A DNA stretch of 64,000 nt. It comes from Candidatus Micrarchaeia archaeon (lineage in GTDB: Archaea > Micrarchaeota > Micrarchaeia > Burarchaeales > Fermentimicrarchaeaceae). A program made the translations under genes and the position numbers. This document shows positions 1 to 64,000 of the stretch, piece after piece. The stretch is from NCBI GenBank assembly GCA_038871515.1, contig JAVZHX010000002.1, positions 141,815 to 205,814 of the forward strand, given 5' to 3'. The notes beneath the pieces were generated by a model that saw only the letters and a list, made by a program, of their open reading frames with translations, was not told the origin of the DNA and did no database searches. How positions within the stretch are numbered: position 1 is the stretch's first letter; every line of letters begins with the position of its first letter.

Positions 1-643
1 CCAAGTTATCCTCAACAGCTTTGGAACGGCACTCGCAAGCCTTCCCAAGCTTTCTCAGTTCATTCACCTTCTCCTTCTCACAGCTGCATACGTATGCATC
101 TCCTTGGGTTATCAACTGCTTTGCGAACTTGTAGAATTCAGGCATCTTATCTGAGGAGTATAACTCCCTTTCAAACTTCATCCCAAGCCACTCCAAATCC
201 TCCTTTATTGAATCAACAAACTCCTGTCTTTCGGTTTCCGGGTTCGTGTCATCAAAGCGCAGGATGCATTTCCCTTCATACTCCCTTGCTGCCTCATAAG
301 AGAGAAAAGCTGCTTTTGCGTGTCCAAGATGCAGAAAGCCATTCGGCTCAGGAAGAAACCTTGTGATAACCTTTCCTTTCTCCGCATCCTCCAGAATAAT
401 TTTTCTCTCCTCCTCCTTTTTTTCTTCAAAACTGAATTTTGAAAGCTCCTTCTCAATTTGCTCCTTTTTCATTTTATTCACTTTCGCAACAACTTTCTCA
501 ATGAGCTGCATCGTGCTTTTCATATCTGCTTTTGCTTCAGGCGCCTCTGCTATAACCTTGCCGACAACTGCTTTAACCTGCGCTTCCCCGTATTCCGCAG
601 CATTCTTCAAAGCGTGCTTTAAAACAACCTCTTCAAGCTTCAT
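1..643 (-). CDS. gltX: glutamyl-tRNA synthetase, N-terminal portion (gene continues beyond window start)
   Basis: Reverse-strand reading frame from ATG at about 641-643 stays open to position 1 (not in ORF track because truncated). Translation MKLEEVVLKHALKNAAEYGEAQVKAVVGKV...KGKVITRFLPEPNGFLHLGHAKAAFLSYEAAREYEGKCILRFDDTNPE carries the class-I aaRS HIGH motif (HLGH) in a GluRS/GlnRS-like context. Archaea lack GlnRS, hence GluRS. Confidence 0.6.
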   Translation of the reverse strand, partial: MKLEEVVLKHALKNAAEYGEAQVKAVVGKVIAEAPEAKADMKSTMQLIEKVVAKVNKMKKEQIEKELSKFSFEEKKEEERKIILEDAEKGKVITRFLPEPNGFLHLGHAKAAFLSYEAAREYEGKCILRFDDTNPETERQEFVDSIKEDLEWLGMKFERELYSSDKMPEFYKFAKQLITQGDAYVCSCEKEKVNELRKLGKACECRSKAVEDNL

Positions 644-713
644 ACTTCACACCTATCGATATTTTATCATAATAAAGTAAATACTTTGTGCCGAGCAGTA
701 TAATAAATATTGG

Positions 714-1652
714 ATGTGTAATTTAAGCATGGAGAAACTGCGTGAGCCAAAGGATGAGGTGGAGGGAAAAATAAAGAAGTTTGTCAGAAGTTCTTTTGAT
801 GAGAAAGTTGCAAGCAAAGATGCTGTGAAGGATTTTTATGCAGAAGCTATTCGTATTTCTGGAATTGTGAGGGAAATCAATAGAAGCAACAAACCAATCA
901 AAATTGTTGATGTGGGCGGAGGAGGGGGTAGAATCGGAAAGATTTTGGATGAGTATGTGGAGAAGGGGATTGTCAAAAAGCAGTTTGATTACATTGTTGT
1001 TGATATAAGCAGAGCTGAGCTGGAAAAAGGAAGTAGCAAGTTCAGAATTGTTGGCGATATGATGGATATACCTCTCAGGGATGAACAGATGGATTTTGTG
1101 TTCTTGCTGAACATGCCAAGCGCGGCTGGGGTTATGAAAGATTACATAAGGAAACTTAAGCCTGTAAACCAAGCAGAAGCAGCAGAGAATAGAGAAGTGT
1201 TAAAAATGCTTGAAATAGCAACTGGGAATATCGATTTCTTGAATTACCTTGAAGGAGTTAGGGTGCTCAAGAAAAACGGGGTGTTCGTATCTGGTTTGCC
1301 AACTCACGGGGGTTTAGAAAAGAGTGGTTTGGAGGGGAGATTGAGGTTGATTAGGGATATGTTTATGGAGAGAGGTGTAAAACTTGGTGAAATTCCGCTG
1401 CGCAGAGTTGATTACGAAGTTCTGTGGATGGATTGGGGAGTTGTTAACTTATGGAGGGATTATGGTTTGGATATAAAGCAACCTGTTTTTTATATTGAAT
1501 CGCTTAGAAGGACTGGCGATATTGACGCGTGGGTGAAAGCTCTTCGCGAGAACCTTGATTTCGTTTTGAATGAACTTTCAAAAAACAAGAGATTCTGGGA
1601 AATTGTTAAGAGGATGGAAGAAGCTAATCAACTCCAGGAACACCAAGCTTAG
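714..1652 (+). CDS. class I SAM-dependent methyltransferase (probable)
   Basis: 312-aa ORF with glycine-rich SAM-binding motif I (IVDVGGGGGRIGKILD) followed by acidic motif-II-like VVDISRAEL. True start may be the internal Met at about 729 (MEKLREP). Confidence 0.5.
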   Translation: MCNLSMEKLREPKDEVEGKIKKFVRSSFDEKVASKDAVKDFYAEAIRISGIVREINRSNKPIKIVDVGGGGGRIGKILDEYVEKGIVKKQFDYIVVDISRAELEKGSSKFRIVGDMMDIPLRDEQMDFVFLLNMPSAAGVMKDYIRKLKPVNQAEAAENREVLKMLEIATGNIDFLNYLEGVRVLKKNGVFVSGLPTHGGLEKSGLEGRLRLIRDMFMERGVKLGEIPLRRVDYEVLWMDWGVVNLWRDYGLDIKQPVFYIESLRRTGDIDAWVKALRENLDFVLNELSKNKRFWEIVKRMEEANQLQEHQA

Positions 1653-2670
1653 TTTCAAACGCCTCACATCCCAATCTTTTGTATATTTGAATGAGAGAGG
1701 ATGGGTTTTTTGCAAGTATTATCACGCAACCTCCCCCTCCCGCGCCAGTTATTTTTGCACCAAGCGCTCCTTTCTTTCTGGCAGTTTCAATTATTCTATC
1801 TATTTGTGGGGTGGATAAACCAAGTTCAATAAAGCACTCCTGCGCAGCATTCATATTCCCCCCAAGCTTTTCAAGGTTGGATTCTCTCAATGCATCAATT
1901 CCATTCAAAGCAGTTTCCTCCATCCTGTCAAAAATCTTCTCTGTCCCTTCCCTATCTTTTTTATATCTTTCAGCAACCCTCTGAATCATCTCACCAGTAT
2001 CCTTAACCGAGCCTGTGTTCACAATTAGAATAGGAACTTCCGTTTTTATCTGAAGTAATTTCACCCCCTCGCTTCTTCTGAATGAAATGTAACCGCCAAA
2101 GGTGCACGTGTTTGCATCAAGCCCGCTTGGGTTGCCGTGCACAACCTTGTCGCCCAAATTCGTCAGCTCTGCTACCTGATTTTTGCTCAGCGCAGTATGA
2201 AAGAAGTTGTTGAGCTCTCCTACAAGGGAGCAGAAAACAGCCGCGCTTGAGCCGAGCCCTGAGTTGCGTGGCACATCTGAGTGAATTGAAACCTCAATTG
2301 GGGAGCAGCCAAACTCGGAGAAAAACTCCCCCAGAATCACCTTGTAGGGTGAGAAAATATCCCTTCTCTCCTTGCTCAAACCAGCCATATCTCCTTTTTC
2401 AATCATTCCCTTAACTCTCGCATGTGATGAGGTTATCTCGTTGAAGTTGAATTTCTCCTTCTTTTTGAAATCAATTAGATTAATTGTAACTCCATCATCT
2501 GCTTTTTTTATCTCACAAAAAGCCCTTCTGTCAAATGCAACTGAAAGGGCAAGCCTGTTGTAAACAACCGCATGCTCGCCGAAAAGCTTCAAACTGCCCG
2601 GAGCAGATGCCATAAGTGAATTATGCGATGAATTATTAATATTACTCTTGCTGAGTTTATACAAAGACAA
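1624..2670 (-). CDS. mvk: mevalonate kinase (GHMP kinase family)
   Basis: MASAPGSLKLFGEHAVVYN matches the MVK N-terminal motif. PRNSGLGSSAA is the GHMP ATP-binding motif. Real start probably the internal Met (MASAPG) near 2613. Confidence 0.85.
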   Translation of the reverse strand: MSLYKLSKSNINNSSHNSLMASAPGSLKLFGEHAVVYNRLALSVAFDRRAFCEIKKADDGVTINLIDFKKKEKFNFNEITSSHARVKGMIEKGDMAGLSKERRDIFSPYKVILGEFFSEFGCSPIEVSIHSDVPRNSGLGSSAAVFCSLVGELNNFFHTALSKNQVAELTNLGDKVVHGNPSGLDANTCTFGGYISFRRSEGVKLLQIKTEVPILIVNTGSVKDTGEMIQRVAERYKKDREGTEKIFDRMEETALNGIDALRESNLEKLGGNMNAAQECFIELGLSTPQIDRIIETARKKGALGAKITGAGGGGCVIILAKNPSSLIQIYKRLGCEAFETKLGVPGVD

Positions 2671-2720
2671 TCAGTATAAGTTTTTAAATGAAAAACGCGT
2701 AAATTATTTGGTGGTTTAGC

Positions 2721-3143
2721 ATGGGGAACGCAGAGAAGGTAAAACATGAAGTTTGCTGCGGTGGTACTTTTCTTTTTCAGGAGAAAGGGAAACTTGGAGT
2801 GTACAGTGGGATGAGGGAGAAAGAGGATGCTAAAATTAAGATAACTTTGAGCGTTGGTAAGATGGATGAGTGGCTAGTTGTTGATGTGACAGAGAAAGGG
2901 GAGAGGGGGCACTTCAGCATACACGCAAACAGAAGCGAAAGAGGGAAGGAAAGGTTGTTCGGGGAGAGAGTTGTTTCAGCAAATGTTAATGGGTTTGATC
3001 TGTTGAAGGAGTTGCCTGACCTGCAGGTGGCAGTTGATGAGATACGGAGAAGGGAGAAGGAGAGGCTGCCGCAGTATGCGATTTTCCCTGATGAGCATCC
3101 GGCGGTTGTTGGTTCAGATATAAAGTTTCGTCCGTTGAAGTAG
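2721..3143 (+). CDS. hypothetical protein (140 aa)
   Basis: ORF fills the gap between the divergent mvk and nitroreductase genes and is preceded by an AT-rich region. No recognisable motif. Confidence 0.3.
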   Translation: MGNAEKVKHEVCCGGTFLFQEKGKLGVYSGMREKEDAKIKITLSVGKMDEWLVVDVTEKGERGHFSIHANRSERGKERLFGERVVSANVNGFDLLKELPDLQVAVDEIRRREKERLPQYAIFPDEHPAVVGSDIKFRPLK

Positions 3144-3151
3144 GTGGTTTT

Positions 3152-3673
3152 GTGGAATTCTTTGAAGTTCTTAAAAACAGGCATTCAGTAAGAAAATTCA
3201 AGGATATGCCTGTTGAGGAGGAGAAGCTTCAAAAAATTCTGGAGGCTGCAAACTCAGCTCCCTCTGCTGGTGACTTACAAGCCTATGAGATAGTTGTTGT
3301 GAGGGATAAGGAAAGAAAGAATAAACTTGTGAGCGCAGCGTATGAGCAGGAGTTCATCGCAAAAGCACCTGTTGTTTTAGTTTTCGTAGCCCACCCAGAA
3401 AGGTCTTCAAGAAGGTATGGGAGGAGAGGCGCTGAGCTTTACTGCATTCAGGATGCGACAATCGCAACTGCGTATGCACAGCTTGCTGCAACCGCGCTCG
3501 GTTTGAGCTGTGTTTGGGTTGGTGCTTTTGATGAGAAGGAAGTTGCGAAAGTAATTAACGCAAAAGAAAACCTCAAACCAGTTTCCATGTTGCCAATTGG
3601 GTACGCAGATGAGCAACCAAGAGCAACACCGAGAAGAGGAGTTGAGGAGTTGGTTCACGAAGAGAAGTTATAA
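3152..3673 (+). CDS. nitroreductase-family flavoprotein
   Basis: NRHSVRKF near the N-terminus, SAGNLQ-like (SAGDLQAYE) and typical approximately 170-aa size of the NADH oxidase/nitroreductase fold. Confidence 0.8.
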   Translation: MEFFEVLKNRHSVRKFKDMPVEEEKLQKILEAANSAPSAGDLQAYEIVVVRDKERKNKLVSAAYEQEFIAKAPVVLVFVAHPERSSRRYGRRGAELYCIQDATIATAYAQLAATALGLSCVWVGAFDEKEVAKVINAKENLKPVSMLPIGYADEQPRATPRRGVEELVHEEKL

Positions 3674-4926
3674 TTCCAGCTCTCGCATAGTTTCACGATA
3701 GAGTTTGAAACAAACTCCAAATCCTTTACTCTCACAAACTCATCCTTTCCATGAACGTTGCTGTCATCCGCGATTGGTCCGAAGCAGATGGAGGGGATTC
3801 CTCTTTTTACGAAGAAATGCGCATCTGTTCCTCCAAGAGTTCCGTATGCTTTTCTCTCGCCTGTTGCTTTCTTCATCATTTCAACAAAAGGATGAGTTTC
3901 AGGCAAGGAGTAGCCTTCTGATTTTTCAATTAAATCAAATTTTGCTTTACTTTTATCTGCAAGGTATTTTCTGAGATCAGCAACAGCGGATTGGAGGGTT
4001 TCTTCTGGAATTGTCCTCAAGTCAAAGACAATCTCGCACCTCCCTTCGCCACCCATATTTCTCTTCAGCAAAGGAAGTGCTTTCTCTATTGGGTTGACTG
4101 CAAGATGAGGGTAACCCGCATGCCCTTGCCTGCCTTTTATGACTAACTGCTTCCTACCGCGCAACTTCACGCGAAGCTCTCCAGGTATTATGTTTGATTT
4201 CACTCCTGCTTTTGCGTATTCAACTGCACCGCAGGAGAGATTTAACATGGTGACTGAAATTCTTCCCCATATCCTTCTTTTTGTGGATGCGCTTATAAGG
4301 GAGGAAACAACTCTTCCTCTCACTTTTGAATAATTAATCACATCTGAAAGCAAAGATACAATTTCGGTGGATTTTCCTCTCATAGCTATTCTTCCAGCAA
4401 CTCTTCCGCTTGAGCCAATATAAACCCTTGGTCCTGCGTCTATGAGGATTGCTACATCTCCGTTAACAATAAACTCGCCTCTCTTTTTCAACTTCATCAA
4501 AAAACCAATCCCATCCTCCCCTCCAACCTCCTCATCGCATGTGACAAGAAGCTTGACATTCACTTTTGATGAGTTTCTTTTTTTTAGAGTTTCAAGAGCA
4601 GAAAGAGCAGAAAGAATCCCTCCCTTATCATCAGCAGCTCCCCTCCCATATAACTTTCCATTTTTAATTGTCAGCTTGAAAGGTGGGTATTTCCATCCCT
4701 CACCAGCTGGAACAACATCGTAGTGAGTTGCGAGAAGTAGAGTGGGTTTTTCTGGTGCTTGAAGCGAGATTATGAGGTTTGGTTTTCTGTTTGAACGATA
4801 CACATCCACTCCTAAACCAATTCTCTCAGCTTCTTTCTTTATCAGCTCAGCGCACTCCCCATAGTTGCTTTTCCTTTCGGAATTAGTGTTGAGCTCAACA
4901 AGCTCTGCAAGAAATTTAAGGTTCAT
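3655..4926 (-). CDS. M20-family metallopeptidase (ArgE/DapE/acetylornithine deacetylase-like)
   Basis: LLLATHYDVVPAGEGWKYPPF, GRGAADDKGG and LLVTCDEEVGGEDG are the metal-ligand/catalytic blocks of peptidase family M20. Confidence 0.75.
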   Translation of the reverse strand: MNLKFLAELVELNTNSERKSNYGECAELIKKEAERIGLGVDVYRSNRKPNLIISLQAPEKPTLLLATHYDVVPAGEGWKYPPFKLTIKNGKLYGRGAADDKGGILSALSALETLKKRNSSKVNVKLLVTCDEEVGGEDGIGFLMKLKKRGEFIVNGDVAILIDAGPRVYIGSSGRVAGRIAMRGKSTEIVSLLSDVINYSKVRGRVVSSLISASTKRRIWGRISVTMLNLSCGAVEYAKAGVKSNIIPGELRVKLRGRKQLVIKGRQGHAGYPHLAVNPIEKALPLLKRNMGGEGRCEIVFDLRTIPEETLQSAVADLRKYLADKSKAKFDLIEKSEGYSLPETHPFVEMMKKATGERKAYGTLGGTDAHFFVKRGIPSICFGPIADDSNVHGKDEFVRVKDLEFVSNSIVKLCESWNYNFSS

Positions 4927-6973
4927 TCTTCTCCTCCAGAACTTTTAGTGCTTCCTTCGCTTTCTCTATTTTTCTTTTGTTCTCCTCTATAGCTTTTGAA
5001 TCATCCCTTATGAATTCATTCAACACATCCTGGCTGGCTGAGCCGAAGTGGCGTGGTTCGTTGAGCTTCTTCCTCCACACCTGTATTCTGCTTGAAAGCT
5101 TTTCATTTGATTCAGTCATTTCAGCAATTTCCTCTTTTAAAGTGCGTTCAAGCACCTCGGGGTTTATTCTTCCTATCAGCTCCTTCTTTTCTGGAACTCC
5201 TTTCCCAACCCACTCATCAAGCATTTCTCTCACTTTTTTCTTTGTGCTCCTAAGCGCATCCACGTAATTGGCAACTTCCTCAGCTTCTTTCTGCATTCCC
5301 GCATTTTCCAGCTTAGCAACAAGCTCACTTGCTGGGAGGGTTTTTAGCATTTCATCAACAACCTCTGCAAAGTTTCTTCCCTCCTTTAACTTGTGGGAGA
5401 ATTGAGATGGTATGTCAAACTCTCTCCTTACTTTTTCTATATAGTAACCGGCATTATGAGTTACCGTTTTGAATGATGCACTTTTCACCCCGTGCTCCTT
5501 CAGAGCTTCTATCACCGAAAGGTAAGAAAGAAACCGCTTATCACCTTCAAGGAGCTGGGGGTATTTGAATGAAAGCAGATCGGTATCAGGGTAGAAAAAC
5601 TGCTGGGTTTTTTGTAGTGTTTCGAACTCCTTTCTGCTTCTAACATGCTCGCTCAGAATGGAGGAGAATTCTTTTGTTAGGAGGACTGATGCTCTATCTC
5701 CTTTCACTTTTATAACTGCGTCGTCCTTTACATTTATTGCAAAGAAACCAGCCATCCCAAGTATTTCTATTCCATCAACCTTTTCATCAACCATCCCAAA
5801 TTCAAGAAGGCGGAGTTTTTCAGAGATTTTTTTACTCAACTTCTCAGATGGCTCGTGAGTTTTTTTCTTTTGCTCAACAGCAATCTCTAACCCATATCTT
5901 GCGATGGTATCCTGCACCTTTTTCAAGCTTACAGATTCAAGAAGTTGTTCAAGCACCACTTGAGGCGCCTCTACCACTTTCAGCAACTGCGATGCAATCC
6001 AATTCTGCTCAACAAGCTTTTCGGCAGTTTCCTTCAGTTCACCAGTAGTTTTTCCACTCAGTTCACTTACACTGATTTTTGTTTCTGAAAGCGCAGCAAG
6101 CAGTGAGGGAAGGCTGCGTAGCTTCTCCTCACTGAGCTTTGGGTTATTTTGAACTTCCTCACAAATCTCCTTTACTGTTTTTCTACCCACGTGAGCTGAG
6201 AATTTTGAAAATTCGCTCTGCTCCAAAAAAACCTTCGCTTCATTTTTATCAATCTGCATAACCAAAAAAGGAGCAGCTACGACTCCAATTCCTCTGTTTC
6301 CATGAATGTTAACCCTTTCTCCGTTGGGTGTGGTGAGCACCTTGAAAACCTCGTATTCACTTATCTCTTTTAGCTGTTGAGCCAACTCCTTCTCAAAAAG
6401 CACCCACTCAAGCTGTGATCTGAAATCTAGTTGTTTTTTGACTTCGGGAGTGGGAAGTTTATTTTTCTCATATCTCTCGCGCGCTTCTGCAACAGCAACC
6501 GGCCCGTATTCACTTATCAAATATGCTTCATTGCGAAACGTGCTTTTGAGCGATGAGATAATATCATGCTGCGCTTCCAGATTCATTTTAACCTCAAGAA
6601 GTTTCTCAAGGGATGAGCGGTTTACCTCTTGTATTGAAATCCCGCAGTTTGATAATGCTTTGAAGATTGGTGTGTAATCGCCAAGAATTTTCTCATCTGG
6701 CTTGCGCAGCTCTTCCTTTATAAGATGTGGTTGTTTTGACTTTTCATATAAAGCAGAGTATAATCCCTCGGAGAGCCAAACCTCTGCTTTTCTTCCATCA
6801 ACTTTAACGCAAACTCTGTCTGAGATTATAGCGCCGACTCCGTTAATGCCAAAAACGTGAACAGAGTTATAAAAGTGAGCTTGCCTCCTTATATCATCTA
6901 CGGCAAGGGTAAGCTTCACAGTCATGAGCTCGCGTTCTGCTCTTTTTGCTTCCTCCTGCTTTTCAATTGCCAT
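4916..6973 (-). CDS. conserved hypothetical protein, 685 aa, coiled-coil rich
   Basis: Long uninterrupted ORF with strongly biased third positions. 11-nt overlap with the downstream M20 peptidase gene suggests an operon. No recognisable catalytic motif. Confidence 0.5.
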   Translation of the reverse strand: MAIEKQEEAKRAERELMTVKLTLAVDDIRRQAHFYNSVHVFGINGVGAIISDRVCVKVDGRKAEVWLSEGLYSALYEKSKQPHLIKEELRKPDEKILGDYTPIFKALSNCGISIQEVNRSSLEKLLEVKMNLEAQHDIISSLKSTFRNEAYLISEYGPVAVAEARERYEKNKLPTPEVKKQLDFRSQLEWVLFEKELAQQLKEISEYEVFKVLTTPNGERVNIHGNRGIGVVAAPFLVMQIDKNEAKVFLEQSEFSKFSAHVGRKTVKEICEEVQNNPKLSEEKLRSLPSLLAALSETKISVSELSGKTTGELKETAEKLVEQNWIASQLLKVVEAPQVVLEQLLESVSLKKVQDTIARYGLEIAVEQKKKTHEPSEKLSKKISEKLRLLEFGMVDEKVDGIEILGMAGFFAINVKDDAVIKVKGDRASVLLTKEFSSILSEHVRSRKEFETLQKTQQFFYPDTDLLSFKYPQLLEGDKRFLSYLSVIEALKEHGVKSASFKTVTHNAGYYIEKVRREFDIPSQFSHKLKEGRNFAEVVDEMLKTLPASELVAKLENAGMQKEAEEVANYVDALRSTKKKVREMLDEWVGKGVPEKKELIGRINPEVLERTLKEEIAEMTESNEKLSSRIQVWRKKLNEPRHFGSASQDVLNEFIRDDSKAIEENKRKIEKAKEALKVLEEKNEP

Positions 6974-7005
6974 AGGTGAATTTGCTCATTTTAAGTATAA
7001 AAACA

Positions 7006-7527
7006 TCAGTGTATGACAATCTCCCTCACTCCCTTAACATTCCTAAGTTTGTTTATGGTTGCTCCATCAAGCTTCTTCTCAAGTATTAAGGTGAGCTTTG
7101 GCTCAGGATAGATGTCTGGGTCGTCTGCAACAATCTGTCTTATCACTATTCCTCTATCTGCGATTATGCTTGCAACGCTGGCAACAATTCCCTTCTGGTG
7201 TGGCTCGGCGTGTATTTCTATGCTTTCAAAACCAAGTTTATCTGCAACTTTTCCTATAAAAGCAGTTGGGAGCAGCTGGGAGAATATGCCATAGAGCTTG
7301 TCATCCTCTGCAATCATCTTCCCCGTTTCAATCACAACTCTTCTGTCAACTCCAAGCGCGCGGGCGAATTTTGCAGGGGAAATTTCTATCTCAGCGCAGA
7401 ATATTCTTCCTTTTTCATCCACTCTTAACCCATACTTCAGCATTGTTTCCGCAACTTTTCTCTTGCCAGGTGACTCCTCAAACGCCTTCTCAAGCAAAGG
7501 GTACATAATGTATATTTTTATACACAA
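7006..7527 (-). CDS. ACT-domain regulatory protein (COG2150-like predicted regulator of amino-acid metabolism)
   Basis: About 170-aa protein whose C-terminal half (GIVASVASIIADRGIVIRQIVADD...LTLILEKKLDGATINKLRNVKGVREI) has the ACT beta-alpha-beta-beta-alpha-beta pattern. Divergent from trpB2. Probable start at MYPLLEKA (about 7506). Confidence 0.5.
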   Translation of the reverse strand: MCIKIYIMYPLLEKAFEESPGKRKVAETMLKYGLRVDEKGRIFCAEIEISPAKFARALGVDRRVVIETGKMIAEDDKLYGIFSQLLPTAFIGKVADKLGFESIEIHAEPHQKGIVASVASIIADRGIVIRQIVADDPDIYPEPKLTLILEKKLDGATINKLRNVKGVREIVIH

Positions 7528-7583
7528 AAGTTTAAAAATGTGTATTGCTCCAATCTACCTGCTTGGGGTGATTTGAATGAAAG
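7528..7583. promoter_or_regulatory. divergent intergenic promoter region (ACT regulator <-> trpB2)
   Basis: 56-nt AT-rich spacer (tatatttttatacacaaaagtttaaaaatgtg) between divergently transcribed genes, with TATA-like elements on both strands. Confidence 0.3.
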
Positions 7584-8885
7584 GTGGATGTCTTTGGGGA
7601 AGTGAAGCTTGTTCTTGAGCAGGAGGAGCTGCCGCGCTACTACTGCAACATACTGCCCTTTCTCCCAAAACCTCTGAAACCACCTCTGAACCCTGCGACA
7701 AAGCAACCTGTTAAGCCAGAGGAGCTGATGAGAATTTTCACAAAGGAGGGAGTGAGGCAGGAGATGTGCCTTGATGAGAGAGTTGCAATTCCAGAGGAGG
7801 TTAGAGAAGCGTACCTTCGGTTGGGAAGGCCAACTCCACTCTACAGAGCAAGAAGGCTTGAAAGATTTCTGAAAACAAAAGCAAGAATATATTACAAAAG
7901 GGAGGATGTGAATCCGTGTGGCTCACACAAACCAAATACTGCCGTTGCGCAGGCGTACTATGCCGCAAAAGAAGGAGTTGAGAAGCTTGCTACGGAAACA
8001 GGCGCGGGGCAGTGGGGCACAGCTCTGAGTTACGCGTGCATGCTGTTCGATTTGAAGTGCGAAGTTTTTATGACGAGAAGCAGTTACGACAGCAAGCCGT
8101 ACAGAAGAACTCTTATTGAGCTTTTTGGAGGGGAGGTTCATCCTTCACCAAGCAGTATAACTGAGACAGGAAGGAGTTTCCTCAAGCAGATGCCTGATCA
8201 CCCGGGAAGTTTGGGAGTTGCAATAAGCGAGGCAATTGAAGTAACTCTGAAGGAGGAGAGCACAAGGTATTCATTGGGCAGTGTGCTGAACCATGTGTTG
8301 CTTCACCAAACGATAATTGGAGAGGAAACAATGCTGCAGTTCAAGAAAATTGATACAATACCAGATTTGATGGTGGGTTGCATAGGTGGGGGGAGCAACT
8401 TCGCTGGGTTCGCCTATCCTTTTGTAAAAGAGAAGCTGATGGGAAAGTCGGAAACAAGCTTTCTTGCAGTTGAGCCAGAGGCAGTTCCATCAACAACGAA
8501 AGGAGAGTACAGATATGATTATGGGGATTCGGCTGAGCTGACTCCGCTTATAGAGATGTACACGCTTGGACATAAATTCATTCCACCAAAGATACATGCG
8601 GCTGGTTTAAGATATCACGGTAAAGCTCCATCTCTCAGTTTATTAATAAAGGAGGGAGTTGTAAGCTCTGTTGCATACAATCAAAATGAGGTTTTTGAGG
8701 CAGCGCGCATATTTGCAAAAACAGAGGGTATTGTTCCAGCTCCTGAAACTGCACATGCAATAAAAGCAGTTATTGATGAAGCAAGAAAGTGCAGGGAAGG
8801 AAAGATAATTGCGTTTAACTTCTCTGGGCATGGGTTGCTTGACTTGGGTGGCTATCACGAGTTTCTTTGGCGTGAGCGAGAATGA
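7584..8885 (+). CDS. trpB: tryptophan synthase beta-chain-like PLP enzyme, TrpB2 type
   Basis: [22 protein letters not shown] (PLP-lysine motif in the TrpB2 variant form), [17 protein letters not shown] glycine loop, approximately 430-aa length typical of stand-alone TrpB2. Confidence 0.85.
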
Positions 8886-8886
8886 A

Positions 8887-9291
8887 GTGAGAATACTTTT
8901 TATCTCTGAGCTGAAAGCACATGAGCTGCCAGATAAGAGAAGAGTTAAGGAGCTTGAGGAGGATATGAGGAGGAGAGGAATTTTGCTCAAGCCAATTATT
9001 GTGGATAGGAAAACAAAGATTATCATAGATGGGCATTGCAGATGTGATGCACTGAGAAGAGTTGGTTGCAGAAAAGTTGCCGTGAGGTTTGTTGACTATC
9101 TATCTGAAAAGATAGCTGTGGAGGGATGGAATGGGGAGAAAGTTAACAAAAAAGATGTTTTGGAAGCGGGGATGAGTGGTGTTCTTATGAAACCAAAAAC
9201 AACACGGCATATTGTCAGAGTTGGTGAAAAATTTTTGCACATATCCGAAATTTATGGGGAGGCGCCTGTTTCGCTGAGCAAGCTCATCTGA
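8887..9291 (+). CDS. ParB/sulfiredoxin-like nuclease-domain protein
   Basis: ISELKAHELP...KPIIVDRKTKIIIDGHCRCDAL resembles the ParB N-terminal/Srx fold signature ((I/V)DGHHR-like). Likely GTG start at about 8887 immediately after the trpB2 stop (ORF track frame opens at 8809), implying translational coupling. Confidence 0.45.
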   Translation: MRILFISELKAHELPDKRRVKELEEDMRRRGILLKPIIVDRKTKIIIDGHCRCDALRRVGCRKVAVRFVDYLSEKIAVEGWNGEKVNKKDVLEAGMSGVLMKPKTTRHIVRVGEKFLHISEIYGEAPVSLSKLI

Positions 9292-9880
9292 ATTTTGTGA
9301 ATGAGAACCAGGCTGCCCTTTCAAGCTCTCCCTCACCAAAGCAGAGCAGCACCATATCGCCATCCCTCAGTTGAAATTTTTCAATTATTGCGGAGGTTGC
9401 TTTGTGGTATTCGCTCTGCACCTCACCCCCAGAATCTACGAATAAAAATTTGCCTTTTCTGAAAGAGAGCAGCGTTATGCCGTCTGCTCCCATTTTCACC
9501 GCACAATCCCTCACCTCAAGAACGCGCGGTGATTTTATTCCCCTTATGAGAATCGCGAAGGTTTTTTTGTTCATTGTCAGAGAGGTGGGGGGGAGATAAC
9601 CAACATCAACAGCATGTTTTTTTAATTCCTTAAGAACTCTGAAACCATTCTCAGTTAACTTGTATCCCATAGGGGTGGTATCAACAAGCCCCTCATTCTT
9701 CAACAATTTCAAAATACTTCTTGTGCTCCACTCCCCTATTCCCAACTCCCTGCTGAGCCTTGCACGCCCTTTCCTTGTATCAAGCTTCCAGAGAGCTCGG
9801 AGTATGTCAATTGGAAGGAATGAGGGGTAAGGGCCGAACCTCTTTTTTTTCACTCTTTCAAGCAGTTTGAGTGGTTGCAT
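9284..9880 (-). CDS. winged-helix DNA-binding protein with C-terminal ligand-like domain
   Basis: ARLSRELGIGEWSTRSILKLLKNEGLVDTTPMGYKLTENG is a wHTH recognition unit. Followed by an approximately 110-aa uncharacterised domain. Confidence 0.4.
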   Translation of the reverse strand: MQPLKLLERVKKKRFGPYPSFLPIDILRALWKLDTRKGRARLSRELGIGEWSTRSILKLLKNEGLVDTTPMGYKLTENGFRVLKELKKHAVDVGYLPPTSLTMNKKTFAILIRGIKSPRVLEVRDCAVKMGADGITLLSFRKGKFLFVDSGGEVQSEYHKATSAIIEKFQLRDGDMVLLCFGEGELERAAWFSFTKFR

Positions 9881-9968
9881 ATCTCACCTCGTTTTATTTA
9901 AAAGGTTGGATGAATTCACCAACTTATATAAAGCTGGATGAATTAAAAGCTTTGCTTGAGGTGAGCTG

Positions 9969-11297
9969 ATGAAAAGGCTGCTGGTTATCCTGCTAGTATT
10001 GAACTTTGTTTTTGCCGGAAAAGTTGGTTTGGTGGTTCAGTTCAACGATAATGAGGTGATGACAAAATGCATCACAATTTCAATTGATAACTCAGTTCAG
10101 CCAGGCTGCAGCGTAAACCCAGCCACCTGGTGCAATGAGAACACAGGAAGCTCAACTGCAGAGAAGGTGCTCAGAAGCTCTGGTTTGAAATTAGTTTTGG
10201 CAGATGAATACATTGCTTTTCCTGGTTGCAGTTATGGAAGGTTGCTCTGCAGGATAGAGAATGTTGGGTGCGAGGCTTCTGGCTCAAGCTGTGTTGGCTG
10301 CGGCAGCAACTACTGGGGTTTCTTTTACCTTAAAGATGGTGGTTGGCAGTACTCAGAATGTGGGGTGAGCGGGTTTAATGTCAAAAATGGAGATGTGCTT
10401 GGTTTCAGGTGGGGGGGTTATGGGGATTTGCCAGCTGTTTATTCTTTCAATGAGATATGCGCCTCACCTTCTCAAAGCGGTGAAGTTCAACCGCTGAAAA
10501 AGTTAAGCATAGAAATTCAGGGGAACTGCACGGAGCAACCGGTAGTTATCAAAGTTAAAGAGGAAGGTGGGGAGGTTATTTGGGAGCCAACTAACTTTGT
10601 ATTCCCCTCCAGAAGTGGGTTGAATATAATTTTGGAAACAGGAGTTGGAGTTGAAGTTCTAAGAAAAGAAGTTTACTTTGGGAAGGATGCTGGCTATGAT
10701 AAGGTTGCATTTCTTTTCACAGATGAGAATGGGATTGCAAGCTTCACCTCAGAGAAAACTGGGAATTATAAACTGCAGTTCAGGAAGGATGGTTTCATAG
10801 ATGAGGAGAGAGAAGTTGAAGTGAATGAGTGCGTGAAGGAGGTGATAACACCAGCTGAGGAAACGAAGTTTGTGGGAGAGGAAAAACCAGCAACAAGAGT
10901 GCAGATTATTGCGCCAAAAACCGCGGTTGTGAACACAACAGTTGTTTTGAGAGTTGTTTCAGAAGAGGGAAAACCCCTCCCTTTTGAAAGCGTGTTTGTG
11001 AAATTCTCTGGGGGGGAGAAACAGCTCATCACAAACGAAAGCGGAGAGGCAAGTTTCACTGCTGAGGAGGAAGGAGTTTACAATTATTACTCACCAACGC
11101 ATCTTCTGACTTCCTATGAGGTTACAAATATAATGAAAGAAACACCTCCGATTGCCTTTCAAGAAACACCGGAAAAGGAAATTGAGCAACCTCCATCTGT
11201 TGGGATGGCAACAGCAGGTCCTTCCCCATTGCTTTTTGCAGGAGGAGCAATAATTATTTTAGTTTTGCTTTACTTATTTAGAGAGGTGAGAAAGTGA
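9969..11297 (+). CDS. secreted DUF4430 (transcobalamin-like) domain protein with Ig-like repeats and C-terminal TM anchor
   Basis: Signal peptide MKRLLVILLVLNFVFAG. SNYWGFFYLKDGGWQYSECGVSGFNVKNGDVLGFRWG matches the DUF4430 core pattern (yW.yyvNg...G...y.LkdGD.i.f.y). Two carboxypeptidase-regulatory/Ig-like repeats. C-terminal hydrophobic helix plus REVRK tail. Confidence 0.5.
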   Translation: MKRLLVILLVLNFVFAGKVGLVVQFNDNEVMTKCITISIDNSVQPGCSVNPATWCNENTGSSTAEKVLRSSGLKLVLADEYIAFPGCSYGRLLCRIENVGCEASGSSCVGCGSNYWGFFYLKDGGWQYSECGVSGFNVKNGDVLGFRWGGYGDLPAVYSFNEICASPSQSGEVQPLKKLSIEIQGNCTEQPVVIKVKEEGGEVIWEPTNFVFPSRSGLNIILETGVGVEVLRKEVYFGKDAGYDKVAFLFTDENGIASFTSEKTGNYKLQFRKDGFIDEEREVEVNECVKEVITPAEETKFVGEEKPATRVQIIAPKTAVVNTTVVLRVVSEEGKPLPFESVFVKFSGGEKQLITNESGEASFTAEEEGVYNYYSPTHLLTSYEVTNIMKETPPIAFQETPEKEIEQPPSVGMATAGPSPLLFAGGAIIILVLLYLFREVRK

Positions 11298-11812
11298 GGG
11301 AAATTAGAAATTCCGCGAAGTACGTTATTGCTTTGCTTTTCTGTGCTTTTTTTAGAATACTCCCAAGACCGCCGAATGTAGAGCCTGTGATGACTGCAAC
11401 GATGCCATTCGCAAAGGAATTCGGAGGTTGGGCTGGGTTCTTCTTCGCAGCATTTTCAATTGTTATATTTGATTTTCTCAGCGGGAGAGTTGGTTACTGG
11501 ACAGTTTACACATCTCTTGCTTATGGTTTGGTTGGCTATGCTGCATGGCTGTGGCTTTCAAAAAAGAAAGAGGTAAAGGGAAGGGATTATGCGAAGTTTG
11601 CATTCCTTTCAACAATTTTCTATGATGCGGTAACTGCTCTTGCTTTTGGAATTCAGTTTGGGCAGAGTTTGGAGGTTACTTTGCTAGGGCAGATTCCATT
11701 TACCTTTTACCATCTTCTTGGAAACGTGAGTATGGGGTACCTGATAAGCCCACTGCTGCACAAATGGGTTATCGCGAACCCAAAGCTGGAGCTGAATGTC
11801 TATTTGGGTTGA
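11294..11812 (+). CDS. small polytopic membrane protein (ECF-transporter S-component-like)
   Basis: About 170 aa with 5-6 predicted TM helices. GTG start overlaps the stop of the DUF4430 gene (GTGA), implying coupling. Size and topology fit an energy-coupling-factor substrate-capture subunit, but no diagnostic motif. Confidence 0.4.
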   Translation: MREIRNSAKYVIALLFCAFFRILPRPPNVEPVMTATMPFAKEFGGWAGFFFAAFSIVIFDFLSGRVGYWTVYTSLAYGLVGYAAWLWLSKKKEVKGRDYAKFAFLSTIFYDAVTALAFGIQFGQSLEVTLLGQIPFTFYHLLGNVSMGYLISPLLHKWVIANPKLELNVYLG

Positions 11813-12340
11813 TTACTTTTTTCTTTTCCCACTATTTGCGAACATAGCTCCTCTCACAACAAAGTATCCAACTGCTATTCCTATAACTGCTATTACAACA
11901 ATTGCAAGTGTCCAGATATTAGCCCCCAATCCTCCAATTGGTGAAACTAGGTAGTACCTTCCTCCCCCTCCGCCTCCTCCACCAGCCAGCACGGTATAAA
12001 CCTGTGGTGAGCCCATCTGGAATTGGTAACCCGCTTTGCCTGCAATGCAATACCAGTTGTGGTTGCCTGAATAAAGAGTTGTTCCACTATAATGGTATGC
12101 TCCATCGTAGTAACTTGCGGAGTAGTTGCCTGAGTCAATTACAACAAAAACTATTGCTCCAGTTACTGGTTGGGATGTCCCATTCAAATTCGCGTAATAC
12201 ATGCAGGAAAACGTTGGCTTCACCCCAGAACGAGCAGTTCCTGATTGGGGCGTTACAGATTGGTTGAGAGTTGTTGGAATCTGCGCTTGTGCAACGCCCA
12301 ACAGCACAAGCAAAACAAACACGTACCAAATTTTTTTCAT
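11813..12340 (-). CDS. small secreted protein with Gly8 tract and C-terminal TM anchor
   Basis: Signal peptide MKKIWYVFVLLVLLGVAQAQ, GGGGGGGG linker, C-terminal hydrophobic helix followed by GKRKK. Surface-anchored topology. Confidence 0.45.
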   Translation of the reverse strand: MKKIWYVFVLLVLLGVAQAQIPTTLNQSVTPQSGTARSGVKPTFSCMYYANLNGTSQPVTGAIVFVVIDSGNYSASYYDGAYHYSGTTLYSGNHNWYCIAGKAGYQFQMGSPQVYTVLAGGGGGGGGRYYLVSPIGGLGANIWTLAIVVIAVIGIAVGYFVVRGAMFANSGKRKK

Positions 12341-12352
12341 ATAATCCCTCCT

Positions 12353-13432
12353 TTATTTTTTAAAACTTCTGTTTGCGAACCCTTCGGGGCTTATTCCCCT
12401 TAACCTGAACAGTTCAGCAGTTCTCCCAGTTATGATAACTGGTGAGTTTGAAAGTGAGGAAAGCTCCCTTGAGCCTGTGAGAAACATGCATACCTTTAAC
12501 TGCTCCTTCCATCTCTCAAGCTCATTCACAACTGCCTTCTCTCCTTTTTTTGTTGCTTTCAAGAAAGGAAGGGCAGCGCCTGCATAATCTGCACCAAGCG
12601 CAACTGCTTTTGCAACGTCAACACCGGAGCGAATCCCACCGCTTGCTATAAGCGGAAGCTCACAAACGCTTGCAACTTCAACAATTGATAAAGCAGTGGG
12701 AATGCCCCACTCCCACAACCACTCCTCCTCACGCGAGCTTCTTATAAGCTCAACAGCTCCCCACGAGGTTCCTCCAGCTCCTGCAACATCTATTCCCTTA
12801 ACGCCAGTATTTTTTAATTCAACCGCAACCTCTCTTGAGATTCCTGCTCCTGTTTCCTTCACAATAACTGGCACGCTGATTTCTGCGGTGAGCTTTTGAA
12901 GCGCAGATAAACATCCTTTGAATTTTTTATTTCCTTCTGGCTGCACAACCTCCTGGAGCGGGTTGAGATGAACAAACAATGCATCTGCTTCAACCTTTTC
13001 AACTGCATCAGCTATTCTGTTTACATCGTGCTCCAAAAGTTGCGTTATGCCTATGTTACCAATCAAAGGAATATTTGGGGCAACATCTCTAACGCAATAC
13101 GTGTTTGCGAGGGATGGTTTCTCTATCATTGCCCTCTGGGAGCCAAGCCCCAACGCAACTCCTGAGCTTTCAGCAGCTGCAGCCAGCGTTTTATTTATTT
13201 TCTTTGCTTCATGCGAGCCTCCCGTGATGGGCTCAATTATAATCGGAGCTGAAAGCTTCTTTCCAAAAAACTCACAGCTTACATCAACTTCATCAAGGTT
13301 CAGCTCTGGAAGCGCGTTGTGAATTAGCTCAACATCCTCAAAACCAGTGCTCTTCCTTGAGAACTCCACTTTCCTCTCACAGCAAATTTTCAGATGATAT
13401 GCTTTTCTCTTCTCAGTAGTTGATTTTGCCAT
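12353..13432 (-). CDS. fni: isopentenyl-diphosphate delta-isomerase, type 2 (FMN-dependent)
   Basis: Full-length similarity pattern of IDI-2: EDVELIHNALPELNLDEVD, SAPIIIEPITGG, GIDVAGAGGTSWGAVE FMN/TIM-barrel motifs. Confidence 0.9.
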   Translation of the reverse strand: MAKSTTEKRKAYHLKICCERKVEFSRKSTGFEDVELIHNALPELNLDEVDVSCEFFGKKLSAPIIIEPITGGSHEAKKINKTLAAAAESSGVALGLGSQRAMIEKPSLANTYCVRDVAPNIPLIGNIGITQLLEHDVNRIADAVEKVEADALFVHLNPLQEVVQPEGNKKFKGCLSALQKLTAEISVPVIVKETGAGISREVAVELKNTGVKGIDVAGAGGTSWGAVELIRSSREEEWLWEWGIPTALSIVEVASVCELPLIASGGIRSGVDVAKAVALGADYAGAALPFLKATKKGEKAVVNELERWKEQLKVCMFLTGSRELSSLSNSPVIITGRTAELFRLRGISPEGFANRSFKK

Positions 13433-13459
13433 ACTATAAATACGGGGGGTTTATATAAA

Positions 13460-14251
13460 TTATTTATGAATAAGGGTTCCGCTTGGCTTGCCGAGCAGAG
13501 CTTCCTTTAGATTGCCCTCAATCAAACCGCATATCACTCTGCTTTCTATTCCAATTCTCGCAAGCCCAAGCAGTATTTCAACCTTGTGAAGCATTCCGCC
13601 GGTTACATCTATTCCTGCTGAGCCACCAAGAGAGTTTTTCACTTTGCTGAAATTCCCAGGGGTTATCTCAGGTATTTTTTGGGGGGAGGATGCGCGAGGG
13701 TTTGCAAGCACTCCGTTTGTGATACCTACAAGTATTATTCTTTTTGGCTTCAGCTTCCTTGCAAGGTAGTCAAATATCATCTCAGTTGACAGTATGGAGC
13801 AACCCCTCTCCAAATCAACTACCACATCACCGTAAGGAACAGGAAGTAAATTGTGGGATAGCATTCTTTGCAATGGTTTTATATCAAAGTGAACTATTCT
13901 TCCGTTTCTGGTGAGCACGCATGCGGATGGTTGCACTGAAACAGCATTCTCCCCTGCTTCAATTAGACACTCAACAACAATTCTGTTCAACCTAGAAGCA
14001 GCATCCTGAACCTCTGAAATTCCTCTGTATGTTTCAGGGCTAACAACTCCCTTGTGAACCTCGTATTTTTTCGCTGGCACATGAGGGAATGAACCTCCTC
14101 CGTGCCCAACAATAAGTTTTAGGTTGCCTTCCTCTCTTGCCTCATGAATCTCCCTTGCAACCCTCTTTATAATCTCCATCCTTGGGGTGAACGGCTTTGT
14201 TTTGTCAGTTATCAAACTTCCCCCAAGCTTCACAAACACAAGCTCTCTCAT
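13460..14251 (-). CDS. ipk: isopentenyl phosphate kinase (amino-acid-kinase fold)
   Basis: VKLGGSLITDK and LIVGHGGGSFPH match the IPK nucleotide/substrate motifs. C-terminal IDVTGGM. Confidence 0.85.
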   Translation of the reverse strand: MRELVFVKLGGSLITDKTKPFTPRMEIIKRVAREIHEAREEGNLKLIVGHGGGSFPHVPAKKYEVHKGVVSPETYRGISEVQDAASRLNRIVVECLIEAGENAVSVQPSACVLTRNGRIVHFDIKPLQRMLSHNLLPVPYGDVVVDLERGCSILSTEMIFDYLARKLKPKRIILVGITNGVLANPRASSPQKIPEITPGNFSKVKNSLGGSAGIDVTGGMLHKVEILLGLARIGIESRVICGLIEGNLKEALLGKPSGTLIHK

Positions 14252-14649
14252 CTCACCACTTCCACAACTCCCTCATTTCCATCTACAATAACTTTATCCC
14301 CATTCTTTATAAGCTTGAATACATTTTTTTCTGGTTTATCAACCATCGGAATTTCTGAGATTATTGCGCCAACCGCAACAATCACCTCCGCCTCCTCATT
14401 TACAATCCCTTTCGGCGCTTTTCCATTTCTTTTCAGCTGATAGATTACATATGAGCCAACTGTTGAGCCTCTCCCTCTCGGGAAGAGGAGTATTTTTCCT
14501 GCAACAGAGCTTTTGAAAAGAGGGTGTTTTGGGTTGATAATTCTTCCTGTTTTTGGGTCAACGTCACCAAGAAAACTTATCTCCTCTGTGCTTATAAGAG
14601 CTTCCCCCTCCGCCCTTCCTTTGGATATCGCTCTTCCTTTTATTTTCAT
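14248..14649 (-). CDS. phosphomevalonate dehydratase small subunit (AcnX-type, DUF126)
   Basis: 133-aa swivel-domain protein of the aconitase-X small-subunit type. 4-nt overlaps with both neighbours in a mevalonate-pathway operon. Confidence 0.75.
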   Translation of the reverse strand: MKIKGRAISKGRAEGEALISTEEISFLGDVDPKTGRIINPKHPLFKSSVAGKILLFPRGRGSTVGSYVIYQLKRNGKAPKGIVNEEAEVIVAVGAIISEIPMVDKPEKNVFKLIKNGDKVIVDGNEGVVEVVR

Positions 14650-15413
14650 TCCCTCACCCTCTCGACTGCATCAGCAAATTCAACAACCAACTCAGCAAGC
14701 TGTATAATTTTTTTCTCATCGCTTATCATTCCAGAGGTGTAAACTGCTGCGAGGTTGCTTCCTGCCTGCAGTGAAACCAGAAGTGGAGTTGAGAGTATCT
14801 TTCCTTGAATTGATTTAACCACTCTTTTCGCGTATTCCATATCCTTGCTTTTTACAGAATACCTTTTATCAAACTCTTTTGAAATAACCGGCTCGCCTCT
14901 TTTCAGAAAGGGAATGCCGATGGATGGAGTGATGAGTAGGGGTTCAGGCAAACCCTTCTGAAGTGGAGTTGTTGCCATCGTCTGCACATTCTCTCCCATT
15001 GAAAAGGTTGTTATGTTTATCAATCTACCCTTATACTTTCCAACCAAGCCAGGCATCCTCACTGATTTTCCGTTTGGCTCAACAAACTCCACATTCATGG
15101 AATACTGCCATCCCATTTTATCAGCAAGCGCGCTCCATCGCTCATCCATTTTCTTTGCAACGCGCATTGAAAAAAGAATTATCAGAAGAAATATGAAGTC
15201 AATAAAAATTATCAAAGCAATCAGCAGTGGTATTGTTTTCACAAAATCTTTTGGCGAGATGATGAAGAAAACTCCTGCCATCAATAAATCTACGAACAGA
15301 ACAACTGCAAGTAGCAGTTTCATATCCTTCTTTGTCTGTTCCTGATGAAGTGGTTTCATAAACATCACTCCAAAATTTCTTTCAAAGAGCCGAAAAGAAC
15401 CTTCTGTTTGCAA
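14646..15413 (-). CDS. membrane protein of unknown function embedded in mevalonate operon
   Basis: Two N-terminal TM helices then an approximately 170-aa soluble domain. Probable start at internal Met (MFMKPLH, about 15365) giving a TGATG stop/start overlap with the upstream AcnX large-subunit gene. Confidence 0.5.
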   Translation of the reverse strand: MQTEGSFRLFERNFGVMFMKPLHQEQTKKDMKLLLAVVLFVDLLMAGVFFIISPKDFVKTIPLLIALIIFIDFIFLLIILFSMRVAKKMDERWSALADKMGWQYSMNVEFVEPNGKSVRMPGLVGKYKGRLINITTFSMGENVQTMATTPLQKGLPEPLLITPSIGIPFLKRGEPVISKEFDKRYSVKSKDMEYAKRVVKSIQGKILSTPLLVSLQAGSNLAAVYTSGMISDEKKIIQLAELVVEFADAVERVRE

Positions 15414-16531
15414 AAGCCAGGGAGGTAATGAGCTGCCTTCCCTGAATTAACTGCTGTTGTGCTGAAACCCATCTCCTCAAGAGGGCAGACAACCATGCAC
15501 GTGTCACAAACAATCCTTCCCCCAGCTTCCTCAATTATTTTCGTCAAACCAAGCTTATCTGCTTTATTTTTTATTTTCCTTGCAGTGCAAACCCACAGCT
15601 TTCTTTTCAACTTCTTTCCCCTCACTCTCTCAGCTATCTCCCTTATCTCATCAAGCGAGCAGTGGGGGCATCCAACTGCCATTAGCTCGGCGTCATTTGA
15701 TGAATTTAAACTTTCTTTCGTTTCCTTTAACTCTTTCTCAGTGAACTCAACTTTCTCAGGTTTATCCACAACCTTCCATTCATCAGTTATATCTTTGATG
15801 AAAAACAGCGCAACTGCTCCTGAGGCAGCAAGCGCTGCGCCAAGCGACTTCACCTCATCAACAGTTACTGTTTCTATCCCCTGAAAAGCAACCACTCTCT
15901 GCTTTGCTATTCTTCCTGAGTAGATTCCAAGCGCACCAAAATCAGACATATCTTCAAGCTTTGTTTTCACATCAACAACAAGATGTGCAATTCTGTTCTC
16001 ATCAAGGTGATAACCAAAGCAAGGGGTTTTTCCAATAATTGCAGCTGCTAATGCGCTCATTCCACTTTCCCTGTTCGTCCTAGCCCCAAGCGCTGAGTTT
16101 GCAAAAACAACTGCTGAGCTTTCGCTCCACGCAACATGTTCATTTTTCTTTGGGAGGATGTTTATCAAATAAGGAGTGCAGGTGCATGTTGGCTCAACCC
16201 CCATCTTCTGGTATGCGCGTATTATCCTTATCTGCTTCCTTGCAAACTCTTTGGGAATTCCCATCTCCCTCCATCCCTCAACGTCCATTCCTGCTGGGTT
16301 CAGGTAGCTTGGTATTTTAACCCTTCCATCTTTTGCAAAACTTTCAAGAAACTCCAAACCAGCATCCCCAATTGTTTTGTAACTTACACCTGAAATCTGA
16401 GCTGAGGTGACTGGAATGAGCTTTTCTGCTTTGAATATTTTGCCTATAGCAAGAAGAATTTCCATTGCTTTAGCTGCAGCAGCTCCCTGCTCCCCGTTCA
16501 GAATTCCCTCCTCCTCCCTTGTGAGGTTCAT
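15365..16531 (-). CDS. phosphomevalonate dehydratase large subunit (AcnX-type, DUF521)
   Basis: 388-aa aconitase-X large-subunit-like protein with Cys-containing CTCTP and CDTC segments. Sits between AcnX small subunit and UbiD-like decarboxylase. Confidence 0.8.
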   Translation of the reverse strand: MNLTREEEGILNGEQGAAAAKAMEILLAIGKIFKAEKLIPVTSAQISGVSYKTIGDAGLEFLESFAKDGRVKIPSYLNPAGMDVEGWREMGIPKEFARKQIRIIRAYQKMGVEPTCTCTPYLINILPKKNEHVAWSESSAVVFANSALGARTNRESGMSALAAAIIGKTPCFGYHLDENRIAHLVVDVKTKLEDMSDFGALGIYSGRIAKQRVVAFQGIETVTVDEVKSLGAALAASGAVALFFIKDITDEWKVVDKPEKVEFTEKELKETKESLNSSNDAELMAVGCPHCSLDEIREIAERVRGKKLKRKLWVCTARKIKNKADKLGLTKIIEEAGGRIVCDTCMVVCPLEEMGFSTTAVNSGKAAHYLPGFCKQKVLFGSLKEILE

Positions 16532-17820
16532 CTGAGATACCTCCCAAGCTTAACTTTTGGGAATTTTGCTTTTTTAAACTCCTTCAGCTTCTTCTTAAGA
16601 GGTGCTGTTGCATCAACTCCCATCTTGCTTGTCTCTCTTGTGAATGGGTTTGCCGACGGATCAAGGGAAGAACCCTTCTCATGTTTTTTCACAACCAACC
16701 CATCCTTTGCCTGAAACCTTGTTGCAACAGCCCATTCAACTTCAAGCGGGTTGTGAATGTCAATATCATCATCAACCACAACAACGTGCTTCAAGGAGGA
16801 GTGCCCTCTGAAAGCAGCCTCAATTGCTTTCCTTCCATCCTCTTCATTTTTCTTCTTTATTTTCACAACTGCATGCAACCAGGAGCAACCACCAAGGGTG
16901 AGGGATACATCTTTGCACTCACAAACTTTGTTCACCTCTCGGAATATTGTTGGCTCTCTCGGCATACCCATAAGGAGCTTGTGCTCATTTCCACCTGGCA
17001 GAAGTGCATGATAGAATGCATCTTTTCTGTGAGTTATTTTCTTAATTTCAAGCACAGGCTGCTCCCTCACAACATCATACGTTTCAGTCAAATCAACAAA
17101 TGGACCCTCTGGGGCAAGCTCCTTTGTGATTCTCCCCTCAAGCACGAGCTCGCTGTGCGCTGGCACCTCAACATCAACTGTTTTGCACCGCACAATTGGC
17201 AGCTTTTCCAAAGAGTTCGCAATTTTCATCTCATCAAACCCAAGCTCAACAGAGGTTGCAGCTGCCAGAAGAAAGTTAGCTGAGTTTCCTATGCAAACAG
17301 CGACGTCAAGCTCCCCTCCATTTCTTTTTATGAACTCATTCAAATGCCTTGGGAGAATTCTCATCACAAACCTCCTTCTGTCAAGTTGCATCAGCCTATG
17401 AAATGAGCAGTTTCTCCCAAGCTCCTCGTCCTTCGCGACAACAACCCCGGAAGTTATGTAGGGGCCTCCATCCCTCTCGCAGTGAGTTAGAATTGGAAGT
17501 TTGTTCAAATCAACTTCCTCCTCAACTTCCTGGCATGGTGCTTTCTCAACAAGCACGGGTTCAGAAGGGTTGTCTATTGCATGCGCAATTCTCAAGAGAA
17601 GCTTCTCCTTCGGCACTCCAAGCGACTCCGCGATGAGCTCGCGGGATGAGAAAACGTTTCCAATCACCATGAATTTGCTTTCCTTAACTTTTTCAAAAAG
17701 AACAGGCTTCCCATCAAGCTGCTTCAATATTCCTGCTGCAACAAACCTCTTGCTCACGGGCTTCTTGATTAAAATAAGCTTTTTAGATAATTTGAGTTTT
17801 TTTATAAACTCCCTCAGCAT
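16528..17820 (-). CDS. UbiD-family decarboxylase, probable anhydromevalonate-phosphate decarboxylase
   Basis: 430-aa UbiD-fold protein (LPGGNEHKLLMG, TLGGCSWLHAVVKIKK). Operon context with AcnX subunits, IPK and UbiX. Confidence 0.75.
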   Translation of the reverse strand: MLREFIKKLKLSKKLILIKKPVSKRFVAAGILKQLDGKPVLFEKVKESKFMVIGNVFSSRELIAESLGVPKEKLLLRIAHAIDNPSEPVLVEKAPCQEVEEEVDLNKLPILTHCERDGGPYITSGVVVAKDEELGRNCSFHRLMQLDRRRFVMRILPRHLNEFIKRNGGELDVAVCIGNSANFLLAAATSVELGFDEMKIANSLEKLPIVRCKTVDVEVPAHSELVLEGRITKELAPEGPFVDLTETYDVVREQPVLEIKKITHRKDAFYHALLPGGNEHKLLMGMPREPTIFREVNKVCECKDVSLTLGGCSWLHAVVKIKKKNEEDGRKAIEAAFRGHSSLKHVVVVDDDIDIHNPLEVEWAVATRFQAKDGLVVKKHEKGSSLDPSANPFTRETSKMGVDATAPLKKKLKEFKKAKFPKVKLGRYLR

Positions 17821-17824
17821 ACGC

Positions 17825-18190
17825 TCACCTCTCAGAGATCCTCAGAACTTTTCTTGTATCGTAATACAAACCTGTGTTGAAAACTCCCCAGCCAATCAGA
17901 ACTGCATACGTGTTAACCTGCCCAAGCCAGAGCAGGAGAAATTTATTTATATTCAGAAGCAACCACAGGAAACTTAACGCAAATAATGGAAGGATGGTTA
18001 CAAGTATTCTCTCCTTTTTGAAAATTCCTTTATGAAATTTTAATGAAAGCGCAAGGAAACACCATACGTAGATAACTACAAATATGTCAGTCAATTCAAG
18101 CGAAGCATATGAGAGAAGAAAACCACCTGAAATGAGCAGGCAGCCCACAAGCATAAGTATCTGGCCAAAGGTTATCATTTCCTCTCCCAC
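17825..18190 (-). CDS. small membrane protein (4 TM), unknown function
   Basis: 121 aa, four hydrophobic helices. Lies between UbiD-like and UbiX genes with 16-nt overlap with ubiX. Confidence 0.4.
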   Translation of the reverse strand: MGEEMITFGQILMLVGCLLISGGFLLSYASLELTDIFVVIYVWCFLALSLKFHKGIFKKERILVTILPLFALSFLWLLLNINKFLLLWLGQVNTYAVLIGWGVFNTGLYYDTRKVLRISER

Positions 18191-18807
18191 CTCTTGTATA
18201 ATTTATTTTCAACTCTCAAAGAATCAAGAATTTTGCCAACTATGAAATCAATCACGTCATCAAGCTTTCTGGGTTTGTTGTAGAAAGCAAGTGAAGGTGG
18301 CAGTATAACAACACCTAACCTTGAAAGCTTCAACATGTTTTCAATGTGTATTGAACTGAAAGGAGTTTCTCTTGGCGTAAGTATCAGCTTTCTCCCCTCC
18401 TTTATCATAACATCCGCGCTTCTCGTTATCAAGTTATCCGAGTAGCCGTGAGCAATCGCTGAAAGAGTTTTCATTGAGCAAGGGCAGATAACCATCGCAT
18501 CAAAAAGCGATGAGCCAGAAGCAGGAGGTGCATCCACTTCCTCAGCTTCATAAACCTTCCCGTAGCTTTCAAGCTTCTTCATAACTTTTTTCACATCCCC
18601 AAGCTCATGCTGAATAACTCTCTTCGCATTCTCGCTAACAACTATGTGAAGCTCGTGCTTCCTCAAAACTTCACATAGACGAACTCCTATTGAAACTCCA
18701 GATGCACCTGTAAGTGCTATGAGTATTTTCACAAAGTAGTTAGGAAAAGTGAGGTATTTAAGTTTATATACGACAGAAGCAGAATCAGTCAAACTTCTTT
18801 TTTTCAA
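18175..18807 (-). CDS. ubiX: flavin prenyltransferase UbiX (prenyl-FMN synthase)
   Basis: ILIALTGASGVSIGVRLCEVL and PCSMKTLSAIAHGYSDNLITRSADVMIKEGRKLILTPRETP are the flavoprotein/UbiX signatures. Likely GTG start near 18732. Confidence 0.85.
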   Translation of the reverse strand: MKKRSLTDSASVVYKLKYLTFPNYFVKILIALTGASGVSIGVRLCEVLRKHELHIVVSENAKRVIQHELGDVKKVMKKLESYGKVYEAEEVDAPPASGSSLFDAMVICPCSMKTLSAIAHGYSDNLITRSADVMIKEGRKLILTPRETPFSSIHIENMLKLSRLGVVILPPSLAFYNKPRKLDDVIDFIVGKILDSLRVENKLYKRWERK

Positions 18808-19495
18808 TCATTCTTTTAAATTGATTTAGAGTTATTTGTACTGAGTGAATTTCATCAAGCTCACGCGCAGTTTGTGAGATTTTATCAAAAGTATCAACAA
18901 GCTTTTCAAACTCCCCAACCTCCTTTCTCATCCTTGCAACTCTGTTTTTAACAAACTCCTCCGGGTTTAACTCGGTTAAAACTACTCCGGAAAGTTTCAT
19001 GTATTCCCGCAACTGCTCCCCCTTAAGCTCCTCCAAACCTTTCACTATCTTCTTATCAACCTCAATAAGTAAACTTGCTCTTTCTTTGAAAACCCTGCTC
19101 AGCTCATCTCTTTCCCTCGCAGTAAAGTCACTCTGAACAAGTTTTTTCAGAAGTGCAATTGTCCCAACATTGAAAACAGCCCTCTCGCACTCCATATTCA
19201 CAATTCTCGCAGGAAGCTCCTCCTTCTCGTACTTTGAAATTCTCTCCCTCATCTCCTCTATTGCTTTTCTGTTATTTTTTATAAGTTGAGAAGCTTCGGT
19301 TTCAGTTTTATGCATATGTATTTTTTGCATTTCTTTCTTTATAATTATTCGGGAAAAGCAACAGAGCAGTACGCAACAACTTCTCCGTAATCCTTTGTCA
19401 CATCTCCGGAGTTTGCATACTTCAAAACTTTTGCTTCCTTCCCCCCATTCAGCTTTGAGTAGATTATCGTTGCCATTATCGGAGCGTAACCACAT
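18785..19495 (-). CDS. hypothetical coiled-coil protein
   Basis: ORF overlaps the upstream Memo-like gene in another frame. Real start probably internal Met MQKIHMHK at about 19330, giving about 181 aa. Confidence 0.35.
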   Translation of the reverse strand: MWLRSDNGNDNLLKAEWGEGSKSFEVCKLRRCDKGLRRSCCVLLCCFSRIIIKKEMQKIHMHKTETEASQLIKNNRKAIEEMRERISKYEKEELPARIVNMECERAVFNVGTIALLKKLVQSDFTARERDELSRVFKERASLLIEVDKKIVKGLEELKGEQLREYMKLSGVVLTELNPEEFVKNRVARMRKEVGEFEKLVDTFDKISQTARELDEIHSVQITLNQFKRMIEKKKFD

Positions 19496-20202
19496 ATGGA
19501 TATGTTGTTCATCCTCACCTCATTCAAAAACAATCTAGCATCAAGCTTCTCAATTGCTCTTATTGCAAGCTCATCCTTTTCTTTTGCGCTCTGCGCATCC
19601 TCAAAGTGAGTGAAATCTGAACTTGCGATTACCAAAACTTCTCTCTTTGCAGCTTGCGATGCTTTTATAATTGCCCTTGCGATATCATCTGCAACTTCAT
19701 AATCGCCCAAACCAATGCAGATTGGAACTGCTTTCACTTTTTTGTATAAAAACTGCAGGAAGGGAAGTTGAACCTCTGCTGAGTGCTCTCCATCATGCGC
19801 AACCTCATCAAAATCAACTACTCTGGAGTTTTTCTGAATTAACTTTCCAAGTTCAACATCATTCTCAACAACTCCAAGAGGAGTTTCCCAATCCTCTGTG
19901 GAAAGTGCAACCCCGCTTCCCCTTCCAGTGTGATTTGGGCAGAGTATGATGAAAGTTGGTGGTTTTGAGAAGTTTTCTGCGATTTCGCTGTAAGCGTAGG
20001 AAGCAACCCAGCCAGAATATACATAGCCGGCATGAGGTGATATGACTGCAAGTAGATTTTTCTTATCACCGAATTTTGGAAGTCCTGCTCCTCTCTTGAA
20101 ACACTCCTCAACCTCCTTTCTTAATCTCTCTTCTCCTGCTGGGTAGAAAGAACCTGCAACCGAAGGATAACGCATTTTACCACCATTAATTATACTGAGC
20201 AC
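19345..20202 (-). CDS. MEMO1-family protein (AmmeMemoRadiSam system protein B-like)
   Basis: MRYPSVAGSFYP N-terminus, ISPHAGYVYSG, and metal-site His/Asp pattern of the Memo/extradiol-dioxygenase-like fold. Probable start at MRYPS (about 20175). Confidence 0.75.
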   Translation of the reverse strand: MLSIINGGKMRYPSVAGSFYPAGEERLRKEVEECFKRGAGLPKFGDKKNLLAVISPHAGYVYSGWVASYAYSEIAENFSKPPTFIILCPNHTGRGSGVALSTEDWETPLGVVENDVELGKLIQKNSRVVDFDEVAHDGEHSAEVQLPFLQFLYKKVKAVPICIGLGDYEVADDIARAIIKASQAAKREVLVIASSDFTHFEDAQSAKEKDELAIRAIEKLDARLFLNEVRMNNISICGYAPIMATIIYSKLNGGKEAKVLKYANSGDVTKDYGEVVAYCSVAFPE

Positions 20203-20210
20203 TTATAAAT

Positions 20211-20660
20211 TCATTCACGAGGCTTGAACTGAGTTATTCTTTCAAAATCATCTTTCAATGGTTTCTGCTTGAGCAACTTCTTCATAGCTCTGCTTTGCTC
20301 ATCAAGATCAAATGCAAAATTTATAAACCAGCCCCCTCCATCATCAGATACTTTATCAGTTATCACGATTGACTTCTTCTCCTCAAGGAACGCGGAGTAA
20401 GAAGTTTTGGGAGTTTGAATTTCCTTAACCCTTAATGTTTTTGGGTTGAAGATAAGTTCAACTTTTCCCTCGTAATGAAGGGAATTGTCCTTATCTTTAA
20501 TTTCATTTGAGAATTTCTTCACAACCCTTATCTCATTCGGCGTTATGTGTATCTCGTGGATGGATGGGTTTCCTTCCCTTGCTTTGTACACTCCCGGAGC
20601 TTCCCTGAAAAGCACCCCTCCATTAACCCTTGCTCCCTCCTCCTTCATTTTGAGATGCAT
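20211..20660 (-). CDS. hypothetical protein (149 aa)
   Basis: Compact ORF with good coding periodicity. No motif. Confidence 0.4.
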   Translation of the reverse strand: MHLKMKEEGARVNGGVLFREAPGVYKAREGNPSIHEIHITPNEIRVVKKFSNEIKDKDNSLHYEGKVELIFNPKTLRVKEIQTPKTSYSAFLEEKKSIVITDKVSDDGGGWFINFAFDLDEQSRAMKKLLKQKPLKDDFERITQFKPRE

Positions 20661-20734
20661 AAGAGATTTATGTTGAAGGAGGTAAAAATAGTTATGGTTA
20701 AAAAGTTAAACCTCCACAATTTATTGGTGGTGAA

Positions 20735-21121
20735 ATGCAGAAAGAGATGGAACTGAACCTTGGGAGAACAGAGCCGTACGTGCTGCAGAAAATTCCAAAG
20801 GAAGTTCAAGGGAGGGTTCAGCATATAGAGAAAGTTGGGGAGATGCTGCTTGAGGAGCCGTTGAAAACGATAAGGGTTAAGGGGTATGCGGTGCTGTTCA
20901 ATTTGGAGGATGGGAGAGGGGCTGCCTCGCTTGTGATAATTGATGGGCTTGGGAGAAGGTTTCTTGGAAAGACACCCGTTCTGGAGGGATGCAACCCTGC
21001 GGAGGGGGTAAGGTTCTGCAGGGAGGAGTGGGAGAAGCTTCAGAAAAATCCAGAGAAGTTAAACACTGATTCAAGGTTTTGGGAAAGGGTGGGAAGCGGC
21101 TGGCCGGTGATAACGCGCTAG
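20735..21121 (+). CDS. hypothetical protein (128 aa)
   Basis: ORF immediately upstream of kinase gene. No motif. Confidence 0.35.
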   Translation: MQKEMELNLGRTEPYVLQKIPKEVQGRVQHIEKVGEMLLEEPLKTIRVKGYAVLFNLEDGRGAASLVIIDGLGRRFLGKTPVLEGCNPAEGVRFCREEWEKLQKNPEKLNTDSRFWERVGSGWPVITR

Positions 21122-21693
21122 TATTTATTTACTCCCTCCCTTATTCTTTTATGCGAGTTGTATTGACAGGAGTGCCAGGAACGGGTAAAACTGCAATTGC
21201 TTCTGCTTTATCCAAAAAAGGTTTTGAGGTTATCTCGCTTAATGAAGTTGTTGAAAAAAAGAAGCTTTGGAGAGAGGTTGATGAGTTTGGAAGCAGAATT
21301 GTGAATTTAAAGAAGCTTGAGAGAGAGACAAACAAAATTTTGAAGGGAAAAAAGAAATGTGTTGTTGAGGGGCATCTTGCATGCGAGATAAAGCTGAACT
21401 GCGATGTTGCGGTTGTGTGCAGGACAAAACCATCGTTGCTTGAAAAAAGATTGAGAGAGCGCGGTTACCCCGAAAGGAAGGTGAATGAAAACCTGATGTG
21501 CGAGCTGCTTGATTACTGCACTGTTCTAAGCTTAAAAAATTATAGGAGAGTTTATGAGATAAGAAGTGAGGGAAGGGTGGGGAAAAGTGTTAGAAAGATT
21601 ATGAGGATAATTGAGGGAAAAGGCGAGAGGTTCAGAGCTGGTTGGGTGAGGTGGAGGAGGGAATTGGAGAGAGCTGCAACGAAGACAAAGTAG
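21079..21693 (+). CDS. P-loop nucleoside/adenylate kinase (Fap7/AK6-like)
   Basis: MRVVLTGVPGTGKTAIASAL Walker A at the very N-terminus of an approximately 180-aa protein (start probably at 21151). Size and motif placement match archaeal AK6/Fap7-type kinases. Confidence 0.5.
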   Translation: MGKGGKRLAGDNALVFIYSLPYSFMRVVLTGVPGTGKTAIASALSKKGFEVISLNEVVEKKKLWREVDEFGSRIVNLKKLERETNKILKGKKKCVVEGHLACEIKLNCDVAVVCRTKPSLLEKRLRERGYPERKVNENLMCELLDYCTVLSLKNYRRVYEIRSEGRVGKSVRKIMRIIEGKGERFRAGWVRWRRELERAATKTK

Positions 21694-21728
21694 TGGGTTT
21701 AAAAAGTAAAAAATGCATAATTTAGTGG

Positions 21729-22661
21729 GTGATGCTTATGGCCGGAGCAGTTGTAGAGGCTAGACCAAGCCTTATTGGGTCAACAATCTGCGGAGAGAAA
21801 ATTGAGCCACGTGAGAGGATAAAGGAGGATGGGAGCAGGGAAACCGTAAGCCCGATTTTCATGACGGGTAAGGAACTTGTTGTGAAAACAACCTTTTTCA
21901 CAGCGGTGTTCTCTCTGGATGGCAAAAGAAGTCTGGAGGGACCAGCTATAATGAAGGATAAATTTTCTGCCCAGTCAACATTTGCCCTGTTTAAAGCTGG
22001 TGATGAGTTGGGAGTGAAAATCACCTCAGAGAAGCCCAGAAAAGAGAGGTTGTTTGTTGAGGTGGATGGCAACAACGTGAATTACCGGCTTGGAGGACAC
22101 CCTAACGTTATATTCACCAACAACGGTGAAAAAGGCAGACTCGGTGATCCGTACATCAAGATAATCCCTACTCTCATTCCGAAACTTGGCGGGGAGCTGG
22201 GAGATGAAATAAGGAAGGAGCATAAAAACGCAAGCGAAATGTACTTGGCAGTGGCGAAGAAGCTTCAGGAGAAAAACCCTGATAAGGGGTATGCTGAAGG
22301 TTCTGGTGCGGATGTGGGAATGAACTTTATGAAAGAAAAAATTTTTGTGAAGATGGATGCGAATGGAAGAATAAGTGAGTTTGGGAGAGTAGATCAGAAG
22401 GATAGATTTTCTTTCTATATAACGGATAATGGTGGTGTCGGTGTTATGATAAAGCCACAGGATATCAAGAACCTCACTAGAGAGCTTGGGGATACGGAAA
22501 CAGGAGTTGGGGTAGGGATGGCGTATGGTAACATTCCGTATTATTTGCCGAAGGTGCAGTACTTCATAACTGAACTTGAAAGGTTGAGCGGGCACAGAGA
22601 GGTAGTTGAATTCATCGAAAGCGGAGGTAAACCTCCATTCCCAAAACAGACTCTCGCATAG
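21729..22661 (+). CDS. hypothetical protein (310 aa)
   Basis: Long ORF with good coding statistics. The antisense 22026..22691 ORF is rejected as its shadow. Confidence 0.45.
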   Translation: MMLMAGAVVEARPSLIGSTICGEKIEPRERIKEDGSRETVSPIFMTGKELVVKTTFFTAVFSLDGKRSLEGPAIMKDKFSAQSTFALFKAGDELGVKITSEKPRKERLFVEVDGNNVNYRLGGHPNVIFTNNGEKGRLGDPYIKIIPTLIPKLGGELGDEIRKEHKNASEMYLAVAKKLQEKNPDKGYAEGSGADVGMNFMKEKIFVKMDANGRISEFGRVDQKDRFSFYITDNGGVGVMIKPQDIKNLTRELGDTETGVGVGMAYGNIPYYLPKVQYFITELERLSGHREVVEFIESGGKPPFPKQTLA

Positions 22662-22731
22662 TTCAAATGAACTTTTATCGGTAAAGCACACGATAATCTA
22701 GCTTGAGCAACTTTCTTATAAATCCGAAAGG

Positions 22732-22739
22732 TATATAAA
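22732..22739 (+). promoter_or_regulatory. TATA box (tatataaa) with purine-rich BRE-like upstream (ccgaaagg)
   Basis: Canonical archaeal TATA sequence about 26 nt upstream of an ATG at 22758, consistent with a leaderless transcript start. Confidence 0.3.
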
Positions 22740-22876
22740 CTTTTATCAGTTAATCAAATGCAATTAACCTCACGAGGTGATTTTCTTGGACGAGGAGGAA
22801 GAAGAGGAGGAAGAGGAGGAGTGGGACGAGGAGGACCTTGAGGAGGAAGAGGAAGAGGAGGAAGAGGAGTAACTGA

Positions 22877-22895
22877 TTCTATTTTTTTCTTTTCT
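22877..22895 (+). terminator. oligo-T tract (ctattttttcttttctg)
   Basis: T-rich run directly after the stop of the small poly-Glu ORF. Archaeal terminators are oligo-T tracts. Confidence 0.25.
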
Positions 22896-24049
22896 GCTTT
22901 GCACATAAATTCACCTTCACTGGAAAGTTACTCTCCTTCCAGACATTTATAAAGGCAAACACGGACCTTGTATTATGCTTGTCTCAAAAACGTTGAAATG
23001 CGAGGTTTTCAATCCAACAAAAAAGAAACTTTCACTGCTTACTCAGGAATACCAGAACTTCCAGATTTACGTGAGAAGTGGAAAGAACTTTGGGGTCTAC
23101 TCTTTGACAAAGGCAACATTTGACTTCAAGTACGAAAAGAAAGCAAAGAAGAAAAAGCAACCAATGCCACTCCATAACCGATCAACAAAGTTCAAAATCA
23201 CAAACAACAAGCTCACTCCTTACTGGTTCCGAGTTCCTGTTTATGGAAAAAGAGGTGGGATCTGGCTTCCAATAAAACTACATGAAAACATAGATTCTTC
23301 CTGGGAAGTAAGGGAAGCAAAAGTATTCAAAAGAAAGAAGGACTTCTGGATTTACATAACAATAAGAAAGGAAGTTCATCTCAAGACTTCATACTCCTCC
23401 ATCCTTGCCTTGGATGTTGGTGAAAAAGTGATAGCGACAGCCGTGCTGTCCAGCAAACGTAAGCCAATTTTCCTGGGCAGGGAGGTGAGAGGGATTAGGA
23501 GGCATCACGCCTGGTTGAGAAAAAGATTGCAGAAAAGAAAGATATTCAAGAAACTAAAGGAGATGAGAGGGAAGGAAAGAAGAAGAGTTGAGTTGGTTCT
23601 GCATGAAGTGTCAAAATACGTTGTGGAGCTGGCAGAAAGGAATAATTCAATAATTGTTTTGGGTGAGTTGAACGGAATAAGAAAAAAGAATAAGGGAAAG
23701 AGGTTGAACAGGATAATCAACTCATTTCCATTCAAAAAACTCTCCTTCTTCATTGAATACAAAGCACATGTGAAGGGAATTGCGGTTATAAAAGTTAAAG
23801 AGGATTATACAAGCAAGACATGCAGCAGATGTGGGGAGGAAGGAAAAAGAATAAAACAGGGTTTGTTCAAATGCTCTCATTGTAAATACCAGGTGAATGC
23901 AGATTATAATGGTGCGATGAATATCCTGAAGAGGTCCAGAAGCTACATGCTTCCGGACGGGGCTGTTGCTTTCAGCCCAGAACCGCCGATGACTGAGAAG
24001 ACGAGGGCGGAAGCATATAATATTTAAATTTATGTGCAAAGCATCAGAA
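22891..24049 (+). mobile_element. stand-alone tnpB insertion element bracketed by about 22-bp inverted repeats
   Basis: Left tttctGCTTTGCACATAAATT (about 22891-22911) and right AATTTATGTGCAAAGCatcagaaa (about 24028-24049) are reverse complements (16-bp perfect core plus flanks with one indel). Only one gene (tnpB) inside, no tnpA. Confidence 0.5.
22975..24027 (+). CDS. tnpB: TnpB-family RNA-guided endonuclease (IS200/IS605 OrfB-like)
   Basis: RuvC-I ILALDVGEK, RuvC-II VLGELNGIRK, zinc finger CSRCGEEG...CSHCKYQ, RuvC-III NADYNGAMNI. Confidence 0.85.
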   Translation: MLVSKTLKCEVFNPTKKKLSLLTQEYQNFQIYVRSGKNFGVYSLTKATFDFKYEKKAKKKKQPMPLHNRSTKFKITNNKLTPYWFRVPVYGKRGGIWLPIKLHENIDSSWEVREAKVFKRKKDFWIYITIRKEVHLKTSYSSILALDVGEKVIATAVLSSKRKPIFLGREVRGIRRHHAWLRKRLQKRKIFKKLKEMRGKERRRVELVLHEVSKYVVELAERNNSIIVLGELNGIRKKNKGKRLNRIINSFPFKKLSFFIEYKAHVKGIAVIKVKEDYTSKTCSRCGEEGKRIKQGLFKCSHCKYQVNADYNGAMNILKRSRSYMLPDGAVAFSPEPPMTEKTRAEAYNI

Positions 24050-24286
24050 AAGTTTAAATATTCCGTTAACTAATCTAGTTTCACTGAAAAGAAATCAGCA
24101 TCTGTTGCAGAACAGGTGCAAGCCTGCGCTGGGCTTATCTTCAGGGCGTCATTGCTCTGGGATGAATGCAGCGTGAGTGGGTGAGGATAGTTTTTATGTT
24201 AGCGTAGCTTCTTTTACTTTTGAAGTTTTTTTTCTCTTTCTCCATCATTTTTTTCCTAGCGGTTTTTCCGCAAGTGAGGTGGTAGT

Positions 24287-24568
24287 ATGGCAGAACCACC
24301 GGAGTGCGGAGCCAGAGCGCACCTTGAGTTCCACTGCTTGGAGTGCGGGAGGAAAGTTGAGCAGTATGAAACTGCATTCTTCAACAGAAAGGTATGCAGC
24401 GACTGCTACAGAAGAAAAGAGGAGAGGAGGTGCGCGCGTTGCTTCAGGAAGCTTGAGAGCTGGCAGGTGAAACTGCTTGATGGATGGGAGTACTGCGAGC
24501 TCTGCTTCCTGATTCTCGAGCGCTCCGCGAGCAGGGGCGCTTGGGGAGAGCAGTTCGCGTTCAACTGA
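24287..24568 (+). CDS. small zinc-ribbon protein with four CxxC pairs
   Basis: CLECG, CSDC, CARC, CELC form two Zn-ribbon knuckle pairs in 93 aa. Local GC about 58% versus about 43% background. Confidence 0.4.
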   Translation: MAEPPECGARAHLEFHCLECGRKVEQYETAFFNRKVCSDCYRRKEERRCARCFRKLESWQVKLLDGWEYCELCFLILERSASRGAWGEQFAFN

Positions 24569-24662
24569 TTTTTCACGAGCTAAATTCCCCTAGCGTGAGC
24601 CCTGCAAGAAAGGAGGTGCAGAGCAGTTGCGATGACGCGCCCCTTAAAAAAGAGGTGATTGG

Positions 24663-24863
24663 ATGAGAAGGAGAAGTTTGGAGGAGGAAGAGGAGCTGTT
24701 GAGGAAGCACTGGGAGCATATGCAGGAGGAGGAAGAGGAGGTTGAGTACAGCGCAGCAGATGATGAGTACGGGGAGGACTGGGATGACGAGCTGTGGGAA
24801 GAGGAGGAAGAGCTGTGGGTTGAGGAGGAGGAAGTTGAGAGGAGGAAGCCGAAGAAGGAGTGA
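24663..24863 (+). CDS. small highly acidic Glu/Trp-rich protein
   Basis: 66-aa ORF, more than 50% Glu/Asp with interspersed Trp (EDWDDELWEEEEELWVEEEE) and basic tail RRKPKKE. Low-complexity, could be non-coding. Confidence 0.3.
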   Translation: MRRRSLEEEEELLRKHWEHMQEEEEEVEYSAADDEYGEDWDDELWEEEEELWVEEEEVERRKPKKE

Positions 24864-24917
24864 GGAAAAGGGGCGGGGTTACCAAGGTGTGCCTGAAATC
24901 CGAAGATTTCTTATACC

Positions 24918-26147
24918 TTGTGCCCCGCCCATCCTTCTTTGCTTCCCATCCTTTTTAAACTTTGGGGTGGGAGGATGTGGTTTGCAAACTTGTTTGGAAA
25001 AGAGGGGGTGAAAATTGGGGAGAGAAGAAGCGAGCTTTCCCTGACAAACAAATCGTACATAACAGAATACCATCCTCATGTTAGGGTGAAGCCAGTGATG
25101 AAATGGGAGTGGAGGAAAGCGAATGGCAAATACACAATTGACTTCAGCAAGGAAGCGAACCCACATGTGAATATAAGTGGGATGAGCGGGTTTGGGAAGT
25201 CAACTCTCTGCAAGAAGTTGATTGATGAAATAAGAGGGAAGCTGAAGCTGCCTGTTGCAATCTTTGATGTCCACTCGGAATACGTTGAGCTCACAAAACA
25301 GCTTAACGGTGAAGTTCACTCAGCAAAGGAGTCAAGCATAAACATGTGGGAGCTTGATGGAATGGCTCCTGCTGAGAGAATTGCGGAGAACGTTGGAATG
25401 CTGAAGAGAATTTTGAAGTTGGGTGACATACAGGCATACAGCTTGCTTGTATCAGCTGAGAAAGCATACGAAAGAAAGGGAATAATTCAAAGTGAAAAAA
25501 GCAGTTGGAGTAGAGAAGCGCCAACAATGCAGGATGTTTATGAGTGCGTGCTTGAGCACAATAAAAAGCAGGGATACGCTGGGCTGAGCAAGAGGCTTTA
25601 CCCTCTGCTGATGAGCAGTGTTTTTTCAGCAGAAACGTCTGTTTCATTCAAAAAAGTTTTGGATGGGTTGAATGACTTCAGCATGGCTGAGCTGAGAAGC
25701 AGCGAAGCGCAGGCAGTTTTCATAGAAACTTTTCTCAGAAAGCTCTACTCATACATGTTAAGCCAGAAGCTGGCGGATGAGACGAGATTATTTGTTGTGA
25801 TTGATGAGGCGCACAGGGTTTGCATAGCAGACGGAAGCGAGCTCTCCCTTCCAGGAAGGATTGTTTCAGAAGGAAGAAAGTATGGGGTGGGAGTGATAAC
25901 AAGCAACCAGATGGTTAAAAGTATAGACAGGGCGATTGTTGCAAACTCCGCTGTCACGTTTGCGTTCTACCAGAGGGAGCCAGAGGAGTTTGACTACGTG
26001 GCGAAACTGCTTGCAGGTGGAGAGGAGTATGAAAGAGAGGAAGCAGTGAGAAGTATGCTCAGAAACCTCAAGCAGTTCCAGTGCATTGCTTTAACTTCAA
26101 GAGAGAGAGAACCAACGGTTGTTGAAATTCCCTCCTGGAAAAATTAG
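24918..26147 (+). CDS. P-loop ATPase of the VirB4/VirD4/HerA (DUF87, AAA-like) superfamily
   Basis: Walker A ISGMSGFGKST followed by AIFDVHSEY (cf. iDpkGEY of T4SS ATPases). Walker B RLFVVIDEAHR. Probable start at MWFANLF (about 24975). Confidence 0.65.
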   Translation: MCPAHPSLLPILFKLWGGRMWFANLFGKEGVKIGERRSELSLTNKSYITEYHPHVRVKPVMKWEWRKANGKYTIDFSKEANPHVNISGMSGFGKSTLCKKLIDEIRGKLKLPVAIFDVHSEYVELTKQLNGEVHSAKESSINMWELDGMAPAERIAENVGMLKRILKLGDIQAYSLLVSAEKAYERKGIIQSEKSSWSREAPTMQDVYECVLEHNKKQGYAGLSKRLYPLLMSSVFSAETSVSFKKVLDGLNDFSMAELRSSEAQAVFIETFLRKLYSYMLSQKLADETRLFVVIDEAHRVCIADGSELSLPGRIVSEGRKYGVGVITSNQMVKSIDRAIVANSAVTFAFYQREPEEFDYVAKLLAGGEEYEREEAVRSMLRNLKQFQCIALTSREREPTVVEIPSWKN

Positions 26148-26638
26148 GCGAGCTTCCTCGCAGAAAGCTCTTTTTTTATTTTTTCAATTTCCTCCTGAAT
26201 TTCTGAGTGGTGATTTGAAATTATATTCTCAGCAAAATTCAAACCTTCCATTATCTCAGCATGCATCACTCTTTCTTCTTCCCTTCTGCTTCCCATCATC
26301 CTTGAGTGGGTTCTCATACCTTCTATGTAGAGATATGCTTTTGTGTCAACAATTGCTTTCACCTCATTTTCCTTCTGCTCAGGAGGAAGCTGCTTTCTTA
26401 ACTCCCTTATCTCTTTGGATGTTTTCTCAAGTTTATCATAAAGCTCAAGCACCCTGTCCATATCTTTTTTCAAAAGTTGAACTTCAAAAGGAGAGATTCT
26501 TCCCTCATTGAGTTTATTCTCATACTTCAGAACTTTCTTTTCAAGTGGAACAAGCTCCTTGCATACGTCAACTATTGATTTGTAGTGCTGAATGAATTTT
26601 TGATACGATTCCTCTTTTTCAAGTGTTTGAACGCTCAT
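26144..26638 (-). CDS. hypothetical coiled-coil protein (164 aa)
   Basis: Last gene of the long minus-strand array. Heptad-rich. Confidence 0.4.
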   Translation of the reverse strand: MSVQTLEKEESYQKFIQHYKSIVDVCKELVPLEKKVLKYENKLNEGRISPFEVQLLKKDMDRVLELYDKLEKTSKEIRELRKQLPPEQKENEVKAIVDTKAYLYIEGMRTHSRMMGSRREEERVMHAEIMEGLNFAENIISNHHSEIQEEIEKIKKELSARKLA

Positions 26639-26695
26639 GGAGGCACCATAGTGTATATAATCAGATAATATGAATAAACAAACATAAATACCTTT

Positions 26696-27094
26696 CTAAG
26701 AGGATGCGCCTGTGAGTTCAAGCAGTTCGCTCTCCCTTGCTGCTCTCAGAACTAAAAGCTCATCTGCTTTATCATTCAAGCCAAGCTGTTTAAAATCTGG
26801 TATAAGAATGTCAAGTATCTCAATTCCATTCCTTAATTCATCCGCAAGCATATTCTGGAGTTTTTTTCTTTCCTCCTCAAGTTTCTTTCTTTCCTCTCCG
26901 TCTTTTGTTTCCTCAAGCAGCAAGGAGTTCAGCTGAAGTTGGAATTTTAGTTTATTCAGTCTCAGCTCAGATATCTCAAATGCTTCGGCAGGTGAAGAAG
27001 GTGTTTTGAAAAAGAGAAGCATATCCGTATTTCTTATCAGCTTTCTCAGCTTTCTTTTCATAAGTTTGCGAATTGCTTCCTTTTGCATAGCCAC
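26696..27094 (-). CDS. hypothetical coiled-coil protein (132 aa)
   Basis: K/E/L-rich helical protein, 5 nt downstream of the giant coiled-coil gene. Confidence 0.4.
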   Translation of the reverse strand: MAMQKEAIRKLMKRKLRKLIRNTDMLLFFKTPSSPAEAFEISELRLNKLKFQLQLNSLLLEETKDGEERKKLEEERKKLQNMLADELRNGIEILDILIPDFKQLGLNDKADELLVLRAARESELLELTGASS

Positions 27095-27099
27095 TACCT

Positions 27100-30000
27100 T
27101 TAGTACCTAGCTCTACTAATACTACCATAACTCATTTGCGTTGTTACAAGTTGATCGATTCTTTTAATGGCTTGATCAGCTGCTATTGAGAATCCTCTTT
27201 CTTCGCGGAAGCTTCTTGGGATTAAACCATATCTAATACCCGCTGGGTTGTAAGCAAACTTTCTTATTGCAATCACATCCTTAGCTGGCTCGTAGAATGC
27301 AACTGTTGTTCCTAGTTCGGAACCCAGCATCTCCCTAACCTGCTTTGGGTATGGGATTGGGATAATTGAGCCGTACATCTGCATCATTTGGTACTGAATT
27401 ACCTTTTGAACTTCTGGCGGCACTCTTGGGTTCTCAGCCATTGTTAACTTGAGCTCATCCCATCCTCCAGGCCACTCAGCGCTTATTGCAAGTCTTTTTC
27501 CCCAGTATGAGAGATATGTGGATGGGCCCTCAAAGATACTTTTGAAAGCGCGTATATGCCAAGGCAATCCCACATCGGGCAGTTCAAGTGCCTCCTGCCA
27601 TGGTTCTATATCCCAGTATCTGTTAAGCCTCAAACCCTTCCATACATAGGCAGTTCCATAAACCTGGCTTTCCCAAACTGACTGCATAGTTCTTGCAGGT
27701 CCACCTGAACCTCTGCCTGTCAGATGGGAGCTCCACTCTATTATTTTATTCATTGTTCTACGAACCCCCTCCTCTCCTGTTGAGGTGGGGTACCCTGTCA
27801 TTTCCCACTCGCCAACCTTTCTTGTACCTGTCTTTGCCCCGTATATTCCGTAAGCACCAGCAGTTATCACAGCTGCCGCTCCCACTCCTATAAATGGCAT
27901 TGCGAACGGCGCAGCAACTGTTGCTGCAAAGAGAAGTGTTTTTCCATGCTGAACCGCAAACTTCTCAATATTTTCAACTGCTTTTGAAGCGAAACCGGTT
28001 GCACGTTCGGATGAAACTCCGTGTATGCCAAGCCTTATTCTCAAATCTTTATCAACGGATTCCTCTATAAACTTGTGGATGCGCTCCTCGCTTCCTGGGC
28101 CTGCCCATTGAGTCATCTTTCTATAAGGCGCATACATGTATGTCGCATCGTAAGTATCCTTGAAGCTCTTCCAATCCTTGCAAACCTCAATTAACTCTTT
28201 CTGTTTCTCCCTTCTCTCTTCAAGCTTCTCTTGCAGTTCGCTGTTTAGTTCAACTGCCTCAGCATCAATTTTACCTTTTTTCTCCTTCAGCTTCTTCTCA
28301 AGTTCGCTAATTTCAGATGAAATTCCTTTTATTTCATTTCGGAGCTTGACGGCTGTTGCTTCGTACTTTGCAAGTGCATTCTCAGATACACTTCTGTCGA
28401 GCTGGCCGGCCCACCATCTGGCTTCCTCCCAGAATCCTCTTCCCTTCCTTTTATCCTCAGGGTACTCCTCCCTTAATTTCTTGAGTATTTCTGCTGTCTG
28501 TGATTGCATAAGCCCTCCGCTTGCTGCCTCTCTCTGCAGTAGTTCTGCTGCCTGCATAACAAGCGCAAATCTCTCCAATTTATCCTCCATTCTCTTAAGT
28601 CTCTCATACCTCTTTTCTCTCTCGGGTTGTGTTAAAGGCAGTTCCCCAAACTCCAAAACGTTTGTCAGCTTATCCCTCTCTGCCTCCAGCTCCTTCTTGC
28701 GGTTCTCCAGCATCTCAATTCTCTCTCTCCACCCCGCTTTCCTGGCTGACTCCAACTCAGCTTCTACCGCCCTTATTCTTAAATTAACTTCTTGCAGCTC
28801 ATATTTTGCAGTTTCAGGCAGAGTTTTGCGAGCTTCTTCAATCTCGCGATACAACTTCACGTATTTATCCATAGTAGTCGGGTCTAAGAACTGCCCATAG
28901 GTGAGATTCGTTAGGTATAACATGCTGCTTAAAGTTCTCTCCTTTTTCTTCAAGTGAGCGTCCAGCTCCTTTGTAACTTTTTCGTATTCCTCTATATTCT
29001 TAGCTCCAAACTCCTTCAGTTTGGATCTATCTATAACTCCAATTCCTGCTTTTTCTTTAAGTTCTTCCTTATCCTTCTCAAGCTTTGTGATTATCGCCTG
29101 CACCTCTATTAAATCTCGGTGCATCCCTGTTTCACTTCCCCCAAGGCTTGTCCCAGCTTCTTCCATTCTCCTGCGAGTCCACTCGGCAAGATTGATTGTT
29201 TCAAGTTTGTCCCATTTGTTCTTAAGTTTGCTGTATGTCGCCCTCAGAGCTTTTTCATACTGGGATTTAACTCGCTCCCTCTCTTCCCCCTCAAGCTTAT
29301 CTGTATTATTATACTTTTTCACCTCGCTTGCTTTTTCCACCCCAAGCGTTTTTATCAAACCCAAAACATATGGGTTTGGTTTTTCAAGCGCATCAGCTCT
29401 CAATATGCTCATCTCAGAGAGAACAGCCTCCCTATCGCGCAGTATTTTCTGCCCACCGACTCGTATGATAGTTCTCTCAGCAGTTTCGTCCACTGCTCGT
29501 TGTAAGTCAAAGCGGCGCCTATCAATTGCTCTGCGAAGATCGTTTATATCATTCTCCTTTTTCAGTATTGATAGTTCAAGCTTATGCAATCTGTCCTCAA
29601 GTTTTTTATAATCATTAGTGTTCTTCTTCCCTGCTTTTTCAAGTTTCATCATTCTATCCTCAATTTTCTTTTTATTTTCCTCATCCTTCCTCAATTTCTC
29701 CTCAATTGTATTTATTCCACGCTCTAGATTTCTTTTTACTTCATCCCTATCTCTGTCGAATGCTTCCAAACGTCTCTGGGCAAGCAAAGCTTGATTCAGC
29801 ATAAGATGTGTTGTTATCAGTTCAACATTTCTCTCCGCCTTAGCCAACTCCTTTTTGGCATCTCTTATCTGCAGGTTTGTTCTAGCAAGCTCTTCCATCT
29901 TCGCCTGTAACTCCTTTTCCTTTGCCTTATACTCTTTTGTGTTTGGATTTAATTTTTCAAGCTGTGATTTGAGATTTTCGCATTCCTCCTTCAACTCAGC

Positions 30001-32463
30001 TCTTTTTGCGTAGAGAGGTTTCTTCTCAAATATTCCCTTAAGTTTCTTCTGCTTTTCTTCAACTTCCATTTGCTGCTTTCCAAGCAATCTCATAAAGTGT
30101 TGTTTCTTCATCTCCTCTTCCGAAAGTTTGGATATTGTAGGGCCAATAATATTCTCAAACTCTGATGCAATCTGCCTTAAATTCTGGGTTTTCTGAAAAC
30201 CGCTTGCCGCAAATGCAACCCCCCTTATTGCAAGCGCTTCCGGCGTATAGTGCCCTTTTGCTGCCTCTGCTCTTTGACCCCACATATCAAACAAGCGCTC
30301 CACGCCAAGCCATGTTGCTCGGTCATGTTCCGGAGTTAAATAGGGTTTTACAGTATGGCGATAGTACGAATCCTCTAGCTTTCTGTAACCGGACATAACT
30401 TTAAGCGCTTTCTCAAGTGGTTTTACTCGGGCTTGGTGCTCCTTCCAAGTGATGTTATGTTTGTTGTAATATAGGTCATCCAGATTGCTTATTTTTTCTT
30501 TTATAGCTGATATTGCCTCCCTTGTCATATTCACTTTGTCACTCCTATACTGCCCCATCAAAGATGCTCCAATTATGCTTGGTGCAATTTTTGACAACTC
30601 ACTCATTTTCTTATCAAGTTCCTTTGTTTTTTTCTTGTACTCCTCAACTGAAATTTGCCCAGCGACTAACTTCGTGTTCAGATCTTTCAGCTGAGTGCGT
30701 ACTTCATTTAATTTATCCCTAGCATCTGGAGGAAGCAGGATGTTGTTAACTTCCCCAATTTTCTTTTGGAATTGATTTATTTTATCAGTCAGCTCATCGC
30801 TTCGGCCTTTCTTACTGAGCTTTTCGATATCTTTCGCCAGCCCCTTTATCTCCTTTTTTAATATGTTGAGTTCTCTCTTCTGCGTTTTGGTAAGTCCTCT
30901 CTTCGATTTTGTATCTCTCAAAACTCTATCGATAATCCCTCCCCTCATATCTTCCATCAGTCTTTTCTGATGCTCAACAGTGTCTCTCAGCAACCCTGCA
31001 ACTTGTGCAGGAGTGAGGGTTGGGTCCTTGAGCATTGCAAGGTTTTTCTCAATATGCTCTCTTCTTCTTTCTGCAATAGTAACTCTTGCAATGATATTTG
31101 GCTTGAATCTCGCTCTTTCATAGCGCACCCTTGCAACTCTGTATGGAACATTCTGCAGTAAAGATGAAACAAACCCAGTTGTGCTTGAGATGAACCAACC
31201 CTTTAGGGTTGCTTTCAGAACTTCCTTTCTGCTCAACTGCTCAGGGTTGAAGACTCTTACGAGCATTCCCCTCTGGCTGAGCCGATCATATCTTTCTTTT
31301 AACCCTTTCAGTTTTTTTTCATCCTCCTTGCTGAATTGTGATGGGTTCTTATTCTTTTTCTCTTCAAGTTTTCGGATTTCTCTTCTAAGTTTCCATCTTT
31401 GAGATGGTTTTACTATAATTGTTGATATTGGGTATTTCACTCCTAGGTAGGCAAAGCTCGCGGCAGCAGCAGGTGCATATGCCATCATCTTAATTCTTCC
31501 AATCACCCCCCCAACATCCGCAAGCTGTTTTCTGTATTCATCCATCTGCTTGATTAAACCATCATAAACTGCAACTTTCTTTTCGGCTTCTCTTATTTTC
31601 TTATTCAGAGTTGCAACATCCTTCCCCAACTTAGTTCTGTAAAGTCTTTTTTCAAGGTTTCCAATTTCCTTGCTGAGAGCAGCAAGACGCGCCATATCCT
31701 TGTCACTAAGTTTCTCTCCTCTCAGCTGCTTTAACTTTAGATTAGCATGCTCTCTCTTCTTCTCTCTTATGGCTTCCCTTAGACTGACAAAATTTTTCAG
31801 GTTTTTCAGCTCTCTTTTTTCTTGGGCAGTTAATCCTTTATCCTTTTTCTTCTCCTCAAGCTCTGTTATTCTATTCCTTGCCCCTTGTAGGTTCATTACA
31901 CTAGCAAGACTGGTTGCCAACATACTACGTAAGCTCTTCACTTCGCTTTCTTTCCTAGTCTTCTCTCTTTCAATTCTGCCTTCATAACCGCCACCCCTTT
32001 TTCCCTTTGATAACGCGTATAAAGCACCCCTATCTGCCATTGTTTTTAGTGTTTTCACACCTTCCTTTGCTACCTTTGAACCGTACTTCCCACCACTCGC
32101 CTTTGAAACAACTGTTGCAGCACCCTTTGCCATCTTGTTAGCAACCCATCCAAAACCTCTTGTTAGGTAATTTCCTCCTCCGAGCTGATCCCTCTTCTTC
32201 GCAACAGTGTCAAATCCACCAGAGGTGAACGATTTAAAGTGGTAGGAAGTCGACTTTATTTCAGCAGGTGGTTTTGAGATGGATATGTCAAACCCAACAA
32301 GGGGGCTTCTTCCCTGAGCAATCATACCCGCCATAAGCAGAGCAAGAAGGAGGAAGAAGGGGAAGCAGATTGATATGTCGCCCATGCTCGCGTATGAAGC
32401 ATTTGCAAGCATTATGAGCAATAACAAAACGAATGGAACTCGGAGTAGTGGTTGGTTAACCAT
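27100..32463 (-). CDS. giant (1787 aa) coiled-coil membrane protein
   Basis: N-terminal pair of hydrophobic helices, about 1300 aa of K/E/R-rich heptad coiled coil, central TM hairpin (LLFAATVAAPFAMPFIGVGAAAVITAGAYGIYGA), then an approximately 350-aa Trp/Tyr-rich C-terminal globular domain. Confidence 0.6.
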   Translation of the reverse strand: MVNQPLLRVPFVLLLLIMLANASYASMGDISICFPFFLLLALLMAGMIAQGRSPLVGFDISISKPPAEIKSTSYHFKSFTSGGFDTVAKKRDQLGGGNYLTRGFGWVANKMAKGAATVVSKASGGKYGSKVAKEGVKTLKTMADRGALYALSKGKRGGGYEGRIEREKTRKESEVKSLRSMLATSLASVMNLQGARNRITELEEKKKDKGLTAQEKRELKNLKNFVSLREAIREKKREHANLKLKQLRGEKLSDKDMARLAALSKEIGNLEKRLYRTKLGKDVATLNKKIREAEKKVAVYDGLIKQMDEYRKQLADVGGVIGRIKMMAYAPAAAASFAYLGVKYPISTIIVKPSQRWKLRREIRKLEEKKNKNPSQFSKEDEKKLKGLKERYDRLSQRGMLVRVFNPEQLSRKEVLKATLKGWFISSTTGFVSSLLQNVPYRVARVRYERARFKPNIIARVTIAERRREHIEKNLAMLKDPTLTPAQVAGLLRDTVEHQKRLMEDMRGGIIDRVLRDTKSKRGLTKTQKRELNILKKEIKGLAKDIEKLSKKGRSDELTDKINQFQKKIGEVNNILLPPDARDKLNEVRTQLKDLNTKLVAGQISVEEYKKKTKELDKKMSELSKIAPSIIGASLMGQYRSDKVNMTREAISAIKEKISNLDDLYYNKHNITWKEHQARVKPLEKALKVMSGYRKLEDSYYRHTVKPYLTPEHDRATWLGVERLFDMWGQRAEAAKGHYTPEALAIRGVAFAASGFQKTQNLRQIASEFENIIGPTISKLSEEEMKKQHFMRLLGKQQMEVEEKQKKLKGIFEKKPLYAKRAELKEECENLKSQLEKLNPNTKEYKAKEKELQAKMEELARTNLQIRDAKKELAKAERNVELITTHLMLNQALLAQRRLEAFDRDRDEVKRNLERGINTIEEKLRKDEENKKKIEDRMMKLEKAGKKNTNDYKKLEDRLHKLELSILKKENDINDLRRAIDRRRFDLQRAVDETAERTIIRVGGQKILRDREAVLSEMSILRADALEKPNPYVLGLIKTLGVEKASEVKKYNNTDKLEGEERERVKSQYEKALRATYSKLKNKWDKLETINLAEWTRRRMEEAGTSLGGSETGMHRDLIEVQAIITKLEKDKEELKEKAGIGVIDRSKLKEFGAKNIEEYEKVTKELDAHLKKKERTLSSMLYLTNLTYGQFLDPTTMDKYVKLYREIEEARKTLPETAKYELQEVNLRIRAVEAELESARKAGWRERIEMLENRKKELEAERDKLTNVLEFGELPLTQPEREKRYERLKRMEDKLERFALVMQAAELLQREAASGGLMQSQTAEILKKLREEYPEDKRKGRGFWEEARWWAGQLDRSVSENALAKYEATAVKLRNEIKGISSEISELEKKLKEKKGKIDAEAVELNSELQEKLEERREKQKELIEVCKDWKSFKDTYDATYMYAPYRKMTQWAGPGSEERIHKFIEESVDKDLRIRLGIHGVSSERATGFASKAVENIEKFAVQHGKTLLFAATVAAPFAMPFIGVGAAAVITAGAYGIYGAKTGTRKVGEWEMTGYPTSTGEEGVRRTMNKIIEWSSHLTGRGSGGPARTMQSVWESQVYGTAYVWKGLRLNRYWDIEPWQEALELPDVGLPWHIRAFKSIFEGPSTYLSYWGKRLAISAEWPGGWDELKLTMAENPRVPPEVQKVIQYQMMQMYGSIIPIPYPKQVREMLGSELGTTVAFYEPAKDVIAIRKFAYNPAGIRYGLIPRSFREERGFSIAADQAIKRIDQLVTTQMSYGSISRARY

Positions 32464-32484
32464 CGTTATATACTATCTCTTTTT

Positions 32485-35400
32485 TTACTTATTAAACTTT
32501 CGTTTTTTCATCAAAAGCAGCAAAGCAACAATCAGTATAAGCGGTTCAAGCACAGGGAAGCTGCCGATTGCAACAGATACGCCACCTGCGTAGAATGGTT
32601 TGATTTCTATGGAGGGAGCATAAATATCTGTTCCCCAGAAAACTCCAAATAGTAACCTTCTTCCAAACCCATAGATTTTGAAGGTTGTGTTCACGTGCCC
32701 TGTTGCATTTGTTATGAAGTACGGGTTGCCGGTTTCCAAGTGAGAGAGTATTCCGTACTGATGACAGACTGGGTTAGGCAGACAGTCACCAGTGCCTCCA
32801 GGTTCATCTATCCAGTCTGGGCAGGAGCAGTTGCTCTCCTCAGGTGCAATTGGGCAGACGCCTGAAACAGCTGGGTTGCAGTTAACTGGGTCAAGCTGGC
32901 TTCCATCCCCGTACAGAGTTCTGCTTGAGTTCTGAACGTACAGCTCCATTACTTGACCTGGAAGGGGTGTATTGGGCTTCTCCTCAGGCTTATCCCATCT
33001 CTGGTATAACAGCTGCGCAGTCACATACACAATTGTCCTGTTTATGTTTTGTGGGTCTCTGACTGTTTGGACTTGCATTATTATGGCAGTTGGCTGTCTC
33101 AACCAGATTGTGTATGGAACAATGAATGTATTGTTGAACCTATCAAAGAATCTGTAATGGAAGTTGTGCAAGCCCAATGAGTCATTATCCGGTATATTCA
33201 ATACAACTGAATCCTGCTGTGAGTAGATGAAGGTGCCTGATTTGTTCTGGTAGAAACCAAGCACAAAGTCGTTTGGAACAACGTTAATAACACCTATCTG
33301 CTCCGGAGTAACCGCAGTTGATAACCCATCCAGATAAAGAGGAGCAGTTGTTACATTGAAATGCTCGCCTTCGTTCCCTTCAATTTCTATAGAGAGCACA
33401 TGTGTAAATGTTTCGTTTGTCTCAAATGAAACAAGGGAAACGCCTGTGGAGGTGGTGACATTGAACGAGTTGCTGAAGCCAACTGTCACGTCGTTTTCTG
33501 CTTTCAGCATCTCATTGGTAATCCCCTCACCAAGCATCACATAACCGCTCCAAACTCCATTGTAGAATGGGCCAATCTGCCTTGGGCAGATGTTGTTTCG
33601 TGTGTAGGCACCGCCAGTATCAGATAGAGTTGCATTGCCGTTGAATTGGCAGATATTGCCAGGTGGGTAAATTCCAAGCGCATCAACACTACATCCATAA
33701 TGATACTGCTCGTTCCACGGCGGTTTAGTTTCGTCTGTTATATCTTTAAACCAGAAGCATACCGCATCAACTGTCCCGTTTGATAAACTTATCTCGTGCA
33801 GGGGGCCCGAACCGGGAGCTGTTCGGGCGTAGAATACGTAGCTTGAATTATCCTTATATGGGGGCAGTATCTTCTCCCAGCAGTCAGTAGCATTTGATAC
33901 ATAAAGCTCTATTTCGGTGTAATCCTTTGAACATGTTATGTTAAACCTGAATTCCTTAACTGATAGTGATCGGCCGAACGTTCCAAAGATGCCGGGGACG
34001 AAACCGCCATAGGAGCTTGACTCCCAGAAACATGCTGTTTTTCCATCTGGCGTACCAAGCATATTTGTGGGTGGAGCATCACTTCTGGAGGGGTTTAGAC
34101 AACCGCTTGACTCAGCGTTGATAACTGGGTAGGTTGTCCCCAAAGGAACAGTGCGGATTCTTACTTGGAAAGGAACTCCTGCGGTTTGGGGACTTGTAAT
34201 TGGGTCAAACTGAAAACCACATCCTAGTAGAACTGAATCTGGTTGCACTACTGCTGGGCTTGGAAGGGCACATGTGAGTGCAGGTGTGCCAACTGAACTC
34301 TCTTCAACAATTACGTTGTTGTTGCGCGTTCCCTTTATTGTATACCCAATTGTCCTGTCAACTGATATCATATTGGAGTTTATTCTCAACCTTCTTGGGT
34401 TTGGGAGTATTGTTGCAATTGAGGAGTACGCAGTGTAATTTGAACTTGGCAAGGATATTCTTGCCAGCTCATTTTTTGTAGTTGCAGTTCTGAATATCAG
34501 GGTTTCACCTTTAATTCCATCCTTCACCTCAATTATATAGACTGCGCTGTATGGGCCACCTAAACCAAGATAGTCCATTGAGCTGTAACTGCTAAGTTCA
34601 ACCGAGCCATTTATCAAATTGTAATTGCCGCTTGTGTCTGTCCCAACAATCGTTATCCTTGTTTTGTTATTTGAATCATGGTCCCTTGTTGATGCAACTT
34701 CAATTGATTCATTGAAGAGAGAGACATCGATTCTTGGGCATACAAAGGAAGGCGCGCATGGCGGACCACTTGGGTGCATCCCAACACCACATTTTAAATA
34801 ATCAGATTGGCAGAAACCACCGATGCATTTTCCCTCAGAACAGTTGATGTCCGCGGTGCATGGAATACAACTTCCAACTGTGAAATTATCAACGCGCAGT
34901 ATCACGTCAGGGTCGGTATAAACCTCAAACTGATCACCAAGATAGCCCTTCCCGCTGACAGAGCTTATGAACATGAAGTTTCTGTTCCTTGGGTCGTCTG
35001 GAACAACCTGCACCATTCCTCGTGGAGGCATATATGTGAATGATGGAACCGCTGTGTAGGTATTTACATCGTAGTAGGCATACTGCCCTTTCCATAGGAA
35101 AAGCTCGCCTATTATGCTTGAACCGAATGGGTCTTTGGAGAATTGGATAAGACAGCCATTTTCACATCCACCCCAAACTTCCACAAGTAGAACATCTGTT
35201 TCGCTAGCAGCGTGAGGGGCAGCGGATACCCAACCGTCGGAGGTTTGGTATGAAATTATACTCCAATCCATCGGAGGCCAGGAGAAAATACGGAATGTGC
35301 CGTTGCCATCAGAGCGGAGATAAAGGCTGGTGGAGGTTATACCTCTGAATGGAAGTGGGTTAGGCAGATCTTTACCCATGAAATCTGCAGCTCCAGATAT

Positions 35401-38400
35401 TTTGCTTTCATTATCATTTTCAGGTGGGATGTCAATTCTTCTGCTTGCGTTGAATCCATGAATTGCGAGCAGGGTTGGGCCGCTTATCTTAACTGGTTTG
35501 ATAAGGAGGGATGAGGGGAACGGAGCGTAAGGTTCACCAAGGAGCGGGTACCTAGTGGGTGAGTCTATATATTCATCATACCCGGTTTGCGATACAACTG
35601 TATTTGGCGGTATAGACTTTTTGAACCAAGCGCGCGTGTTGTGGCACATACTGCTATTCCTTCCAAAAATATCCTCAAAGCATATTCCATTATCAGTTGA
35701 GAGGTTTGCGGGCATTATGAAGAGGGATGCTTCCTCAGGTGCTCCTGTTATGGATATTGCGTGGATTATGTAGCAGTAACCAAATGGAGTGTAGCTTGAA
35801 TTTGTTACTGTTATTGAGTAAGTTACATTAACCCTTGCGCTTGTCTCGCACAGTATTGAAACAAGCAAGGAGGAGACGTTTGTTATTGCTTGGTAGTAAT
35901 AATCTGAAGCACCATCAGGTGGTGGATCCTGTGGAGCGAATGGCAGTGGGTTTGGCTCCTTGTGCACTGGACTGAACACATATGCAAAAGGATAGCTCCA
36001 GTTCATTGTGTTATTGAATGGAATTGTTTTGTTTTTTACCACACCACCTTCAACTACAGTTAAAACGTACGGGTTTTTGTTAGGATCGTTTCCAAACATG
36101 TTCGTAGTTGGATACTCAAAAATATAGAGTGGATTTTGGTGCCCGTACTGATCAACAGTTGGTGTTGTTGAGATGTATTGATAACCGTAATACTGATTCT
36201 GCATTATGTTGAATGTTTTTCTGTAGCTTGCGTTAAGTATCCACTGGTGGTCATCTGGCGGAGCCATGTAGTTGCTTACTCTGTCCATCATAACGAAATG
36301 CTTGTAGAAGAATCTGTTTGTAAGGTAGTTGTAAGCAAGATAAGGAAGGGTGCTTGGTGTTTTCTTTGGTGGGGTTAGGTAGGCTGGCCTTGTGAGAGAG
36401 AAGTGGGAGCCGCCTCCCTCAACAAGCCTCTCAAGGTGGTTGCTGTAGCTAGTTATATTGAGCTGTTTGTTTATCACGGAGGTGCCGGAGAGGGAGCCTC
36501 CGCTTGGGCAGCCGTTGGAGTATTTTCTTATTGTAAACGTGTAATCAAACCTCAGGAACGCAGTGATGTTTGTTGCAAGGAAGTTTCTTCTGTAAATAGG
36601 GCTGAGCGGGGCGGAGAGCTTAACCACTGGACTTCCTGGAGCAATACTCCCAGAAGTGAGTAATCCCTCTATGTTGGAGTATTCTGTTGTTTTTGTTTTC
36701 TCAACCTCTCCCTCGCATACGGAGGGCTCAACTGCTCCTTCCTGAGAGCAACCCTCGCATGAAACTCCTGCCATCATTGACTCCTTTATTAAATCCGGAT
36801 ACCCTATTACATCATCTGGGTGGTCAACCGCTGGTGACTCCACCATTGAGCCAGAATAAACAAAGGAGTATGAGCCACCTGGGAAATTATAGCTTTGGTC
36901 TTGAATTCCTGGTTGGAATTTGTACTTGACTACCATGTTGCGTTCTCCTTTCAATGCAATGTATACGTTAAACTTGTTGTCAACATCTATTCCATGGGTT
37001 TCGGATGATTTACCTTGCACATACTGCAAGCCTGCTGAGAGTAGGCCCCATGGGTCGTACCATGCTTTCCAGAGAGTAACGTATTCTTTTGGCTCAATCA
37101 CAACTTTCGCTCTGTACTGCTTCCCAGGAGTTTCAATTGTGTCAAATGCAAGAATTCTAGTCATCTCATATTCTTGCGTGTCGTACCAAAGGCATGCATT
37201 GCAGTTATTTGGATCGGGGCACCAGAGGCATCCCCCATCCTGAGTGCAGCCAGTGCCTGGGTTTCTGTAACAACCAATTTTAAATCCGAATATATCTAAA
37301 CAGCCCGGCATACAGCAACCCAAACACTCCATTGGGAAGCCACTACAGCCAAAGTAACCAGTTCTAACTGGAAATGCCATATAGTCGATCACAAACAAGT
37401 AACCCTTTCTGTATTTAATCCCCCTCAGATAGTGATACCCTCCTTCCTCACCCCAAAAGCTCTGAGTTTCATTTACATTATCAACATATGTTTTAGTTCC
37501 TGCTTCATTTGTGCATGGCGGATCTAAAATAACTCCTAGTGGGTTCAGCTCTTGTAATTCAATTCCACCATCACCCCCAAAGATGCTGATTTTAGAAACT
37601 TCCTGGGCTGGGTTGGATGCGTTGTACTGATGTATAAACGGATAACCAACCCAGAAGCACCCCCACCACTCGCAGTGGCGTTTCTTATCCCTCACTACAA
37701 ACAGACTTGCACCATCCTCGGTAACCGCTATATCTCGCGCTGTTCCCTCCCAGGCTTCTGTGCAGTTGTTGCTTGCATTCAGCTTGAACTCCTTATCGTA
37801 TTTGTTTATGCAGATGTGGTTGAATACTGTATCGGGGTAGGTGTTGCCAAGCACGTACAAATTGCCCCAGCTATCCGTGTCTAAACCATACGGGAAGAAG
37901 TACTGGCCATCCTCAGTAATTGTATCAATTTCAGTTACAAAGTGAATTGTTGGTGGGTAACTTCTAACTATTTTCACAACTTGCACTTTGGGTGAGTTAG
38001 TTAATGCAATGAATATATTGCCTCTGTTATCATACGCAATTGCCTGTGCATTCGAATCAATTAGGGGTGTGGCGCCAGGTATTGGCTTGCCGTTTATCAA
38101 CCCATTATAATCCTCCAGCCATGAGGAGGGTACCCTTAAAGTGAACTTTCCAAGCCTCCCTCCATCTTTGTGGTCAACAACAAGCAGTGCTTCTGGGGAG
38201 CGCAACTCGTGTGGGTTGAGAATTGAATCGTTTGTTATGTTGTATGGCTCAAGCGCAGTTAAAGGAAGAGTTACTGTTATGTTGAAGTAATCAGTATATA
38301 CATTTCCTGGTGCGAACTGAACGTCATATCTATCACTGCCAACGCACACGCTTGATGTTCCGCTGAATGGGTAGTAACCCCAACCCCAGAGGACTTCTGG

Positions 38401-40587
38401 ATGCTTGAAAGTATCCTCCAAATCCTCCAAACCACCAGTCCCTTCGTAGTTTAGGTGATCTGAGATTCTCAAATCCGCCTCTGGGTTGTATACGAATTCC
38501 TTAACGCATACTGCAACAGGCGCTTTGTCAAACTGAATGGCACTCATGTTGAAGCATGCCTTGCCGGAATGGTAGCTTTCCAAGCATATGCTGTAGTTCC
38601 CTTTAATTTTACGCGTTGCAGGATCGTAACCTATCAACAAATTTCCGATATCATAGTTGTGCTTCATCACGTAGCTTACCGGCGGGGCAACTGAGGAGTC
38701 AACAATTGTATCAACTGGTGGAGTGAGAGTTGGTGTTGGTGGAATTGTGTAGTTAACACAACCAAGCGGTTTTATCATAACAACTGTGAACTCCTTGGAT
38801 TTCAGGACACTAGTTGATGGGTCAAATGCAGTTATATTGCATTTTACGTTTCCACTGCTGTTTGCGATAATATCTGAAAAAACTGCAACTCCGCGGTTTG
38901 CGATGGGAGTTATATTCAAACTTACATTGCTGGGAATTGTTTTTAGAGGTGGGCAGGTTAGATTAACCTCACCTGCGAAGTCAGTTACTGTGTTATTCGC
39001 AGAGTCCTTCATAGTTGCGATTACTGTGAATGGGATTTCTGTAAACACAGCTGGTGGGTCAACTTCTATGTAAATATCAGCTATCCCAGCGCTGCTCACA
39101 CTCAGAGAAGCAGAGCCCTTTAAAGTGTCTGATGTTGTAACTGATAATCTATAGATGCCGGTGATGTTGAAGAATTTAAGCGAATCAGCAGAAGAAACAG
39201 TATAGGTTCCAACTCCATTTGTCACTGGAACATTTTGTGCTATAGTTTCGGTCGCAAGTTGCACCTCCGGACGCGCTTCTCGTATAATATTGACATTTCC
39301 GTTATAACTTGTATCAACCTGACCGTTTGGAAAGACAGCTTGAATAGTTATGTCAAAGGATTGACCAACCTTTATGCTTGGAGGGGTGATTACAACTACA
39401 AAACTAGTTGCTTTTGGAACTGGAGGGGCAGGGTAGTTAACTGTCACCCGAGTAGAACTATCATCCAAAACGCCAGTCTGAGAGAAGGAGTAATCATCAA
39501 ATTTAGAAGCTGTTTGAATGGTTACCTCCTTCACGAAACTATCCAGCTTGGTATATATATTGCCCTCCGCATAGCCATAAGCTAGAAGATTGAATGTGTA
39601 CTTGCCTCCTTCAGTTCCGTTGAATACGTAGAAGCACATAGAAGCGCTTTCAAAGGTGCATCGCTTCGGATCGTATGAAGCAACCAAACCTGTTGAGTTG
39701 TATATATCCTGGTAGATTCCAACTGCTTTTGAAAACTTTCCGCCTCCGTCATCTTGTGATTTGAACGGCTCGCCGTCATATGAGGAGTCACAGATGTTTC
39801 CGTACTGATCCCTGATTTCTATTGTGATATCAAAATGCTCATTTGGATTTTTTGTCAGAACTGTTGGGGACGTAACAACAATTTGATATGGGTCAGCGTG
39901 GGATACATTGACGCTTGTTGTTATCGTGTTCTGCGTGCTAATTCCGTTTAAGCATTTTGGGGCAACTGCCTTAAGGTTTGAGTAGGTGCCAGGTGAGGTT
40001 GTTATTCCAGAGAAAGTTGTTGAAGCAATCCCACTCCCATCTGAGGTGGGTGTTTGAGTTGCTCCCCATGGAGAGGTTATGCTAACGCTCCTTCCAGATA
40101 CTGCGCTGCCTCCTGAATCTGTGAGCTTCACCGCAACATCCAAATTTCCTCCTGCCTTCTCCTTATAGTAACCATTTTTATAATCAGATGTTGATTCCCA
40201 CGCTATCTTGCAGTAGAGCGGGTTTATGACATAGTTGGTATCGGTAAGCTCCTTATCATCATAGAAACCATGCTCTGCTTTGCAATGCCACGTATGTGTT
40301 CCATCATCATCCACCCCGAAATAATGTGAGTATTGATAATCAGAGCCCGTCCAACCTGCTGGATGCGGAGTTCCATCAATTATAACACTCACAGTAGCCC
40401 CAGTTATATCATTTCCCGAGGAGTTCGTGTAATCGCATTTGAAAGTAACAGTCGTTCCTATATTTCGTGGTGAGCCAGGGCTTGCGGACTGAGTTAGACT
40501 AGACGCTGGGTCAAGCGAAAAAGAGAAGGGAAGGAGGAGTATTAGCGATAGGAAGCAGAGGAATTTTTTAAAGACAACTCTCCCCAT
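32485..40587 (-). CDS. giant (2700 aa) Cys-rich, sequon-rich cell-surface protein with C-terminal TM anchor
   Basis: Signal peptide MGRVVFKKFLCFLSLILLLPFSFS, many beta-rich Ig-like segments and Cys clusters (CIPCTADINCSEGKCIGGFCQSDYLKCG), dozens of N-x-S/T sequons, C-terminal LILIVALLLLMKKRKFNK membrane anchor. Confidence 0.65.
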   Translation of the reverse strand: MGRVVFKKFLCFLSLILLLPFSFSLDPASSLTQSASPGSPRNIGTTVTFKCDYTNSSGNDITGATVSVIIDGTPHPAGWTGSDYQYSHYFGVDDDGTHTWHCKAEHGFYDDKELTDTNYVINPLYCKIAWESTSDYKNGYYKEKAGGNLDVAVKLTDSGGSAVSGRSVSITSPWGATQTPTSDGSGIASTTFSGITTSPGTYSNLKAVAPKCLNGISTQNTITTSVNVSHADPYQIVVTSPTVLTKNPNEHFDITIEIRDQYGNICDSSYDGEPFKSQDDGGGKFSKAVGIYQDIYNSTGLVASYDPKRCTFESASMCFYVFNGTEGGKYTFNLLAYGYAEGNIYTKLDSFVKEVTIQTASKFDDYSFSQTGVLDDSSTRVTVNYPAPPVPKATSFVVVITPPSIKVGQSFDITIQAVFPNGQVDTSYNGNVNIIREARPEVQLATETIAQNVPVTNGVGTYTVSSADSLKFFNITGIYRLSVTTSDTLKGSASLSVSSAGIADIYIEVDPPAVFTEIPFTVIATMKDSANNTVTDFAGEVNLTCPPLKTIPSNVSLNITPIANRGVAVFSDIIANSSGNVKCNITAFDPSTSVLKSKEFTVVMIKPLGCVNYTIPPTPTLTPPVDTIVDSSVAPPVSYVMKHNYDIGNLLIGYDPATRKIKGNYSICLESYHSGKACFNMSAIQFDKAPVAVCVKEFVYNPEADLRISDHLNYEGTGGLEDLEDTFKHPEVLWGWGYYPFSGTSSVCVGSDRYDVQFAPGNVYTDYFNITVTLPLTALEPYNITNDSILNPHELRSPEALLVVDHKDGGRLGKFTLRVPSSWLEDYNGLINGKPIPGATPLIDSNAQAIAYDNRGNIFIALTNSPKVQVVKIVRSYPPTIHFVTEIDTITEDGQYFFPYGLDTDSWGNLYVLGNTYPDTVFNHICINKYDKEFKLNASNNCTEAWEGTARDIAVTEDGASLFVVRDKKRHCEWWGCFWVGYPFIHQYNASNPAQEVSKISIFGGDGGIELQELNPLGVILDPPCTNEAGTKTYVDNVNETQSFWGEEGGYHYLRGIKYRKGYLFVIDYMAFPVRTGYFGCSGFPMECLGCCMPGCLDIFGFKIGCYRNPGTGCTQDGGCLWCPDPNNCNACLWYDTQEYEMTRILAFDTIETPGKQYRAKVVIEPKEYVTLWKAWYDPWGLLSAGLQYVQGKSSETHGIDVDNKFNVYIALKGERNMVVKYKFQPGIQDQSYNFPGGSYSFVYSGSMVESPAVDHPDDVIGYPDLIKESMMAGVSCEGCSQEGAVEPSVCEGEVEKTKTTEYSNIEGLLTSGSIAPGSPVVKLSAPLSPIYRRNFLATNITAFLRFDYTFTIRKYSNGCPSGGSLSGTSVINKQLNITSYSNHLERLVEGGGSHFSLTRPAYLTPPKKTPSTLPYLAYNYLTNRFFYKHFVMMDRVSNYMAPPDDHQWILNASYRKTFNIMQNQYYGYQYISTTPTVDQYGHQNPLYIFEYPTTNMFGNDPNKNPYVLTVVEGGVVKNKTIPFNNTMNWSYPFAYVFSPVHKEPNPLPFAPQDPPPDGASDYYYQAITNVSSLLVSILCETSARVNVTYSITVTNSSYTPFGYCYIIHAISITGAPEEASLFIMPANLSTDNGICFEDIFGRNSSMCHNTRAWFKKSIPPNTVVSQTGYDEYIDSPTRYPLLGEPYAPFPSSLLIKPVKISGPTLLAIHGFNASRRIDIPPENDNESKISGAADFMGKDLPNPLPFRGITSTSLYLRSDGNGTFRIFSWPPMDWSIISYQTSDGWVSAAPHAASETDVLLVEVWGGCENGCLIQFSKDPFGSSIIGELFLWKGQYAYYDVNTYTAVPSFTYMPPRGMVQVVPDDPRNRNFMFISSVSGKGYLGDQFEVYTDPDVILRVDNFTVGSCIPCTADINCSEGKCIGGFCQSDYLKCGVGMHPSGPPCAPSFVCPRIDVSLFNESIEVASTRDHDSNNKTRITIVGTDTSGNYNLINGSVELSSYSSMDYLGLGGPYSAVYIIEVKDGIKGETLIFRTATTKNELARISLPSSNYTAYSSIATILPNPRRLRINSNMISVDRTIGYTIKGTRNNNVIVEESSVGTPALTCALPSPAVVQPDSVLLGCGFQFDPITSPQTAGVPFQVRIRTVPLGTTYPVINAESSGCLNPSRSDAPPTNMLGTPDGKTACFWESSSYGGFVPGIFGTFGRSLSVKEFRFNITCSKDYTEIELYVSNATDCWEKILPPYKDNSSYVFYARTAPGSGPLHEISLSNGTVDAVCFWFKDITDETKPPWNEQYHYGCSVDALGIYPPGNICQFNGNATLSDTGGAYTRNNICPRQIGPFYNGVWSGYVMLGEGITNEMLKAENDVTVGFSNSFNVTTSTGVSLVSFETNETFTHVLSIEIEGNEGEHFNVTTAPLYLDGLSTAVTPEQIGVINVVPNDFVLGFYQNKSGTFIYSQQDSVVLNIPDNDSLGLHNFHYRFFDRFNNTFIVPYTIWLRQPTAIIMQVQTVRDPQNINRTIVYVTAQLLYQRWDKPEEKPNTPLPGQVMELYVQNSSRTLYGDGSQLDPVNCNPAVSGVCPIAPEESNCSCPDWIDEPGGTGDCLPNPVCHQYGILSHLETGNPYFITNATGHVNTTFKIYGFGRRLLFGVFWGTDIYAPSIEIKPFYAGGVSVAIGSFPVLEPLILIVALLLLMKKRKFNK

Positions 40588-40643
40588 TCCACCACGTCTT
40601 ACATTTTTATTATATTATAATATGGATTAATTAATAACTTTTG

Positions 40644-43064
40644 TTATCTCCCGAGCATCACCCCAAAGTTTCCAGGGTGCACGGGCGTTATTCTCCCATT
40701 GCTTATCTCGGATTTTACTATAACCGCAAGGGAACTGTATGACAGCTCAAGCTTTTTAAGAACTTCCTCCATCTCTCTTCTATTTTCAAATACAATGAAA
40801 TTCTTGCCTAAGTCAATAAGCGCAAGTGCTCTCTTAAATGCGCTTTCATCCGTGTATATATGAATGTATATCCCTTCTCCTTTCACAGTTGCGAGCATAT
40901 CGCAGTCCTTCCTGCTGTTCAGATCAGTGAATGGAATTGCATTGTTCACAAAGAAGCTCCTTAGTAACCTGAAAAGCGCAAGGTATTTCATGCTTCTCCC
41001 GCTCTTTTCCTCCCATAGTTTTAAACCATATAGGTTAACTGCTTTCACAACATCCCCGCTTTCAATCAGCTCATTCAGAATTTTTTCTAAGTTGTAGTCA
41101 GTTATCATTATTGGAACTCCTTTATGAGTTATCTTTCTCCTCATCTCATTCTTCAGCTCCTGTGCGCTCAGAGGCATAAAACTCCATTTGTATTCTCTGT
41201 TGACAGAATCAAACAAGCTGAGCAGGGAGAATTTGGAAAGCGGAATCACAACTTTCTCCATAGGTGGAAAATCGGGCACATCAATTGTGTATACTGGTTT
41301 TTCAGGTCTTCTGAGCGCAACTGCCGCCCCTCCCACCACAAGAGTTAAAACTACAATTGCCACGTTAATTGGGTTGTCAAACCAGCCGGGTGGTTTTGCT
41401 CTTTTCACATTCACCGAAATTAACTCACCACCAACATTGAACTTGAATGTGTATTCCCCAAATCCCAAGTATATATCTGGGCGCGAGTAGTTGAAGTTCC
41501 CTTCTGAGTCTGTTGTTGATGGAAGTGGCTCTCTGAATAAATCCTTTCCAGGTGTGTTGTTCACAGTTATCAAAATTAATCTGTTTTTTAACGGCTCGGC
41601 TATCTCTTCCCCAAAACGATTATCTGGGGGCAGAACTGCTCTGAAAGTTATGAACTGTGGCTCATCCCAAAACTGCAAGGTGGGGGTGATGAGAATTTGG
41701 GGCACAATGAGCAGGGATTGGGCGTATACGTAACCATCATCGTCCTCTGCCCTCAGTATATAAACTCCTCTCTCAAAATCAACCACAAAATTGCTTGAGA
41801 AGGAATACTCGCCCTGTATGAGCCTTATTCCTCTCTGTGCAAGTTGCTTGCCAACAAGCTGCATATCCTCATCATACACCGCAACGCTTATGTTTATGTC
41901 TTTTGGTTGCGAGAAGTTTGCGAGGAGTTTGAAGTCTATCGTGAAGTCCGCCTCTCCCCTTGCAACCTTTGATTTGTGGAGCATGTTGCCAGAGACAGTT
42001 TTTGTTATTCTTCGCTCAACGACGGAGTGGAAAGGAAGGTTGTTTGTTGTGTTTGTTGTCAGGTATATTCTAGCCCATCCTTCGGGGTAGCTGGAGGGAA
42101 GGAAGAAAATCATTGTTTTATTCGAGTTTGATTCATTGATTTTTGATGATGGAACCAGGAGAGTGGCGGTTGTGAGTGGAGATTGCCATTCAACCTCGTA
42201 TATTGCTCTCGCCACATCCTCGCCTGCCTGAGTTCCATTGTAGCTCCAACCAATGTCAATGCTGCGTGGGAATGCCAGCAGATAACCATTCTCATTTTTC
42301 ACAACGGACAAAGAACCGCTAACAATGGTTTCTGAGATGCTGAAAGCTGGTTTTTTCAGCCTGTATGGTGGTTTTGTTAACAAATCCGTTCTTGGCTTGT
42401 AGTTTATACCGTACTGGCGAAGCTGCGATGGCGAAACTGGCTGAACCGAACCATCTTTATTAAGCGATGAGGAGAGCTCACTTCCAATGAATATAACAAC
42501 AAACCCCTTTTTCATAAGTGCGCCCAAATCAGTTCCACTTTCAACTCCGACAAGCTGACTTGGTATTTTGCCTGTTGGAACAATGAGTATCGAGGGGCGG
42601 GTGAGAGCGTCAAGCTGGTATAGTTTAATCTGATTCAGAGTTGATTCAGGTTCTATTAAACCATACTGTTTCAAATTTTTCTCCAGTGAGTCTTTGAAAT
42701 CGCTCAATCCATCGCACTCAACACAACCGCGGAAATCACCTGAGGAATAGTCAAGCAGGTATATGTCTTTTGGCACCTGATCCGCAAGAAGCTCTGCTCT
42801 TATTTCTACATTTCGTATATCTTTTCCATTAAGCTGGGAGAGGATGTAAACAATGCTTTTCTGCTCTATTCTGGAACCACCGGGAGTTGCTTTTACAGCT
42901 CCGTAATCCAAAACGCCGGAATCAAAGATTATGAGTTCCATTTGGGGGGTGACATTGAGGGGAGGGGGGCGGTAAGGCGGAAGCATTAACAGAACGAAAT
43001 AGAGAGCAACCACCCCTATAATTAGAAGTATGAGCAACAGCAGTAGAATCTTTTTCTTGTTCAT
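40644..43064 (-). CDS. bitopic/tritopic membrane protein (806 aa) with large extracytoplasmic and C-terminal cytoplasmic domains
   Basis: N-terminal TM (ILLLLLILLIIGVVALYFVLLML), about 540-aa outside domain, second TM (VAIVVLTLVVGGAAVAL), about 210-aa C-terminal domain. Confidence 0.55.
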   Translation of the reverse strand: MNKKKILLLLLILLIIGVVALYFVLLMLPPYRPPPLNVTPQMELIIFDSGVLDYGAVKATPGGSRIEQKSIVYILSQLNGKDIRNVEIRAELLADQVPKDIYLLDYSSGDFRGCVECDGLSDFKDSLEKNLKQYGLIEPESTLNQIKLYQLDALTRPSILIVPTGKIPSQLVGVESGTDLGALMKKGFVVIFIGSELSSSLNKDGSVQPVSPSQLRQYGINYKPRTDLLTKPPYRLKKPAFSISETIVSGSLSVVKNENGYLLAFPRSIDIGWSYNGTQAGEDVARAIYEVEWQSPLTTATLLVPSSKINESNSNKTMIFFLPSSYPEGWARIYLTTNTTNNLPFHSVVERRITKTVSGNMLHKSKVARGEADFTIDFKLLANFSQPKDINISVAVYDEDMQLVGKQLAQRGIRLIQGEYSFSSNFVVDFERGVYILRAEDDDGYVYAQSLLIVPQILITPTLQFWDEPQFITFRAVLPPDNRFGEEIAEPLKNRLILITVNNTPGKDLFREPLPSTTDSEGNFNYSRPDIYLGFGEYTFKFNVGGELISVNVKRAKPPGWFDNPINVAIVVLTLVVGGAAVALRRPEKPVYTIDVPDFPPMEKVVIPLSKFSLLSLFDSVNREYKWSFMPLSAQELKNEMRRKITHKGVPIMITDYNLEKILNELIESGDVVKAVNLYGLKLWEEKSGRSMKYLALFRLLRSFFVNNAIPFTDLNSRKDCDMLATVKGEGIYIHIYTDESAFKRALALIDLGKNFIVFENRREMEEVLKKLELSYSSLAVIVKSEISNGRITPVHPGNFGVMLGR

Positions 43065-43255
43065 TTAGCACCCTCTACTTTTAATCCAAATTTCTGCAGC
43101 AAGGATATCACTTTCTTCCTGAACTCACTTTCCTCTTCCTTGTATTTTTTCACAATTCTGAAACGCTTTATGTTCTGAAACCTCTTTCTGGTGCGCAGCA
43201 GATACGTCTCCTTTTTAACTTGAGACTCCAGTATGCTTGGGGTTTCCTCCATCAC
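43061..43255 (-). CDS. small basic protein (64 aa)
   Basis: Short ORF with stop/start overlaps to both neighbours in the array. Confidence 0.3.
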   Translation of the reverse strand: MMEETPSILESQVKKETYLLRTRKRFQNIKRFRIVKKYKEEESEFRKKVISLLQKFGLKVEGAK

Positions 43256-43256
43256 T

Positions 43257-44060
43257 TCACCCTATAGCCTCAAGATACCCCTGCATAACCATTGAGTTGA
43301 GCAGGTGCTCCACTCTTGATTCTAATACGTTATATGTTTTGGCAAACTCGCTTATGTTTATCTCGTTATGATGGAGCTCAAGCCACTCCTGTATTTTCAC
43401 CTTCAGCACATCATCAGAGGGAGATTCAACCTGCTTCAACCTGAGAGTGAGCTCATCGTTCTTTGCTTTTAATTCAATTGCCTCGTTTGTCATCTTTGTG
43501 ATTGCTGCGTTGAGAGCTTCCACCTTCTTCTGCAAGGAGAGGAATTCGTTATTGAGTATGTCGTATTTTGAGAATATTTCATCATACGTTGATGCAGCAA
43601 ATTCAGTTATCTCTGTTAGCGCATTGCGCAGTATTTGGTAGAACTGCTTGTGATTCGTTTCATATTCATCTTCTATAAGAGTCATAACATTTAGGAAGTG
43701 CTTCAGCACATCTATCTTCCTTTTTCTTATGCTTATGCCAGGAACAACTGAGTAAACAACCTCAATCTCATTCGGGCGCAGGTAGATTAGTGAAAAGAGG
43801 TAGGGGTTCTTTTTTATATCCCTGCTCTCAACATTCAGCGCAGCAACGTAGTCTGATTCAACAGTTAGCATAAGGGAGCTTATTGATGAGAGGGATTCGG
43901 CAAGCTTTCTTAAATCGCCTTTTCTACTTGCAGGTAATTTGAAGCCGTAGATTTGAGGCGCGGGAGTTTCATCCTTAACCTCCTTCTTCTGCTCCTTTTT
44001 TTCAACTGGTTTTTCAGGTTTCTTTTCCATGTTTCTCAACCTTTGGGTAATATGATACAA
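43257..44060 (-). CDS. hypothetical protein with Lys/Glu-rich N-terminus and coiled coil
   Basis: 267-aa ORF (possible start at internal MEKKPEKP about 44030). Co-directional in array. Confidence 0.45.
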   Translation of the reverse strand: MYHITQRLRNMEKKPEKPVEKKEQKKEVKDETPAPQIYGFKLPASRKGDLRKLAESLSSISSLMLTVESDYVAALNVESRDIKKNPYLFSLIYLRPNEIEVVYSVVPGISIRKRKIDVLKHFLNVMTLIEDEYETNHKQFYQILRNALTEITEFAASTYDEIFSKYDILNNEFLSLQKKVEALNAAITKMTNEAIELKAKNDELTLRLKQVESPSDDVLKVKIQEWLELHHNEINISEFAKTYNVLESRVEHLLNSMVMQGYLEAIG

Positions 44061-44367
44061 GAGCGAGTAGCATGAATACCACTCCCATCACAATAGCGAG
44101 GAGTAATGATTGAATTGAGAAGGAAATGAGGAGGAGTAGCACTGCCATAAGAACTGCAAGCACTCCCCACGTCATAGCAGTTCTCTCAAACCTCCTTCTC
44201 TTCTCCTCAGCTTTTGGCAGACACTCCTTACAGACAACTAGAGTGTTTCCTGTGGAAGCGTGAAGTTTTTCCTTAATTTTTCTTATCGTATCTATAACTG
44301 GGTCATCCTCAACCCTCAATCCTTTCTTCTCCTTCTGGCATACAATGCAGACTGTTTTTCTTTTCAT
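44014..44367 (-). CDS. zinc-ribbon (CxxC...CxxC) protein with two C-terminal TM helices
   Basis: CIVCQKEKKG...CKEC followed by hydrophobic VLAVLMAVLLLLISFSIQSLLLAIVMGVVFMLLALV. Confidence 0.4.
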   Translation of the reverse strand: MKRKTVCIVCQKEKKGLRVEDDPVIDTIRKIKEKLHASTGNTLVVCKECLPKAEEKRRRFERTAMTWGVLAVLMAVLLLLISFSIQSLLLAIVMGVVFMLLALVSYYPKVEKHGKET

Positions 44368-44369
44368 AT

Positions 44370-44669
44370 CTATCCCTTCAGAACAACCTCCTGAATCTTC
44401 TTATCATCCAACCCCACTTTCTTCGCATCTGCTTTTGAGAAAATTGTTATGAGGGTTGTCTTCTCCACCCCAATATCCTCAAGAAAGTTTGAAATCTGAG
44501 TTCTGCTTGCCCCAAACCTCTCAAGCGTGATAACAAATGTGACAACATCCATTCGCTTATTTCTCTTGTCAAACATGCTCATAACTTCCTCAAGGTGGGC
44601 ATCGCTTAAACCAAATAGCTTCAGCCGCTTTCTCAGCTCGCTTTTATCAAACGTGTATGCCTTCGCCAT
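44370..44669 (-). CDS. small protein paralogous to the C-terminal domain of the adjacent ATPase
   Basis: YTFDKSELRKRLKLFGLSDAHLEEVMSMFDKRNKRMDVVTFVITLERFGASRTQISNFLEDIGVEKTTLITIFSKAD aligns colinearly with the last about 85 aa of the upstream ATPase (YSFEKNELKNKLTEFGMDDIKASELINIFSKGNKHMDILEFVKFLDKNDLARSNITSFLKVIGMEDAMIIDIFNRID). Confidence 0.5.
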   Translation of the reverse strand: MAKAYTFDKSELRKRLKLFGLSDAHLEEVMSMFDKRNKRMDVVTFVITLERFGASRTQISNFLEDIGVEKTTLITIFSKADAKKVGLDDKKIQEVVLKG

Positions 44670-47600
44670 CTACCCACCGGAATCTATTCTGTTGAATATA
44701 TCAATTATCATCGCATCCTCCATACCAATCACTTTAAGAAAAGAGGTTATATTTGATCTGGCCAAATCGTTTTTATCAAGAAACTTCACAAACTCAAGTA
44801 TATCCATATGTTTATTTCCTTTGCTGAAAATGTTTATCAATTCAGAAGCTTTTATGTCATCCATTCCAAACTCAGTTAACTTATTCTTCAGCTCATTCTT
44901 CTCAAATGAGTAATTCTTTGGAATTGTTTCATCCGCAAGCTGCGCCTGAGTTAGGATTGATTCAACGTCAAGGAAGTATTCCTCAAGAGGCTCCTCTCCA
45001 TGAACTCTCTCAAGCAGAAAAGTTTCAGGGAACTTTGTGCTTGTCTGGAATGCCATGTTAACCGCGCACTGCCCAACTCCAAACTTGCTTATCTCCTCCC
45101 TCATGTAATCACTGAAGTTCAACGAACCCTGTATGTAATCTAAGAATTTCTGGAATTTCACTCTGAGGATGAAGTTTGTTCCAACGTTTGAGAAGATTGC
45201 TTCGTGTATGTCTGTTGGGTTCTGCGAGGCGACTATGAGACCGAAGTTGTATTTTCTACCCTCTCTCACAATCATGATTGCATCAGACCTTTCATCCTTC
45301 GCAATCTTCCACGCCTCATCAAGAACAACAAGCACTCTCAAACCCTTTGTTGCAGCCCATCCGGCAGCCCTCATTTTTTCTTTTAGGAATTGGAGGATGA
45401 ACAAGCCGGCAAGCCCTCTCATTACCTCGTCAGGCAAACCGCTCATATCAACGTCAACCAGCCCAACTTCAGTAAGCTCCTCAAGCTTCACAGTGCTCTG
45501 CTGCGCGAAGTAATCCTCACCTGGCCTGCAGAAGTTTCTTAATCTGTAGATTGCATTCTCAAGCTCCGCAGGAAACTCATATGTTCCTGATTTAAGCTTA
45601 TCTTCAAGTATTTTCACAACATCTTTTAAAGTTGGTGGGGTGAGTGGTTTACCATCTGCTCCTTTCTGCTCAACTTCATTCAATTTGAAACCAGCTTCCT
45701 TATACGTTTCCTCAAGCGCTTCCTCGGTAAGCCTCTTCTGCTCCGGGTATTGCCCAATATCTGTAAGTATCTCCAACGTTCGTATAATTTGCTTAACCCT
45801 GTCAAGTGGTTTCATTCCTCCCAAATCCATTAAATTGATGAAATCCCCTTTTCCCAGTGCAATTATCCTTCCTCCTGCCTGCTTAACCCATGCCCTGTAT
45901 TCGCCTGCCCAGTCAATTATTATCGCGTTGCTCCCCCAAACGAAAGCAGCGCGTGAGAGGAAAGTTTTGACGAAGTAGGAGTTATGCACAAATACTCCGC
46001 CAAAGCCTGCAAGGAAAACTTCCTCATCAACCTCCAAATCATAAACGTAAGGTGAGTTGCTGTTTATTTTCTCTATGTTGCTTATTCTATCCCAAACTAT
46101 ATCCGAGTTGGAAAGTAGTTTCAGAAATTCAACATCATCCCAAATTGTTGGCTCAGATTCATCTAATGAAAGTTGATGGGATAACTGCGGTGCGTAACCT
46201 GCAAAATTGCTTTCAACCTCATTGAGCATACCCGCGAGGTATTCTCTTGAAGGAGTTCTGAGCCCAGCAGCTATTGAATAAGTCATCTGAGTTCGTCTTA
46301 ACACTCCGTTTTTGACAAGTCTATTCACTACTGAGCCTATCTCTGGGATGAGGTCAACATTGCTGTGTGCTTTTGTTTTTGCAAGCAGTTTCGCAAGCTT
46401 TTCGTTTTTTGTTTTAAATGCAAAACCTATCTCCGCAAATTTCTCCAAGTTTTTCTTTCCAGAAATGGTAATTCTGTAGTAATAAGAGCCTGAATGGGAT
46501 GAGTTGGTGGCACGTTTCCAATGAGAGTGAACACGGGCATTCACTCCAAATTTTAGGAGTAGGTAGAGTAGATCATTGGCGAGTTCCCTGGATTTTGTGG
46601 TTGCGCAGACAGCGTGATGCTCCACGCTTCCATCTCCTTCGAAATAACCTCTTAGATACTCGGATATAATTTTTCTTGAGCAGGAGAATATGAAGGAGGG
46701 AACTGCTCTCTCCCCAGATTTTTTGTGCAGCAGAAGAGATTTGATGAGCTGTATGAATGGCTCTGAAGCAATTCTTACTCCTTTTCTAACTCTAAAGGAA
46801 CTGCTTCCAACAGAACTAGCACACCTCTCTACTTCTGCAAGAAATTCCTTGTTGCAGTTGCTCACATGGATGAAGTCCTTTGCTGTGTTTCCCTCAGCAG
46901 TTATGAAGCCAAGCAACCTTGCCAGTTCTGGCGTTATTGGGAGTATTGCTGGCAAGTTTATTCTTCCGTTGCGTGCCCGTATTCTAAGTTTTTTCATCTC
47001 CTCCTTCTCCAGCGGGGAGGTTCTGAGCAGCTTTCTGAAGTAGCGAAGCGGAACTGCTCTCCCATGCTTGTAGAAGCGTATGTATTTATCATACTGCTCG
47101 TCTATTGGTAGGTTGGATTCTATTTTCTCCCAACTAAATCTCACAAAGTTCAACCCCGTTACATACAGCTTGCTTTCACCAAGCAAATCCAGGAGGTTTA
47201 GCTCATCAAGGTTTGAATTGGAGTTTATTGAACGAGGTGTTGGGACGAAATCGCCTGGCTGAACTTCACTGCTTTTCACGACTCTGATGTATCCATCCCT
47301 GAAAACAACTATATTGTGATCGCCAGTTGTCTTAACCTCCCTCCCACTGCTTGTTGTGAATTTATACATCTGCTCGGGAGCTTCCTTCCTGGCAGCAGTG
47401 ACAACCCTGCTCCATTTTGCTTTTAGTGTGCTGTCAAAAGTATAAACTTCAACATTTGGGTTTCTCACGCAGGTGCAACCATCAATTTCCTCCGCCCCCT
47501 CTTGCTCAATCAATGAGTCCACAAGCTCCCCTATTCTGACAAGCTTTTCATTTCCATCAACTCTCACCAGAACTTTTTCATCTGGTGATATCGACTTGCC

Positions 47601-47813
47601 CGCGCCGGTTATCCCAACTATGCAGATATGTGGGTTTGTTAAATACTGATAGGACCAGTTAAAAGGAACGTGAAATATTTTTGTTTTTCCAATGTAGATT
47701 GAGTTGGATGGGTCAAGCGCGATGAACTCTGCTGGCGGTTCAGGAGGCCTTACAAACAACGGCCTCTTTGCAAGCTCCTTGCTCATTATGGATTGAACGC
47801 GTATTTTTCCCAT
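44670..47813 (-). CDS. VirB4/TraC/CedB-like P-loop ATPase interrupted by an intein
   Basis: Extein: Walker A CIVGITGAGK|S split by the intein. After splicing SYFVKTFLSRAAFVWGSNAIIIDWAGEYRAWVKQAGGRII (cf. iDpkGEY...gG motif of VirB4/TraG ATPases). Walker B LRVLVVLDEAWKI (DEAW is the VirB4-type Walker B). Confidence 0.75.
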   Translation of the reverse strand: MGKIRVQSIMSKELAKRPLFVRPPEPPAEFIALDPSNSIYIGKTKIFHVPFNWSYQYLTNPHICIVGITGAGKSISPDEKVLVRVDGNEKLVRIGELVDSLIEQEGAEEIDGCTCVRNPNVEVYTFDSTLKAKWSRVVTAARKEAPEQMYKFTTSSGREVKTTGDHNIVVFRDGYIRVVKSSEVQPGDFVPTPRSINSNSNLDELNLLDLLGESKLYVTGLNFVRFSWEKIESNLPIDEQYDKYIRFYKHGRAVPLRYFRKLLRTSPLEKEEMKKLRIRARNGRINLPAILPITPELARLLGFITAEGNTAKDFIHVSNCNKEFLAEVERCASSVGSSSFRVRKGVRIASEPFIQLIKSLLLHKKSGERAVPSFIFSCSRKIISEYLRGYFEGDGSVEHHAVCATTKSRELANDLLYLLLKFGVNARVHSHWKRATNSSHSGSYYYRITISGKKNLEKFAEIGFAFKTKNEKLAKLLAKTKAHSNVDLIPEIGSVVNRLVKNGVLRRTQMTYSIAAGLRTPSREYLAGMLNEVESNFAGYAPQLSHQLSLDESEPTIWDDVEFLKLLSNSDIVWDRISNIEKINSNSPYVYDLEVDEEVFLAGFGGVFVHNSYFVKTFLSRAAFVWGSNAIIIDWAGEYRAWVKQAGGRIIALGKGDFINLMDLGGMKPLDRVKQIIRTLEILTDIGQYPEQKRLTEEALEETYKEAGFKLNEVEQKGADGKPLTPPTLKDVVKILEDKLKSGTYEFPAELENAIYRLRNFCRPGEDYFAQQSTVKLEELTEVGLVDVDMSGLPDEVMRGLAGLFILQFLKEKMRAAGWAATKGLRVLVVLDEAWKIAKDERSDAIMIVREGRKYNFGLIVASQNPTDIHEAIFSNVGTNFILRVKFQKFLDYIQGSLNFSDYMREEISKFGVGQCAVNMAFQTSTKFPETFLLERVHGEEPLEEYFLDVESILTQAQLADETIPKNYSFEKNELKNKLTEFGMDDIKASELINIFSKGNKHMDILEFVKFLDKNDLARSNITSFLKVIGMEDAMIIDIFNRIDSGG
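45981..47594 (-). other. intein (about 538 aa) with LAGLIDADG homing-endonuclease domain inserted in the ATPase P-loop
   Basis: Block A S-ISPDEKVLVRVDGNEKLVRIGELVD right after GAGK. Block B VKTTGDHNIVV (TxxH). Two LAGLIDADG-type motifs LLGFITAEGNT and YLRGYFEGDGSV. Blocks F/G VYDLEVDEEVFLAGFGGVFVHN followed by +1 Ser that completes the Walker A (GAGK-S). Confidence 0.7.
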
Positions 47814-47822
47814 AAATATAAA

Positions 47823-48662
47823 TTATATTGCTCCCTTTAAATCTTTAGGTGTTGGCGGGAATGCAACCTCCCATTCAAAGCATCTTTTCATATCCTCTCC
47901 TGTGAGAGTTGTTATCTCTATATTCAGCGTGTTTGAGAAGTTCGCTTTGAGTTCATTTGCCTGTGCTTTTACAGTTGCTATTGCAGCTTCTGGGCTTACA
48001 CCAAGCGCGGTGGTTGTTATGTACATAATTGTTCCCATAGGCTTCTCTCCGGATGATAATCTGGCGAGCATCTCGTTCTGCCTTGCAACTTCCCTCTCCC
48101 ATTTGTCTATCATTATTGGGTCAGGGCGCGGTTTCTCCCTCTCCCTCCCGAGCCTCAGCTGTGCTGCAGCTCTTTTTGTTTCAATATCCTCCCTGAATTT
48201 AAGAATGTCTTCTATGTATGTCATTATGCAAAACTTAAATGGGAATTTTATGCTTGCAACTGCCCTCTCCCATAGATCCATATAGGAAGCCTGCTCCTCC
48301 TGAACGCCAACAGCTGCGGATTCATAGAACCTGGCGTAGAGGAACATTGTTGCGTAATACAAACCACCAACGTTTTTTATAATCACATCCTGCGAAGGAG
48401 GTATTTCAAACCCACCTGCACGTATTTCGGTTACCTTTAAAATTTTTGTTATTAACGGTAGAACCATAAAGCCAACTTTGTAGATTAAAACATCCAGCAC
48501 TGCGAAGAATATGCTGGCAAGCACTGCGATAATTCTGAAATCGCCTAAACCAGGTGAGGTTAAGCCAATCATCAAACATAGGAAGCAGATTCCGAGCGCT
48601 AGAGCTGTGAAAGTCTTTTCGTTCATTCCTATTGGGATTCCTCCAACTGGCATTTCAATCAC
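47823..48662 (-). CDS. membrane protein, family B (2 TM + soluble domain), paralog 1
   Basis: Two N-terminal TM helices then conserved domain (MFLYARFYES...MDLWERAV...TGEDMKRCFEWEV). Clear paralog of the next gene. Confidence 0.5.
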   Translation of the reverse strand: MIEMPVGGIPIGMNEKTFTALALGICFLCLMIGLTSPGLGDFRIIAVLASIFFAVLDVLIYKVGFMVLPLITKILKVTEIRAGGFEIPPSQDVIIKNVGGLYYATMFLYARFYESAAVGVQEEQASYMDLWERAVASIKFPFKFCIMTYIEDILKFREDIETKRAAAQLRLGREREKPRPDPIMIDKWEREVARQNEMLARLSSGEKPMGTIMYITTTALGVSPEAAIATVKAQANELKANFSNTLNIEITTLTGEDMKRCFEWEVAFPPTPKDLKGAI

Positions 48663-49630
48663 ACCGATGGAGCTTCCTCCCTTATTAGGGGTGGCGCCAC
48701 ATACTCAACCTCAAAACATCTCTTCATATCCTCTCCAGTAAGAACTGCAACCTCGGCGTTTAGCGTTGTTGCAATTGTTGATTTTATCTCGTTTGCCTGG
48801 TTCTTCACAGTTGCAAGTGCCATTTCTGGTGTAGGGCCGGAAGCAGTTGTCATAACATACGTCATCTGCGCGATTGGGTTTTCCCCTGTTGATAGTTTTG
48901 AGAGCAAGTTATCCCACATCGCAACTTCTCTCTCAAGCGTTTCAATTTTCTGCTTATCTTCCTGGGGCTTTCCTCTCTCATCTGCAAGCTTCAGCTGAGC
49001 CTCTGCTTTTTTGTTCTCAACTATCGCTCTGTATTTTGATAAATCCTTAACATAGGAGATTAAAACGAATTTTGTAACCAGCTTCATGCTTGAAACTGCT
49101 CTCTCCCAAAGCTCCATAAAAGCAAACTTCTCCTCCTCACTTTTCTCTGTTGTTGATTCGTATATTTTAACTTGCAGAAACATGGATGCATAATACGTGT
49201 TGCCAATTTTTTTGATAACTGCGTCCTGTGTTGGTGTTATCTCATATGGCTCCTCAATTACATCTATCACCCTAACCTTTTTTGTTAAGAGAGGAACAAT
49301 CCAGTAACCATATTTGAATGTTATAAGCCCAACTGTTGATAGGGCAGCTGCAAGCGCTACAACAATTGGGGTGAGCCCACCGAATAAAGCACCACCTACA
49401 AATACTAGCACTACTAATGCTCCTGAAACGGCAAAGCAGATTAGTGCGATGTTTCTCTCAGCTGGCATAACACCACTTACAGAAGCCTTACTATTCCCTG
49501 CCCTATCTCGGTTATGTCTGCACCGAGTAATGGGGAGATTGTTCTTATAAATGTGAATGTCACAATGAGAACGAGCATTGGGTAATAGAATATTTTTAAC
49601 CAGACAGAGGATAACCAGCCCAGTATCCAT
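48659..49630 (-). CDS. membrane protein, family B, paralog 2
   Basis: Shares MFLQVKIYES...MELWERAV...TGEDMKRCFEVEY with the previous gene. Probable start at MPAERN (about 49468) directly after the upstream stop. Confidence 0.5.
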   Translation of the reverse strand: MDTGLVILCLVKNILLPNARSHCDIHIYKNNLPITRCRHNRDRAGNSKASVSGVMPAERNIALICFAVSGALVVLVFVGGALFGGLTPIVVALAAALSTVGLITFKYGYWIVPLLTKKVRVIDVIEEPYEITPTQDAVIKKIGNTYYASMFLQVKIYESTTEKSEEEKFAFMELWERAVSSMKLVTKFVLISYVKDLSKYRAIVENKKAEAQLKLADERGKPQEDKQKIETLEREVAMWDNLLSKLSTGENPIAQMTYVMTTASGPTPEMALATVKNQANEIKSTIATTLNAEVAVLTGEDMKRCFEVEYVAPPLIREEAPSV

Positions 49631-50481
49631 GCAGAAGCAGCTCTCAGCTGGGGTGAGAGAGCTCTTTCGGTTGCAACATCAGATGCGCTTTCAAAATCGC
49701 TTTTGCATGCGCCAAACTCATCAAGATTGAACCCACCAATGCTGTTTCCAAGTTCATTTGCTTTATTTCTAACTTCAGATGGGTTTTCTGACATCATGGC
49801 AACAAACGTGAACATAATTGGATAGACGATTGACAACCCTATTCCAATTGCAATGAGCAAACCACCTGCACCTCTTGTCCATGGGAATATTCTCAATAAT
49901 ACTCCTGCGGGTATGAAAACTGTGAAGCCGGTGTTGTAGAAAAGGTGTATGAGAGCTCTCTGAAAAGCTGTGAGGATGGCTGCCATAGTCACAACATACG
50001 CTTGGAAGTGGAAGTGCTCGCTTACTGGTGATAGAATTAGCTCGAAGGGAGAGAAGTCTAACCCAGCTGCATTGAAGTAAAATGTGAATGTTGTGAGAAA
50101 CTCTATGATGAAGTTTATTCTGTAAACGTTGATATATATTGAATAAAGCGAGCTCATAACCCCGTCTAAGTAAACATATGCTTTTTTGTACGGGTTCATC
50201 CCACCGATCATTGTCTGAAATCCTTCGTTCAGCATGACATCCATCATAAAGATTAAACCACCAACAATCACTGCGCTTGCCAGCGCTTGATAAAATTCTG
50301 ATTTTGCCCATTTTCTCAATCCATCCAAATTCAGGGCAATGCCAAGCATATAAGCTAATGCGACAACAAGGAAAGCGGTTACAACTGCAGTTAATGCAAC
50401 TGGCTGCCAAACATTCCAAACTCCTTCAACTGCAACTGGAGTTGCACCCCAGGGTTCCGTCCACCAAATTATCTGCATCAT
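49477..50481 (-). CDS. polytopic membrane protein, family A paralog (334 aa)
   Basis: N-terminal LAYMLG...WAKSEFYQALASA motif. Core LLRIFPWTRGAGGLLIAIGIGLSIVYP. C-terminal GADITEIGQGIVRLL. Confidence 0.55.
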   Translation of the reverse strand: MMQIIWWTEPWGATPVAVEGVWNVWQPVALTAVVTAFLVVALAYMLGIALNLDGLRKWAKSEFYQALASAVIVGGLIFMMDVMLNEGFQTMIGGMNPYKKAYVYLDGVMSSLYSIYINVYRINFIIEFLTTFTFYFNAAGLDFSPFELILSPVSEHFHFQAYVVTMAAILTAFQRALIHLFYNTGFTVFIPAGVLLRIFPWTRGAGGLLIAIGIGLSIVYPIMFTFVAMMSENPSEVRNKANELGNSIGGFNLDEFGACKSDFESASDVATERALSPQLRAASAWILGWLSSVWLKIFYYPMLVLIVTFTFIRTISPLLGADITEIGQGIVRLL

Positions 50482-50489
50482 TTTTTCAC

Positions 50490-51521
50490 CTATATCAATC
50501 TTGTGAGGTTGCTCACATCTACCTCCTCACCCAACGCATACGAAAGTCCTTTCACAAAAGATATTAAGATCATGAACATAACAAGTGGCATAAAGATTGC
50601 ACCAACAATTGTTTTTCCTATGAAGCCAACGAAGAACTCGGAAAGGGGATTACCTGTGAACCAGCTTGGGTCGGTTGGACTGAGACCTGATTCCTTGAAT
50701 GAGTCTGACATACCTTCATAGCTCATCTGCACATCTCCGAGCACTGCGCCGTAGAAGAGAACTGCAAGAAGAGGGTAAAAGAAAAAGAAGCCAATTGCTA
50801 ATGCTATCAAACCTCCTCCAAACCCTCTTGTTGCACCAAAAGATCTTAGAAGAACACCTATTGGGAAGAGGATGACGAATAAGCTTTCCATCATTTTCAG
50901 CAGAACCATCTGGGTTAGCACCATTATTGCTGATGTCATGAGAACAATCATTGCCATGGTGAGGCTGCTTGATATGTCGCTGAAAACCGCCAGCGGGCTG
51001 ATCATCACGCCGACTCCTCCAGGTGCTTTTCCAATCGTCATTGTTGCAACGGACGACATAACTGCATTCAACCCAGCTACTGTCACGTAGCCAGTCATTA
51101 TTGTTGAGTAGAAGTCACTCAAATAACCGAATGCAACGTTTATCATGTTGCAGTTATCCCCTGTACAGCCCGTGTCTATCCCCAAAGTGTTCAAATCAAG
51201 CGAGCAGAGGAAGGAAACAAACCCAATTACAAAAATAGTTATTGCCATAGCGAGTATTGCCTCCTCCATCTGCTCCTTTGCCCACAGCGTAACTTTTCGG
51301 TGAACAAGCACGTGCCCCAACGTATAAACAAACGCTGCAACTAGGAAAACAGTTGAGGCAGCAAGGATGGATAAACTCTGCCAATTCCCCCAGTAGGTTT
51401 CGAACTCGGAGCTCACTGCTCCTGAACTGCATGCTGGCTTTACTGTTAATGTCCCTCCAGTAGCGGTACAGCCAAACCACATCAGCGAGAGCAGTAACAA
51501 ACCAATTATGTATTTTTTCAT
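50490..51521 (-). CDS. polytopic membrane protein, family A paralog (343 aa) with signal peptide
   Basis: WAKEQMEEA, LLRSFGATRGFGGGLIALAIGFFFFYP, C-terminal EEVDVSNLTRLI. Confidence 0.55.
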   Translation of the reverse strand: MKKYIIGLLLLSLMWFGCTATGGTLTVKPACSSGAVSSEFETYWGNWQSLSILAASTVFLVAAFVYTLGHVLVHRKVTLWAKEQMEEAILAMAITIFVIGFVSFLCSLDLNTLGIDTGCTGDNCNMINVAFGYLSDFYSTIMTGYVTVAGLNAVMSSVATMTIGKAPGGVGVMISPLAVFSDISSSLTMAMIVLMTSAIMVLTQMVLLKMMESLFVILFPIGVLLRSFGATRGFGGGLIALAIGFFFFYPLLAVLFYGAVLGDVQMSYEGMSDSFKESGLSPTDPSWFTGNPLSEFFVGFIGKTIVGAIFMPLVMFMILISFVKGLSYALGEEVDVSNLTRLI

Positions 51522-52450
51522 ATCAACCCACTCAGTCCACCTAAATCTATTTCGGCACCGAATATTTTTGCAAGCTCATTTATCAACACCAATGTGACTA
51601 TGAGGTTGAACATTGGCATGAATATAACAAATATGAATAAATAAAGAATTGCTGGATAGGCAACAAACTTTATAAGAGAGAGGAACATATTCCCACCAAA
51701 GTCAGGTGTGTTTGTTGTGCAGCTCATAGGATCATCACGACAGCTGCTTCCCAACCCAAGCGCATTGGCGAAGTTACGAGCACCTCCGACAAGTGCCAAT
51801 GGTTTTATTGTTTCGTCGTATATTGCCTTGTCAAACACCCAGAGGAAGGGATAGAAAATGTAGAAACCAAGGAAAACTGCTATGATTGCGCCTCCTGCAG
51901 GTCTGCTGAATGGAAATGCTCTGAGTGCTATTCCTATTGGAAGGAGGATTTGGAACTGTGTTTTTATGAATGTGAGAAAGGAACCCTGGCCGAGCAGAAG
52001 CCCAATCCCACCGAGCACTGCTTCCATTCCAAGCGACAGCATTGAGGTGACTGGAGCCAAACCAACAAATGGGTTTATGTTGAAACCTGTTTGAGTGGGC
52101 ATTGCTTTGAAGACAAGACTCTGTAGCATCCCAAAAAATGCATCCATCTCAACAATTGCAATGAAGAAACTCATCATCGAAGTGGTGAGCATGCTTATGT
52201 AATTTGATACAATTCCAAATGGATCCGCTCCATATAGACTTACCATAGTAGCGTCAATTGTTGATATAAAGGAGAGAAGCAGAACTGCAAGCAAACCACT
52301 GGCTATTGCTTGGTAAAGCTCATCCTTTGCCCAAGCCTGAAGCTTTGGCAGATGGAAGCCCATCCCAACCATATAAGCAAGCGCAACAAAACCAAACATC
52401 AGTGAGATAACCGCAAAGGTTATTCCATACCATTCAGCCCAGCTTACCAT
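51518..52450 (-). CDS. polytopic membrane protein, family A paralog (310 aa)
   Basis: WAKDELYQAIASG, ALRAFPFSRPAGGAIIAVFLGFYIFYP, C-terminal GAEIDLGGLSGLI. Confidence 0.55.
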   Translation of the reverse strand: MVSWAEWYGITFAVISLMFGFVALAYMVGMGFHLPKLQAWAKDELYQAIASGLLAVLLLSFISTIDATMVSLYGADPFGIVSNYISMLTTSMMSFFIAIVEMDAFFGMLQSLVFKAMPTQTGFNINPFVGLAPVTSMLSLGMEAVLGGIGLLLGQGSFLTFIKTQFQILLPIGIALRAFPFSRPAGGAIIAVFLGFYIFYPFLWVFDKAIYDETIKPLALVGGARNFANALGLGSSCRDDPMSCTTNTPDFGGNMFLSLIKFVAYPAILYLFIFVIFMPMFNLIVTLVLINELAKIFGAEIDLGGLSGLI

Positions 52451-52458
52451 TTTTTCAC

Positions 52459-53634
52459 CTACAATATTCTTGTAAGACCGGCAATTTCAACATCTCCTCC
52501 AAGCTGCGGGGAGAGAACTTTGATGAACGAAATTGTGACAAGAATTATAAGCAGTGGCAGGAATGTGCCTGGCACCATGAGGTAACCTACTGTTGGGAGA
52601 ACGCCATTGTAAGGAGTCATCATCCCCGCGTATACGTCTGAGCCGTATCCGCCACACAAATGTTTGCTCTCTCCACTTTCAACGATTGTTGTGCAAGAGG
52701 AACCAGGGCAGTCTGCATTACTAACGCACCCATTTTTGAAAAGGAATGATGGATCCCAGTAGTTTGCAACTGCTTGAGGAAGCCCTGGGATTACGTAAAC
52801 TACTAAACCTGCTACTCCAGTGCAGAAGGGTCTGGTTCCATCTCCTTCAGGAAGAAAGTTGCCAGTGCAAGCCCACGTGTTTGGGTCGTTACCTGTGTAA
52901 TAGAAAGTGTGCGCATTGAAAGTGAAGTAGCTTTCAAGCATCACGTAAAGTAATGGGTAGATTGTGTAAAGAGCAAGCGCTATTGCTATAAGTAAACCGC
53001 CAACTCTCCTTGAGAAAAAGAAAGTTCTCAAGATGATACCCATCGCAAGCAAGCTTGGGAAGAGGGCTTGCTTTATGAAAGTTAACATGTACCACTGTGC
53101 TATGATGCTTGAGAGCATTGGAAGCAGAACTGAGAAAGTGTATTCAAGCGAGTCAAGCACCATACTTCCCCCTTTCCAAAGATACCATGAGAAACCGAAT
53201 GCGGTTCTGCATTGCCCTATGATGCACAAACCACCTTCTGGGCCAACAGTGAAATCATAGAATTTTCCCATATTTGTTATCATACCCACTCTTATACTCA
53301 AATTGAATATGTGCTCAACTTGCTTTGTTACATTTAGTTTCAGTTTGTTGAGTATTCCAATTGCAACATCAACATGGTCTTGCCCAGGAGTGCATTTTCC
53401 AGTAACAGTACAGGAGAAGTTGGCGATTGCAGTTACTATTATAATGGCTGCTCCAACAATAAATGCGCTTGCAAGTGCTTGGTAAAGCTCATCCTTTGCC
53501 CAAACTTCCAACCTGCGTATACCAAAAACGTGGGAGAGCGCATAGGCGAGAGCAGCAAAAAGAATGGAAAGCACTGCTGCAGCTACTGCAACTGACTGCC
53601 AACTGCTCCATAAAGTTGCAAATGCACTACTCAT
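52459..53634 (-). CDS. polytopic membrane protein, family A paralog (391 aa) with Cys-rich extracytoplasmic insert
   Basis: WAKDELYQALASA, ILRTFFFSRRVGGLLIAIALALYTIYP, insert NGCVSNADCPGSSCTTIVESGESKHLCGG, C-terminal GGDVEIAGLTRIL. Confidence 0.55.
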   Translation of the reverse strand: MSSAFATLWSSWQSVAVAAAVLSILFAALAYALSHVFGIRRLEVWAKDELYQALASAFIVGAAIIIVTAIANFSCTVTGKCTPGQDHVDVAIGILNKLKLNVTKQVEHIFNLSIRVGMITNMGKFYDFTVGPEGGLCIIGQCRTAFGFSWYLWKGGSMVLDSLEYTFSVLLPMLSSIIAQWYMLTFIKQALFPSLLAMGIILRTFFFSRRVGGLLIAIALALYTIYPLLYVMLESYFTFNAHTFYYTGNDPNTWACTGNFLPEGDGTRPFCTGVAGLVVYVIPGLPQAVANYWDPSFLFKNGCVSNADCPGSSCTTIVESGESKHLCGGYGSDVYAGMMTPYNGVLPTVGYLMVPGTFLPLLIILVTISFIKVLSPQLGGDVEIAGLTRIL

Positions 53635-55526
53635 TGAAATACCTCTTCAAAATTCTGGCTTAAAATCCTTGCTGCATTCTTTACGAACGTGAGAGTTATA
53701 ACTAAATTTAGAGTTGGGAGGAATACTGCTTGTGGGATGAGAAAAGCTGCCTCCTTCATAAGGTGGTACAATGCTATCAGTGCAAGCGGTATAAATGGTG
53801 AAACTACGCCCGTGAGGAAGGATGGGACAAACGCTTCAACAAGAGGTAGTGAAATTTGGGGTATCACGGTGTCAACAATCATCTTATTCATAACAAAACA
53901 GAGCGGATACACAATATACAAACCAAGCGCTAGAGCGATAAGCATTGCACCTGCTTTTCTTAGGAATGGAAATATTCTGAACAGAATCCCAAGCGGGAGC
54001 ATTATTCTGAAAGCAAATGCTTGTATAATTGATAAACCTATATCTTGAACCATAAGGCTTGCTGAAATGCCCGCAAAGAAAGAGTAGATGTAGTCAAAAC
54101 AAACTGCAACTGCTCTCAAACCTGCGTTTGGCATGAAACCAGTTCCAAGTCCTCCTGGCCCAACCATCATCTTATAACCCGCAACCATCTGGCAGATGAT
54201 GCTGTACTGGAAAGCAGTTGTTGCGAGGTTGAGTGTTTTATCCCATACCAAACCATTGAGGTAGGTATGGGCTATATTGAATGGGTCATCTCCTGCCAGA
54301 GTTATGAAAACATTGCAAATAACGCTGAGCACAAGTATTAACAGTATCATAATCGCAACAGAGATTATTATTTGGTAAAATTCGTCCTTCACCCAAACTT
54401 CCCACTCTTTCTTCACAAGTATTTTTGACACCATATACACAACTGCAAGCAAAAGCAGAATTGTTCCCAACCCCATAAACGCAAGGTAGATCCACCCCCC
54501 GCTCCACCACTCATCGCTGATGCAGCAGGGGGGGTAAGGTGGTGTTGGAGGGCATGCGATGCTTGTTGAAGGAGGGGCTGCCGGTGCAACAACCGTATAT
54601 GTAACAGAGACGCTTCTGACATTCCCCTGGCTGTCTGTTGCTGTCACTACCATTGTGTGGGTACCGACAGAGGTGGAGTAACCTGTATGAGAGACGGTTG
54701 GGTTCGGATCGCAGTTATCCGTTGCTGAGTAGGATGGGAGAGGCACCATACCTGCCATATATGTTGCACCATCTGTAGGGGAGAGTATAGTTATTGTTGG
54801 AGCCTGAGAGTCTTGGGATTGAATTTCAAGTTTATACGTCACTCCTGTTGGGTTCTGCGTGAGAGTTGGGTCGTCTGGTTCATCCAAATCATAATTTCTT
54901 ACCAGGATGTCCAGTTCATTCTGTCCGTCATGTATGAAATTTTTGACATCAAATGTGTAGATTGTTGTCCAGGGTTGGTCTCCGGGTCCCCAGGTGGCAA
55001 CTCCGGTTATTTCATCAACAGTCGCGACTAATGCACCGTTTATTCTTATCTGAAATGCATCATCTCCAGTTATTTTCAAAGTTGCAGATGTTACGGAGCA
55101 GACATCAAAACATTTCTTGAACTCCCTCCACGTATCTCTGTGGAAGTCAAGGGAGTTGTTGTATTCATATGATATCCAATGTATTGTTGGGTCGTTGTCG
55201 ATATGAGGCCTTGTTGCTTCGGTATCACAAGCGGCAACAACCGCATCCTTCCACGGAGTCCAAGTTGATGGGTCGGACACATTTTGATTGTCAAGCTCCT
55301 CAGCATGTCTCACTATATCTTTAGTATCACTTACCATCGCAGCTGAAGGAAGGCGCATATCCGCAACTCTACATGTTCCAACTCCACCACCACCGCCTCC
55401 TCCTCCACCACCGCCATTTGCAGCTATCCAGGAGAAAACAGGTGTTTGCATTAAAAGTAATACAAGAAGGCATTTCCAATAACTTACTCTGAATGCTCCC
55501 CCCAAGTATTTTTTTCTGAGTTTCAT
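53631..55526 (-). CDS. family A paralog (631 aa) fused to N-terminal secreted Ig-like module via Gly11 and Pro-rich linkers
   Basis: Signal peptide, GGGGGGGGGGG, Ig/HYR-like segment (DNCDPNPTVSHTGYSTSVGTHTMVVTATDSQGNV), Pro-rich APAAPPSTSIACPPTPPYPPCC, then WVKDEFYQIIISVA and ILFRIFPFLRKAGAMLIALALGLYIVYP core. Confidence 0.55.
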   Translation of the reverse strand: MKLRKKYLGGAFRVSYWKCLLVLLLMQTPVFSWIAANGGGGGGGGGGGVGTCRVADMRLPSAAMVSDTKDIVRHAEELDNQNVSDPSTWTPWKDAVVAACDTEATRPHIDNDPTIHWISYEYNNSLDFHRDTWREFKKCFDVCSVTSATLKITGDDAFQIRINGALVATVDEITGVATWGPGDQPWTTIYTFDVKNFIHDGQNELDILVRNYDLDEPDDPTLTQNPTGVTYKLEIQSQDSQAPTITILSPTDGATYMAGMVPLPSYSATDNCDPNPTVSHTGYSTSVGTHTMVVTATDSQGNVRSVSVTYTVVAPAAPPSTSIACPPTPPYPPCCISDEWWSGGWIYLAFMGLGTILLLLAVVYMVSKILVKKEWEVWVKDEFYQIIISVAIMILLILVLSVICNVFITLAGDDPFNIAHTYLNGLVWDKTLNLATTAFQYSIICQMVAGYKMMVGPGGLGTGFMPNAGLRAVAVCFDYIYSFFAGISASLMVQDIGLSIIQAFAFRIMLPLGILFRIFPFLRKAGAMLIALALGLYIVYPLCFVMNKMIVDTVIPQISLPLVEAFVPSFLTGVVSPFIPLALIALYHLMKEAAFLIPQAVFLPTLNLVITLTFVKNAARILSQNFEEVFQ

Positions 55527-56503
55527 ACCAATCTAGCCAGCCCAAACAAATCCGGATCCCCTCCAAGCGCACCTGCAAGGGAACGGATTGATGATAGAGT
55601 GATTATAACAACTATCACGAATAATGCTGAGATTATCACAAAGTTTTGCATGAGCGCAGTTATTAGATTGATTATAGAGGTAATATCCCAAGAGACAGCT
55701 CCAAAAGTTGCGTTTCCTGCGAAATCAAATACGTTGCCCGGGTCTCCCGGTGCAGTAACTGCTCTGTAGCCTAAGTAAACATTCCAGCTATAGATTATTG
55801 CAAGTGGGTATATAATGTAAGCACCAATTGCAATTGCAATTATTGTCCCACCAGCAACTCTTGTTGTTGGGAATGTTCTCATCAAAACTCCAAGAGGAAG
55901 GAAATACTTCAGCATTGTGTATCTGAAGAAATCAAGAAGCACCTGCTCTGCTAGAAGCACAGCAAGCATTGCGGATATAACATTGAAAACAGTGTTTATT
56001 CCAGTTGTCACTGGTCCAAGCCCAGCCCAAGGTGAAACAAACGAGCCGAAGCGAATGGTAACGATTGTTGGGAGAGGAGGCGGTAGAATTGGTATCGGGA
56101 TGAAAAAACTGAACATAAGAGTTGAAATGGCGCTTATTAGGAAGTTTGCAAGGAAAATTGAGAGCCATATGCTCATTGTCTCAAGCAGCATCATATCGAG
56201 AGCATTATGCGCCACCTCAAATGGGTTGCCTCCCGCCAGGTTTATTGAAATTCCAAAAAGAATGTTAACAAGTAGGATAAGAACACCGACAATCACTCCA
56301 CTTATGAATATCTCATACATCTCCGTCTTCGCCCACTCCTCAAGCTCCCTGTAGTGAAACCCAATTGCAACAGCATAAGCTAAACCAATTATTCCAAAAG
56401 AAACAGCCAATGCAGTTAAAGCAGTTGTCTCCCACCCACCTAGGAATATGCCACCGCTTAACTGTGCTTGAGTTATCTGAAGAATTGCCAAAGGGAGAGG
56501 CAT
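55523..56503 (-). CDS. polytopic membrane protein, family A paralog (326 aa)
   Basis: WAKTEMYEIFISG, VLMRTFPTTRVAGGTIIAIAIGAYIIYP, C-terminal GGDPDLFGLARLV. Confidence 0.55.
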   Translation of the reverse strand: MPLPLAILQITQAQLSGGIFLGGWETTALTALAVSFGIIGLAYAVAIGFHYRELEEWAKTEMYEIFISGVIVGVLILLVNILFGISINLAGGNPFEVAHNALDMMLLETMSIWLSIFLANFLISAISTLMFSFFIPIPILPPPLPTIVTIRFGSFVSPWAGLGPVTTGINTVFNVISAMLAVLLAEQVLLDFFRYTMLKYFLPLGVLMRTFPTTRVAGGTIIAIAIGAYIIYPLAIIYSWNVYLGYRAVTAPGDPGNVFDFAGNATFGAVSWDITSIINLITALMQNFVIISALFVIVVIITLSSIRSLAGALGGDPDLFGLARLV

Positions 56504-56567
56504 ATTATCTATTTTGTGATCTGGTTGTTTTTAAAACTAACTGAAAGTTGAAAAAAGAAAAAGGAGT

Positions 56568-56987
56568 TCAGCAGGGGGTATAAGCCATTGTTCCCCCAGA
56601 CATCCGTGTGAATATATCTACTAGAATTGGCGCTAGAACTGCAATGAATATACCTAAAATCCCTCCGACAAGGAGAGACATTGCCCAGCCCTGTGCCTTT
56701 GCTCTCATCTCAGCACCAAATACCTGGCCTGCTGCGTATGCCAACCCTGCGAACAGGAACATTATCAGCGCAAGCGTTGGCAGCACTGTATAAACCAGCA
56801 CTTGGAAGTCACATAGTGCTTTTCTTATGGTTGAAGCCATACCTGTGGTGCTTGTTGCCGAAACTAATGGTAGCAATAGAAGGAGGAGCACAATTGTTTT
56901 GTTTTTCATTCCAACCACCAATAATTTATGGAAAATAAAAAATAAAAAGGGAGATGGTCGTTTAGCAGGCTGCTTCTGCCATTTCAC
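56568..56987 (-). CDS. VirB2/TrbC-like pilin candidate (paralog 1)
   Basis: Probable start at MKNKTIVLLLLLLPLVSA (about 56909). Long signal peptide, helix 1 (VLVYTVLPTLALIMFLFAGLAYAAG), short charged loop (QVFGAEMRAKAQGW), helix 2 (AMSLLVGGILGIFIAVLAPILV). Two-helix hairpin topology of conjugative pilins. Confidence 0.5.
   Translation of the reverse strand: MKWQKQPAKRPSPFLFFIFHKLLVVGMKNKTIVLLLLLLPLVSATSTTGMASTIRKALCDFQVLVYTVLPTLALIMFLFAGLAYAAGQVFGAEMRAKAQGWAMSLLVGGILGIFIAVLAPILVDIFTRMSGGTMAYTPC
56661..56760. repeat. approximately 100-bp near-identical repeat, copy 1 (core of pilin paralog 1)
   Basis: ccctccgacaaggagagacattgcccagccctgtgcctttgc...gcctgctgcgtatgccaaccctgcgaacaggaac recurs at about 57054-57153 with only a few mismatches. 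Confidence 0.6.
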
Positions 56988-57312
56988 CCATTGACATGCT
57001 TATGAAGATGCCAACGAGCACTGGCGCAAGCACTGCAAGCACAATGCCGATTATCCCTCCGACAAGGAGAGACATTGCCCAGCCCTGTGCCTTTGCCTTT
57101 GTCTCAGCACCAAATGCCTGGCCTGCTGCGTATGCCAACCCTGCGAACAGGAACAGAATCAGGGATAGGGTTGGAAGCACTCCAGTCACTAGCACCTTGA
57201 AGTAGCATAGACCGGATGCTATTGCTGCTGCCATTGAACCAACTCTGGTTGCTGAAACCACTCCCATGGCTAACAAAGCCAGCAAAGTCGTGTACTTTGC
57301 TTTCATTTTCAA
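56962..57312 (-). CDS. VirB2/TrbC-like pilin candidate (paralog 2)
   Basis: MKMKAKYTTLLALLAMGVVSA signal peptide, FKVLVTGVLPTLSLILFLFAGLAYAAG, QAFGAETKAKAQGW loop, AMSLLVGGIIGIVLAVLAPVLV. First gene of the 31-kb minus-strand array. Confidence 0.5.
   Translation of the reverse strand: MKMKAKYTTLLALLAMGVVSATRVGSMAAAIASGLCYFKVLVTGVLPTLSLILFLFAGLAYAAGQAFGAETKAKAQGWAMSLLVGGIIGIVLAVLAPVLVGIFISMSMGEMAEAAC
57054..57153. repeat. approximately 100-bp near-identical repeat, copy 2 (core of pilin paralog 2)
   Basis: Same sequence as 56661-56760 (about 95% identity by eye). Flanks diverge. Confidence 0.6.
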
Positions 57313-57334
57313 TCACCTCAACGCCCGAGAGGGC

Positions 57335-57411
57335 TTAGAATATTATTTCATATGTTATATTTAAACCTTTCTATAAGTGTACTAGAACAGAAGGCGAATA
57401 CTTGCTAGAAA
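57335..57411. promoter_or_regulatory. divergent promoter region upstream of the pilin/secretion array and of the plus-strand small membrane gene
   Basis: AT-rich spacer with TATA-like tttaaatat on the minus strand about 35-45 nt upstream of the pilin start and GGAGG Shine-Dalgarno before the ATG at 57412. Confidence 0.25.
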
Positions 57412-57813
57412 ATGATAAATATACAAAAAGATAAATATGTTAGGAGGAGTATGAAAACTTTTGAGGGACGTGCAGTTTCAGGTTCAGAAGTTGAGAGCAG
57501 AGCAGTTGTTTTTCTTATGTATCTGCTCAGGGCAGTTTCACTAATCCTTATCTTCTCTATGCTTTTTTACATACCCGCCAGAATACTTGGAGGATATGAA
57601 GCTACCTTCAGGGAGTTCATCCTTGCAAATCTCGTACTCCTCATATGCTTCGTCGCATTTCTCTTTGCAATTCAGCTTCTGTTTTACTTCTACAGGTTGA
57701 GAAAGGGAGTAAAGATGAAAAGGAGCATAGCCGGCATTATTGTTGGGTATGCACTTCCACTTATAGGAATCGCAGCTGTGCTGTGGGTTGTTTACGCAAT
57801 TGGGGCTATTTAG
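57412..57813 (+). CDS. small membrane protein (133 aa, 4 TM)
   Basis: Preceded by gttaggaggagtATG. Hydrophobic helices. Confidence 0.35.
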   Translation: MINIQKDKYVRRSMKTFEGRAVSGSEVESRAVVFLMYLLRAVSLILIFSMLFYIPARILGGYEATFREFILANLVLLICFVAFLFAIQLLFYFYRLRKGVKMKRSIAGIIVGYALPLIGIAAVLWVVYAIGAI

Positions 57814-59317
57814 TTTTTTCCAGTATAACATAACTCCCTTGGGAGGAGTTGAGAATAAGTGAATAATTATGCGAAGGAGAGGAGGAGTAGATTCCATATA
57901 CTTTTGAGTCCATCACCACGTATTTTGAGTTGTTTATCAACAGCTTCACCTCGCCGGCATCTGTGAGATTGCGCTTGTGAACTCTGCCCATAGCTATCTC
58001 GGATAGAGTGGGGTAAGCAGTATAGCTTGCTATGCCAAACGGGTCGAGCACAATCATCTGAAAACCAGAATAATTTGGCTTGTTCTCTCCGTGGAATTTG
58101 TAAAAAACAACTTCTGGTATGCCGTTTTCTGTGATTGAGAGGACATCGTATCTGTCTCTTAGGAAAACTCCTGTTTCCATTTTCTCAGCATTGATTTGGA
58201 AGGGGTAGAGGTAGGAGTTCATAAAATCTGAATTCGCAATGGAGGGGAAAGAGAGCAGCAGCAAAAGCAGGAAAGCAGGTATGAAAAAACGCTTGTTCTT
58301 TACTTCCACAAGAGGCTTTGCGCAAACAACTGAAAAAGGCGGAAGCGCCTGAAGGTAATACCAGCTGTAGAACTGGCCGGCACCAAGAAATACCAGGGTG
58401 AGAAGAAGCCATATGAAAATAAACCTATCCTCCCTTTTATTGAACTTCATCAGCATAACTCCCGAAAAAAAGAGAATGCACCATGGGGCAGTTAGCTTGA
58501 GAAATTCTATCGTGTTTTGGAGAAGGTGAGGTTCGAAGTTTGTGTGCGCGTAGACTCTGAAGAAGATGTCGTAAACATATGAAACAGTTATATCCGCGCC
58601 TTTGCCAAGCGGAGCATGCAGGAAAAAAAGAAGGGCGTAGAGCAGCATTGCAAGCGGAACTGCGGAGAGGGAGAGGAGGAATGCTTTCCCCCTGCTAACC
58701 TCTCTGCCAATTCTCCTATCGCCAACGTAGTACGAGATGGCAAGTGCTGGGAGCAGGAGCGCAATGATGGATTTGGTGAGAAAGAGAAGCGCCCCAGCCA
58801 AGCCTCCGTAATAAAAGTATTTTTTATTTCTCTCTCCTTCTGCATAGAAGAGAACGCCTGAGATGAGGAGGAAAAGCACGAGGGTGTCAAGCAGTAATGC
58901 CTCGCTGATTGCAATGGAAATGCAGTTGGTTGTGAAAATAAGGGAGGAGAGAAAGGCAAGCTCCTCTCCATAAAGCTTTCTCACAAGGAAGTAGAGAGCA
59001 AGCGTGGAGAGCACTCCAAAAATGATTGAGGGAAATCTGTATGCAACCTCAAGCGGTATTCTCGGGTTGAGCATCCAGATTATGTTTATTATCGCGGAGT
59101 ACACTGCAAACCCAAAAGTTGGCTTCCATGATACAATGTGCCCCATAAAATGGGGCAGGAGGGAGGGGGTGCGGTTGAGCTCATCTATAATTTCAGCATA
59201 CGCAGCCTCATCTCCGTAGATTGGAATTGAGGGCAGGTAGTACAATCTGATTGCGTATGAGATGAAGAAGAGCAGAAAAATAAAAATTGAATTCCTGTTC
59301 CTCTTGTAAAATTCCAT
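57806..59317 (-). CDS. GT-C glycosyltransferase, PMT/ArnT-like (GT39/GT83 family)
   Basis: Approximately 12 TM protein with YLPSIPIYGDEAAYAE first-loop DE motif characteristic of dolichyl/undecaprenyl-phosphate-sugar-dependent GT-C transferases. Confidence 0.6.
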   Translation of the reverse strand: MEFYKRNRNSIFIFLLFFISYAIRLYYLPSIPIYGDEAAYAEIIDELNRTPSLLPHFMGHIVSWKPTFGFAVYSAIINIIWMLNPRIPLEVAYRFPSIIFGVLSTLALYFLVRKLYGEELAFLSSLIFTTNCISIAISEALLLDTLVLFLLISGVLFYAEGERNKKYFYYGGLAGALLFLTKSIIALLLPALAISYYVGDRRIGREVSRGKAFLLSLSAVPLAMLLYALLFFLHAPLGKGADITVSYVYDIFFRVYAHTNFEPHLLQNTIEFLKLTAPWCILFFSGVMLMKFNKREDRFIFIWLLLTLVFLGAGQFYSWYYLQALPPFSVVCAKPLVEVKNKRFFIPAFLLLLLLSFPSIANSDFMNSYLYPFQINAEKMETGVFLRDRYDVLSITENGIPEVVFYKFHGENKPNYSGFQMIVLDPFGIASYTAYPTLSEIAMGRVHKRNLTDAGEVKLLINNSKYVVMDSKVYGIYSSSPSHNYSLILNSSQGSYVILEKTK

Positions 59318-59326
59318 ACCTTCCCC

Positions 59327-60061
59327 TTACTTGAGTATTGTGTATTTTGTGAGGTACATCTGCGTTTGAAGTATTATGAGGAAGGGCATTATGAATAATG
59401 AGTTAAGAACGAGCACTACGTATCTTCCCCATGGGATAGCTCCTGAAAGAATGATGAAAACGATGTCAACTGCTGTGAGGAGTATGAAACCAATCACAAG
59501 CCAGAGGAGGAATAAAGCGAATTTGTTTTTTATCATGTATAAGCTCATTCTCATTGCTTCAGTTGGTTTCAGCTCATCAATCACTATTCCTGCTGGCACA
59601 TAAAAAAGTAGCAAGGAGACAAAGAATGAAAACAATGGTGTTGCAAGTCCCTCAACTCCGTACTCGTACGAGAGAAGCAGCACAATTAATGAAAGAAGAA
59701 GGAAAAGGGTGTAGAGGAAGAAGATGGTTATTGTGTACTTTTCAATTCCCTCAATAACCTCTGTGCGTATGTTCGTCAGTGTTCTTTGGGATTTTATCAC
59801 GAGGTTTATTGCAACTGTTGCGAATGAGATTAGGAATAATGAGGCAAGGGAGCTGAGGAAGATGAGCGCAATGTCAAAGTAGGTTAAATCAATGAACATG
59901 CTTCCTGTTCTCAGGAAGGTTGCTCCTATTGAAACATACGTTGGCATTGGCGAGAGGAGAGGGATTGCAAAAGCAAGCAAGAATGGAATTGAGAAGAAAA
60001 GCACTATTCTGAAGTTTTTTTTGAATGCATCAATGCTGTAATCTATAACCTCTGTCTCCAA
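59327..60061 (-). CDS. polytopic membrane protein, unknown function (244 aa)
   Basis: Six or more hydrophobic helices. 9 nt upstream of the GT gene. Confidence 0.45.
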   Translation of the reverse strand: METEVIDYSIDAFKKNFRIVLFFSIPFLLAFAIPLLSPMPTYVSIGATFLRTGSMFIDLTYFDIALIFLSSLASLFLISFATVAINLVIKSQRTLTNIRTEVIEGIEKYTITIFFLYTLFLLLSLIVLLLSYEYGVEGLATPLFSFFVSLLLFYVPAGIVIDELKPTEAMRMSLYMIKNKFALFLLWLVIGFILLTAVDIVFIILSGAIPWGRYVVLVLNSLFIMPFLIILQTQMYLTKYTILK

Positions 60062-60100
60062 TCTACCACCATATTGAATTGTATTTTGTTATTATATATT

Positions 60101-61396
60101 TTATGGTGTTATCCTTGTTCTATCCCTTGGGAAGAGGGAGCACTCCCGTATGTTGTTTCTGTTGCAGAGCACCATCACAAGCCTTTCAGCCCCAATTGCC
60201 CAGCCAGCATGCGGCGGAGCGCCCATCCTGAATGCGTTCACGTAAAACTCAAATTCCTCTGGGTTCAACCCTCTTGACTTCAGCTGCTTTATCAAAAGCT
60301 CAGGAAGGTGTATTCTCTGCGCACCAGAAGCAATTTCTATTCCGCCGTACATCAAATCAAACGCATTGCAAACCTCTGGGTTTTTCTCGTTTGGCATTGA
60401 GTAGAAAGCCCTGCTTTTTGTTGGCCATTCTGTTATGAAGAAAAGCTCCTCTCCAAGCAGCTCAGCTGCCTTCATCTCACCCTCTCTTGTGAAATCCTCC
60501 CCCCACTTCATTTTCACTCCATTTTTATTGAGGAGTTCAACCACCTCAGCGTAGGTATGTTTTTTGATGTTTTTTGGAACTTTCAGCTCTGCCCCAAGAA
60601 CCTTAAGCTCCTCGCTGCAGTTTTTCACAACACTTGAAATTATGTGCTTCATCACTTCCTCAAGCACGTCCATCGCATCCTCATGGTCAGCAAACCCCAT
60701 CTCAACGTCTAGGGAAATTAATTCATTGAGGTGGGTTGTTGTGTTGTGCTTCTCAGCTCGGAATATTGGGGTTGTCATAAAAACTTTATCCATCCCACCA
60801 ACAACCGCAAGCTGCTTGTACAGCTGTGGGGACTGAGCAAGGAAGGCTTGCTTCTCAAAGTACTGAACGGGAAACAGCTCTGTTCCGCCTTCTGTTGCAG
60901 CTGAAACAATGCATGGTGGGTTTATCTCCTGAAAGCCAAGCTGGTGAAGCTTCTCTCGGAAAGAATACAGCATCTGGCTTTTCACCTTGAAAACAGCGCT
61001 TGTCTCAATTCTTCTCAAATCAATCTGCCTGTGGTTCAACCTCACATCCAAATCGGCTGGAACCTTGCCGGTAACTTCAAAAGGAATTTTCACCTTCACC
61101 GGGTTTAAATCAACAATCTCTGTTGGGTTTATCTCAACCCCTCCCCTTGCCTGCTTCTCCTCCTTCACAACACCAGTTATTTTAACAACACTTTCCTTCA
61201 CAAGGCTCATCTTCTCAAGCACCGCGTCATCGGTTACCCCTTTCTTCCCAGTTATTTGAACAATGCCGCTTCTGTCTCTCAGAAGGATGAATTTCACCTT
61301 TCCAATGTCTCTTACCTCGTGCACCCACCCAGCCAGTGTAACTTTCTGTCCATTCATCTCAGGCTTCACTTCTGCTGCGTAATGCGTTCTCAACAC
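60101..61396 (-). CDS. aspS: aspartyl-tRNA synthetase, archaeal type
   Basis: MLRTHYAAEV N-terminus with OB anticodon-binding domain, QSPQLYKQ, class-II motif 2 FRAEKHNTTTHLNE, motif 3 GAPPHAGWAIGAERLVM. Confidence 0.85.
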   Translation of the reverse strand: MLRTHYAAEVKPEMNGQKVTLAGWVHEVRDIGKVKFILLRDRSGIVQITGKKGVTDDAVLEKMSLVKESVVKITGVVKEEKQARGGVEINPTEIVDLNPVKVKIPFEVTGKVPADLDVRLNHRQIDLRRIETSAVFKVKSQMLYSFREKLHQLGFQEINPPCIVSAATEGGTELFPVQYFEKQAFLAQSPQLYKQLAVVGGMDKVFMTTPIFRAEKHNTTTHLNELISLDVEMGFADHEDAMDVLEEVMKHIISSVVKNCSEELKVLGAELKVPKNIKKHTYAEVVELLNKNGVKMKWGEDFTREGEMKAAELLGEELFFITEWPTKSRAFYSMPNEKNPEVCNAFDLMYGGIEIASGAQRIHLPELLIKQLKSRGLNPEEFEFYVNAFRMGAPPHAGWAIGAERLVMVLCNRNNIRECSLFPRDRTRITP

Positions 61397-61400
61397 GAAG

Positions 61401-63260
61401 TCACCTCTTCCTAAACTCCTTTGGGATTCTTGATGGATAACGAATTCTGCTTATTATCAGAGCGAGCAGAATTATAATTATAACTGCGCCTGCAAGCCCA
61501 AGTTTAACCGATTCAACCTTTCTTCCCTGCTCAATTGCAAGTACCCTTGCCTGCCTCGCCAGCTCATACGCTCTTTGTGGTTCAGAGTAGAGTAATACAT
61601 TTGCGCGGAAAAGGGCGCTTTCGGCTTCGCCCATGTCTGGTGAGAAAACAAGAAAGCTCTGCTTGGAAATTTCGGTTATTGTTTTATCTGCAACGCTTAT
61701 CGCATTCTTTGCTTCCTCAATTTTCAGAATTTTGTTGCTGAGTTCCTTTTCAATTTCAGCCAGCTGCAATTCAGCTTGATGCGTTAAATTTAATGAGGAG
61801 TTGAAGTCAGCTTCTGAAAGAGCTTTCACGGAAAGCTGGAGAAGGGTTTCAATTTCGGTGAGATTCAGCTGCTGCTTGTAAGCATTTCCAATTTTTTTCA
61901 ATTCCTGAAACTTTCCAATTGAGCTGTTCAGCTCAGAATAAACTGAAGCAGTTTCATTAAGCATAGACTCTGTTGCAAACGCCATGTCAATGTAAAGCAG
62001 ATAATCTGTGAGCGTGCCGTTCTTTATGTTTCTGCTGTAGTAAATAAGTTTTTCAATTGTTGCGTTTGAGAAGTTGGAGGAGAAGTTTCCCAGCTGGCTT
62101 CTTGTTTTTGTTAAATTCTGAGCGTATGCGTTAAAAAGCTCGGCAAGCCTGTTTCTGACAAGTGGTTCAAGAACCCCTTTTGCAAGCTTGGATTTGTCTA
62201 TAACTGAATCGAGTGAAGAGGAAACAACATTGTATTCTCCATCCGCGCAGGCTCTCTCTGTTCTGTTTATATACTCAAAAGCAAGTGAGATGAGGGAGCT
62301 TGCTTCGTGGGATTGAACTCCAATAGAGCTTGCTTTCTCCTCAAGAGTTTTTGCGTAGGTTGATGACAGGTTTGCCTCGTTTAGTTTATCAGAGAGCGCT
62401 TCAACTCTTTGTATCTCTCCCTGTATAATTGTTATTGCAATGCCTGCCTCGCTTTTTGCGGATATTGCAAGCTGTTTTGAGATTGTTGCGTTGTATTTTG
62501 CTGTTTCATAATCCTTGCTGGCGTATGCTGACTGGGCTGCCCTGAGCTCAGAAAGAGCTGCGGAGTAGTTGCCCAGAGCAGTTGAGATGCGCTGGGAAGC
62601 TCTCACGGCTGAAACACAGTGAGTTTCCAAAGCAAGCGCGATTGAGCTGTTCGCCTGCTCAATTTCGTTGAACGCGCCAGAAACTTCCTCCTGGGCTTCC
62701 CCAATTGCAGCTGTGGCAAGCTGCTGAGGAGAGGTGCCTGTCTGCGCTGCGAATATCTGGCTTTGGGTTAAACCATATACGTATACATAATCGGAGTAGG
62801 ATTCCTGCTGGGGGTTTTCAAACCAGCACCCTATCTTGCAGTTCACAAACTTGTAGGTGTATTGAACTGTGTATTTATGAGGAACACCTGGGTAGAAAAG
62901 CGAGGAGGTTGGGTTGGGGTCAATACGAATGTTAATCAACAACTCGTATGTATTTGATGGCGCATAACTGTATCCATAGGATTGGGCGTATGCTTTCCCA
63001 GCTGTTGCATAGCTAAGGCATGTGCTGTTCTTTGATGGAGGGCAGACGCAAACCTTTGGATAGACTGGCATGAGGGTGGTTATCTCAATATCACCAACGT
63101 AATCTGTGAACTGGACGAGCACGCTGTCCACGCAGAACTCATACTGCCCCCCTGGGTTGGAGAGGGAGAAGCGGATTGTTGTTGACTCGCCTGGAGAGAC
63201 AACCTTTGCTGAGTTTGCTGCAAGCATGAGGAAGATTAATGGGAGAAGAAATTTTCTCAT
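61401..63260 (-). CDS. secreted, heavily sequon-rich surface protein with C-terminal TM anchor
   Basis: Signal peptide MRKFLLPLIFLMLAANSA, 14 or more N-x-S/T sequons (NSTCL, NSSIAL, NYSAAL, NATISK, NLSSTY, NRTERA, NLTKTR, NFSSNFSNATIE, NGTLTD, NETASV, NSSIGK, NLTEIE, NSSLNLTHQ), C-terminal GLAGAVIIIILLALIISRIRYPSRIPKEFRKR. Confidence 0.5.
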   Translation of the reverse strand: MRKFLLPLIFLMLAANSAKVVSPGESTTIRFSLSNPGGQYEFCVDSVLVQFTDYVGDIEITTLMPVYPKVCVCPPSKNSTCLSYATAGKAYAQSYGYSYAPSNTYELLINIRIDPNPTSSLFYPGVPHKYTVQYTYKFVNCKIGCWFENPQQESYSDYVYVYGLTQSQIFAAQTGTSPQQLATAAIGEAQEEVSGAFNEIEQANSSIALALETHCVSAVRASQRISTALGNYSAALSELRAAQSAYASKDYETAKYNATISKQLAISAKSEAGIAITIIQGEIQRVEALSDKLNEANLSSTYAKTLEEKASSIGVQSHEASSLISLAFEYINRTERACADGEYNVVSSSLDSVIDKSKLAKGVLEPLVRNRLAELFNAYAQNLTKTRSQLGNFSSNFSNATIEKLIYYSRNIKNGTLTDYLLYIDMAFATESMLNETASVYSELNSSIGKFQELKKIGNAYKQQLNLTEIETLLQLSVKALSEADFNSSLNLTHQAELQLAEIEKELSNKILKIEEAKNAISVADKTITEISKQSFLVFSPDMGEAESALFRANVLLYSEPQRAYELARQARVLAIEQGRKVESVKLGLAGAVIIIILLALIISRIRYPSRIPKEFRKR

Positions 63261-63284
63261 CAGTATAGATTTATTTGGAGGATA

Positions 63285-64000
63285 TTAAAATATGCCTTTC
63301 AGATAGCAGGAAGTTGCATCAACGATGGTTGCATTTACAAACTCACCAAGCTTCCCCTCCATGAGAATAACTTGTTTGTATGAGTGATTTCTCCCAGCCA
63401 CTCCCCCCTCTCTTCTTTCAGTTATCAAAACTTCAAAGGTTTTTCCAACAAGCTGTTTGTTTTTTTCAAGCGCAATTTCTCTGCATAGCTCGCTAACCTT
63501 TCTGCTTCTCTCAGAGACAAGCTTGCCTGGAAGCTGCTTCATTCTTGCTGCCCTTGTTCCCGGCCTTGGGAAGAACTTTGAGTTGTTCACAACGTCTGGC
63601 TGAATTTTTTTGATAACCTCAAGGGTTCTCTCAAAAGAATCATCTGTTTCTGTTGGAAAGCCCACAATTATATCGGTTGCAAGAGTCAACTCGGGTATGT
63701 GCTTTCTGAACTCCGAAAGGACTTTCAAAAAATCATCAACAGAGTAAGTTCTGTTCATTTCTTTTAAAACTCCATCATCGCCGGATTGCAATGGAAGGTG
63801 GAGGAATTTGTAAATTTTATTGCTTTTGAATGCATCAATCAACTCAGGCAACATCCTTAAGGCGTGCTGGGGGTTCATCATCCCAACTCTCACGAGAAAG
63901 TTCCCATCGATTTCATCTATTTTTCTCAGCAGTGAAACCAAGTTTGTGTTTTTATCAACTCCATATGCTCCAACATCCATTGAGGTAAGCTGTATCTCCT
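63285..64000 (-). CDS. radical-SAM methylthiotransferase (MiaB/MtaB-like), C-terminal part. Gene continues beyond window end
   Basis: C-terminal TRAM domain (GKTFEVLITERREGGVAGRNHSYKQV) and radical-SAM barrel remnants (FLHLPLQSGDDGVLKEMNR). Frame remains open upstream of the listed Met to position 64000 (EIQLTS-MDVGAYG resembles the conserved xLTGxDxxxYG region). Confidence 0.6.
   Translation of the reverse strand, partial: EIQLTSMDVGAYGVDKNTNLVSLLRKIDEIDGNFLVRVGMMNPQHALRMLPELIDAFKSNKIYKFLHLPLQSGDDGVLKEMNRTYSVDDFLKVLSEFRKHIPELTLATDIIVGFPTETDDSFERTLEVIKKIQPDVVNNSKFFPRPGTRAARMKQLPGKLVSERSRKVSELCREIALEKNKQLVGKTFEVLITERREGGVAGRNHSYKQVILMEGKLGEFVNATIVDATSCYLKGIF

What the first reader, a model, noticed from the sequence alone, without database searches (positions are those of the whole stretch)
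22891..24300. Solo TnpB element flanked by about 22-bp inverted repeats. Putative omegaRNA/guide region at right end
The tnpB gene has intact RuvC I/II/III and zinc-finger motifs. No tnpA accompanies it. Unusually for IS200/IS605, the ORF is bracketed by a perfect 16-bp (extended about 22-bp) inverted repeat, the right copy starting 1 nt after the stop codon. By analogy with characterised TnpB systems, the 3-prime end of the element should encode the omegaRNA scaffold, with an about 16-nt guide just outside the right end (about 24050-24070). This would be an active or recently active RNA-guided nuclease locus.
Basis: partly seen in the sequence, partly recalled or inferred. Interest (0 to 1): 0.55.

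Follow-up and report, generated by a model that had tools for sequence, protein, structure and literature searches.

The report
TnpB-only transposon with inverted-repeat ends
This is a 1.15-kb mobile element of a Micrarchaeota (DPANN) archaeon that carries only the RNA-guided nuclease TnpB and its guide-RNA scaffold. Unlike ordinary TnpB elements, it ends in inverted repeats and duplicates 8-10 bp of its target, as cut-and-paste transposons and eukaryotic Fanzor elements do.

Summary
A perfect 17-bp inverted repeat (22895-22911 and 24027-24043) brackets an intact 350-aa tnpB (22975-24027) with no transposase nearby.

In 13 independent relatives from other Micrarchaeota, homology starts and stops exactly at these repeats, so they are the element's ends. 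Nine of the 13 insertions carry an 8-10 bp flanking direct repeat. The window itself holds the unoccupied site (32493-32502) of one related insertion, which shows a true target-site duplication. Inverted-repeat ends plus a target duplication are not IS200/IS605 behaviour. They point to a staggered-cut, probably DDE-type, transposase acting in trans, which I did not find.

The 3' end (23934-24043) encodes a four-helix RNA plus a pseudoknot with strong covariation, which I read as the omegaRNA scaffold. The right repeat arm forms its last hairpin and the pseudoknot tail. The guide should start at 24044, not 24050.

- The canonical RuvC-II glutamate is glycine, with a relocated invariant Glu276. 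This is a known rearranged TnpB type.
- Recent activity is unproven. Copies are at most 87% identical, although dN/dS is about 0.11, and the window copy lacks the duplication.

Verdict: a new variant of a known kind, of moderately high interest.

The parts
22895..22911 (.). Left terminal inverted repeat (TGCTTTGCACATAAATT). The outermost base is T here and G in most other copies.
   Evidence: Perfect reverse complement of 24027-24043. Homology among 13 copies from other genomes begins here. It lies upstream of the TATA box, so it is a DNA-level feature and not part of the tnpB mRNA.
22912..22974 (+). Conserved left-end interior. It holds the CACTGGAAAGTTAC motif and an archaeal TATA box, TTTATAAA, at 22946-22953, about 22 nt before the ATG. 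A leaderless tnpB transcript is inferred.
   Evidence: Conserved in all copies. The same segment occurs as a solo left end in front of another gene at L005:1630-1690. The promoter function is inferred from sequence only.
22975..24027 (+). tnpB, 350 aa. It has RuvC-I D147, Gly230 at the canonical RuvC-II position, a relocated invariant E276, a zinc finger (C283/C286/C300/C303) and RuvC-III D310.
   Evidence: The AF2 model has pLDDT 84, and its best structural matches are AsCas12f/OsCas12f, then TnpB. dN/dS is about 0.11.
23934..24043 (+). omegaRNA scaffold. Helix 1 is 23934-23958, helix 2 is 23960-23978, helix 3 is 23983-24010 and helix 4 is 24013-24037. The pseudoknot pairs the helix-2 loop TGCTTT (23967-23972) with the 3' tail AAAGCA (24038-24043).
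   Evidence: RNAalifold and pair counts: 98.2% of cells paired against about 40% when slid; 7 pairs show compensatory change in the close clade and 18 of 30 when distant relatives are added. The pseudoknot is 6/6 complementary in all 18 sequences, with three different sequence versions. Covariance model R1 finds it only at tnpB 3' ends. Residues 326-350, coded by helices 2-4, are predicted disordered.
24027..24043 (.). Right terminal inverted repeat (AATTTATGTGCAAAGCA), which is also the 3' strand of helix 4 plus the pseudoknot tail of the omegaRNA.
   Evidence: (homology of all copies stops at 24043). The same sequence is kept in sister lineages that have no left arm (L174, L137).
24044..24059 (+). 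Predicted guide (TCAGAAAAGTTTAAAT), the first 16 nt of flank after the scaffold. The 16-nt length is assumed by analogy.
   Evidence: Inference from TnpB biology and the position of the pseudoknot tail. The flanks of different copies are unrelated from this base on. Not tested experimentally.
32493..32502 (+). Unoccupied target site (TAAACTTTCG) orthologous to the insertion site of a related copy (L130). It is not part of the window's own element, but it proves the family's target-site duplication.
   Evidence: L130 flanks align to window 32156-32502 and 32540-32880. The window has one copy of TAAACTTTCG, while L130 has one on each side of the element.

Best explanation
The feature is a 1,149-bp non-autonomous transposon (22895-24043) of a Micrarchaeota archaeon. 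Its only cargo is a TnpB RNA-guided nuclease and the omegaRNA encoded over the 3' end of tnpB.

**Shown:**
- The element is delimited by 16-17 bp terminal inverted repeats.
- Related copies are flanked by 8-10 bp target-site duplications.
- An empty site exists for one related insertion.
- The 3' 110 nt fold into a four-helix, pseudoknotted RNA that ends exactly at the right end.
- The right repeat arm is part of that RNA.
- tnpB is under strong purifying selection.

**Inferred:**
- The element is moved in trans by an unidentified transposase that cuts the target with an 8-10 bp stagger. It is most likely a DDE-type enzyme. The left end, GGCTTTG in most copies (TGCTTTG in the window copy), together with an 8-9 bp duplication, resembles IS1 and IS6 ends.
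- The lineage descends from ordinary Y1-type IS605 elements and later gained an inverted copy of its RNA-constrained right end at the left end.
- TnpB is transcribed from the TATA box at 22946, and its mRNA 3' part is processed into an omegaRNA whose guide is the flank from 24044 onwards. In copies with a duplication, the guide is therefore the duplicated target plus 6-8 nt.
- The TnpB-omegaRNA complex cuts unoccupied copies of the insertion site, that is a T-rich motif, then the target, then the flank. Recombinational repair then copies the element back in or into empty alleles (homing or retention).
- The occupied site escapes cutting because the right target copy follows AAGCA instead of the T-rich motif, and the left copy matches only 8-10 nt of the guide.
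- Catalysis uses D147, D310 and the relocated E276.
For: **Ends.**
- A perfect 17-bp repeat marks both ends.
- Alignments of copies from different MAGs lose homology exactly outside the repeat arms.

**Target duplication.**
- 9 of 13 independent insertions score at least 6 on an 8-point flank-match scale, against 3.8% of mismatched left/right pairs (binomial p about 1e-10).
- The duplications are perfect in L130, L002, L001 and L144.
- The empty site at window 32480-32505 holds a single TAAACTTTCG, where L130 has one copy on each side of the element.

**omegaRNA.** Covariation is reported, the pseudoknot, and model R1 matches only tnpB 3' ends.

**Protein.**
- Gly230 and Glu276 are invariant in 36 relatives and in a Halorubrum homologue that sits next to a Y1 tnpA.
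- The glycine-for-glutamate rearrangement with a compensating glutamate is described for large TnpB branches (PMC10691335).
- dN/dS has a median of 0.11.

**T-rich motif.** T occurs at -4 in 9 of 9 and at -3 in 7 of 9 sites upstream of the left target copy.

**Precedent.**
- Six DDE-associated TnpB branches have inverted terminal repeats, and solo TnpBs are mobilised in trans (PMC10691335).
- Fanzor-only TIR/TSD elements exist in which the TIR forms part of the guide-RNA scaffold (PMC10711439).
- The ISfinder end consensus GGnnnTG with an 8-9 bp duplication applies to IS1, and is also common in IS6/IS26.
Against: - No transposase was found. None lies beside any of about 20 related copies, none within about 4 kb of the window copy, and no IS1 or IS6 transposase turned up in 272 kb of held archaeal DNA. 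No other element with these repeats was seen.
- The right end reads TGnnnTG, not GGnnnTG.
- The window copy and three others lack the duplication. In the window and in L141 the flanks are inverted relative to each other instead, which is unexplained.
- The right repeat arm is older than the left one: sister lineages L174 and L137 keep it without a left arm. It is odd that a foreign transposase should recognise an RNA-constrained sequence.
- No two copies are near-identical (maximum 86.6%), so current mobility is unproven.
- Nuclease activity of this Gly230/Glu276 type, the guide length and the T-rich motif are all untested here.
Confidence: 0.6

Rival explanations
1. An ordinary IS200/IS605 (IS1341-group) solo-TnpB element, moved as single-stranded DNA by a Y1 TnpA supplied in trans. 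On this reading the inverted repeat is incidental or is a pair of subterminal hairpin sites.
For: NCBI names the relatives 'IS200/IS605 family element transposase accessory protein TnpB'. A 34%-identical Halorubrum homologue with the same active-site rearrangement sits directly after a Y1 tnpA. Sister lineages L174 and L137 have no left repeat arm.
Against: IS200/IS605 elements by definition have no terminal inverted repeats and make no target duplications (PMC13565253; PMC3119063). This element has both, confirmed by an empty site. The repeat is not itself a palindrome or hairpin.
Confidence: 0.06
2. TnpB itself, an RNase-H-fold RuvC nuclease with a rearranged active site, acts together with its omegaRNA as the transposase. 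The last 17 nt of the RNA scaffold are identical to the right end, and so complementary to the top strand of the left end and the bottom strand of the right end. The RNA could therefore recognise both ends, with no separate transposase needed.
For: Every copy is solo, and no partner transposase was found anywhere. The right repeat arm is an RNA element, and the left arm is a later inverted copy of it. Low copy number with well-kept duplications despite old divergence fits an element that relocates rather than multiplies.
Against: No TnpB has been shown to catalyse strand transfer. Known TnpB cleavage occurs 15-21 bp from the target-adjacent motif, not at element ends (established knowledge, not tested here). 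In the predicted fold most of the 17 nt are already paired within the RNA. Failure to find a partner rests on only about 270 kb of sequence.
Confidence: 0.04
3. An immobilised, domesticated TnpB that has lost nuclease activity (the RuvC-II Glu is missing) and acts as an RNA-guided DNA-binding regulator of neighbouring genes, like TldR proteins.
For: The canonical RuvC-II Glu is Gly. Purifying selection is strong (dN/dS 0.11) with no recent duplicates. A solo left end appears to supply a promoter to a host gene in L005.
Against: Copies sit at unrelated sites in different genomes with target duplications, so they are mobile. D147, D310, the zinc finger and a relocated Glu276 are invariant. The same rearrangement occurs in a Y1-linked IS605 copy and characterises large branches that Altae-Tran et al. 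infer, from its conservation, to be still active. The guides differ at every site, with no common target gene.
Confidence: 0.08
4. The inverted repeat is a host palindromic or regulatory repeat (an operator or a REP-like sequence) unrelated to the mobility of tnpB.
For: One left arm occurs without tnpB, at L005:1630.
Against: Within the window, 8 genome loci and 16 metagenome loci, the motif occurs only at tnpB element ends. The one exception is that solo left end, which also carries about 45 nt of adjacent element sequence. Element homology and the target duplications begin exactly at the repeat.
Confidence: 0.01

Closest known systems
Prokaryotic TnpBs carried by DDE-type transposons with inverted terminal repeats (branches DDE-1 to DDE-6 of Altae-Tran et al. 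2023, PMC10691335; the transposases are listed as ISL2, IS630 and IS1031 in PMC13565253)
   Same: TnpB plus omegaRNA sit inside an element with symmetrical inverted-repeat ends. The tnpB 3' end lies close to the right end. Solo copies are presumed to be mobilised in trans.
   Different: No transposase is linked to this clade. The duplication is 8-10 bp, not the TA or 2-3 bp that I recall from ISfinder (not checked in a held paper) for IS630 and the IS5 subgroups ISL2 and IS1031. The host is a DPANN archaeon. The right repeat arm is demonstrably part of the omegaRNA and is older than the left arm. I could not check whether the published tree contains this clade, because no supplement is held.
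Eukaryotic and viral Fanzor1 and Fanzor2* elements in TIR/TSD transposons, including non-autonomous Fanzor-only elements (Yoon et al. 2023, PMC10711439)
   Same: A TnpB-family nuclease is the only gene of a non-autonomous element with inverted-repeat ends and a target duplication, moved by an unknown transposase. The terminal repeat forms part of the guide-RNA scaffold. The RNA reads out into the flank.
   Different: This one is archaeal, is a small TnpB (350 aa) and keeps a pseudoknot. The duplicated target is variable in sequence, so it is more likely part of the guide than of the scaffold. It is an independent origin, with only 14-21% identity to Cas12f/TnpB/Fanzor2 structures.
IS200/IS605 family, IS1341 group (solo tnpB)
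   Same: Gene content (tnpB only) and an omegaRNA over the 3' end with a flank-derived guide. The wider protein clade includes Y1-linked IS605 elements.
   Different: This element has terminal inverted repeats and a target-site duplication, which the family lacks by definition.
IS1 and IS6/IS26 families (DDE transposons)
   Same: The left end of most copies, GGCTTTG, fits the ISfinder end consensus GGnnnTG, although the window's own left end reads TGCTTTG. The 8-9 bp duplication fits IS1 (8-9 bp) and IS6 (8 bp). Frequent loss of the duplication is typical of replicative IS1/IS6 behaviour (own knowledge).
   Different: No IS1 or IS6 transposase was found. The right end reads TGnnnTG. The resemblance covers only seven bases and the duplication size.
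Cas12f (type V-F CRISPR effectors)
   Same: Best sequence and fold matches among solved structures. The NCBIfam Cas12f2 model scores 151 bits.
   Different: That score is far below the Cas12f2 cutoff of 450. There is no CRISPR array nearby. The gene is transposon-borne with a flank-derived guide. The canonical RuvC-II Glu is missing.

Membership tests
TnpB (OMEGA RNA-guided nuclease) | Sequence membership: TnpB HMM above the curated cutoff | tested here: met
   NCBIfam NF040570 guided_TnpB scores 167 bits against a cutoff of 100. Pfam PF07282 scores 78.6 bits against 26.3.
TnpB (OMEGA RNA-guided nuclease) | RuvC-I Asp, RuvC-III Asp and a CxxC...CxxC zinc finger | tested here: met
   D147, D310 and C283/C286/C300/C303 are invariant in 36 relatives and align to Cas12f motifs.
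TnpB (OMEGA RNA-guided nuclease) | Canonical RuvC-II Glu (the xxEDL motif) | tested here: not met
   Invariant Gly230 aligns with the Glu of Cas12f 'MEDL'. An invariant Glu276 before YTSKTC is the likely relocated residue, as in the published RuvC-II-rearranged branches. This places the protein in a known TnpB subtype and does not exclude membership.
TnpB (OMEGA RNA-guided nuclease) | A structured omegaRNA overlapping the tnpB 3' end and ending at the element's right end | tested here: met
   Four helices plus a pseudoknot with covariation, ending at 24043, the last conserved base.
TnpB (OMEGA RNA-guided nuclease) | RNA-guided, TAM-dependent DNA cleavage | not testable with these tools
   Only a T-rich bias upstream of target sites was seen.
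IS200/IS605 (including the IS1341 group) | No terminal inverted repeats; asymmetric ends with subterminal hairpins | tested here: not met
   The terminal inverted repeat is 17 bp in the window copy and 13-16 of its 16 core positions match the consensus in the other copies.
IS200/IS605 (including the IS1341 group) | No target-site duplication | tested here: not met
   An 8-10 bp duplication occurs in 9 of 13 insertions, and one empty site confirms it.
IS200/IS605 (including the IS1341 group) | A Y1 (HUH) TnpA in cis or in the genome | tested here: not met
   None lies next to any copy. Whole genomes could not be searched.
IS607 | A serine-recombinase TnpA; no TIR and no TSD | tested here: not met
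   No serine recombinase is nearby, and both a TIR and a TSD are present (definition from PMC13565253).
Non-autonomous TIR/TSD (DDE-type) transposon | Terminal inverted repeats that coincide with the limits of the mobile unit | tested here: met
Non-autonomous TIR/TSD (DDE-type) transposon | A target-site duplication of fixed length, confirmed by an empty site | tested here: met
   The length is 8-10 bp, depending on whether the outermost left base belongs to the element.
Non-autonomous TIR/TSD (DDE-type) transposon | An autonomous partner with the same ends that encodes the transposase | tested here: inconclusive
   Not found in the window, in about 270 kb of related loci or in viral contigs. 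The one metagenome pattern scan returned only chance hits. Complete genomes could not be scanned.
IS1 / IS6 families | GGnnnTG ends and an 8-9 bp duplication | tested here: inconclusive
   The left end is GGCTTTG in 9 copies but TGCTTTG in 4 (including the window copy) and AGCTTTG in 1. The right end is always TGCTTTG when read inward. The duplication size fits.
Cas12f (type V-F) | An adjacent CRISPR array, and a score above the Cas12f model cutoff | tested here: not met
   No array lies in 22300-24900. The Cas12f2 model scores 150.8 bits against a cutoff of 450.

The most novel reading that the evidence does not exclude
A lineage of TnpB elements has abandoned the Y1 single-strand mechanism and moves with inverted-repeat ends and an 8-10 bp staggered target cut without any dedicated transposase. 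TnpB, with its rearranged RuvC site, would itself do the end cleavage and joining. Its omegaRNA 3' segment is identical to the right end, and so complementary to one strand of each element end. In that case this would be an RNA-directed transposase made from a guide-RNA nuclease.
Probability: 0.04. Interest if true: 0.95.

Novelty: new variant of a known kind. Interest (0 to 1): 0.6.

Why it matters
TnpB is the ancestor of Cas12 and Fanzor. In prokaryotes it is almost always tied to scarless Y1 or serine transposition, and that link underlies the current 'restorative homing' model.

This archaeal clade shows the TnpB-omegaRNA module working inside an element with inverted-repeat ends and a variable 8-10 bp target duplication. 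That architecture has so far been described mainly for eukaryotic Fanzors and a few bacterial DDE-linked branches.

Three points follow:
- It shows how such a switch can happen. The right terminal repeat is simply the RNA's last hairpin and pseudoknot tail, and the left repeat is a later inverted copy of it.
- It predicts a guide that begins with the duplicated target, so the nuclease would recognise the intact, unoccupied site. That is directly testable.
- It offers a very small (350 aa) nuclease with a defined 110-nt RNA scaffold as a candidate editing tool.

Tried and rejected
1. **Rfam.** No family matched at gathering thresholds over the whole window. Only noise appeared at E up to 10 over 22700-24400.
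2. **Metagenome scan for the repeat** (GCTTTGCACATNNATT).
3. **Viral-contig scans.** The protein profile found one distant relative. The 17-mer repeat gave 26 chance hits.
4. **Empty site for the window's own insertion.** The nearest homologue of the upstream neighbour is only 55% identical and synteny is lost.
5. **Partner transposase.** tblastn with IS26 and IS1 transposase sequences written from memory, against 272 kb of held archaeal DNA, gave nothing below E = 1. Pfam on 10 neighbouring ORFs found no transposase.
6. **Supplement of Altae-Tran 2023**, to place the clade in their tree: not held.
7. **Left repeat arms in sister lineages** (L133, L135, L137, L140, L174): none found. A Halorubrum Y1-linked relative also has no terminal repeat and no match to the RNA model.
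8. **The 'extended 22-bp' repeat** was rejected as an element feature, because it is flank specific to the window.
9. **A second subterminal inverted repeat** (CACTGGAAAGTTACCCC against helix 2) was considered, but the similarity is too weak to claim.
Full report
**1. Observation**

The window holds an intact 350-aa ORF at 22975-24027 on the + strand. It matches the TnpB/Cas12f nuclease domain: Pfam PF07282 at 3.8e-22, and NCBIfam guided_TnpB at 167 bits against a cutoff of 100. The Cas12f2 model scores 151 bits, far below its cutoff of 450.

TGCTTTGCACATAAATT at 22895-22911 is the perfect reverse complement of 24027-24043. These are the only two matches in 64 kb, even with three mismatches allowed. 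The right arm starts at the last base of the stop codon. No second tnpB copy or fragment lies in the window. Ten neighbouring ORFs within about 4 kb include no transposase.

**2. The repeat marks the ends of a mobile unit**

- A scan of one genome per species found eight loci in Micrarchaeota MAGs that encode 79-85% identical proteins. There are two per genome in Ca. Fermentimicrarchaeum limneticum Sv326 and in two other MAGs.
- A protein search found the window's own protein (NCBI, 'Candidatus Micrarchaeia', 272-kb contig), about 25 close relatives, and then a gap down to 54% identity or less.
- Contig look-ups added seven more loci.
- In alignments of both ends, similarity between copies begins at GCTTTGCACATAAATT on the left and stops at ...TGTGCAAAGCA on the right. 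Everything outside is unrelated.

The element in the window is 22895/22896-24043. The stretch 24044-24300 is not part of it.

**3. Target-site duplication**

The flanks of most copies repeat each other directly. In the notation below, the sequence left of the element comes before the slash and the sequence right of it comes after.

- L130: TAAACTTTCG/TAAACTTTCG.
- L144: CAGTAACTT/CAGTAACTT.
- L002: AAATGTATT(G)/AAATGTATT(C).
- L001: AAACATTC(G)/AAACATTC(T).
- L003, L005 and L132 have one mismatch each; L006 and L142 have two.

Against all mismatched left/right pairings, 9 of 13 independent insertions reach a score that only 3.8% of the controls reach (binomial p about 1e-10).

Mismatches pile up at the base next to the left end, where the left copy is nearly always G. 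The best register is therefore an element starting N-GCTTTG (N is G in most copies and T in the window) with an 8-9 bp duplication. A 9-10 bp duplication is the alternative reading.

The decisive result came from an all-against-all flank search. The flanks of the L130 insertion align to window 32156-32502 and 32540-32880, between two giant ORFs. The window reads TTTTTTTACTTAT-TAAACTTTCG-TTT once, at 32480-32505. L130 reads ...ACTTAT-TAAACTTTCG-[element]-TAAACTTTCG-TTTGAC. That is an empty site and a genuine duplication.

IS200/IS605 and IS607 elements have neither inverted-repeat ends nor duplications (PMC13565253; PMC3119063). The element is therefore not mobilised the way its annotation implies.

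**4. The RNA**

*Helices.* The last 110 nt of the element are far more conserved than the protein they encode. RNAalifold on 15 close copies predicts four hairpins, and the single window sequence folds with z = -3.1.
- On the close clade, 98.2% of cells are paired, against 33-48% when the partners are slid. Seven pairs show changes on both sides, six of them in helix 1 (23934-23958), where the encoded peptide varies freely.
- A covariance model built from these sequences finds one match in the window, at 23920-24043. It finds full-length matches at the 3' ends of five distant tnpB relatives with 44-54% protein identity (E from 1e-10 to 1e-16).
- With four of those relatives included, 18 of 30 pairs show compensatory change and 96.8% of cells are paired.

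*Pseudoknot.* The six bases before the 3' strand of helix 2 (TGCTTT, 23967-23972) are complementary to the last six bases of the element (AAAGCA, 24038-24043).
- This holds 6/6 in all 18 sequences.
- It covaries: GGCTTT/AAAGCC in L174, GTGAAC/GTTCAC in L135, and wobble variants in L133, L140, L130 and L001.
- One caveat applies: for three distant sequences the tail register was chosen as the best of four.

*Reading.* A structured RNA that overlaps the tnpB 3' end, ends at the transposon end and has a pseudoknot next to the flank is the known omegaRNA architecture. No Rfam family covers it. The AF2 model (pLDDT 84) predicts residues 326-350, coded by helices 2-4, as disordered. That fits RNA-level constraint on this stretch.

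**5. The repeat arms have different histories**

The right arm (24027-24043) is the loop and 3' strand of helix 4 plus the pseudoknot tail. Nearly the same sequence, AATTTTTGTGCAAAGC(C/A), ends the RNA in sister lineages L174 and L137, which have no left arm. More distant relatives end in AGTTCAC and also lack terminal repeats.

A 34%-identical Halorubrum homologue lies directly behind a Y1 tnpA in a classical IS605 arrangement, without terminal repeats.

My inference is that the clade descends from Y1-type IS605 elements, that the right end sequence is ancestral and RNA-constrained, and that the left arm is a later inverted copy of it.

**6. The protein**

D147, D310 and the four zinc-finger cysteines are invariant in 36 relatives. 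At the canonical RuvC-II position the family has an invariant Gly230 (VLGELNG). This aligns with the Glu of 'MEDL' in solved Cas12f structures. The next residue varies (D/E/N), while Glu276 before YTSKTC is invariant. The Halorubrum Y1-linked homologue shares both features.

This matches the glycine-for-glutamate rearrangement with a compensating glutamate described for large TnpB branches, which were judged still active (PMC10691335). 'Intact RuvC II' is therefore wrong in the literal sense, but the enzyme is probably functional.

The best fold matches are AsCas12f and OsCas12f, followed by ISFba1 and ISDra2 TnpB.

**7. Activity**

Among 13 copies the highest nucleotide identity is 86.6%, dS is 0.5-1.4 and the median dN/dS is 0.11. 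Some copies are decaying: L007 has a frameshift, L008 has an internal deletion, and L004 has a degraded left end.

There is no sign of a recent burst. The gene is nevertheless maintained by selection, and several duplications are better preserved than synonymous sites. That combination fits a low-copy element that relocates occasionally.

The window copy has a perfect repeat, an intact ORF, a promoter and an intact RNA fold, but no duplication. Its flanks are weakly inverted instead. The same is true, more strikingly, of L141, which has 9 perfect nucleotides. I cannot explain this.

**8. Mechanism**

Inverted-repeat ends plus an 8-10 bp duplication of variable sequence indicate integration at a staggered cut. 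The usual agent is a DDE transposase, here acting in trans.
- GGCTTTG, the left end of most copies (the window copy reads TGCTTTG), together with an 8-9 bp duplication, resembles the ISfinder signature of IS1 (GGnnnTG, 8-9 bp), which is shared by many IS6/IS26 elements.
- However, the right end reads TGCTTTG, and no transposase was found anywhere I could look (and all the look-ups).
- Nine duplicated sites have T at -4 (9 of 9) and at -3 (7 of 9) upstream of the left target copy, where T makes up 38% of flank bases. This may be the target-adjacent motif.

If it is, the guide (duplicated target plus 6-8 nt of flank) matches the intact, unoccupied site exactly, while the occupied site is protected. 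That gives TnpB a homing or retention role whatever transposase moves the element.

**9. Comparison with known systems**

- Altae-Tran et al. 2023 report six DDE-linked TnpB branches with inverted terminal repeats, and solo TnpBs with the same ends. A 2026 review names the transposases as ISL2, IS630 and IS1031. From my own recollection of ISfinder, those families make TA or 2-3 bp duplications, not 8-10 bp.
- Yoon et al. 2023 describe Fanzor-only non-autonomous TIR/TSD elements in which the terminal repeat is part of the guide-RNA scaffold. That is the closest functional analogue.

This element is therefore a new variant of a known kind. It is archaeal (DPANN), solo, with an 8-10 bp variable duplication, a repeat arm derived from the RNA and an unknown mobilising enzyme.

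The most radical reading not excluded is that TnpB and its RNA do the transposition themselves. I give that about 4%.

Noticed in passing
window 32480-32505 (core 32493-32502): Unoccupied target site orthologous to the insertion of a related TnpB element in another Micrarchaeota contig (L130). It lies at the junction of two giant ORFs, 27100-32463(-) of 1787 aa and 32485-40587(-) of 2700 aa. 26 nt are identical to the L130 flank, although the surrounding DNA is only about 75% identical.
   Followed up: yes
L005:1630-1690 (Ca. Fermentimicrarchaeum limneticum Sv326, CP058998): A solo left end, made of the repeat arm plus about 45 nt of conserved left-end sequence including a TATA-like box. It sits directly upstream of a 196-aa gene followed by a 323-aa ORF I took to be radA from its sequence (no domain search run), 2.3 kb from a complete element. 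It is either a remnant of a lost copy or a donated promoter.
   Followed up: partly
window 22888-22894 / 24046-24052, and L141:1177-1185 / 2327-2335: Two of the four copies without a target duplication have flanks that are inverted repeats of each other. In the window it is CTTTTCT/AGAAAAG. In L141 it is GTAAATACA/TGTATTTAC, extending to about 20 nt with gaps. In addition, the L141 right flank AAATGTATT equals the duplicated target of the unrelated L002 insertion. None of this is explained.
   Followed up: partly
window 24080-24195: A GC-rich segment just beyond the element folds stably (-43 kcal/mol, z = -2.9). It is preceded by a TATA-like TTTAAATA at 24053-24060 and followed by a T-run at 24192-24196. 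It is not shared with other copies and has no Rfam match. It may be a small RNA or the leader of the downstream gene.
   Followed up: partly
window 22785-22872 and 24663-24863: Two small ORFs that encode almost pure poly-Glu/Asp peptides flank the element, with similar GAGGTGATT ribosome-binding regions. The gene between the element and the second one (24287-24568, 93 aa) is a double C4 zinc ribbon. The gene downstream of the L144 copy is also a zinc-ribbon repeat protein, with weak similarity (E = 4e-5 pairwise).
   Followed up: partly
L008:3975-4344; L007:4001-5043; L004:3925-3960: Decaying copies. L008 keeps part of the left end, the last third of tnpB, the whole omegaRNA and the right end, so it is an internal deletion. 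L007 has a frameshift. L004 has a degraded left repeat arm.
   Followed up: partly
L133:5001-6049 and L134: A 53%-identical TnpB with the same RNA fold lies between portal and terminase genes, in what looks like an archaeal virus or provirus.
   Followed up: no
L144:491-1639: A second, canonical-looking TnpB of 382 aa (with HTH_OrfB_IS605 and OrfB_IS605 domains) lies 1.4 kb upstream of the inverted-repeat-type element, separated from it by a RuBisCO large-subunit gene.
   Followed up: no
L177:2097-3643 (Halorubrum ezzemoulense megaplasmid NZ_CP034941): A 34%-identical TnpB with the same Gly-for-Glu RuvC-II rearrangement sits directly after a Y1 tnpA. This shows that the rearranged type also occurs in classical IS605 elements.
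   Followed up: partly

Follow-up and report, generated by a model that had tools for sequence, protein, structure and literature searches.

Archaea of the DPANN group live in attachment to other archaea, and next to nothing is known about which proteins form their structures for contact and exchange (PMC11420986). A 64,000-nucleotide stretch of the genome of a Candidatus Micrarchaeia archaeon (the window) carries a gene array in which an open reading frame of 1787 codons lies next to the gene for a giant surface protein, which raises the question of what so large a protein might do there. An earlier note on this DNA had read it as a long coiled-coil stalk with membrane segments and a globular end, possibly a ruler or stalk element of an apparatus or a remnant of a virus-like element.

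A family of large basic proteins restricted to Micrarchaeota

The open reading frame (positions 27100-32463, minus strand) runs uninterrupted from ATG to stop over exactly 1787 amino acids, as the earlier note had it, and its end-to-end alignment with 14 full-length homologues identifies it as a real and intact gene. It codes for a very large, strongly basic, mostly helical and membrane-anchored protein, the founding member of an unnamed family that has about 16 proteins of 1370 to 2089 amino acids and is found only in Fermentimicrarchaeum-like Micrarchaeota (DPANN). The carriers belong to five GTDB species, all Micrarchaeota, and an exhaustive scan of 1.84 billion representatives with the C-terminal domain returned matches only to 16 proteins of its own family. 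The family is thus small, and the homologues found here include no cultured member of the clade; a metagenome scan for further alleles confirmed three loci, one of them a duplicate, which are too few for population analysis. Literature searches on attachment organelles, on archaeal 'dark matter' and on gene clusters of Micrarchaeota and DPANN turned up neither the family nor its gene module.

For the whole protein and for its modules, no match in Pfam, NCBIfam, PHROGs or PADLOC reached the threshold, and those below it were coiled-coil noise. Neither the whole protein nor 13 C-termini of the family matched any Pfam entry at E<=1, and phmmer and profile searches of the C- and N-terminal modules against PDB gave nothing below E=0.1. 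A Foldseek search of PDB with a model of the N-terminus returned only generic helical bundles (E>=0.38), and tblastn of the C-terminal part against 72,556 plasmids gave no match. The kinship with tape-measure, needle-ruler, VirB10 or TraG-N proteins suggested earlier therefore finds no support in these databases, nor in the PDB, phage and plasmid searches. A match of the C-terminal domain to a housekeeping enzyme, named beforehand as speaking against the note's reading, was looked for, and no enzyme family matched. The note's view of a non-metabolic protein is supported.

Three families of secretion-system components were compared individually. The VirB10/TrbI family, including CagY, was rejected because Pfam detected no PF03743 beta-barrel domain and the C-terminal profile found nothing in PDB. 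A VirB6/TraG-N channel was rejected because the protein has two N-terminal hydrophobic segments and one C-proximal block, not at least five transmembrane (TM) helices, and has no TrbL or TraG_N Pfam match. The N-terminal hairpin was also considered as a VirB2-like pilin module, and its alignment to the pilin-like proteins of the neighbouring operon scored at chance (z 0.7-1.4).

Anatomy of the 1787-aa protein

The N-terminal membrane insertion proposed earlier was confirmed: a basic end is followed by two hydrophobic segments (aa 6-24 and 30-48), 5-8 residues apart, and then by a segment of charge +13. The first 25 residues (32389-32463; all features of the protein are on the minus strand) form a signal peptide with a basic N-end and a hydrophobic core. 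Its cleavage is probable, the signal-peptidase motif [S/A/V]-[Y/F/S]-A|S being present in 14 of the 14 members that have an N-terminus; a lipobox or type IV prepilin motif was absent on inspection. Residues 30-48 (32320-32376) form a near-invariant TM anchor, ISICFPFFLLLALLMAGMI, with a predicted N-out/C-in orientation. A conserved juxtamembrane module follows at aa 49-165 (31969-32319), in which the motif SPLVGFDIS.SKPP precedes a Gly/Lys-rich basic segment; aa 61-165 hold 20 K/R against 7 D/E, with amphipathic stretches of muH up to 0.59. This N-terminal module (aa 14-171), overlooked in the earlier note, is the best-conserved part of the protein: conservation is 0.6-0.9 there, 0.55-0.63 at aa 1510-1710 and 0.25-0.55 in the body, and 43 positions within aa 27-159 are invariant in the family alignment. 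Constraint is concentrated in the anchors, and the body is spacer-like and weakly constrained.

The body (aa 166-1500, 27964-31968) is variable, all-alpha and strongly basic, with 295 K/R against 225 D/E. Of the coiled coil of about 1300 residues described earlier, the all-alpha and charged character stands, but with a cut-off at the composition-matched 95th percentile of the heptad-register score only 38% of residues 150-1440 are heptad-significant. They fall in nine segments totalling about 490 aa (281-310, 524-557, 580-631, 638-668, 823-998, 1110-1139, 1154-1183, 1245-1272 and 1360-1437), the longest being 823-998. Only five runs of 40 or more residues are free of Pro and Gly, the longest of 75 aa, and an AlphaFold2 model of aa 84-480 is broken into helices of about 10-50 residues; the body of relatives carries indel hot spots. 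The body is therefore all-alpha, charged and segmented, and not one rod.

The Gly/Ala-rich hydrophobic hairpin that had been placed centrally does exist as a 36-residue block, but near the C-terminus, at aa 1506-1541 of 1787 (27841-27948). Across the family it measures 35-40 aa, with a central invariant P..P..G; the invariant residues of the window copy are A1513, P1519, P1523 and G1526. Basic residues follow it in most members and its N-side is near neutral. It is probably a re-entrant or TM helical hairpin, and may alternatively form a single kinked span; AlphaFold2 gave a helix-break-helix at low confidence.

Behind the block lies an orphan C-terminal domain (aa 1546-1740, 27244-27828) that is aromatic/Gly/Pro-rich and of mixed alpha and small beta content. 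Its conserved motifs are T-x-R-G(-S-G) at 1582-1587, VGLPW at about 1630, ENP..PE at about 1678-1684 and Q1692/G1698. It had been called Trp-rich and 350 residues long; this part in fact spans about 240 aa (1546-1787), and although the window allele has ten Trp within aa 1501-1787 in a non-coiled, aromatic-rich context, only W1597 is near-invariant in the family, the Trp of VGLPW being merely the majority residue. The poorly conserved tail (aa 1741-1787, 27103-27243) is predicted helical and has 4 K/R against 1 D/E in the window copy; it is K/R-rich in several relatives, and in P0018 it is extended by about 170 charged, Lys/Glu-rich residues. AlphaFold2 runs with family alignments of 15-17 sequences reached a pLDDT of 65 for aa 1-480 and 52 for aa 1395-1787, values too low for fold assignment.

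Membrane topology

We assigned the topology by insertion rules and composition. The net charge is +59 to +115 in 15 of 15 family members. The body has 38% charged and 13.5% S/T/N residues, against 27-33% and 11-16% in cytoplasmic proteins and 17-22% and 19-24% in a set of ectodomains, a surface-protein set that is beta-rich. High charge is, however, also found in coiled coils outside the cell, streptococcal M proteins being an example. Glycosylation sequons occur at or near expectation in the 15 members, slightly above it in four, and are never enriched as in surface proteins of the same genome, where the excess is about two- to threefold (57 against 26.6 expected in the neighbouring giant, 16 against 5.4 and 9 against 5.0). 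Composition, net charge, the lack of sequon enrichment and the topology rules together place the body in the cytoplasm and not outside as a stalk. By these sequence criteria the long body most likely lies in the cytoplasm, tethered to the membrane at both ends. The composition of the C-terminal domain (22.7% charged) resembles that of ectodomains, so that this domain may be extracellular should the hydrophobic block cross the membrane only once.

A five-gene module downstream of a T4SS/Ced-like operon

The gene lies, as had been noted, between the giant and the end of the co-directional array, with two small genes behind it. Five genes form a module that keeps the same order in every locus bearing it. 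The first encodes the giant surface protein of 2700 aa (32485-40587, minus strand), which has a signal peptide, 65 Cys, the sequon enrichment given above, a C-terminal TM helix and a conserved KRKFNK tail, and is itself replacement-prone. The 1787-aa gene follows after 21 nt, and the gene of a 132-aa cytoplasmic coiled-coil protein (26696-27094, minus strand) starts 5-11 nt past its stop and is translationally coupled to it. The last array gene, conserved in all module-bearing loci, encodes a cytoplasmic coiled-coil protein of 164 aa (26144-26638, minus strand). A convergent gene, likewise in all these loci, encodes a soluble HerA/DUF87 ATPase of 409 aa (24918-26147, plus strand) whose best matches are CedD/CedB, the ATPase domains of DndH/DptH and HerA; PADLOC also reports mad8, its matches to the ATPase domains of DndH, mad8 and HerA being generic. 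The module stays together even at loci where other genes have been inserted.

Upstream lies an operon on the minus strand with features of a minimal type IV secretion system (T4SS), in appearance a small machine for the transfer of DNA or protein. Two paralogous small proteins (56568-57312) have a signal peptide and two hydrophobic helices, an architecture that fits a VirB2/TrbC-type pilin. One of them (56568-56987) matches T4SS_pilin (E=4.5e-4, 20.7 bits, cut-off 26.6) and TrbC (E=8.9e-4, 19.9 bits, cut-off 27.9) below threshold; its paralogue matches more weakly still, and an independent weak TrbC match occurs in locus L013. They are followed by six paralogous polytopic membrane proteins with 6-9 TM helices (49477-56503), VirB6/CedA-like by position only, and by two paralogues of 279 and 323 aa with a TM hairpin and a soluble domain (47823-49630). 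The latter belong to a phylum-wide family of more than 200 clusters with no known relatives, and a profile of the 279-aa core family found no match in PDB. The next gene (44670-47813) encodes a VirB4/HerA-type ATPase with a 509-aa extein, its P-loop interrupted by a LAGLIDADG intein (45981-47594). It matches Pfam DUF87 and AAA_10, VirB4 (PDB 4ag5, E=2e-9) across the whole ATPase domain, HerA (E=1.5e-12) and CedB/CedD (E~1e-14). An 806-aa bitopic protein (40644-43064), with an ectodomain, a TM helix at 566-584 and a highly conserved cytoplasmic domain of about 220 aa, is the last gene of a six-gene core found throughout the phylum. It is this one ATPase, together with the pilin matches below threshold, on which we base the T4SS-like label of the operon.

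Crenarchaeal Ced DNA import uses paired HerA-clade ATPases (PMC11868833). The locus resembles Ced and minimal archaeal T4SS (PMC11868833; PMC9905601) in having two HerA-clade/VirB4-like ATPases, small two-helix pilin-like proteins and polytopic membrane proteins. It differs in that neither a giant coiled-coil protein nor a giant surface protein belongs to Ced, that the ATPases of the window score about 41-53 bits against CedB/CedD cut-offs of 600-700, and that the polytopic proteins are CedA/VirB6-like by position only. The six-gene core is also present where the 1787-aa protein and the giant are missing, in Anstonellaceae and in other Micrarchaeota; the core machine can therefore do without the gene, whose adjacency could reflect shared gene-order ancestry rather than function.

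The module occupies a syntenic position in the core chromosome, flanked by mevalonate-pathway genes in at least five species, including a complete genome of 1.18 Mb. About 30 nt before the ATG of the 1787-aa gene stands a TATA-like element, TTTAATAA, and in locus L020 a TnpB gene stands between the giant and this gene; an element of this kind and a tolerated insertion suggest that the gene has its own promoter. The TnpB gene near it in the window is a window-specific insertion. An array with a giant surface protein, downstream of genes for a VirB4/HerA-type ATPase, pilin-like and polytopic proteins, makes the idea of an element of an apparatus a reasonable one. The locus thus offers a concrete, conserved candidate apparatus in Micrarchaeota, made of a phylum-wide minimal T4SS/Ced-like core and a clade-specific add-on.

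Divergence and cassette replacement

The protein shares 49% identity with the copy of a close relative, against 72-95% for its 25 neighbouring genes. At the nucleotide level the comparison shows a divergence valley (26700-32050) that covers the 132-aa gene and the 1787-aa gene minus its first ~120 codons; identity there is 65-74%, or the sequence is unalignable, against a fully alignable background of 74-88%. The 132-aa gene diverges along with the 1787-aa gene, and not with the 164-aa or HerA genes, which makes its product a candidate binding partner. Similarity within the 1787-aa gene is mosaic from segment to segment. It is the fastest-diverging, allele-swapped gene within 43 kb, and its body behaves as a cassette that strains exchange along with the 132-aa gene behind it. 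The accessory region assumed earlier is apt for this hypervariable body but not for its location, which is core.

The ω of the gene is 0.40, against 0.07-0.26 for its neighbours. No 150-codon segment exceeded ω of 0.68 in the unsaturated pair, dS being saturated in the other, and positive selection was thus not detected. Tandem or long direct DNA repeats that could drive CagY-like variation were not found in the gene. An almost frozen membrane-anchor module is thus paired, unusually, with a body that is the fastest-diverging recombining stretch in 43 kb, a pattern that suggests a protein working at an interface where selection keeps changing.

Proposed role

We tentatively favour, while holding it somewhat short of probable, a sub-membrane scaffold, that is a cytoplasmic, doubly membrane-tethered protein of an envelope apparatus. 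What the sequences show is the gene and its family, the domain anatomy, the phyletic range, the synteny, and the rate and mosaic pattern of divergence; the topology, the part played as a scaffold, a tie in function with the T4SS-like operon and any binding of DNA are what we infer, the scaffold role from anatomy and gene context only. The signal peptide would insert the N-terminus and then probably be cleaved at the conserved A-x-A site, leaving the near-invariant TM helix (aa 30-48) as an N-out/C-in anchor and the Gly/Lys-rich amphipathic segment along the inside of the membrane. In the cytoplasm there would follow about 1350 residues of alpha-helix, segmented, strongly basic and partly coiled coil; the Pro/Gly-kinked hairpin (aa 1506-1541) would dip back into the membrane, and the orphan domain of about 200 aa and the short tail would end the protein on the cytoplasmic side. 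Such a protein could act as a flexible scaffold or tether of the clade-specific add-on (the giant glycosylated surface protein, the two small coiled-coil partners and the soluble HerA-type ATPase), which would be appended to the phylum-wide minimal T4SS/Ced-like envelope machine. It would connect the surface adhesin or translocon with the cytoplasmic ATPase, and its large positive charge might hold DNA or acidic lipid at the site. Hypervariability and allele replacement, which are commoner in exposed surface or conflict proteins than in internal scaffolds, count against this reading.

Long helical spacers and tethers are known elsewhere. HMW2 of Mycoplasma pneumoniae, a wall-less, genome-reduced, host-attached microbe, is a giant (about 1800 aa), mostly coiled-coil, cytoplasmic protein of the terminal organelle; it is encoded with small partner proteins and builds the attachment structure together with giant surface adhesins. 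The likeness lies in the giant coiled-coil protein, the small partners and the giant surface proteins. In sequence the two are unrelated; HMW2 lacks a signal peptide and TM anchors, is not particularly basic, and has its place in an attachment structure, to none of which the present family has been linked. Bacterial EzrA and eukaryotic golgins such as giantin (see also PMC5082667) also combine a TM anchor with a long, segmented, cytoplasmic helical spacer or tether, with conserved anchors and a sequence quick to diverge. These, however, have one anchor, whereas the 1787-aa protein, extreme in its positive charge, adds a second hydrophobic hairpin and an orphan domain at its end; a relationship is not detectable.

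Alternative explanations

An unlikely alternative is a membrane-anchored cytoskeletal or nucleoid-tethering protein unrelated to the apparatus, serving as a cell-shape, division or DNA-anchoring element. Since synteny in the clade extends over the whole region, housekeeping genes included, adjacency is weak evidence of function; the T4SS-like core exists elsewhere without the gene, the signs of its own promoter (the TATA-like element and the TnpB gene of L020) fit, and a very basic coiled-coil protein could bind DNA. The gaps of 5-21 nt, the coupling with the 132-aa gene and the cohesion of the five-gene module despite inserted genes argue for a tie to the neighbours, and the phyletic range is very narrow. 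Nor would one expect a cytoskeletal housekeeping gene to evolve faster than anything else within 43 kb and to have its alleles swapped.

We consider it quite unlikely that the protein is an external or injected stalk, ruler or intercellular filament, exported or threaded through the T4SS-like portal, with its hydrophobic N-terminus inserted in the target (host) membrane and the C-proximal block anchored in the producer. The perfectly conserved cleavage motif followed by an invariant hydrophobic peptide would suit such a protein, as would a possible extended span of more than 100 nm, the hypervariable, mosaic evolution typical of exposed proteins, the adjoining adhesin-like giant and the nearby pilin-like genes; DPANN contact organelles hold filaments of unknown composition (PMC11420986). 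Against this, insertion rules place the region past the second hydrophobic helix inside, where the +13 basic stretch lies, and the 15 members lack the sequon enrichment of surface proteins from the same genome. The short, Pro/Gly-broken helices make no continuous rod, a length that is not conserved (1446-2089 aa) is a poor property for a ruler, and no segment has ω >1. A bolder form, speculative and distinctly improbable, would make the protein the subunit that forms the shaft or harpoon of a cell-cell bridge in DPANN archaea: once the signal peptide is cleaved, HerA/VirB4-type ATPases would push the invariant hydrophobic N-terminus out by way of the T4SS-like portal and into the membrane of the host, the intercellular filament would consist of the long basic helical body, perhaps carrying DNA, and the strain-specific exchange of cassettes would follow pressure from hosts or viruses. 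If true, this would give the filaments seen by cryo-ET at DPANN-host contacts their first molecular identity.

A known T4SS component of similar outline is CagY of Helicobacter pylori. It is a giant VirB10-family protein of about 1900 aa, largely helical and membrane-anchored, with a VirB10/TrbI beta-barrel domain at its end and rapid strain variation by recombination, through in-frame DNA repeats. Size, helical make-up, membrane anchor, a T4SS-like locus and quick variation are shared, but the 1787-aa protein has no detected TrbI domain or DNA repeats and its body is predicted to be cytoplasmic.

It seems improbable that the protein belongs to a conflict or defence module, for instance as a polymorphic-toxin-like protein or a HerA-associated sensor, with the variable body or C-terminus as specificity or effector part and the co-varying 132-aa protein as immunity or partner protein. 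The conserved N-terminus, variable remainder and co-varying small downstream gene do resemble polymorphic toxin loci, and the adjacent HerA ATPase scores best against the DndH/DptH and mad8 defence ATPases. Yet all members carry one homologous C-terminal domain with conserved motifs in place of unrelated toxin tips. The variability spans the body, beginning at codon ~105 and not at a pre-toxin boundary; the co-varying small gene is the only trait in common. A search of the protein for nuclease, peptidase or toxin motifs found none, PADLOC gave just JetC/LmuB coiled-coil noise of <=20 bits, and from species to species the gene keeps a single syntenic place in the core chromosome instead of turning up sporadically.

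A phage or virus tape-measure protein, or another integrated virus-like remnant, is very improbable and close to refuted. Long tape measures such as T5 Pb2 have a long helical region, hydrophobic segments and a C-terminal domain, and the 1787-aa protein superficially shows the same order; the HerA ATPase next door matches an FtsK-type 'terminase' PHROG, and a TnpB gene is near. However, the protein has a signal peptide, atypical for tape measures, tblastn of its full length against 50,697 phage genomes gave no match, and its only PHROG match is phrog_8246, of unknown function (E=1e-4, on a coiled-coil stretch). Instead of a tail-morphogenesis cluster, its neighbours are the surface giant, coiled-coil proteins, HerA ATPases and housekeeping genes; capsid, portal, tail and integrase genes are absent, the TnpB gene is an insertion specific to the window, and the position beside the mevalonate genes is conserved in at least five species and a complete genome.

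An SMC/Rad50-type chromosome-organising ATPase, suggested by weak matches with SMC-like coiled coils in NCBIfam, PADLOC and Foldseek, is refuted by the absence of ATPase heads: a signal peptide and TM helix stand at the N-terminus in place of a Walker A head, the orphan domain at the C-terminus in place of a signature/Walker B head, and the NCBIfam matches reach 17-26 bits against cut-offs of 300-567, on coiled-coil stretches only. The NCBI name of family member P0007, 'chromosome segregation protein SMC', is accordingly a mis-annotation, corrected here.

Anatomy and topology of the 1787-aa protein

The gene under study occupies positions 27100-32463 on the minus strand, runs for 1787 codons without interruption and is the third from the end of a long co-directional array extending from ~57.3 kb to 26.1 kb. 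Both AT and GC skew are strongly negative at 28-32 kb because the Lys/Glu-rich coding strand is purine-rich. Two plus-strand ORFs lying antisense within the gene (28160-28900, 246 aa; 29021-29611, 196 aa) are Ser/Leu/Phe-rich shadows of this coding strand and not genes.

By hydropathy, the N-terminus has two hydrophobic segments (aa 6-24 and 30-48), and a single further block, rich in Gly and Ala, lies at about aa 1506-1541; the final ~240 residues are aromatic-rich and include 10 Trp. An earlier note had attributed to the protein a coiled coil of ~1300 aa, an estimate that is too high: the heptad-register score exceeds the composition-matched 95th percentile in only 38% of residues 150-1440, and the nine significant segments found there cover ~490 aa together, the longest being 823-998. 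Pro/Gly-free runs of at least 40 aa total 268 aa. AlphaFold2 modelled aa 1-480 as all-alpha, with helices of ~10-50 residues (pLDDT 65 overall, 80-89 across aa 160-320).

All family members with an N-terminus show a basic N-end, a hydrophobic core and a [S/A/V]-[Y/F/S]-A|S motif fitting the -3/-1 rule of signal peptidase, and an invariant hydrophobic helix starts four to five residues past this motif. Whether the leader is cleaved or not, this second helix must run out-to-in. The region that follows (aa 61-165) is basic, with 20 K/R vs 7 D/E, and the net charge is +59 to +115 in 15 of 15 family members. N-glycosylation sequons in these 15 proteins are at or near expectation and never enriched as in surface proteins; in the same genome, a 2700-aa surface protein encoded next to the target carries 57 vs 26.6 expected and an 806-aa protein of the array 9 vs 5.0. 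The body of the target (38% charged residues, 13.5% S/T/N) groups with cytoplasmic proteins and not with ectodomains.

Across the family the hydrophobic block is 35-40 aa long and has P..P..G conserved at its centre; basic residues follow it, and its N-side flank is near neutral. AlphaFold2 splits it into two helices, in a C-terminal model that is unreliable (pLDDT 52). Several relatives have a K/R-rich tail past the C-terminal domain; in P0018, the most divergent member, this tail goes on for ~170 aa that are charged and Lys/Glu-rich. Taken together, these features of the protein lead us to favour a re-entrant hairpin and a C-terminal domain that is likewise cytoplasmic; the aromatic/Gly/Pro-rich composition of that domain leaves open a location outside the cell. 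The topology as a whole is what we infer from these features.

A narrowly distributed family

The C-terminal 348 aa match a partial protein of a Candidatus Micrarchaeia MAG at 100%. A full-length search returned 14 homologues (1446-2089 aa, 28-61% identity), all from Micrarchaeota where a source is named and none from a cultured member of the clade. When 1.84 billion representative proteins were scanned exhaustively by HMMER, the C-terminal 348 aa recovered only 16 proteins, all of them family members or fragments, and among 185,579 species genomes scanned the family was confirmed in five species, all Micrarchaeota (NCBI lineage: Nanobdellati; Microcaldota; Fermentimicrarchaeales). The member from Ca. 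Fermentimicrarchaeum limneticum (P0007; complete genome CP058998.1; locus L001, 10001-15709) is publicly named 'chromosome segregation protein SMC', a mis-annotation driven by the coiled coil; P0007 is devoid of ATPase head domains.

Conservation along the target is bipolar. Residues 14-171 score 0.6-0.9 and contain 43 invariant positions, including MGDISICFPFFLLLA.L.A.M..QG.SPLVGFDIS...PP and a Gly-rich basic stretch. Residues 1510-1710 score 0.55-0.63 and comprise the hydrophobic block, with invariant A1513, P1519, P1523 and G1526, followed by the conserved motifs T-x-R-G(-S-G), VGLPW, ENP..PE and Q..G. Of these features, P0018 retains the hairpin together with the TxRGxGS and ENP motifs. 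In the body the score drops to 0.25-0.55, and there are hot spots for indels.

Searches of Pfam, NCBIfam, PHROGs and PADLOC with the target yielded coiled-coil noise only, its modules had no match in the PDB by sequence or by profile, tblastn against plasmids and phages gave no match, and Foldseek found no relative of the N-terminal model. The N- and C-terminal modules thus resemble nothing known. No paper describing the family was found. The family is real, previously undescribed and narrowly distributed, and its theme would be that of a membrane-tethered coiled-coil scaffold.

A T4SS/Ced-like operon with a clade-specific add-on

Read 5' to 3', the array opens with two small pilin-like paralogues on the minus strand (56568-56987 and 56962-57312) that are 66-69% identical. 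Both have a signal peptide and a pair of hydrophobic helices with a basic loop in between; as the listed ORFs overlap, the true starts are probably further downstream. Their matches to T4SS_pilin (E=4.5e-4, profile positions 3-70/71) and TrbC/VirB2 (E=8.9e-4) are sub-threshold and convergent, and a separate weak TrbC match occurs in a relative. Six tandem polytopic paralogues follow (49477-56503, minus; 310-631 aa, ~5-9 TM, 21-31% identical over the main alignments), which have no Pfam match and may be VirB6/CedA analogues; the one at 53631-55526 has ~340 aa extra at its N-terminus. Next come two paralogues combining a TM hairpin with a soluble domain (47823-49630) and a VirB4/HerA-type ATPase (44670-47813, minus) with a LAGLIDADG intein interrupting its P-loop; the extein matches VirB4 (4ag5, E=2e-9, over the entire ATPase domain) and HerA (E=1.5e-12).

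Four small proteins separate this ATPase from the 806-aa bitopic protein (40644-43064, minus). Directly downstream of the ATPase gene, a 99-aa ORF (44370-44669, minus) is 38% identical to the C-terminal 82 residues of the ATPase; it is a free-standing duplicate of the terminal domain and is 93% conserved in a close relative. The ~220-aa cytoplasmic C-terminal domain of the 806-aa protein (aa ~585-806) has no family match and looks well conserved by inspection between the window and F. limneticum (65% identity over 591 aligned residues). The array ends with the Cys-rich 2700-aa giant (32485-40587), which has a signal peptide and a C-terminal anchor, the target, and coiled-coil proteins of 132 aa (26696-27094) and 164 aa (26144-26638). 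Convergent to it lies a soluble 409-aa HerA/DUF87 ATPase (24918-26147, plus), with best matches to CedD/CedB, DndH/DptH and HerA. The archaeal Ced DNA importer combines a pair of HerA-clade ATPases with two-helix pilins and polytopic proteins of VirB6 type (PMC11868833). The operon encodes candidate counterparts of these parts; scores fall far short of the cut-offs for the Ced families, so we call it T4SS/Ced-like and not Ced.

The order giant, family member, ~130-aa gene, ~165-aa gene and convergent HerA ATPase is found in every family-bearing locus, and the same housekeeping genes usually come after it. The flanks are chromosomal, with mevalonate-pathway genes at 1.6-19 kb and a class II aminoacyl-tRNA synthetase at 60 kb, and the window has no tRNA or Rfam match. 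The target locus is thus a core site of the chromosome and does not belong to a mobile island. In more remote Micrarchaeota (Anstonellaceae and others) six genes are kept as a core, which encodes a 269-aa TM protein, the ATPase, three proteins of ~98, ~130 and ~255 aa and one of ~870 aa, and the genes after it are unrelated; the 806-aa protein is the last gene of this phylum-wide core. Across the phylum, the family of the 279-aa protein (TM hairpin plus soluble domain) counts >200 clusters. It follows that the add-on made up of the giant, the target, the two small proteins and the second ATPase is specific to the clade.

Divergence and recombination

In a comparison with a close relative (118.8-kb contig), protein identity is 49% for the target vs 72-95% for 25 other genes over 43 kb and 79% for the giant. 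Nucleotide identity is 74-88% and the two sequences are fully alignable except in three places, of which two are insertion stretches (TnpB region, intein) and the third, at 26.7-32.05 kb of the window, is 65-74% identical or unalignable and comprises the 132-aa gene and the target without its first ~120 codons. NG86 estimates for the neighbours are dN 0.03-0.19 and dS 0.6-1.4, except for the short 132-aa gene (dS 3.07, saturated); the target has dN 0.38 with a saturated dS in its body, and dN 0.04 and dS 0.40 in codons 1-60. Among five genomes, 10 of 10 pairwise comparisons show it to have diverged more than any other of the five module genes.

The pattern is extreme between relatives' loci L010 and L014, where the HerA ATPases are 100% and the 164-aa proteins 98% identical. 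Their nucleotide sequences are 90-99% identical (mostly at least 94%) over the 3' end of the giant and the first ~320 nt of the target, which from there to its end is unalignable or 55-80% identical; the small gene downstream is 81-85% identical and identity is back to 99-100% at the 164-aa gene, in a comparison where L014 is a 12-kb short-read contig that could be chimeric. Segment-wise similarity is incongruent among independently assembled members too: the N-module of the window copy is nearest to P0004 (88%), while body-1 and the C-domain are nearest to P0002 (61 vs 40% and 77 vs 51%).

For a closer pair with unsaturated dS (L019/L020), ω is 0.40 in the target (0.20-0.68 per 150 codons) vs 0.07-0.26 in its neighbours. 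The giant has there a dS of 1.16 vs 0.07-0.30 in most flanking genes, with one at 0.64; it is itself replacement-prone, and in this pair the giant, not the target, shows allele replacement. The two giants (L019 33-8726, L020 2-7840) are 62% identical, with the last ~650 aa and a KRKFNK cytoplasmic tail conserved. No DNA repeats underlying the variation of the target were found. We read its evolution as weak purifying selection on a spacer-like body combined with recombinational exchange of a cassette, flanked by the conserved N-module on one side and the 164-aa/HerA genes on the other. The 132-aa gene travels with the target, which suggests that its product is a physical partner.

Possible role of the protein

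The data show the gene, its family, its anatomy, the synteny and the evolutionary pattern; like its topology, the role of the target and its linkage to the neighbouring machine are what we infer. The best-supported model, adopted tentatively, is that of a cytoplasmic scaffold or tether, membrane-anchored at both ends, that would form part of the clade-specific add-on to a T4SS/Ced-like envelope machine. Its working would be most like that of membrane-anchored coiled-coil scaffolds such as Mycoplasma HMW2 with its adhesins, EzrA and golgins, and its T4SS setting and fast variation recall CagY. The strong positive charge and the two DNA-pump-type ATPases nearby make binding of DNA or acidic lipid plausible.

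A cytoskeletal or nucleoid tether unrelated to the neighbouring apparatus is unlikely. An exported or injected stalk or filament would suit the leader peptide, the invariant hydrophobic N-terminus and the hypervariability of the protein; the topology rules, its composition and its segmented helices argue against such a structure, which we consider rather improbable. Involvement in a conflict or defence module seems a slim prospect. The earlier note had likened the protein to tape-measure, needle-length-control and conjugative channel-spanning proteins and suggested a ruler or stalk element or the remnant of a virus-like element; the target fails every tested defining feature of tape-measure, VirB10 and VirB6/TraG proteins, and a tape measure or viral remnant is very improbable. 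An SMC, suggested by the coiled coil, equally fails every tested defining feature and has a negligible chance.

Cryo-ET studies of DPANN archaea describe contact organelles and filaments of unknown protein make-up (PMC11420986; bioRxiv 10.1101/2024.05.20.594898). The target is unusual in joining a frozen anchor to a hypervariable body within a candidate DPANN envelope apparatus, and its locus offers specific entry points, open to testing, to the way in which these symbionts construct the interface between cells.

Insertions and flanking genes

The ATPase intein (45981-47594; 538 aa, LAGLIDADG homing endonuclease) is a window-specific insertion lying exactly in the Walker A P-loop (GITGAGK|S...HN|SYF); the ATPase of the close relative (L012) has 502 aa, is 94.5% identical and is without intein. 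At 21.6-24.0 kb, a stretch almost wholly unalignable with the close relative, a 310-aa ORF and a neighbouring TnpB gene (Cas12f1-like TNB domain) occupy 21729-22661 and 22975-24027 on the plus strand. A weak homologue of the 310-aa ORF (31.6% identity) occupies the corresponding site in F. limneticum, so that in this stretch the TnpB gene alone can clearly be called a window-specific insertion. Another TnpB gene lies between the giant and the target's homologue in L020 (7842-8948).

Upstream of the array lies the gene for a 619-aa protein (61401-63260, minus), a candidate S-layer or surface glycoprotein: it has a signal peptide, is anchored by a C-terminal TM segment and contains three times as many sequons as expected (16 vs 5.4). 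A PMT-type glycosyltransferase is encoded nearby (57806-59317). On the opposite flank, an archaeal (modified) mevalonate cluster (1624-20202) includes a GHMP kinase, an amino-acid-kinase-family (IPK-like) protein, an FMN-dependent dehydrogenase (IDI2-like), AcnX, UbiD and a UbiX-type flavoprotein; it is syntenic in relatives and notable for a genome-reduced DPANN lineage.

Follow-up and report, generated by a model that had tools for sequence, protein, structure and literature searches.

Giant surface proteins that contain a VirB4/TraG domain have been described in Nanohaloarchaeota and proposed to bind hosts (PMC10266531). These SPEARE-type proteins (SVXNc_0300, BNXNv_0298, and that of Ca. 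Nanohaloarchaeum antarcticus; PMC10266531) are 6000–9400 aa in length, carry about 75 tandem Ig repeats, and have a cytoplasmic VirB4/TraG ATPase fused via a TM helix. The protein examined here (the giant protein, below) is encoded by an uncultured Candidatus Micrarchaeia archaeon, on contig JAVZHX010000002.1, of which a stretch of 64,000 nucleotides (the window) was analyzed. Both kinds of protein occur in DPANN hosts and combine a signal peptide, Ig-like domain(s), a β-propeller, further β-sandwich modules, and a TM helix, and both are genetically coupled to VirB4/TraG-type ATPases, with a proposed host-contact role for a T4SS-like process. Unlike the SPEARE proteins, however, the giant protein has 2700 aa, is non-repetitive and Cys-rich, ends seven residues after its helix, with the ATPases encoded as separate genes, and has an NHL instead of a WD40-like propeller; its locus also includes VirB2-like pilins and a six-gene polytopic array. 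Of the SPEARE hallmarks, the array of about 75 tandem Ig domains and the fused ATPase are absent, and the signal peptide and propeller in a DPANN genome are present. The likeness is one of features only, sequence homology between the two not being established, and the locus is a variation on a pairing known from DPANN, that of a T4SS ATPase with a giant surface protein.

The Ced (Sulfolobales) and Ted (Thermoproteales) systems (PMC9905601, PMC11868833) are, like this locus, chromosomal, domesticated T4SS derivatives of archaea. Shared components include a VirB2-like pilin with a signal peptide (as TedC), a VirB4/CedB-like ATPase, a second, paralogous CedD-like ATPase, multiple polytopic membrane proteins, and an adjacent HerA-like gene, as in Ted loci. 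Neither system has a giant surface protein, cell–cell aggregation in the Sulfolobales being mediated by separate Ups type IV pili, and the components of our locus, including its VirB4-like ATPase, score far below the Ced/Ted NCBIfam equivalog cut-offs (65–68 vs. 600–700 bits). [quoted passage not shown] It too belongs to ultra-small, host-dependent lineages, is phylum-wide, vertically inherited, relaxase-less, and of the single-membrane type, has VirB2-like pilins in some members, and is thought to have been co-opted for symbiosis, as we propose for the locus described here. In that bacterial system, “No adhesins, such as PrgB, were detected” (PMC12102498), whereas the giant surface protein is integral to the expanded (type A) form of the archaeal locus.

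Among adhesins of T4SS, PrgB (aggregation substance) of Gram-positive bacteria resembles the giant protein as a large surface protein encoded inside a T4SS cluster of a single-membrane cell, and the function of both PrgB and TraN is to bring donor and recipient envelopes together. TraN of F-like plasmids is a Cys-rich mating-pair stabilizer with conserved cysteines, as found in the giant protein. The anchors differ (a TM helix in the giant protein, LPXTG/sortase in PrgB, outer-membrane insertion in TraN). No homology connects the giant protein to either one by Pfam, an LPXTG motif and PrgB-type antigen I/II adhesin domains are absent from it, and it is chromosomal, archaeal, and predicted to be N-glycosylated, not plasmid-borne.

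The Surrounding T4SS-Like Locus

The apparatus beside the giant gene is encoded on the chromosome by a T4SS/Ced/Ted-like locus that spans about 31 kb and whose co-directional genes are tightly spaced or overlapping, running from position 57312 down to 26144 of the window. The features are:

57806 to 59317, minus strand: PMT_2 (GT-C) glycosyltransferase, next to the cluster and of uncertain membership in the system
56568 to 57312, minus strand: two tandem VirB2/TrbC-like pilins (56962–57312 and 56568–56909), by Pfam and PDB profile
49477 to 56503, minus strand: six tandem polytopic membrane paralogues, at the position expected for VirB6/CedA; co-occur with the giant gene
47823 to 49465, minus strand: m279 and m268, paralogues with two TM helices and a cytoplasmic domain; two copies in type A loci, one in type B
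44670 to 47813, minus strand: VirB4/TraG-like ATPase, interrupted behind Walker A by a LAGLIDADG intein
43061 to 44669, minus strand: core accessory genes p99 (paralogue of the ATPase C-terminus), p117 (Zn-ribbon and two TM helices), p257, and p64
40644 to 43064, minus strand: p806, with a signal-anchor, an ectodomain of about 530 aa, a TM helix, and a cytoplasmic domain of 220 aa that is conserved
32485 to 40587, minus strand: giant gene, for a predicted type I membrane glycoprotein of 2700 aa and about 297 kDa (without glycans)
27100 to 32463, minus strand: p1787, a strongly basic coiled-coil protein with a membrane anchor; in every case the next gene downstream of the giant gene
26144 to 27094, minus strand: p130 and p164, two small soluble proteins whose conservation goes with that of the giant/p1787 module
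24918 to 26147, plus strand: second HerA/CedD-like ATPase, convergent with the operon

The VirB4-like ATPase matches Pfam DUF87 and AAA_10 above their cut-offs, and P-loop_TraG is recorded for its orthologues; its best NCBIfam matches are CedD (5.5e-19), CedB (3.8e-18), and the VirB4-like family conju_CD1110 (4e-15). It is 92% identical to its counterpart in Ca. Fermentimicrarchaeum limneticum, near which the archaeon belongs. Annotation as Micrarchaeota/DPANN is carried by over 1000 of its close relatives, which bears out the guess of a DPANN host in a preliminary description made from the sequence alone. The pilins have the signal peptide, two hydrophobic helices, and short basic loop of the VirB2/TrbC type. 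Pfam T4SS_pilin is matched by six of ten family members (best E 3e-6) and TrbC/VirB2 by five of ten (best E 1e-5), the window pilin itself scoring 21.2 and 20.9 bits, below the curated cut-offs of 26.6 and 27.9. Comparison with PDB profiles returned TrwL as sole match (E = 0.0095), and a three-sequence pilin alignment returned nothing. For the polytopic paralogues, no Pfam match and no PDB profile match at E ≤ 10 was found, and similarity to CedA, TedA, or VirB6 was not detectable; the published links between CedA and VirB6 required HHpred or structure comparison. All nine sequons of p806 fall inside its predicted ectodomain, and every Micrarchaeota locus examined has p806, which lies directly upstream of the giant gene wherever the latter occurs. 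The p1787 protein lacks sequon enrichment and is therefore probably cytoplasmic.

By these sequence matches, the locus is identified as T4SS/Ced/Ted-like, with VirB2-type pilins and a VirB4-type ATPase, and not as a type IV pilus, a correction to the “pilus/secretion locus” first described. A TnpB gene lies near the locus, and the window contains another C-terminally anchored, sequon-rich surface protein (61401–63260, 16 sequons).

Topology and Composition of the Giant Protein

The preliminary reading of a single 8.1-kb open reading frame with a signal peptide and a C-terminal anchor ending in a KKRK tail held: the frame occupies 32485–40587 of the minus strand and yields 2700 aa from an ATG start. 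An AT-rich spacer, possibly intrinsically promoter-like, and a GGTGG ribosome-binding site lie upstream. The N-terminus (MGRVVFKKFLCFLSLILLLPFSFS, then LDP) shows n-, h-, and c-regions arranged as in Sec signal peptides and is kept in orthologues, and the C-terminus consists of one hydrophobic helix (about 2668–2692) followed by KKRKFNK. The parts of the protein, all on the minus strand, are:

40513 to 40587, minus strand: aa 1–25, Sec-type signal peptide (n-region KK, h-region, c-region SFS; hydrophobic window 1–19)
38773 to 40512, minus strand: aa 26–605, distal β-sandwich (Ig-like) region, the least conserved part (34–44% identity in the mid group)
38068 to 38772, minus strand: aa 606–840, well-conserved Cys-containing domain, no fold assigned
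36838 to 38067, minus strand: aa 841–1250, six-bladed NHL-type β-propeller, split by an 11-Cys insertion (aa 1081–1132)
34288 to 36837, minus strand: aa 1251–2100, central all-β region, no fold assigned, with an 8-Cys knot at 1907–1950
33688 to 34287, minus strand: aa 2101–2300, variable module, missing from distant orthologues
33448 to 33687, minus strand: aa 2301–2380, Ig-like repeat unit
32593 to 33447, minus strand: aa 2381–2665, membrane-proximal signature domain (YQNxSG...FYDRFNNTF...LPT, Cys-rich insert, YGFGRR)
32485 to 32592, minus strand: aa 2666–2700 and stop, with P[FY]Y[AS]GG (a motif specific to the family), the TM helix, and a basic tail in the cytoplasm, (K/R)RKFNK

The protein is both Cys-rich and sequon-dense, as had been noted. 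It contains 65 Cys (2.4%, vs. 1.4% in 12 cytoplasmic-type proteins of the window), clustered at 1081–1132 (11 Cys), 1907–1950 (8), and 2570–2608 (6); 46 of the 65 are invariant across five orthologues, and the mature chain has an even number (64). The 57 N-X-S/T sequons compare with 26.5 ± 4.5 expected, a count reached in none of 2000 composition-preserving shuffles, and 32 of the 57 are kept in all five close orthologues. Glycosylation and disulfide bonding would be consistent with this composition. Self-BLAST found no internal repeats, no similarity to p806 or p1787 was found, and neither the whole protein nor its 600-aa pieces matched Pfam or NCBIfam above threshold.

The C-terminus has the tripartite shape of archaeosortase substrates (PFYAGG, TM helix, KKRK). 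No NCBIfam model, those of such substrates (PGF-CTERM, PEF-CTERM, and similar) included, matches it at E ≤ 1, and the P[FY]Y[AS]GG motif is confined to the giant family among 3566 ORFs of the collected loci; as the motif is limited to this family, its interpretation as a general sorting signal was rejected for now.

Domain Architecture and Conservation Gradient

The NHL β-propeller, which had escaped the preliminary description, is solidly supported at the profile level. A 14-orthologue profile compared with PDB retrieved the NHL propellers of Pizza6 (E = 9.4e-14, three stretches), Pizza7H (six stretches), PknD (1.3e-7), and TRIM71, and Pfam SBBP and NHL are matched in four and three of the 14 members, respectively. 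Such propellers are typically ligand-binding platforms. The “many Ig-like beta modules” proposed earlier are weakly supported: the low-confidence models are all-β, and the Ig-type Pfam matches (Invasin_D3/Big_1, E 0.002–0.02) are sub-threshold. AlphaFold2 models of aa 126–1325 and 1461–2660, built from five-sequence alignments, have mean pLDDT of 36 and 35 and are unusable, and a PDB profile search with the five-sequence alignment returned nothing. Assignment of aa 26–605 rests on the weak Invasin_D3/Big_1 matches, a first module with pLDDT 70–88, tandem MG/Ig Foldseek matches, and the divergence profile. With the first model, Foldseek returned only tandem β-sandwich arrays (TM below 0.2).

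Residues C610, C668, C678, C694, C748, W734, and W736 are invariant in aa 606–840, and aa 1251–2100 has no Pfam or PDB match. The module at aa 2101–2300 also occurs in the C-termini of small surface proteins, and a CBM32/discoidin-like fold for it is a weak lead from modeling. The unit at aa 2301–2380 (profile positions 845–915) is present in 10–29 copies in large multi-repeat proteins, one of which (P0136) has a bacterial type IX secretion sorting tail. Conservation rises from the distal N-terminus to the membrane-proximal aa 2381–2665, the most conserved part (66–68% identity in the mid group); relative to P0004, the values are 28–60% (mostly 30–45%) and 70–86%. Apart from its propeller, the family is without Pfam, NCBIfam, or PDB representation, and a solved or confident structure would probably reveal new folds.

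Distribution and Co-occurrence

The giant gene lies between the genes for p806 and p1787 in all of about 20 independent loci, an order kept in every placeable orthologue from 82% to about 25% identity. Presence and absence against the polytopic-paralogue array, in the 30 loci evaluable on both sides, gave six with both, 24 with neither, and no discordant locus; in the sole apparent exception (L023), a Cys-rich signal-peptide protein begins at the expected place. The claimed link to the neighboring apparatus is thereby strongly supported. No orthologue was found away from the array, and of the refuting condition set in the preliminary description (orthologues apart from the array, a match to a conventional S-layer protein) neither half was observed. 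Because p806 identity to the query is 36–83% in all giant-bearing loci and 25–31% in all giant-less ones, the co-occurrence is phylogenetically confounded and may reflect a single gain or loss.

The ATPase core occurs throughout Micrarchaeota, and most members keep it with no detectable giant protein, so the core machine does not need the latter. The giant protein itself is rare: an exhaustive HMM search of 1.84 billion representatives gave about 14 clusters at 50% identity. Word-indexed searches under-report the family (four matches with the full protein, three with a C-terminal profile) and missed the F. limneticum orthologue (56% identity), for which the exhaustive HMM search and pattern scans were needed; a first GTDB scan using patterns from the full-length alignment was over-specific and found nothing.

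Proposed Role and Alternative Explanations

Gene order and co-occurrence tie the giant protein to the machine. Our preferred reading, to which we give even odds, is that in a lineage of Micrarchaeota a T4SS-derived (Ced/Ted-like) apparatus, encoded on the chromosome, serves for transfer between cells and that the giant protein is its extracellular arm, making contact with the partner; from the features above we infer the adhesion, the docking partners, and the nature and direction of the cargo. The protein would be exported via Sec, heavily N-glycosylated, and disulfide-bonded, and tethered through its C-terminal helix with only the conserved seven-residue basic tail in the cytoplasm. The conserved membrane-proximal domain (aa 2381–2700) would dock it on the machine, most plausibly onto its obligate gene neighbors, the bitopic p806 and the basic, cytoplasmic coiled coil p1787. 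The parts reaching outward would be the NHL propeller and the distal, fast-evolving β-sandwich modules. These would bind the surface of a partner or host cell and keep the two envelopes together while the VirB2-type pilus, polytopic channel proteins, and ATPases of the VirB4/CedD type move cargo. A broader scenario, which we offer tentatively, is that Micrarchaeota, like Patescibacteria, possess a phylum-wide domesticated T4SS, composed of a VirB2-type pilus and a VirB4-type ATPase, that one deep lineage enlarged with the channel-protein array and a 300-kDa glycoprotein arm that recognizes and docks a partner cell for transfer of DNA, protein, or metabolites.

The strongest competing explanation, though in our view an unlikely one, is that the giant protein does not bind partners as an adhesin but is a structural, envelope-spanning scaffold or conduit of the machine. 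It could be a collar or stalk, for instance, taking the pilus or channel through the S-layer and replacing the bacterial VirB7/9/10 core complex. Lack of repeats and a conserved length and architecture are commoner in fixed structural components than in adhesins, which expand by repeats. The giant protein is single-copy and non-repetitive; even at about 25% identity its length and architecture are kept, along with numerous invariant Cys, Gly, and Pro residues, and it forms an obligate triad with p806 and p1787; it appears along with the six polytopic paralogues and the m268/m279 duplication, as in an enlarged machine. Against the adhesin-like character first proposed, the conserved, non-repetitive build fits a fixed machine part at least as well as a classical repeat-rich adhesin, and no adhesion domain of known specificity was found in the protein. 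Homologues of the outer-membrane core complex are also missing in archaea (discussed in PMC11868833), and cryo-ET of a cultured Micrarchaeon revealed envelope structures of unknown composition, including a 21-nm barrel under the S-layer (PMC11329633). On the other hand, a fast-evolving distal third and a lineage-specific inserted module are not expected of a purely internal scaffold, NHL propellers typically serve to bind ligands, and a pattern-limited GTDB scan found no giant orthologue in a genome titled Microcaldus, so the barrel cannot be assigned to the giant family.

That the giant protein is a general surface glycoprotein (S-layer-associated, protective, or nutrient-binding) merely located beside T4SS-like genes is improbable. 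Sequon-rich, C-terminally anchored proteins are common in archaea, with another in this window, and the spacer and ribosome-binding site upstream could give the gene its own promoter, but strict synteny at deep divergence and perfect co-occurrence with the array would not be expected, and an envelope protein should be widespread in the phylum, not limited to some 14 clusters. S-layer proteins are recognized by TIGR01564/TIGR01567-like N-/C-terminal domains, a mass of 40–200 kDa, few sulfur-containing amino acids, and phylum-wide occurrence, and the Micrarchaeota protein SLP_Mh (101 kDa) carries S-layer domains and is poor in sulfur-containing amino acids (bioRxiv 10.1101/2021.04.28.441871). 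The giant protein, with no S-layer domain match in Pfam or NCBIfam, about 297 kDa, and its high Cys content, was rejected as an S-layer protein on these grounds together with its few clusters and synteny.

A mating adhesin of an integrated conjugative element passing through the genome is very improbable. The T4SS-like gene content, the ATPase intein, and the nearby TnpB gene are compatible with such an element, and Gram-positive conjugative elements do encode large surface adhesins (PMC12102498). Against this, no integrase, relaxase, or coupling protein was found above Pfam threshold in the locus or window (the second ATPase has a sub-threshold TrwB_AAD_bind match), the housekeeping flanks (Memo and an AAA_18 kinase) recur in related genomes, and the ATPase core is above 60% identical across more than 100 Micrarchaeota clusters, indicating vertical inheritance. 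Moreover, IMG/VR contained no relatives, the ATPase shares only 22–29% identity with the VirB4/TraC proteins of plasmids, the GC content stays flat along the locus, and tRNA and Rfam scans of the window were both empty, so there is no tRNA integration site. The locus is chromosomal and vertically conserved and not a conjugative element, an option rejected given the conserved flanks, the vertical core, and the missing relaxase and integrase.

Equally remote is an enzyme or toxin tethered to the surface (a protease, a glycosidase, or a polymorphic toxin) for attacking or feeding on a host, which is recommended by protease domains once proposed in DPANN giant proteins (Hamm et al. 2019, discussed in PMC10266531) and by Foldseek matches of the second model to galactose oxidase, sialidase, and CBM32, but that model has pLDDT 35 and its matches have TM below 0.2 except for those of carbohydrate-binding type over roughly 140 residues, catalytic domains are absent in Pfam, NCBIfam, and PDB profile searches, and the C-terminus anchors the protein in the membrane and is no toxin module.

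Under the broader scenario, the giant protein would determine which host or partner these DPANN archaea choose, and no extracellular component of a T4SS-like machine would have been identified in archaea before it. Recognition, attachment, and material exchange by DPANN remain largely obscure at the molecular level, and the locus provides a parts list (pilins, ATPases, candidate channel proteins, and the giant glycoprotein) conserved enough for antibodies, tags, and subtomogram hypotheses. It also extends the Ced/Ted story beyond Crenarchaeota, and its parallel in Patescibacteria, whose chromosomal T4SS is essential, suggests that ultra-small symbionts share a strategy or have converged on one.

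The giant surface protein and its locus

The single open reading frame of 2700 amino acids proposed in the preliminary description is real: it begins with ATG and occupies 32485..40587 on the minus strand, and many independent assemblies carry the gene intact and at similar length, so that it is no assembly artefact. The encoded protein (the giant; amino acid positions are its own) opens with a Sec-type signal peptide (MGRVVFKK-FLCFLSLILLLPFSF-S/LDP) and closes with a single hydrophobic helix followed by KKRKFNK; both of the ends that had been proposed can thus be read in it. The 56-bp spacer upstream of the gene (40588-40643; TTATTAATTAATCCATATTATAATATAATAAAAATG) is very AT-rich, with a Shine-Dalgarno-like GGTGG four bases ahead of the ATG, and may be an internal promoter from which the giant is expressed independently of the upstream genes.

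The gene is part of a run of 20 co-directional genes, from 57312 to 26144, separated by tiny gaps or overlapping. In order from 57312, these are:

two VirB2/TrbC-like pilins
49477-56503, minus strand: six paralogous polytopic membrane proteins (the array)
47823-49465, minus strand: m268 and m279, paralogues with two TM helices, 43% identical
44670-47813, minus strand: VirB4/TraG-like ATPase, split by an intein
44370-44669, minus strand: p99, which stands alone and is paralogous to the ATPase C-terminus
p117 (a Zn-ribbon and two TM helices), p257 and p64
p806, then the giant, then p1787
p130 and p164, which close the operon

Outside this run, on the opposite strand and convergent with the operon, is the gene for a second, HerA/CedD-like ATPase.

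Six of ten pilin family members match Pfam T4SS_pilin (best E 3e-6) and five of ten match TrbC, and the sole PDB match is the R388 pilin TrwL. The ATPase is 22-29% identical to plasmid VirB4/TraC genes, and its best NCBIfam matches (CedD, CedB, and the VirB4-like CD1110 family) all fall well below the equivalog cut-offs. Comparable T4SS-like systems are Ced and Ted, the DNA-exchange systems of Sulfolobales and Thermoproteales (PMC9905601, PMC11868833). The six polytopic paralogues match no known family and have no detectable similarity to VirB6, and their assignment as VirB6 is therefore positional only; they share invariant W, W, R..F...R..G and YP positions and a C-terminal LGxDxDxxGLxRL motif, and one of them (53631-55526) has an N-terminal ectodomain of 340 aa that includes 13 consecutive glycines. 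The p99 protein is 38% identical to the last ∼85 residues of the ATPase (E 3e-18). The intein (LAGLIDADG, ∼540 aa) lies directly after the Walker A motif (GITGAGK/S...VHN/S); it also occurs in two metagenome loci (L017, L021) and is lacking in L002, L004, and Ca. Fermentimicrarchaeum limneticum (L006). Next to the giant, p806 has all nine of its sequons within the predicted ectodomain and is most conserved in its cytoplasmic part, and p1787, a very basic coiled coil, is probably cytoplasmic because its sequons are not enriched. A PMT_2 (GT-C) glycosyltransferase gene (57806-59317, minus strand) borders the cluster and is also present at a distant, giant-less Anstonellales locus (L007, 7427-9145); this adjacency may mean that the machine has a conserved tie to an enzyme that glycosylates proteins or lipids.

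The DPANN affiliation guessed at in the preliminary description is right: an intein-free orthologue of the ATPase is 92% identical to an F. limneticum protein, and of its more than 1000 relatives, those with a named source are nearly all annotated as Micrarchaeota, Micrarchaeia, or Anstonellales. In the F. limneticum genome (CP058998.1) the cluster is likewise present, and the giant orthologue in it has 2707 aa and 56% identity.

Co-occurrence of the giant with the membrane-protein array

A word-indexed protein search returned only four homologues of the giant, and an exhaustive HMM search with its C-terminal half gave ∼8 full-length clusters at 50% identity and, in addition, distant proteins of 2600-2900 aa that have the C-terminal domain in common. 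A GTDB scan with this domain identified six genomes (Sv326, Sv174, LacPavin, MFD04408, "ainarchaeum sp. STA_44", and Alinen MAGs). In five of the six loci a p806 homologue precedes the giant (exception L012), and in five a huge p1787-like gene follows it (exception L014, where the downstream ORF is without a match).

A metagenome scan anchored on p806 yielded 80 loci, in which all ORFs were annotated with HMMs of the cluster genes. Type A loci contain the array, m268 and m279, the ATPase, p99, p117, p257, and p806, then the giant and p1787. Type B loci contain a single m279-like gene, the ATPase, p117, p257, p806, and nothing else, with three to four tandem VirB2-like pilins directly upstream in some (L057, L059); Anstonellales and Gugararchaeum genomes have the same minimal core. 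Among the 30 loci whose flanks were long enough on either side, array and giant were both present in six, both absent in 24, and discordant in none, which upholds the proposed tie to the neighbouring apparatus and is phylogenetically confounded: p806 is 36-83% identical to the query in type A loci and 25-31% in type B loci, so a single ancient gain or loss may underlie the association. Linkage persists down to ∼25% identity in the giant itself. One further locus, L023, just under the flank-length threshold, has the array; the giant HMM finds no match in its 1.5 kb downstream, where a divergent Cys-rich protein with a signal peptide starts at the expected position and runs off the contig.

The m268/m279 duplication is found only in loci that also have the giant and the array, with one exception (L034). 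The minimal core (m279-like gene, VirB4-like ATPase, p117, p257, and p806) is present in every sampled Micrarchaeota locus (L016-L095; L007-L009), the ATPase is >60% identical across >100 clusters, and the core appears to be a phylum-wide T4SS-like system.

Architecture and conservation of the giant

As had been claimed, the giant is rich in Cys and dense in sequons. Its 65 Cys (2.4%; 12 cytoplasmic-type proteins from the window have 1.4%) comprise one in the signal peptide and 64 in the mature chain, with three dense clusters (aa 1081-1132, 1907-1950, and 2570-2608), and 46 of them are invariant among five orthologues. The 57 N-X-S/T sequons compare with 26.5 ± 4.5 in shuffled sequences (0 of 2000 shuffles reached 57), and 32 are kept in all five close orthologues.

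Neither Pfam nor NCBIfam has an above-threshold family for the giant or its 600-aa pieces, the weak matches being Invasin_D3/Big_1 at aa 151-202 and a β-propeller repeat near aa 900. Self-BLAST found no internal repeats. A profile of 14 orthologues (24-82% identity) clearly matches six-bladed NHL propellers in the PDB (Pizza designs, PknD, TRIM71; best E 9e-14), and individual orthologues also give NHL or SBBP matches. The propeller, demonstrated at the level of sequence profiles, spans ∼aa 841-1250 and contains an 11-Cys insertion. The many Ig-like modules of the preliminary description are plausible and not demonstrated, since the evidence consists of weak matches and low-confidence models: AlphaFold2 gave all-β models for two 1200-aa segments (pLDDT 36 and 35), and the Foldseek matches of the N-terminal one, tandem MG/Ig-like sandwiches only, are a lead. 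Two features lie toward the C-terminus:

33688-34287, minus strand: variable module of ∼150-200 aa (aa ∼2101-2300)
32485-32592, minus strand: P[FY]Y[AS]GG, TM helix, and basic tail, with the shape of a tripartite sorting signal

The variable module is absent from distant orthologues and enlarged by insertions in another (P0004), and ∼150 aa of it are common to the C-termini of small surface proteins with CarboxypepD_reg/SpaA-like domains (P0139, P0148, P0153). Weak CBM32/discoidin-like Foldseek matches (TM ∼0.5 over ∼140 residues), again a lead, fall somewhere in the C-terminal half, and only by conjecture do they belong to this module, which would then possibly be an acquired glycan-binding module.

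Conservation climbs from the distal N-terminus toward the membrane-proximal C-terminus. Among orthologues of middle divergence, identity is 34-44% over aa 26-605, mostly 53-62% over the core (aa 606-2100; 45% in the Cys-rich insert 1076-1140), and 66-68% over aa 2381-2700; against P0004, it is 28-60% (mostly 30-45%) in the N-terminal 600 aa and 70-86% in the last 300. The C-terminal signature (YQNxSG...FYDRFNNTF...LPT, a variable Cys-rich insert, P[FY]Y[AS]GG, TM helix, basic tail) is retained by the most distant members and confined to the giant family among 3566 ORFs from all collected loci; NCBIfam C-terminal sorting models do not match its last three elements. The tail, (K/R)RKFNK, is invariant across close and middle groups. 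Taken together with the features of p806 and p1787, this is what one would expect of a protein whose C-terminal end is fixed on a conserved machine and whose N-terminal end faces a variable external ligand.

Possible roles of the giant

That the giant belongs to the machine in some capacity is probable. In the best-supported reading, to which we give an even chance, it is the arm with which the T4SS-like apparatus contacts a partner outside the cell. Its function would then resemble that of the ectodomain of the giant proteins of Nanohaloarchaeota (PMC10266531) and of the surface adhesins that belong to T4SSs of single-membrane bacteria. The main rival is that it serves this machine structurally, as a collar or conduit, and not as an adhesin; the non-repetitive sequence and conserved architecture favor this rival, and we consider it possible, if rather doubtful. 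A generic surface protein is unlikely: orthologues were not found to be widespread without the array, and the giant is unlike the known Micrarchaeota S-layer protein (101 kDa, few sulphur-containing amino acids, S-layer domains; bioRxiv 10.1101/2021.04.28.441871). An adhesin of an integrated conjugative element is also unlikely. A search of the locus gave no relaxase, coupling protein, or integrase, related genomes share its flanks (Memo, AAA_18 kinase, PMT_2), and its GC content is flat; judged from sequence, it is no mobile element and instead a T4SS-like system that sits on the chromosome and is inherited vertically. It is similarly unlikely that the giant is an enzyme or toxin.

A 21-nm barrel of no assigned identity has been seen in the cultured Micrarchaeon ARM-1 (PMC11329633); it cannot be assigned to the giant family, because a pattern-limited GTDB scan with the C-terminal domain returned no genome titled Microcaldus. 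In the searchable literature, the F. limneticum genome paper aside, we found no description of the giant family or of a Micrarchaeota VirB2/VirB4-type system. That DPANN archaea can have giant surface proteins linked to T4SS ATPases is, as a general idea, already known from Nanohaloarchaeota (PMC10266531). The giant reported here differs from those in its protein family, its architecture (not fused, without repeats, rich in Cys, and equipped with an NHL propeller), and its fuller T4SS-like gene set.

Other features of the window

A TnpB gene (Cas12f1-like TNB domain) and an unannotated 310-aa ORF (21729-24027, plus strand), located between the genes for the AAA_18 kinase and the second ATPase, are present in this genome only, and the same spot in L002 and L004 is without them; the region resembles a recent insertion of the IS200/605 type. 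Genes for the modified mevalonate pathway of archaea, named from Pfam family matches, occur at 1624-18807 of this DPANN genome and suggest a capacity to make isoprenoid lipid precursors:

GHMP-kinase family: probable mevalonate kinase
FMN_dh family: probable type 2 IPP isomerase
amino-acid-kinase family: probable isopentenyl phosphate kinase
AcnX, a UbiD-like decarboxylase, and a flavoprotein

Two further secreted proteins with C-terminal anchors are encoded at 61401-63260 (minus strand) and 9969-11297 (plus strand): one of 619 aa with 16 sequons (5.4 ± 2.0 expected), and a Cys-rich one of 442 aa (12 Cys), whose end (...LLFAGGAIIILVLLYLFREVRK) faintly echoes the FYAGG motif of the giant.
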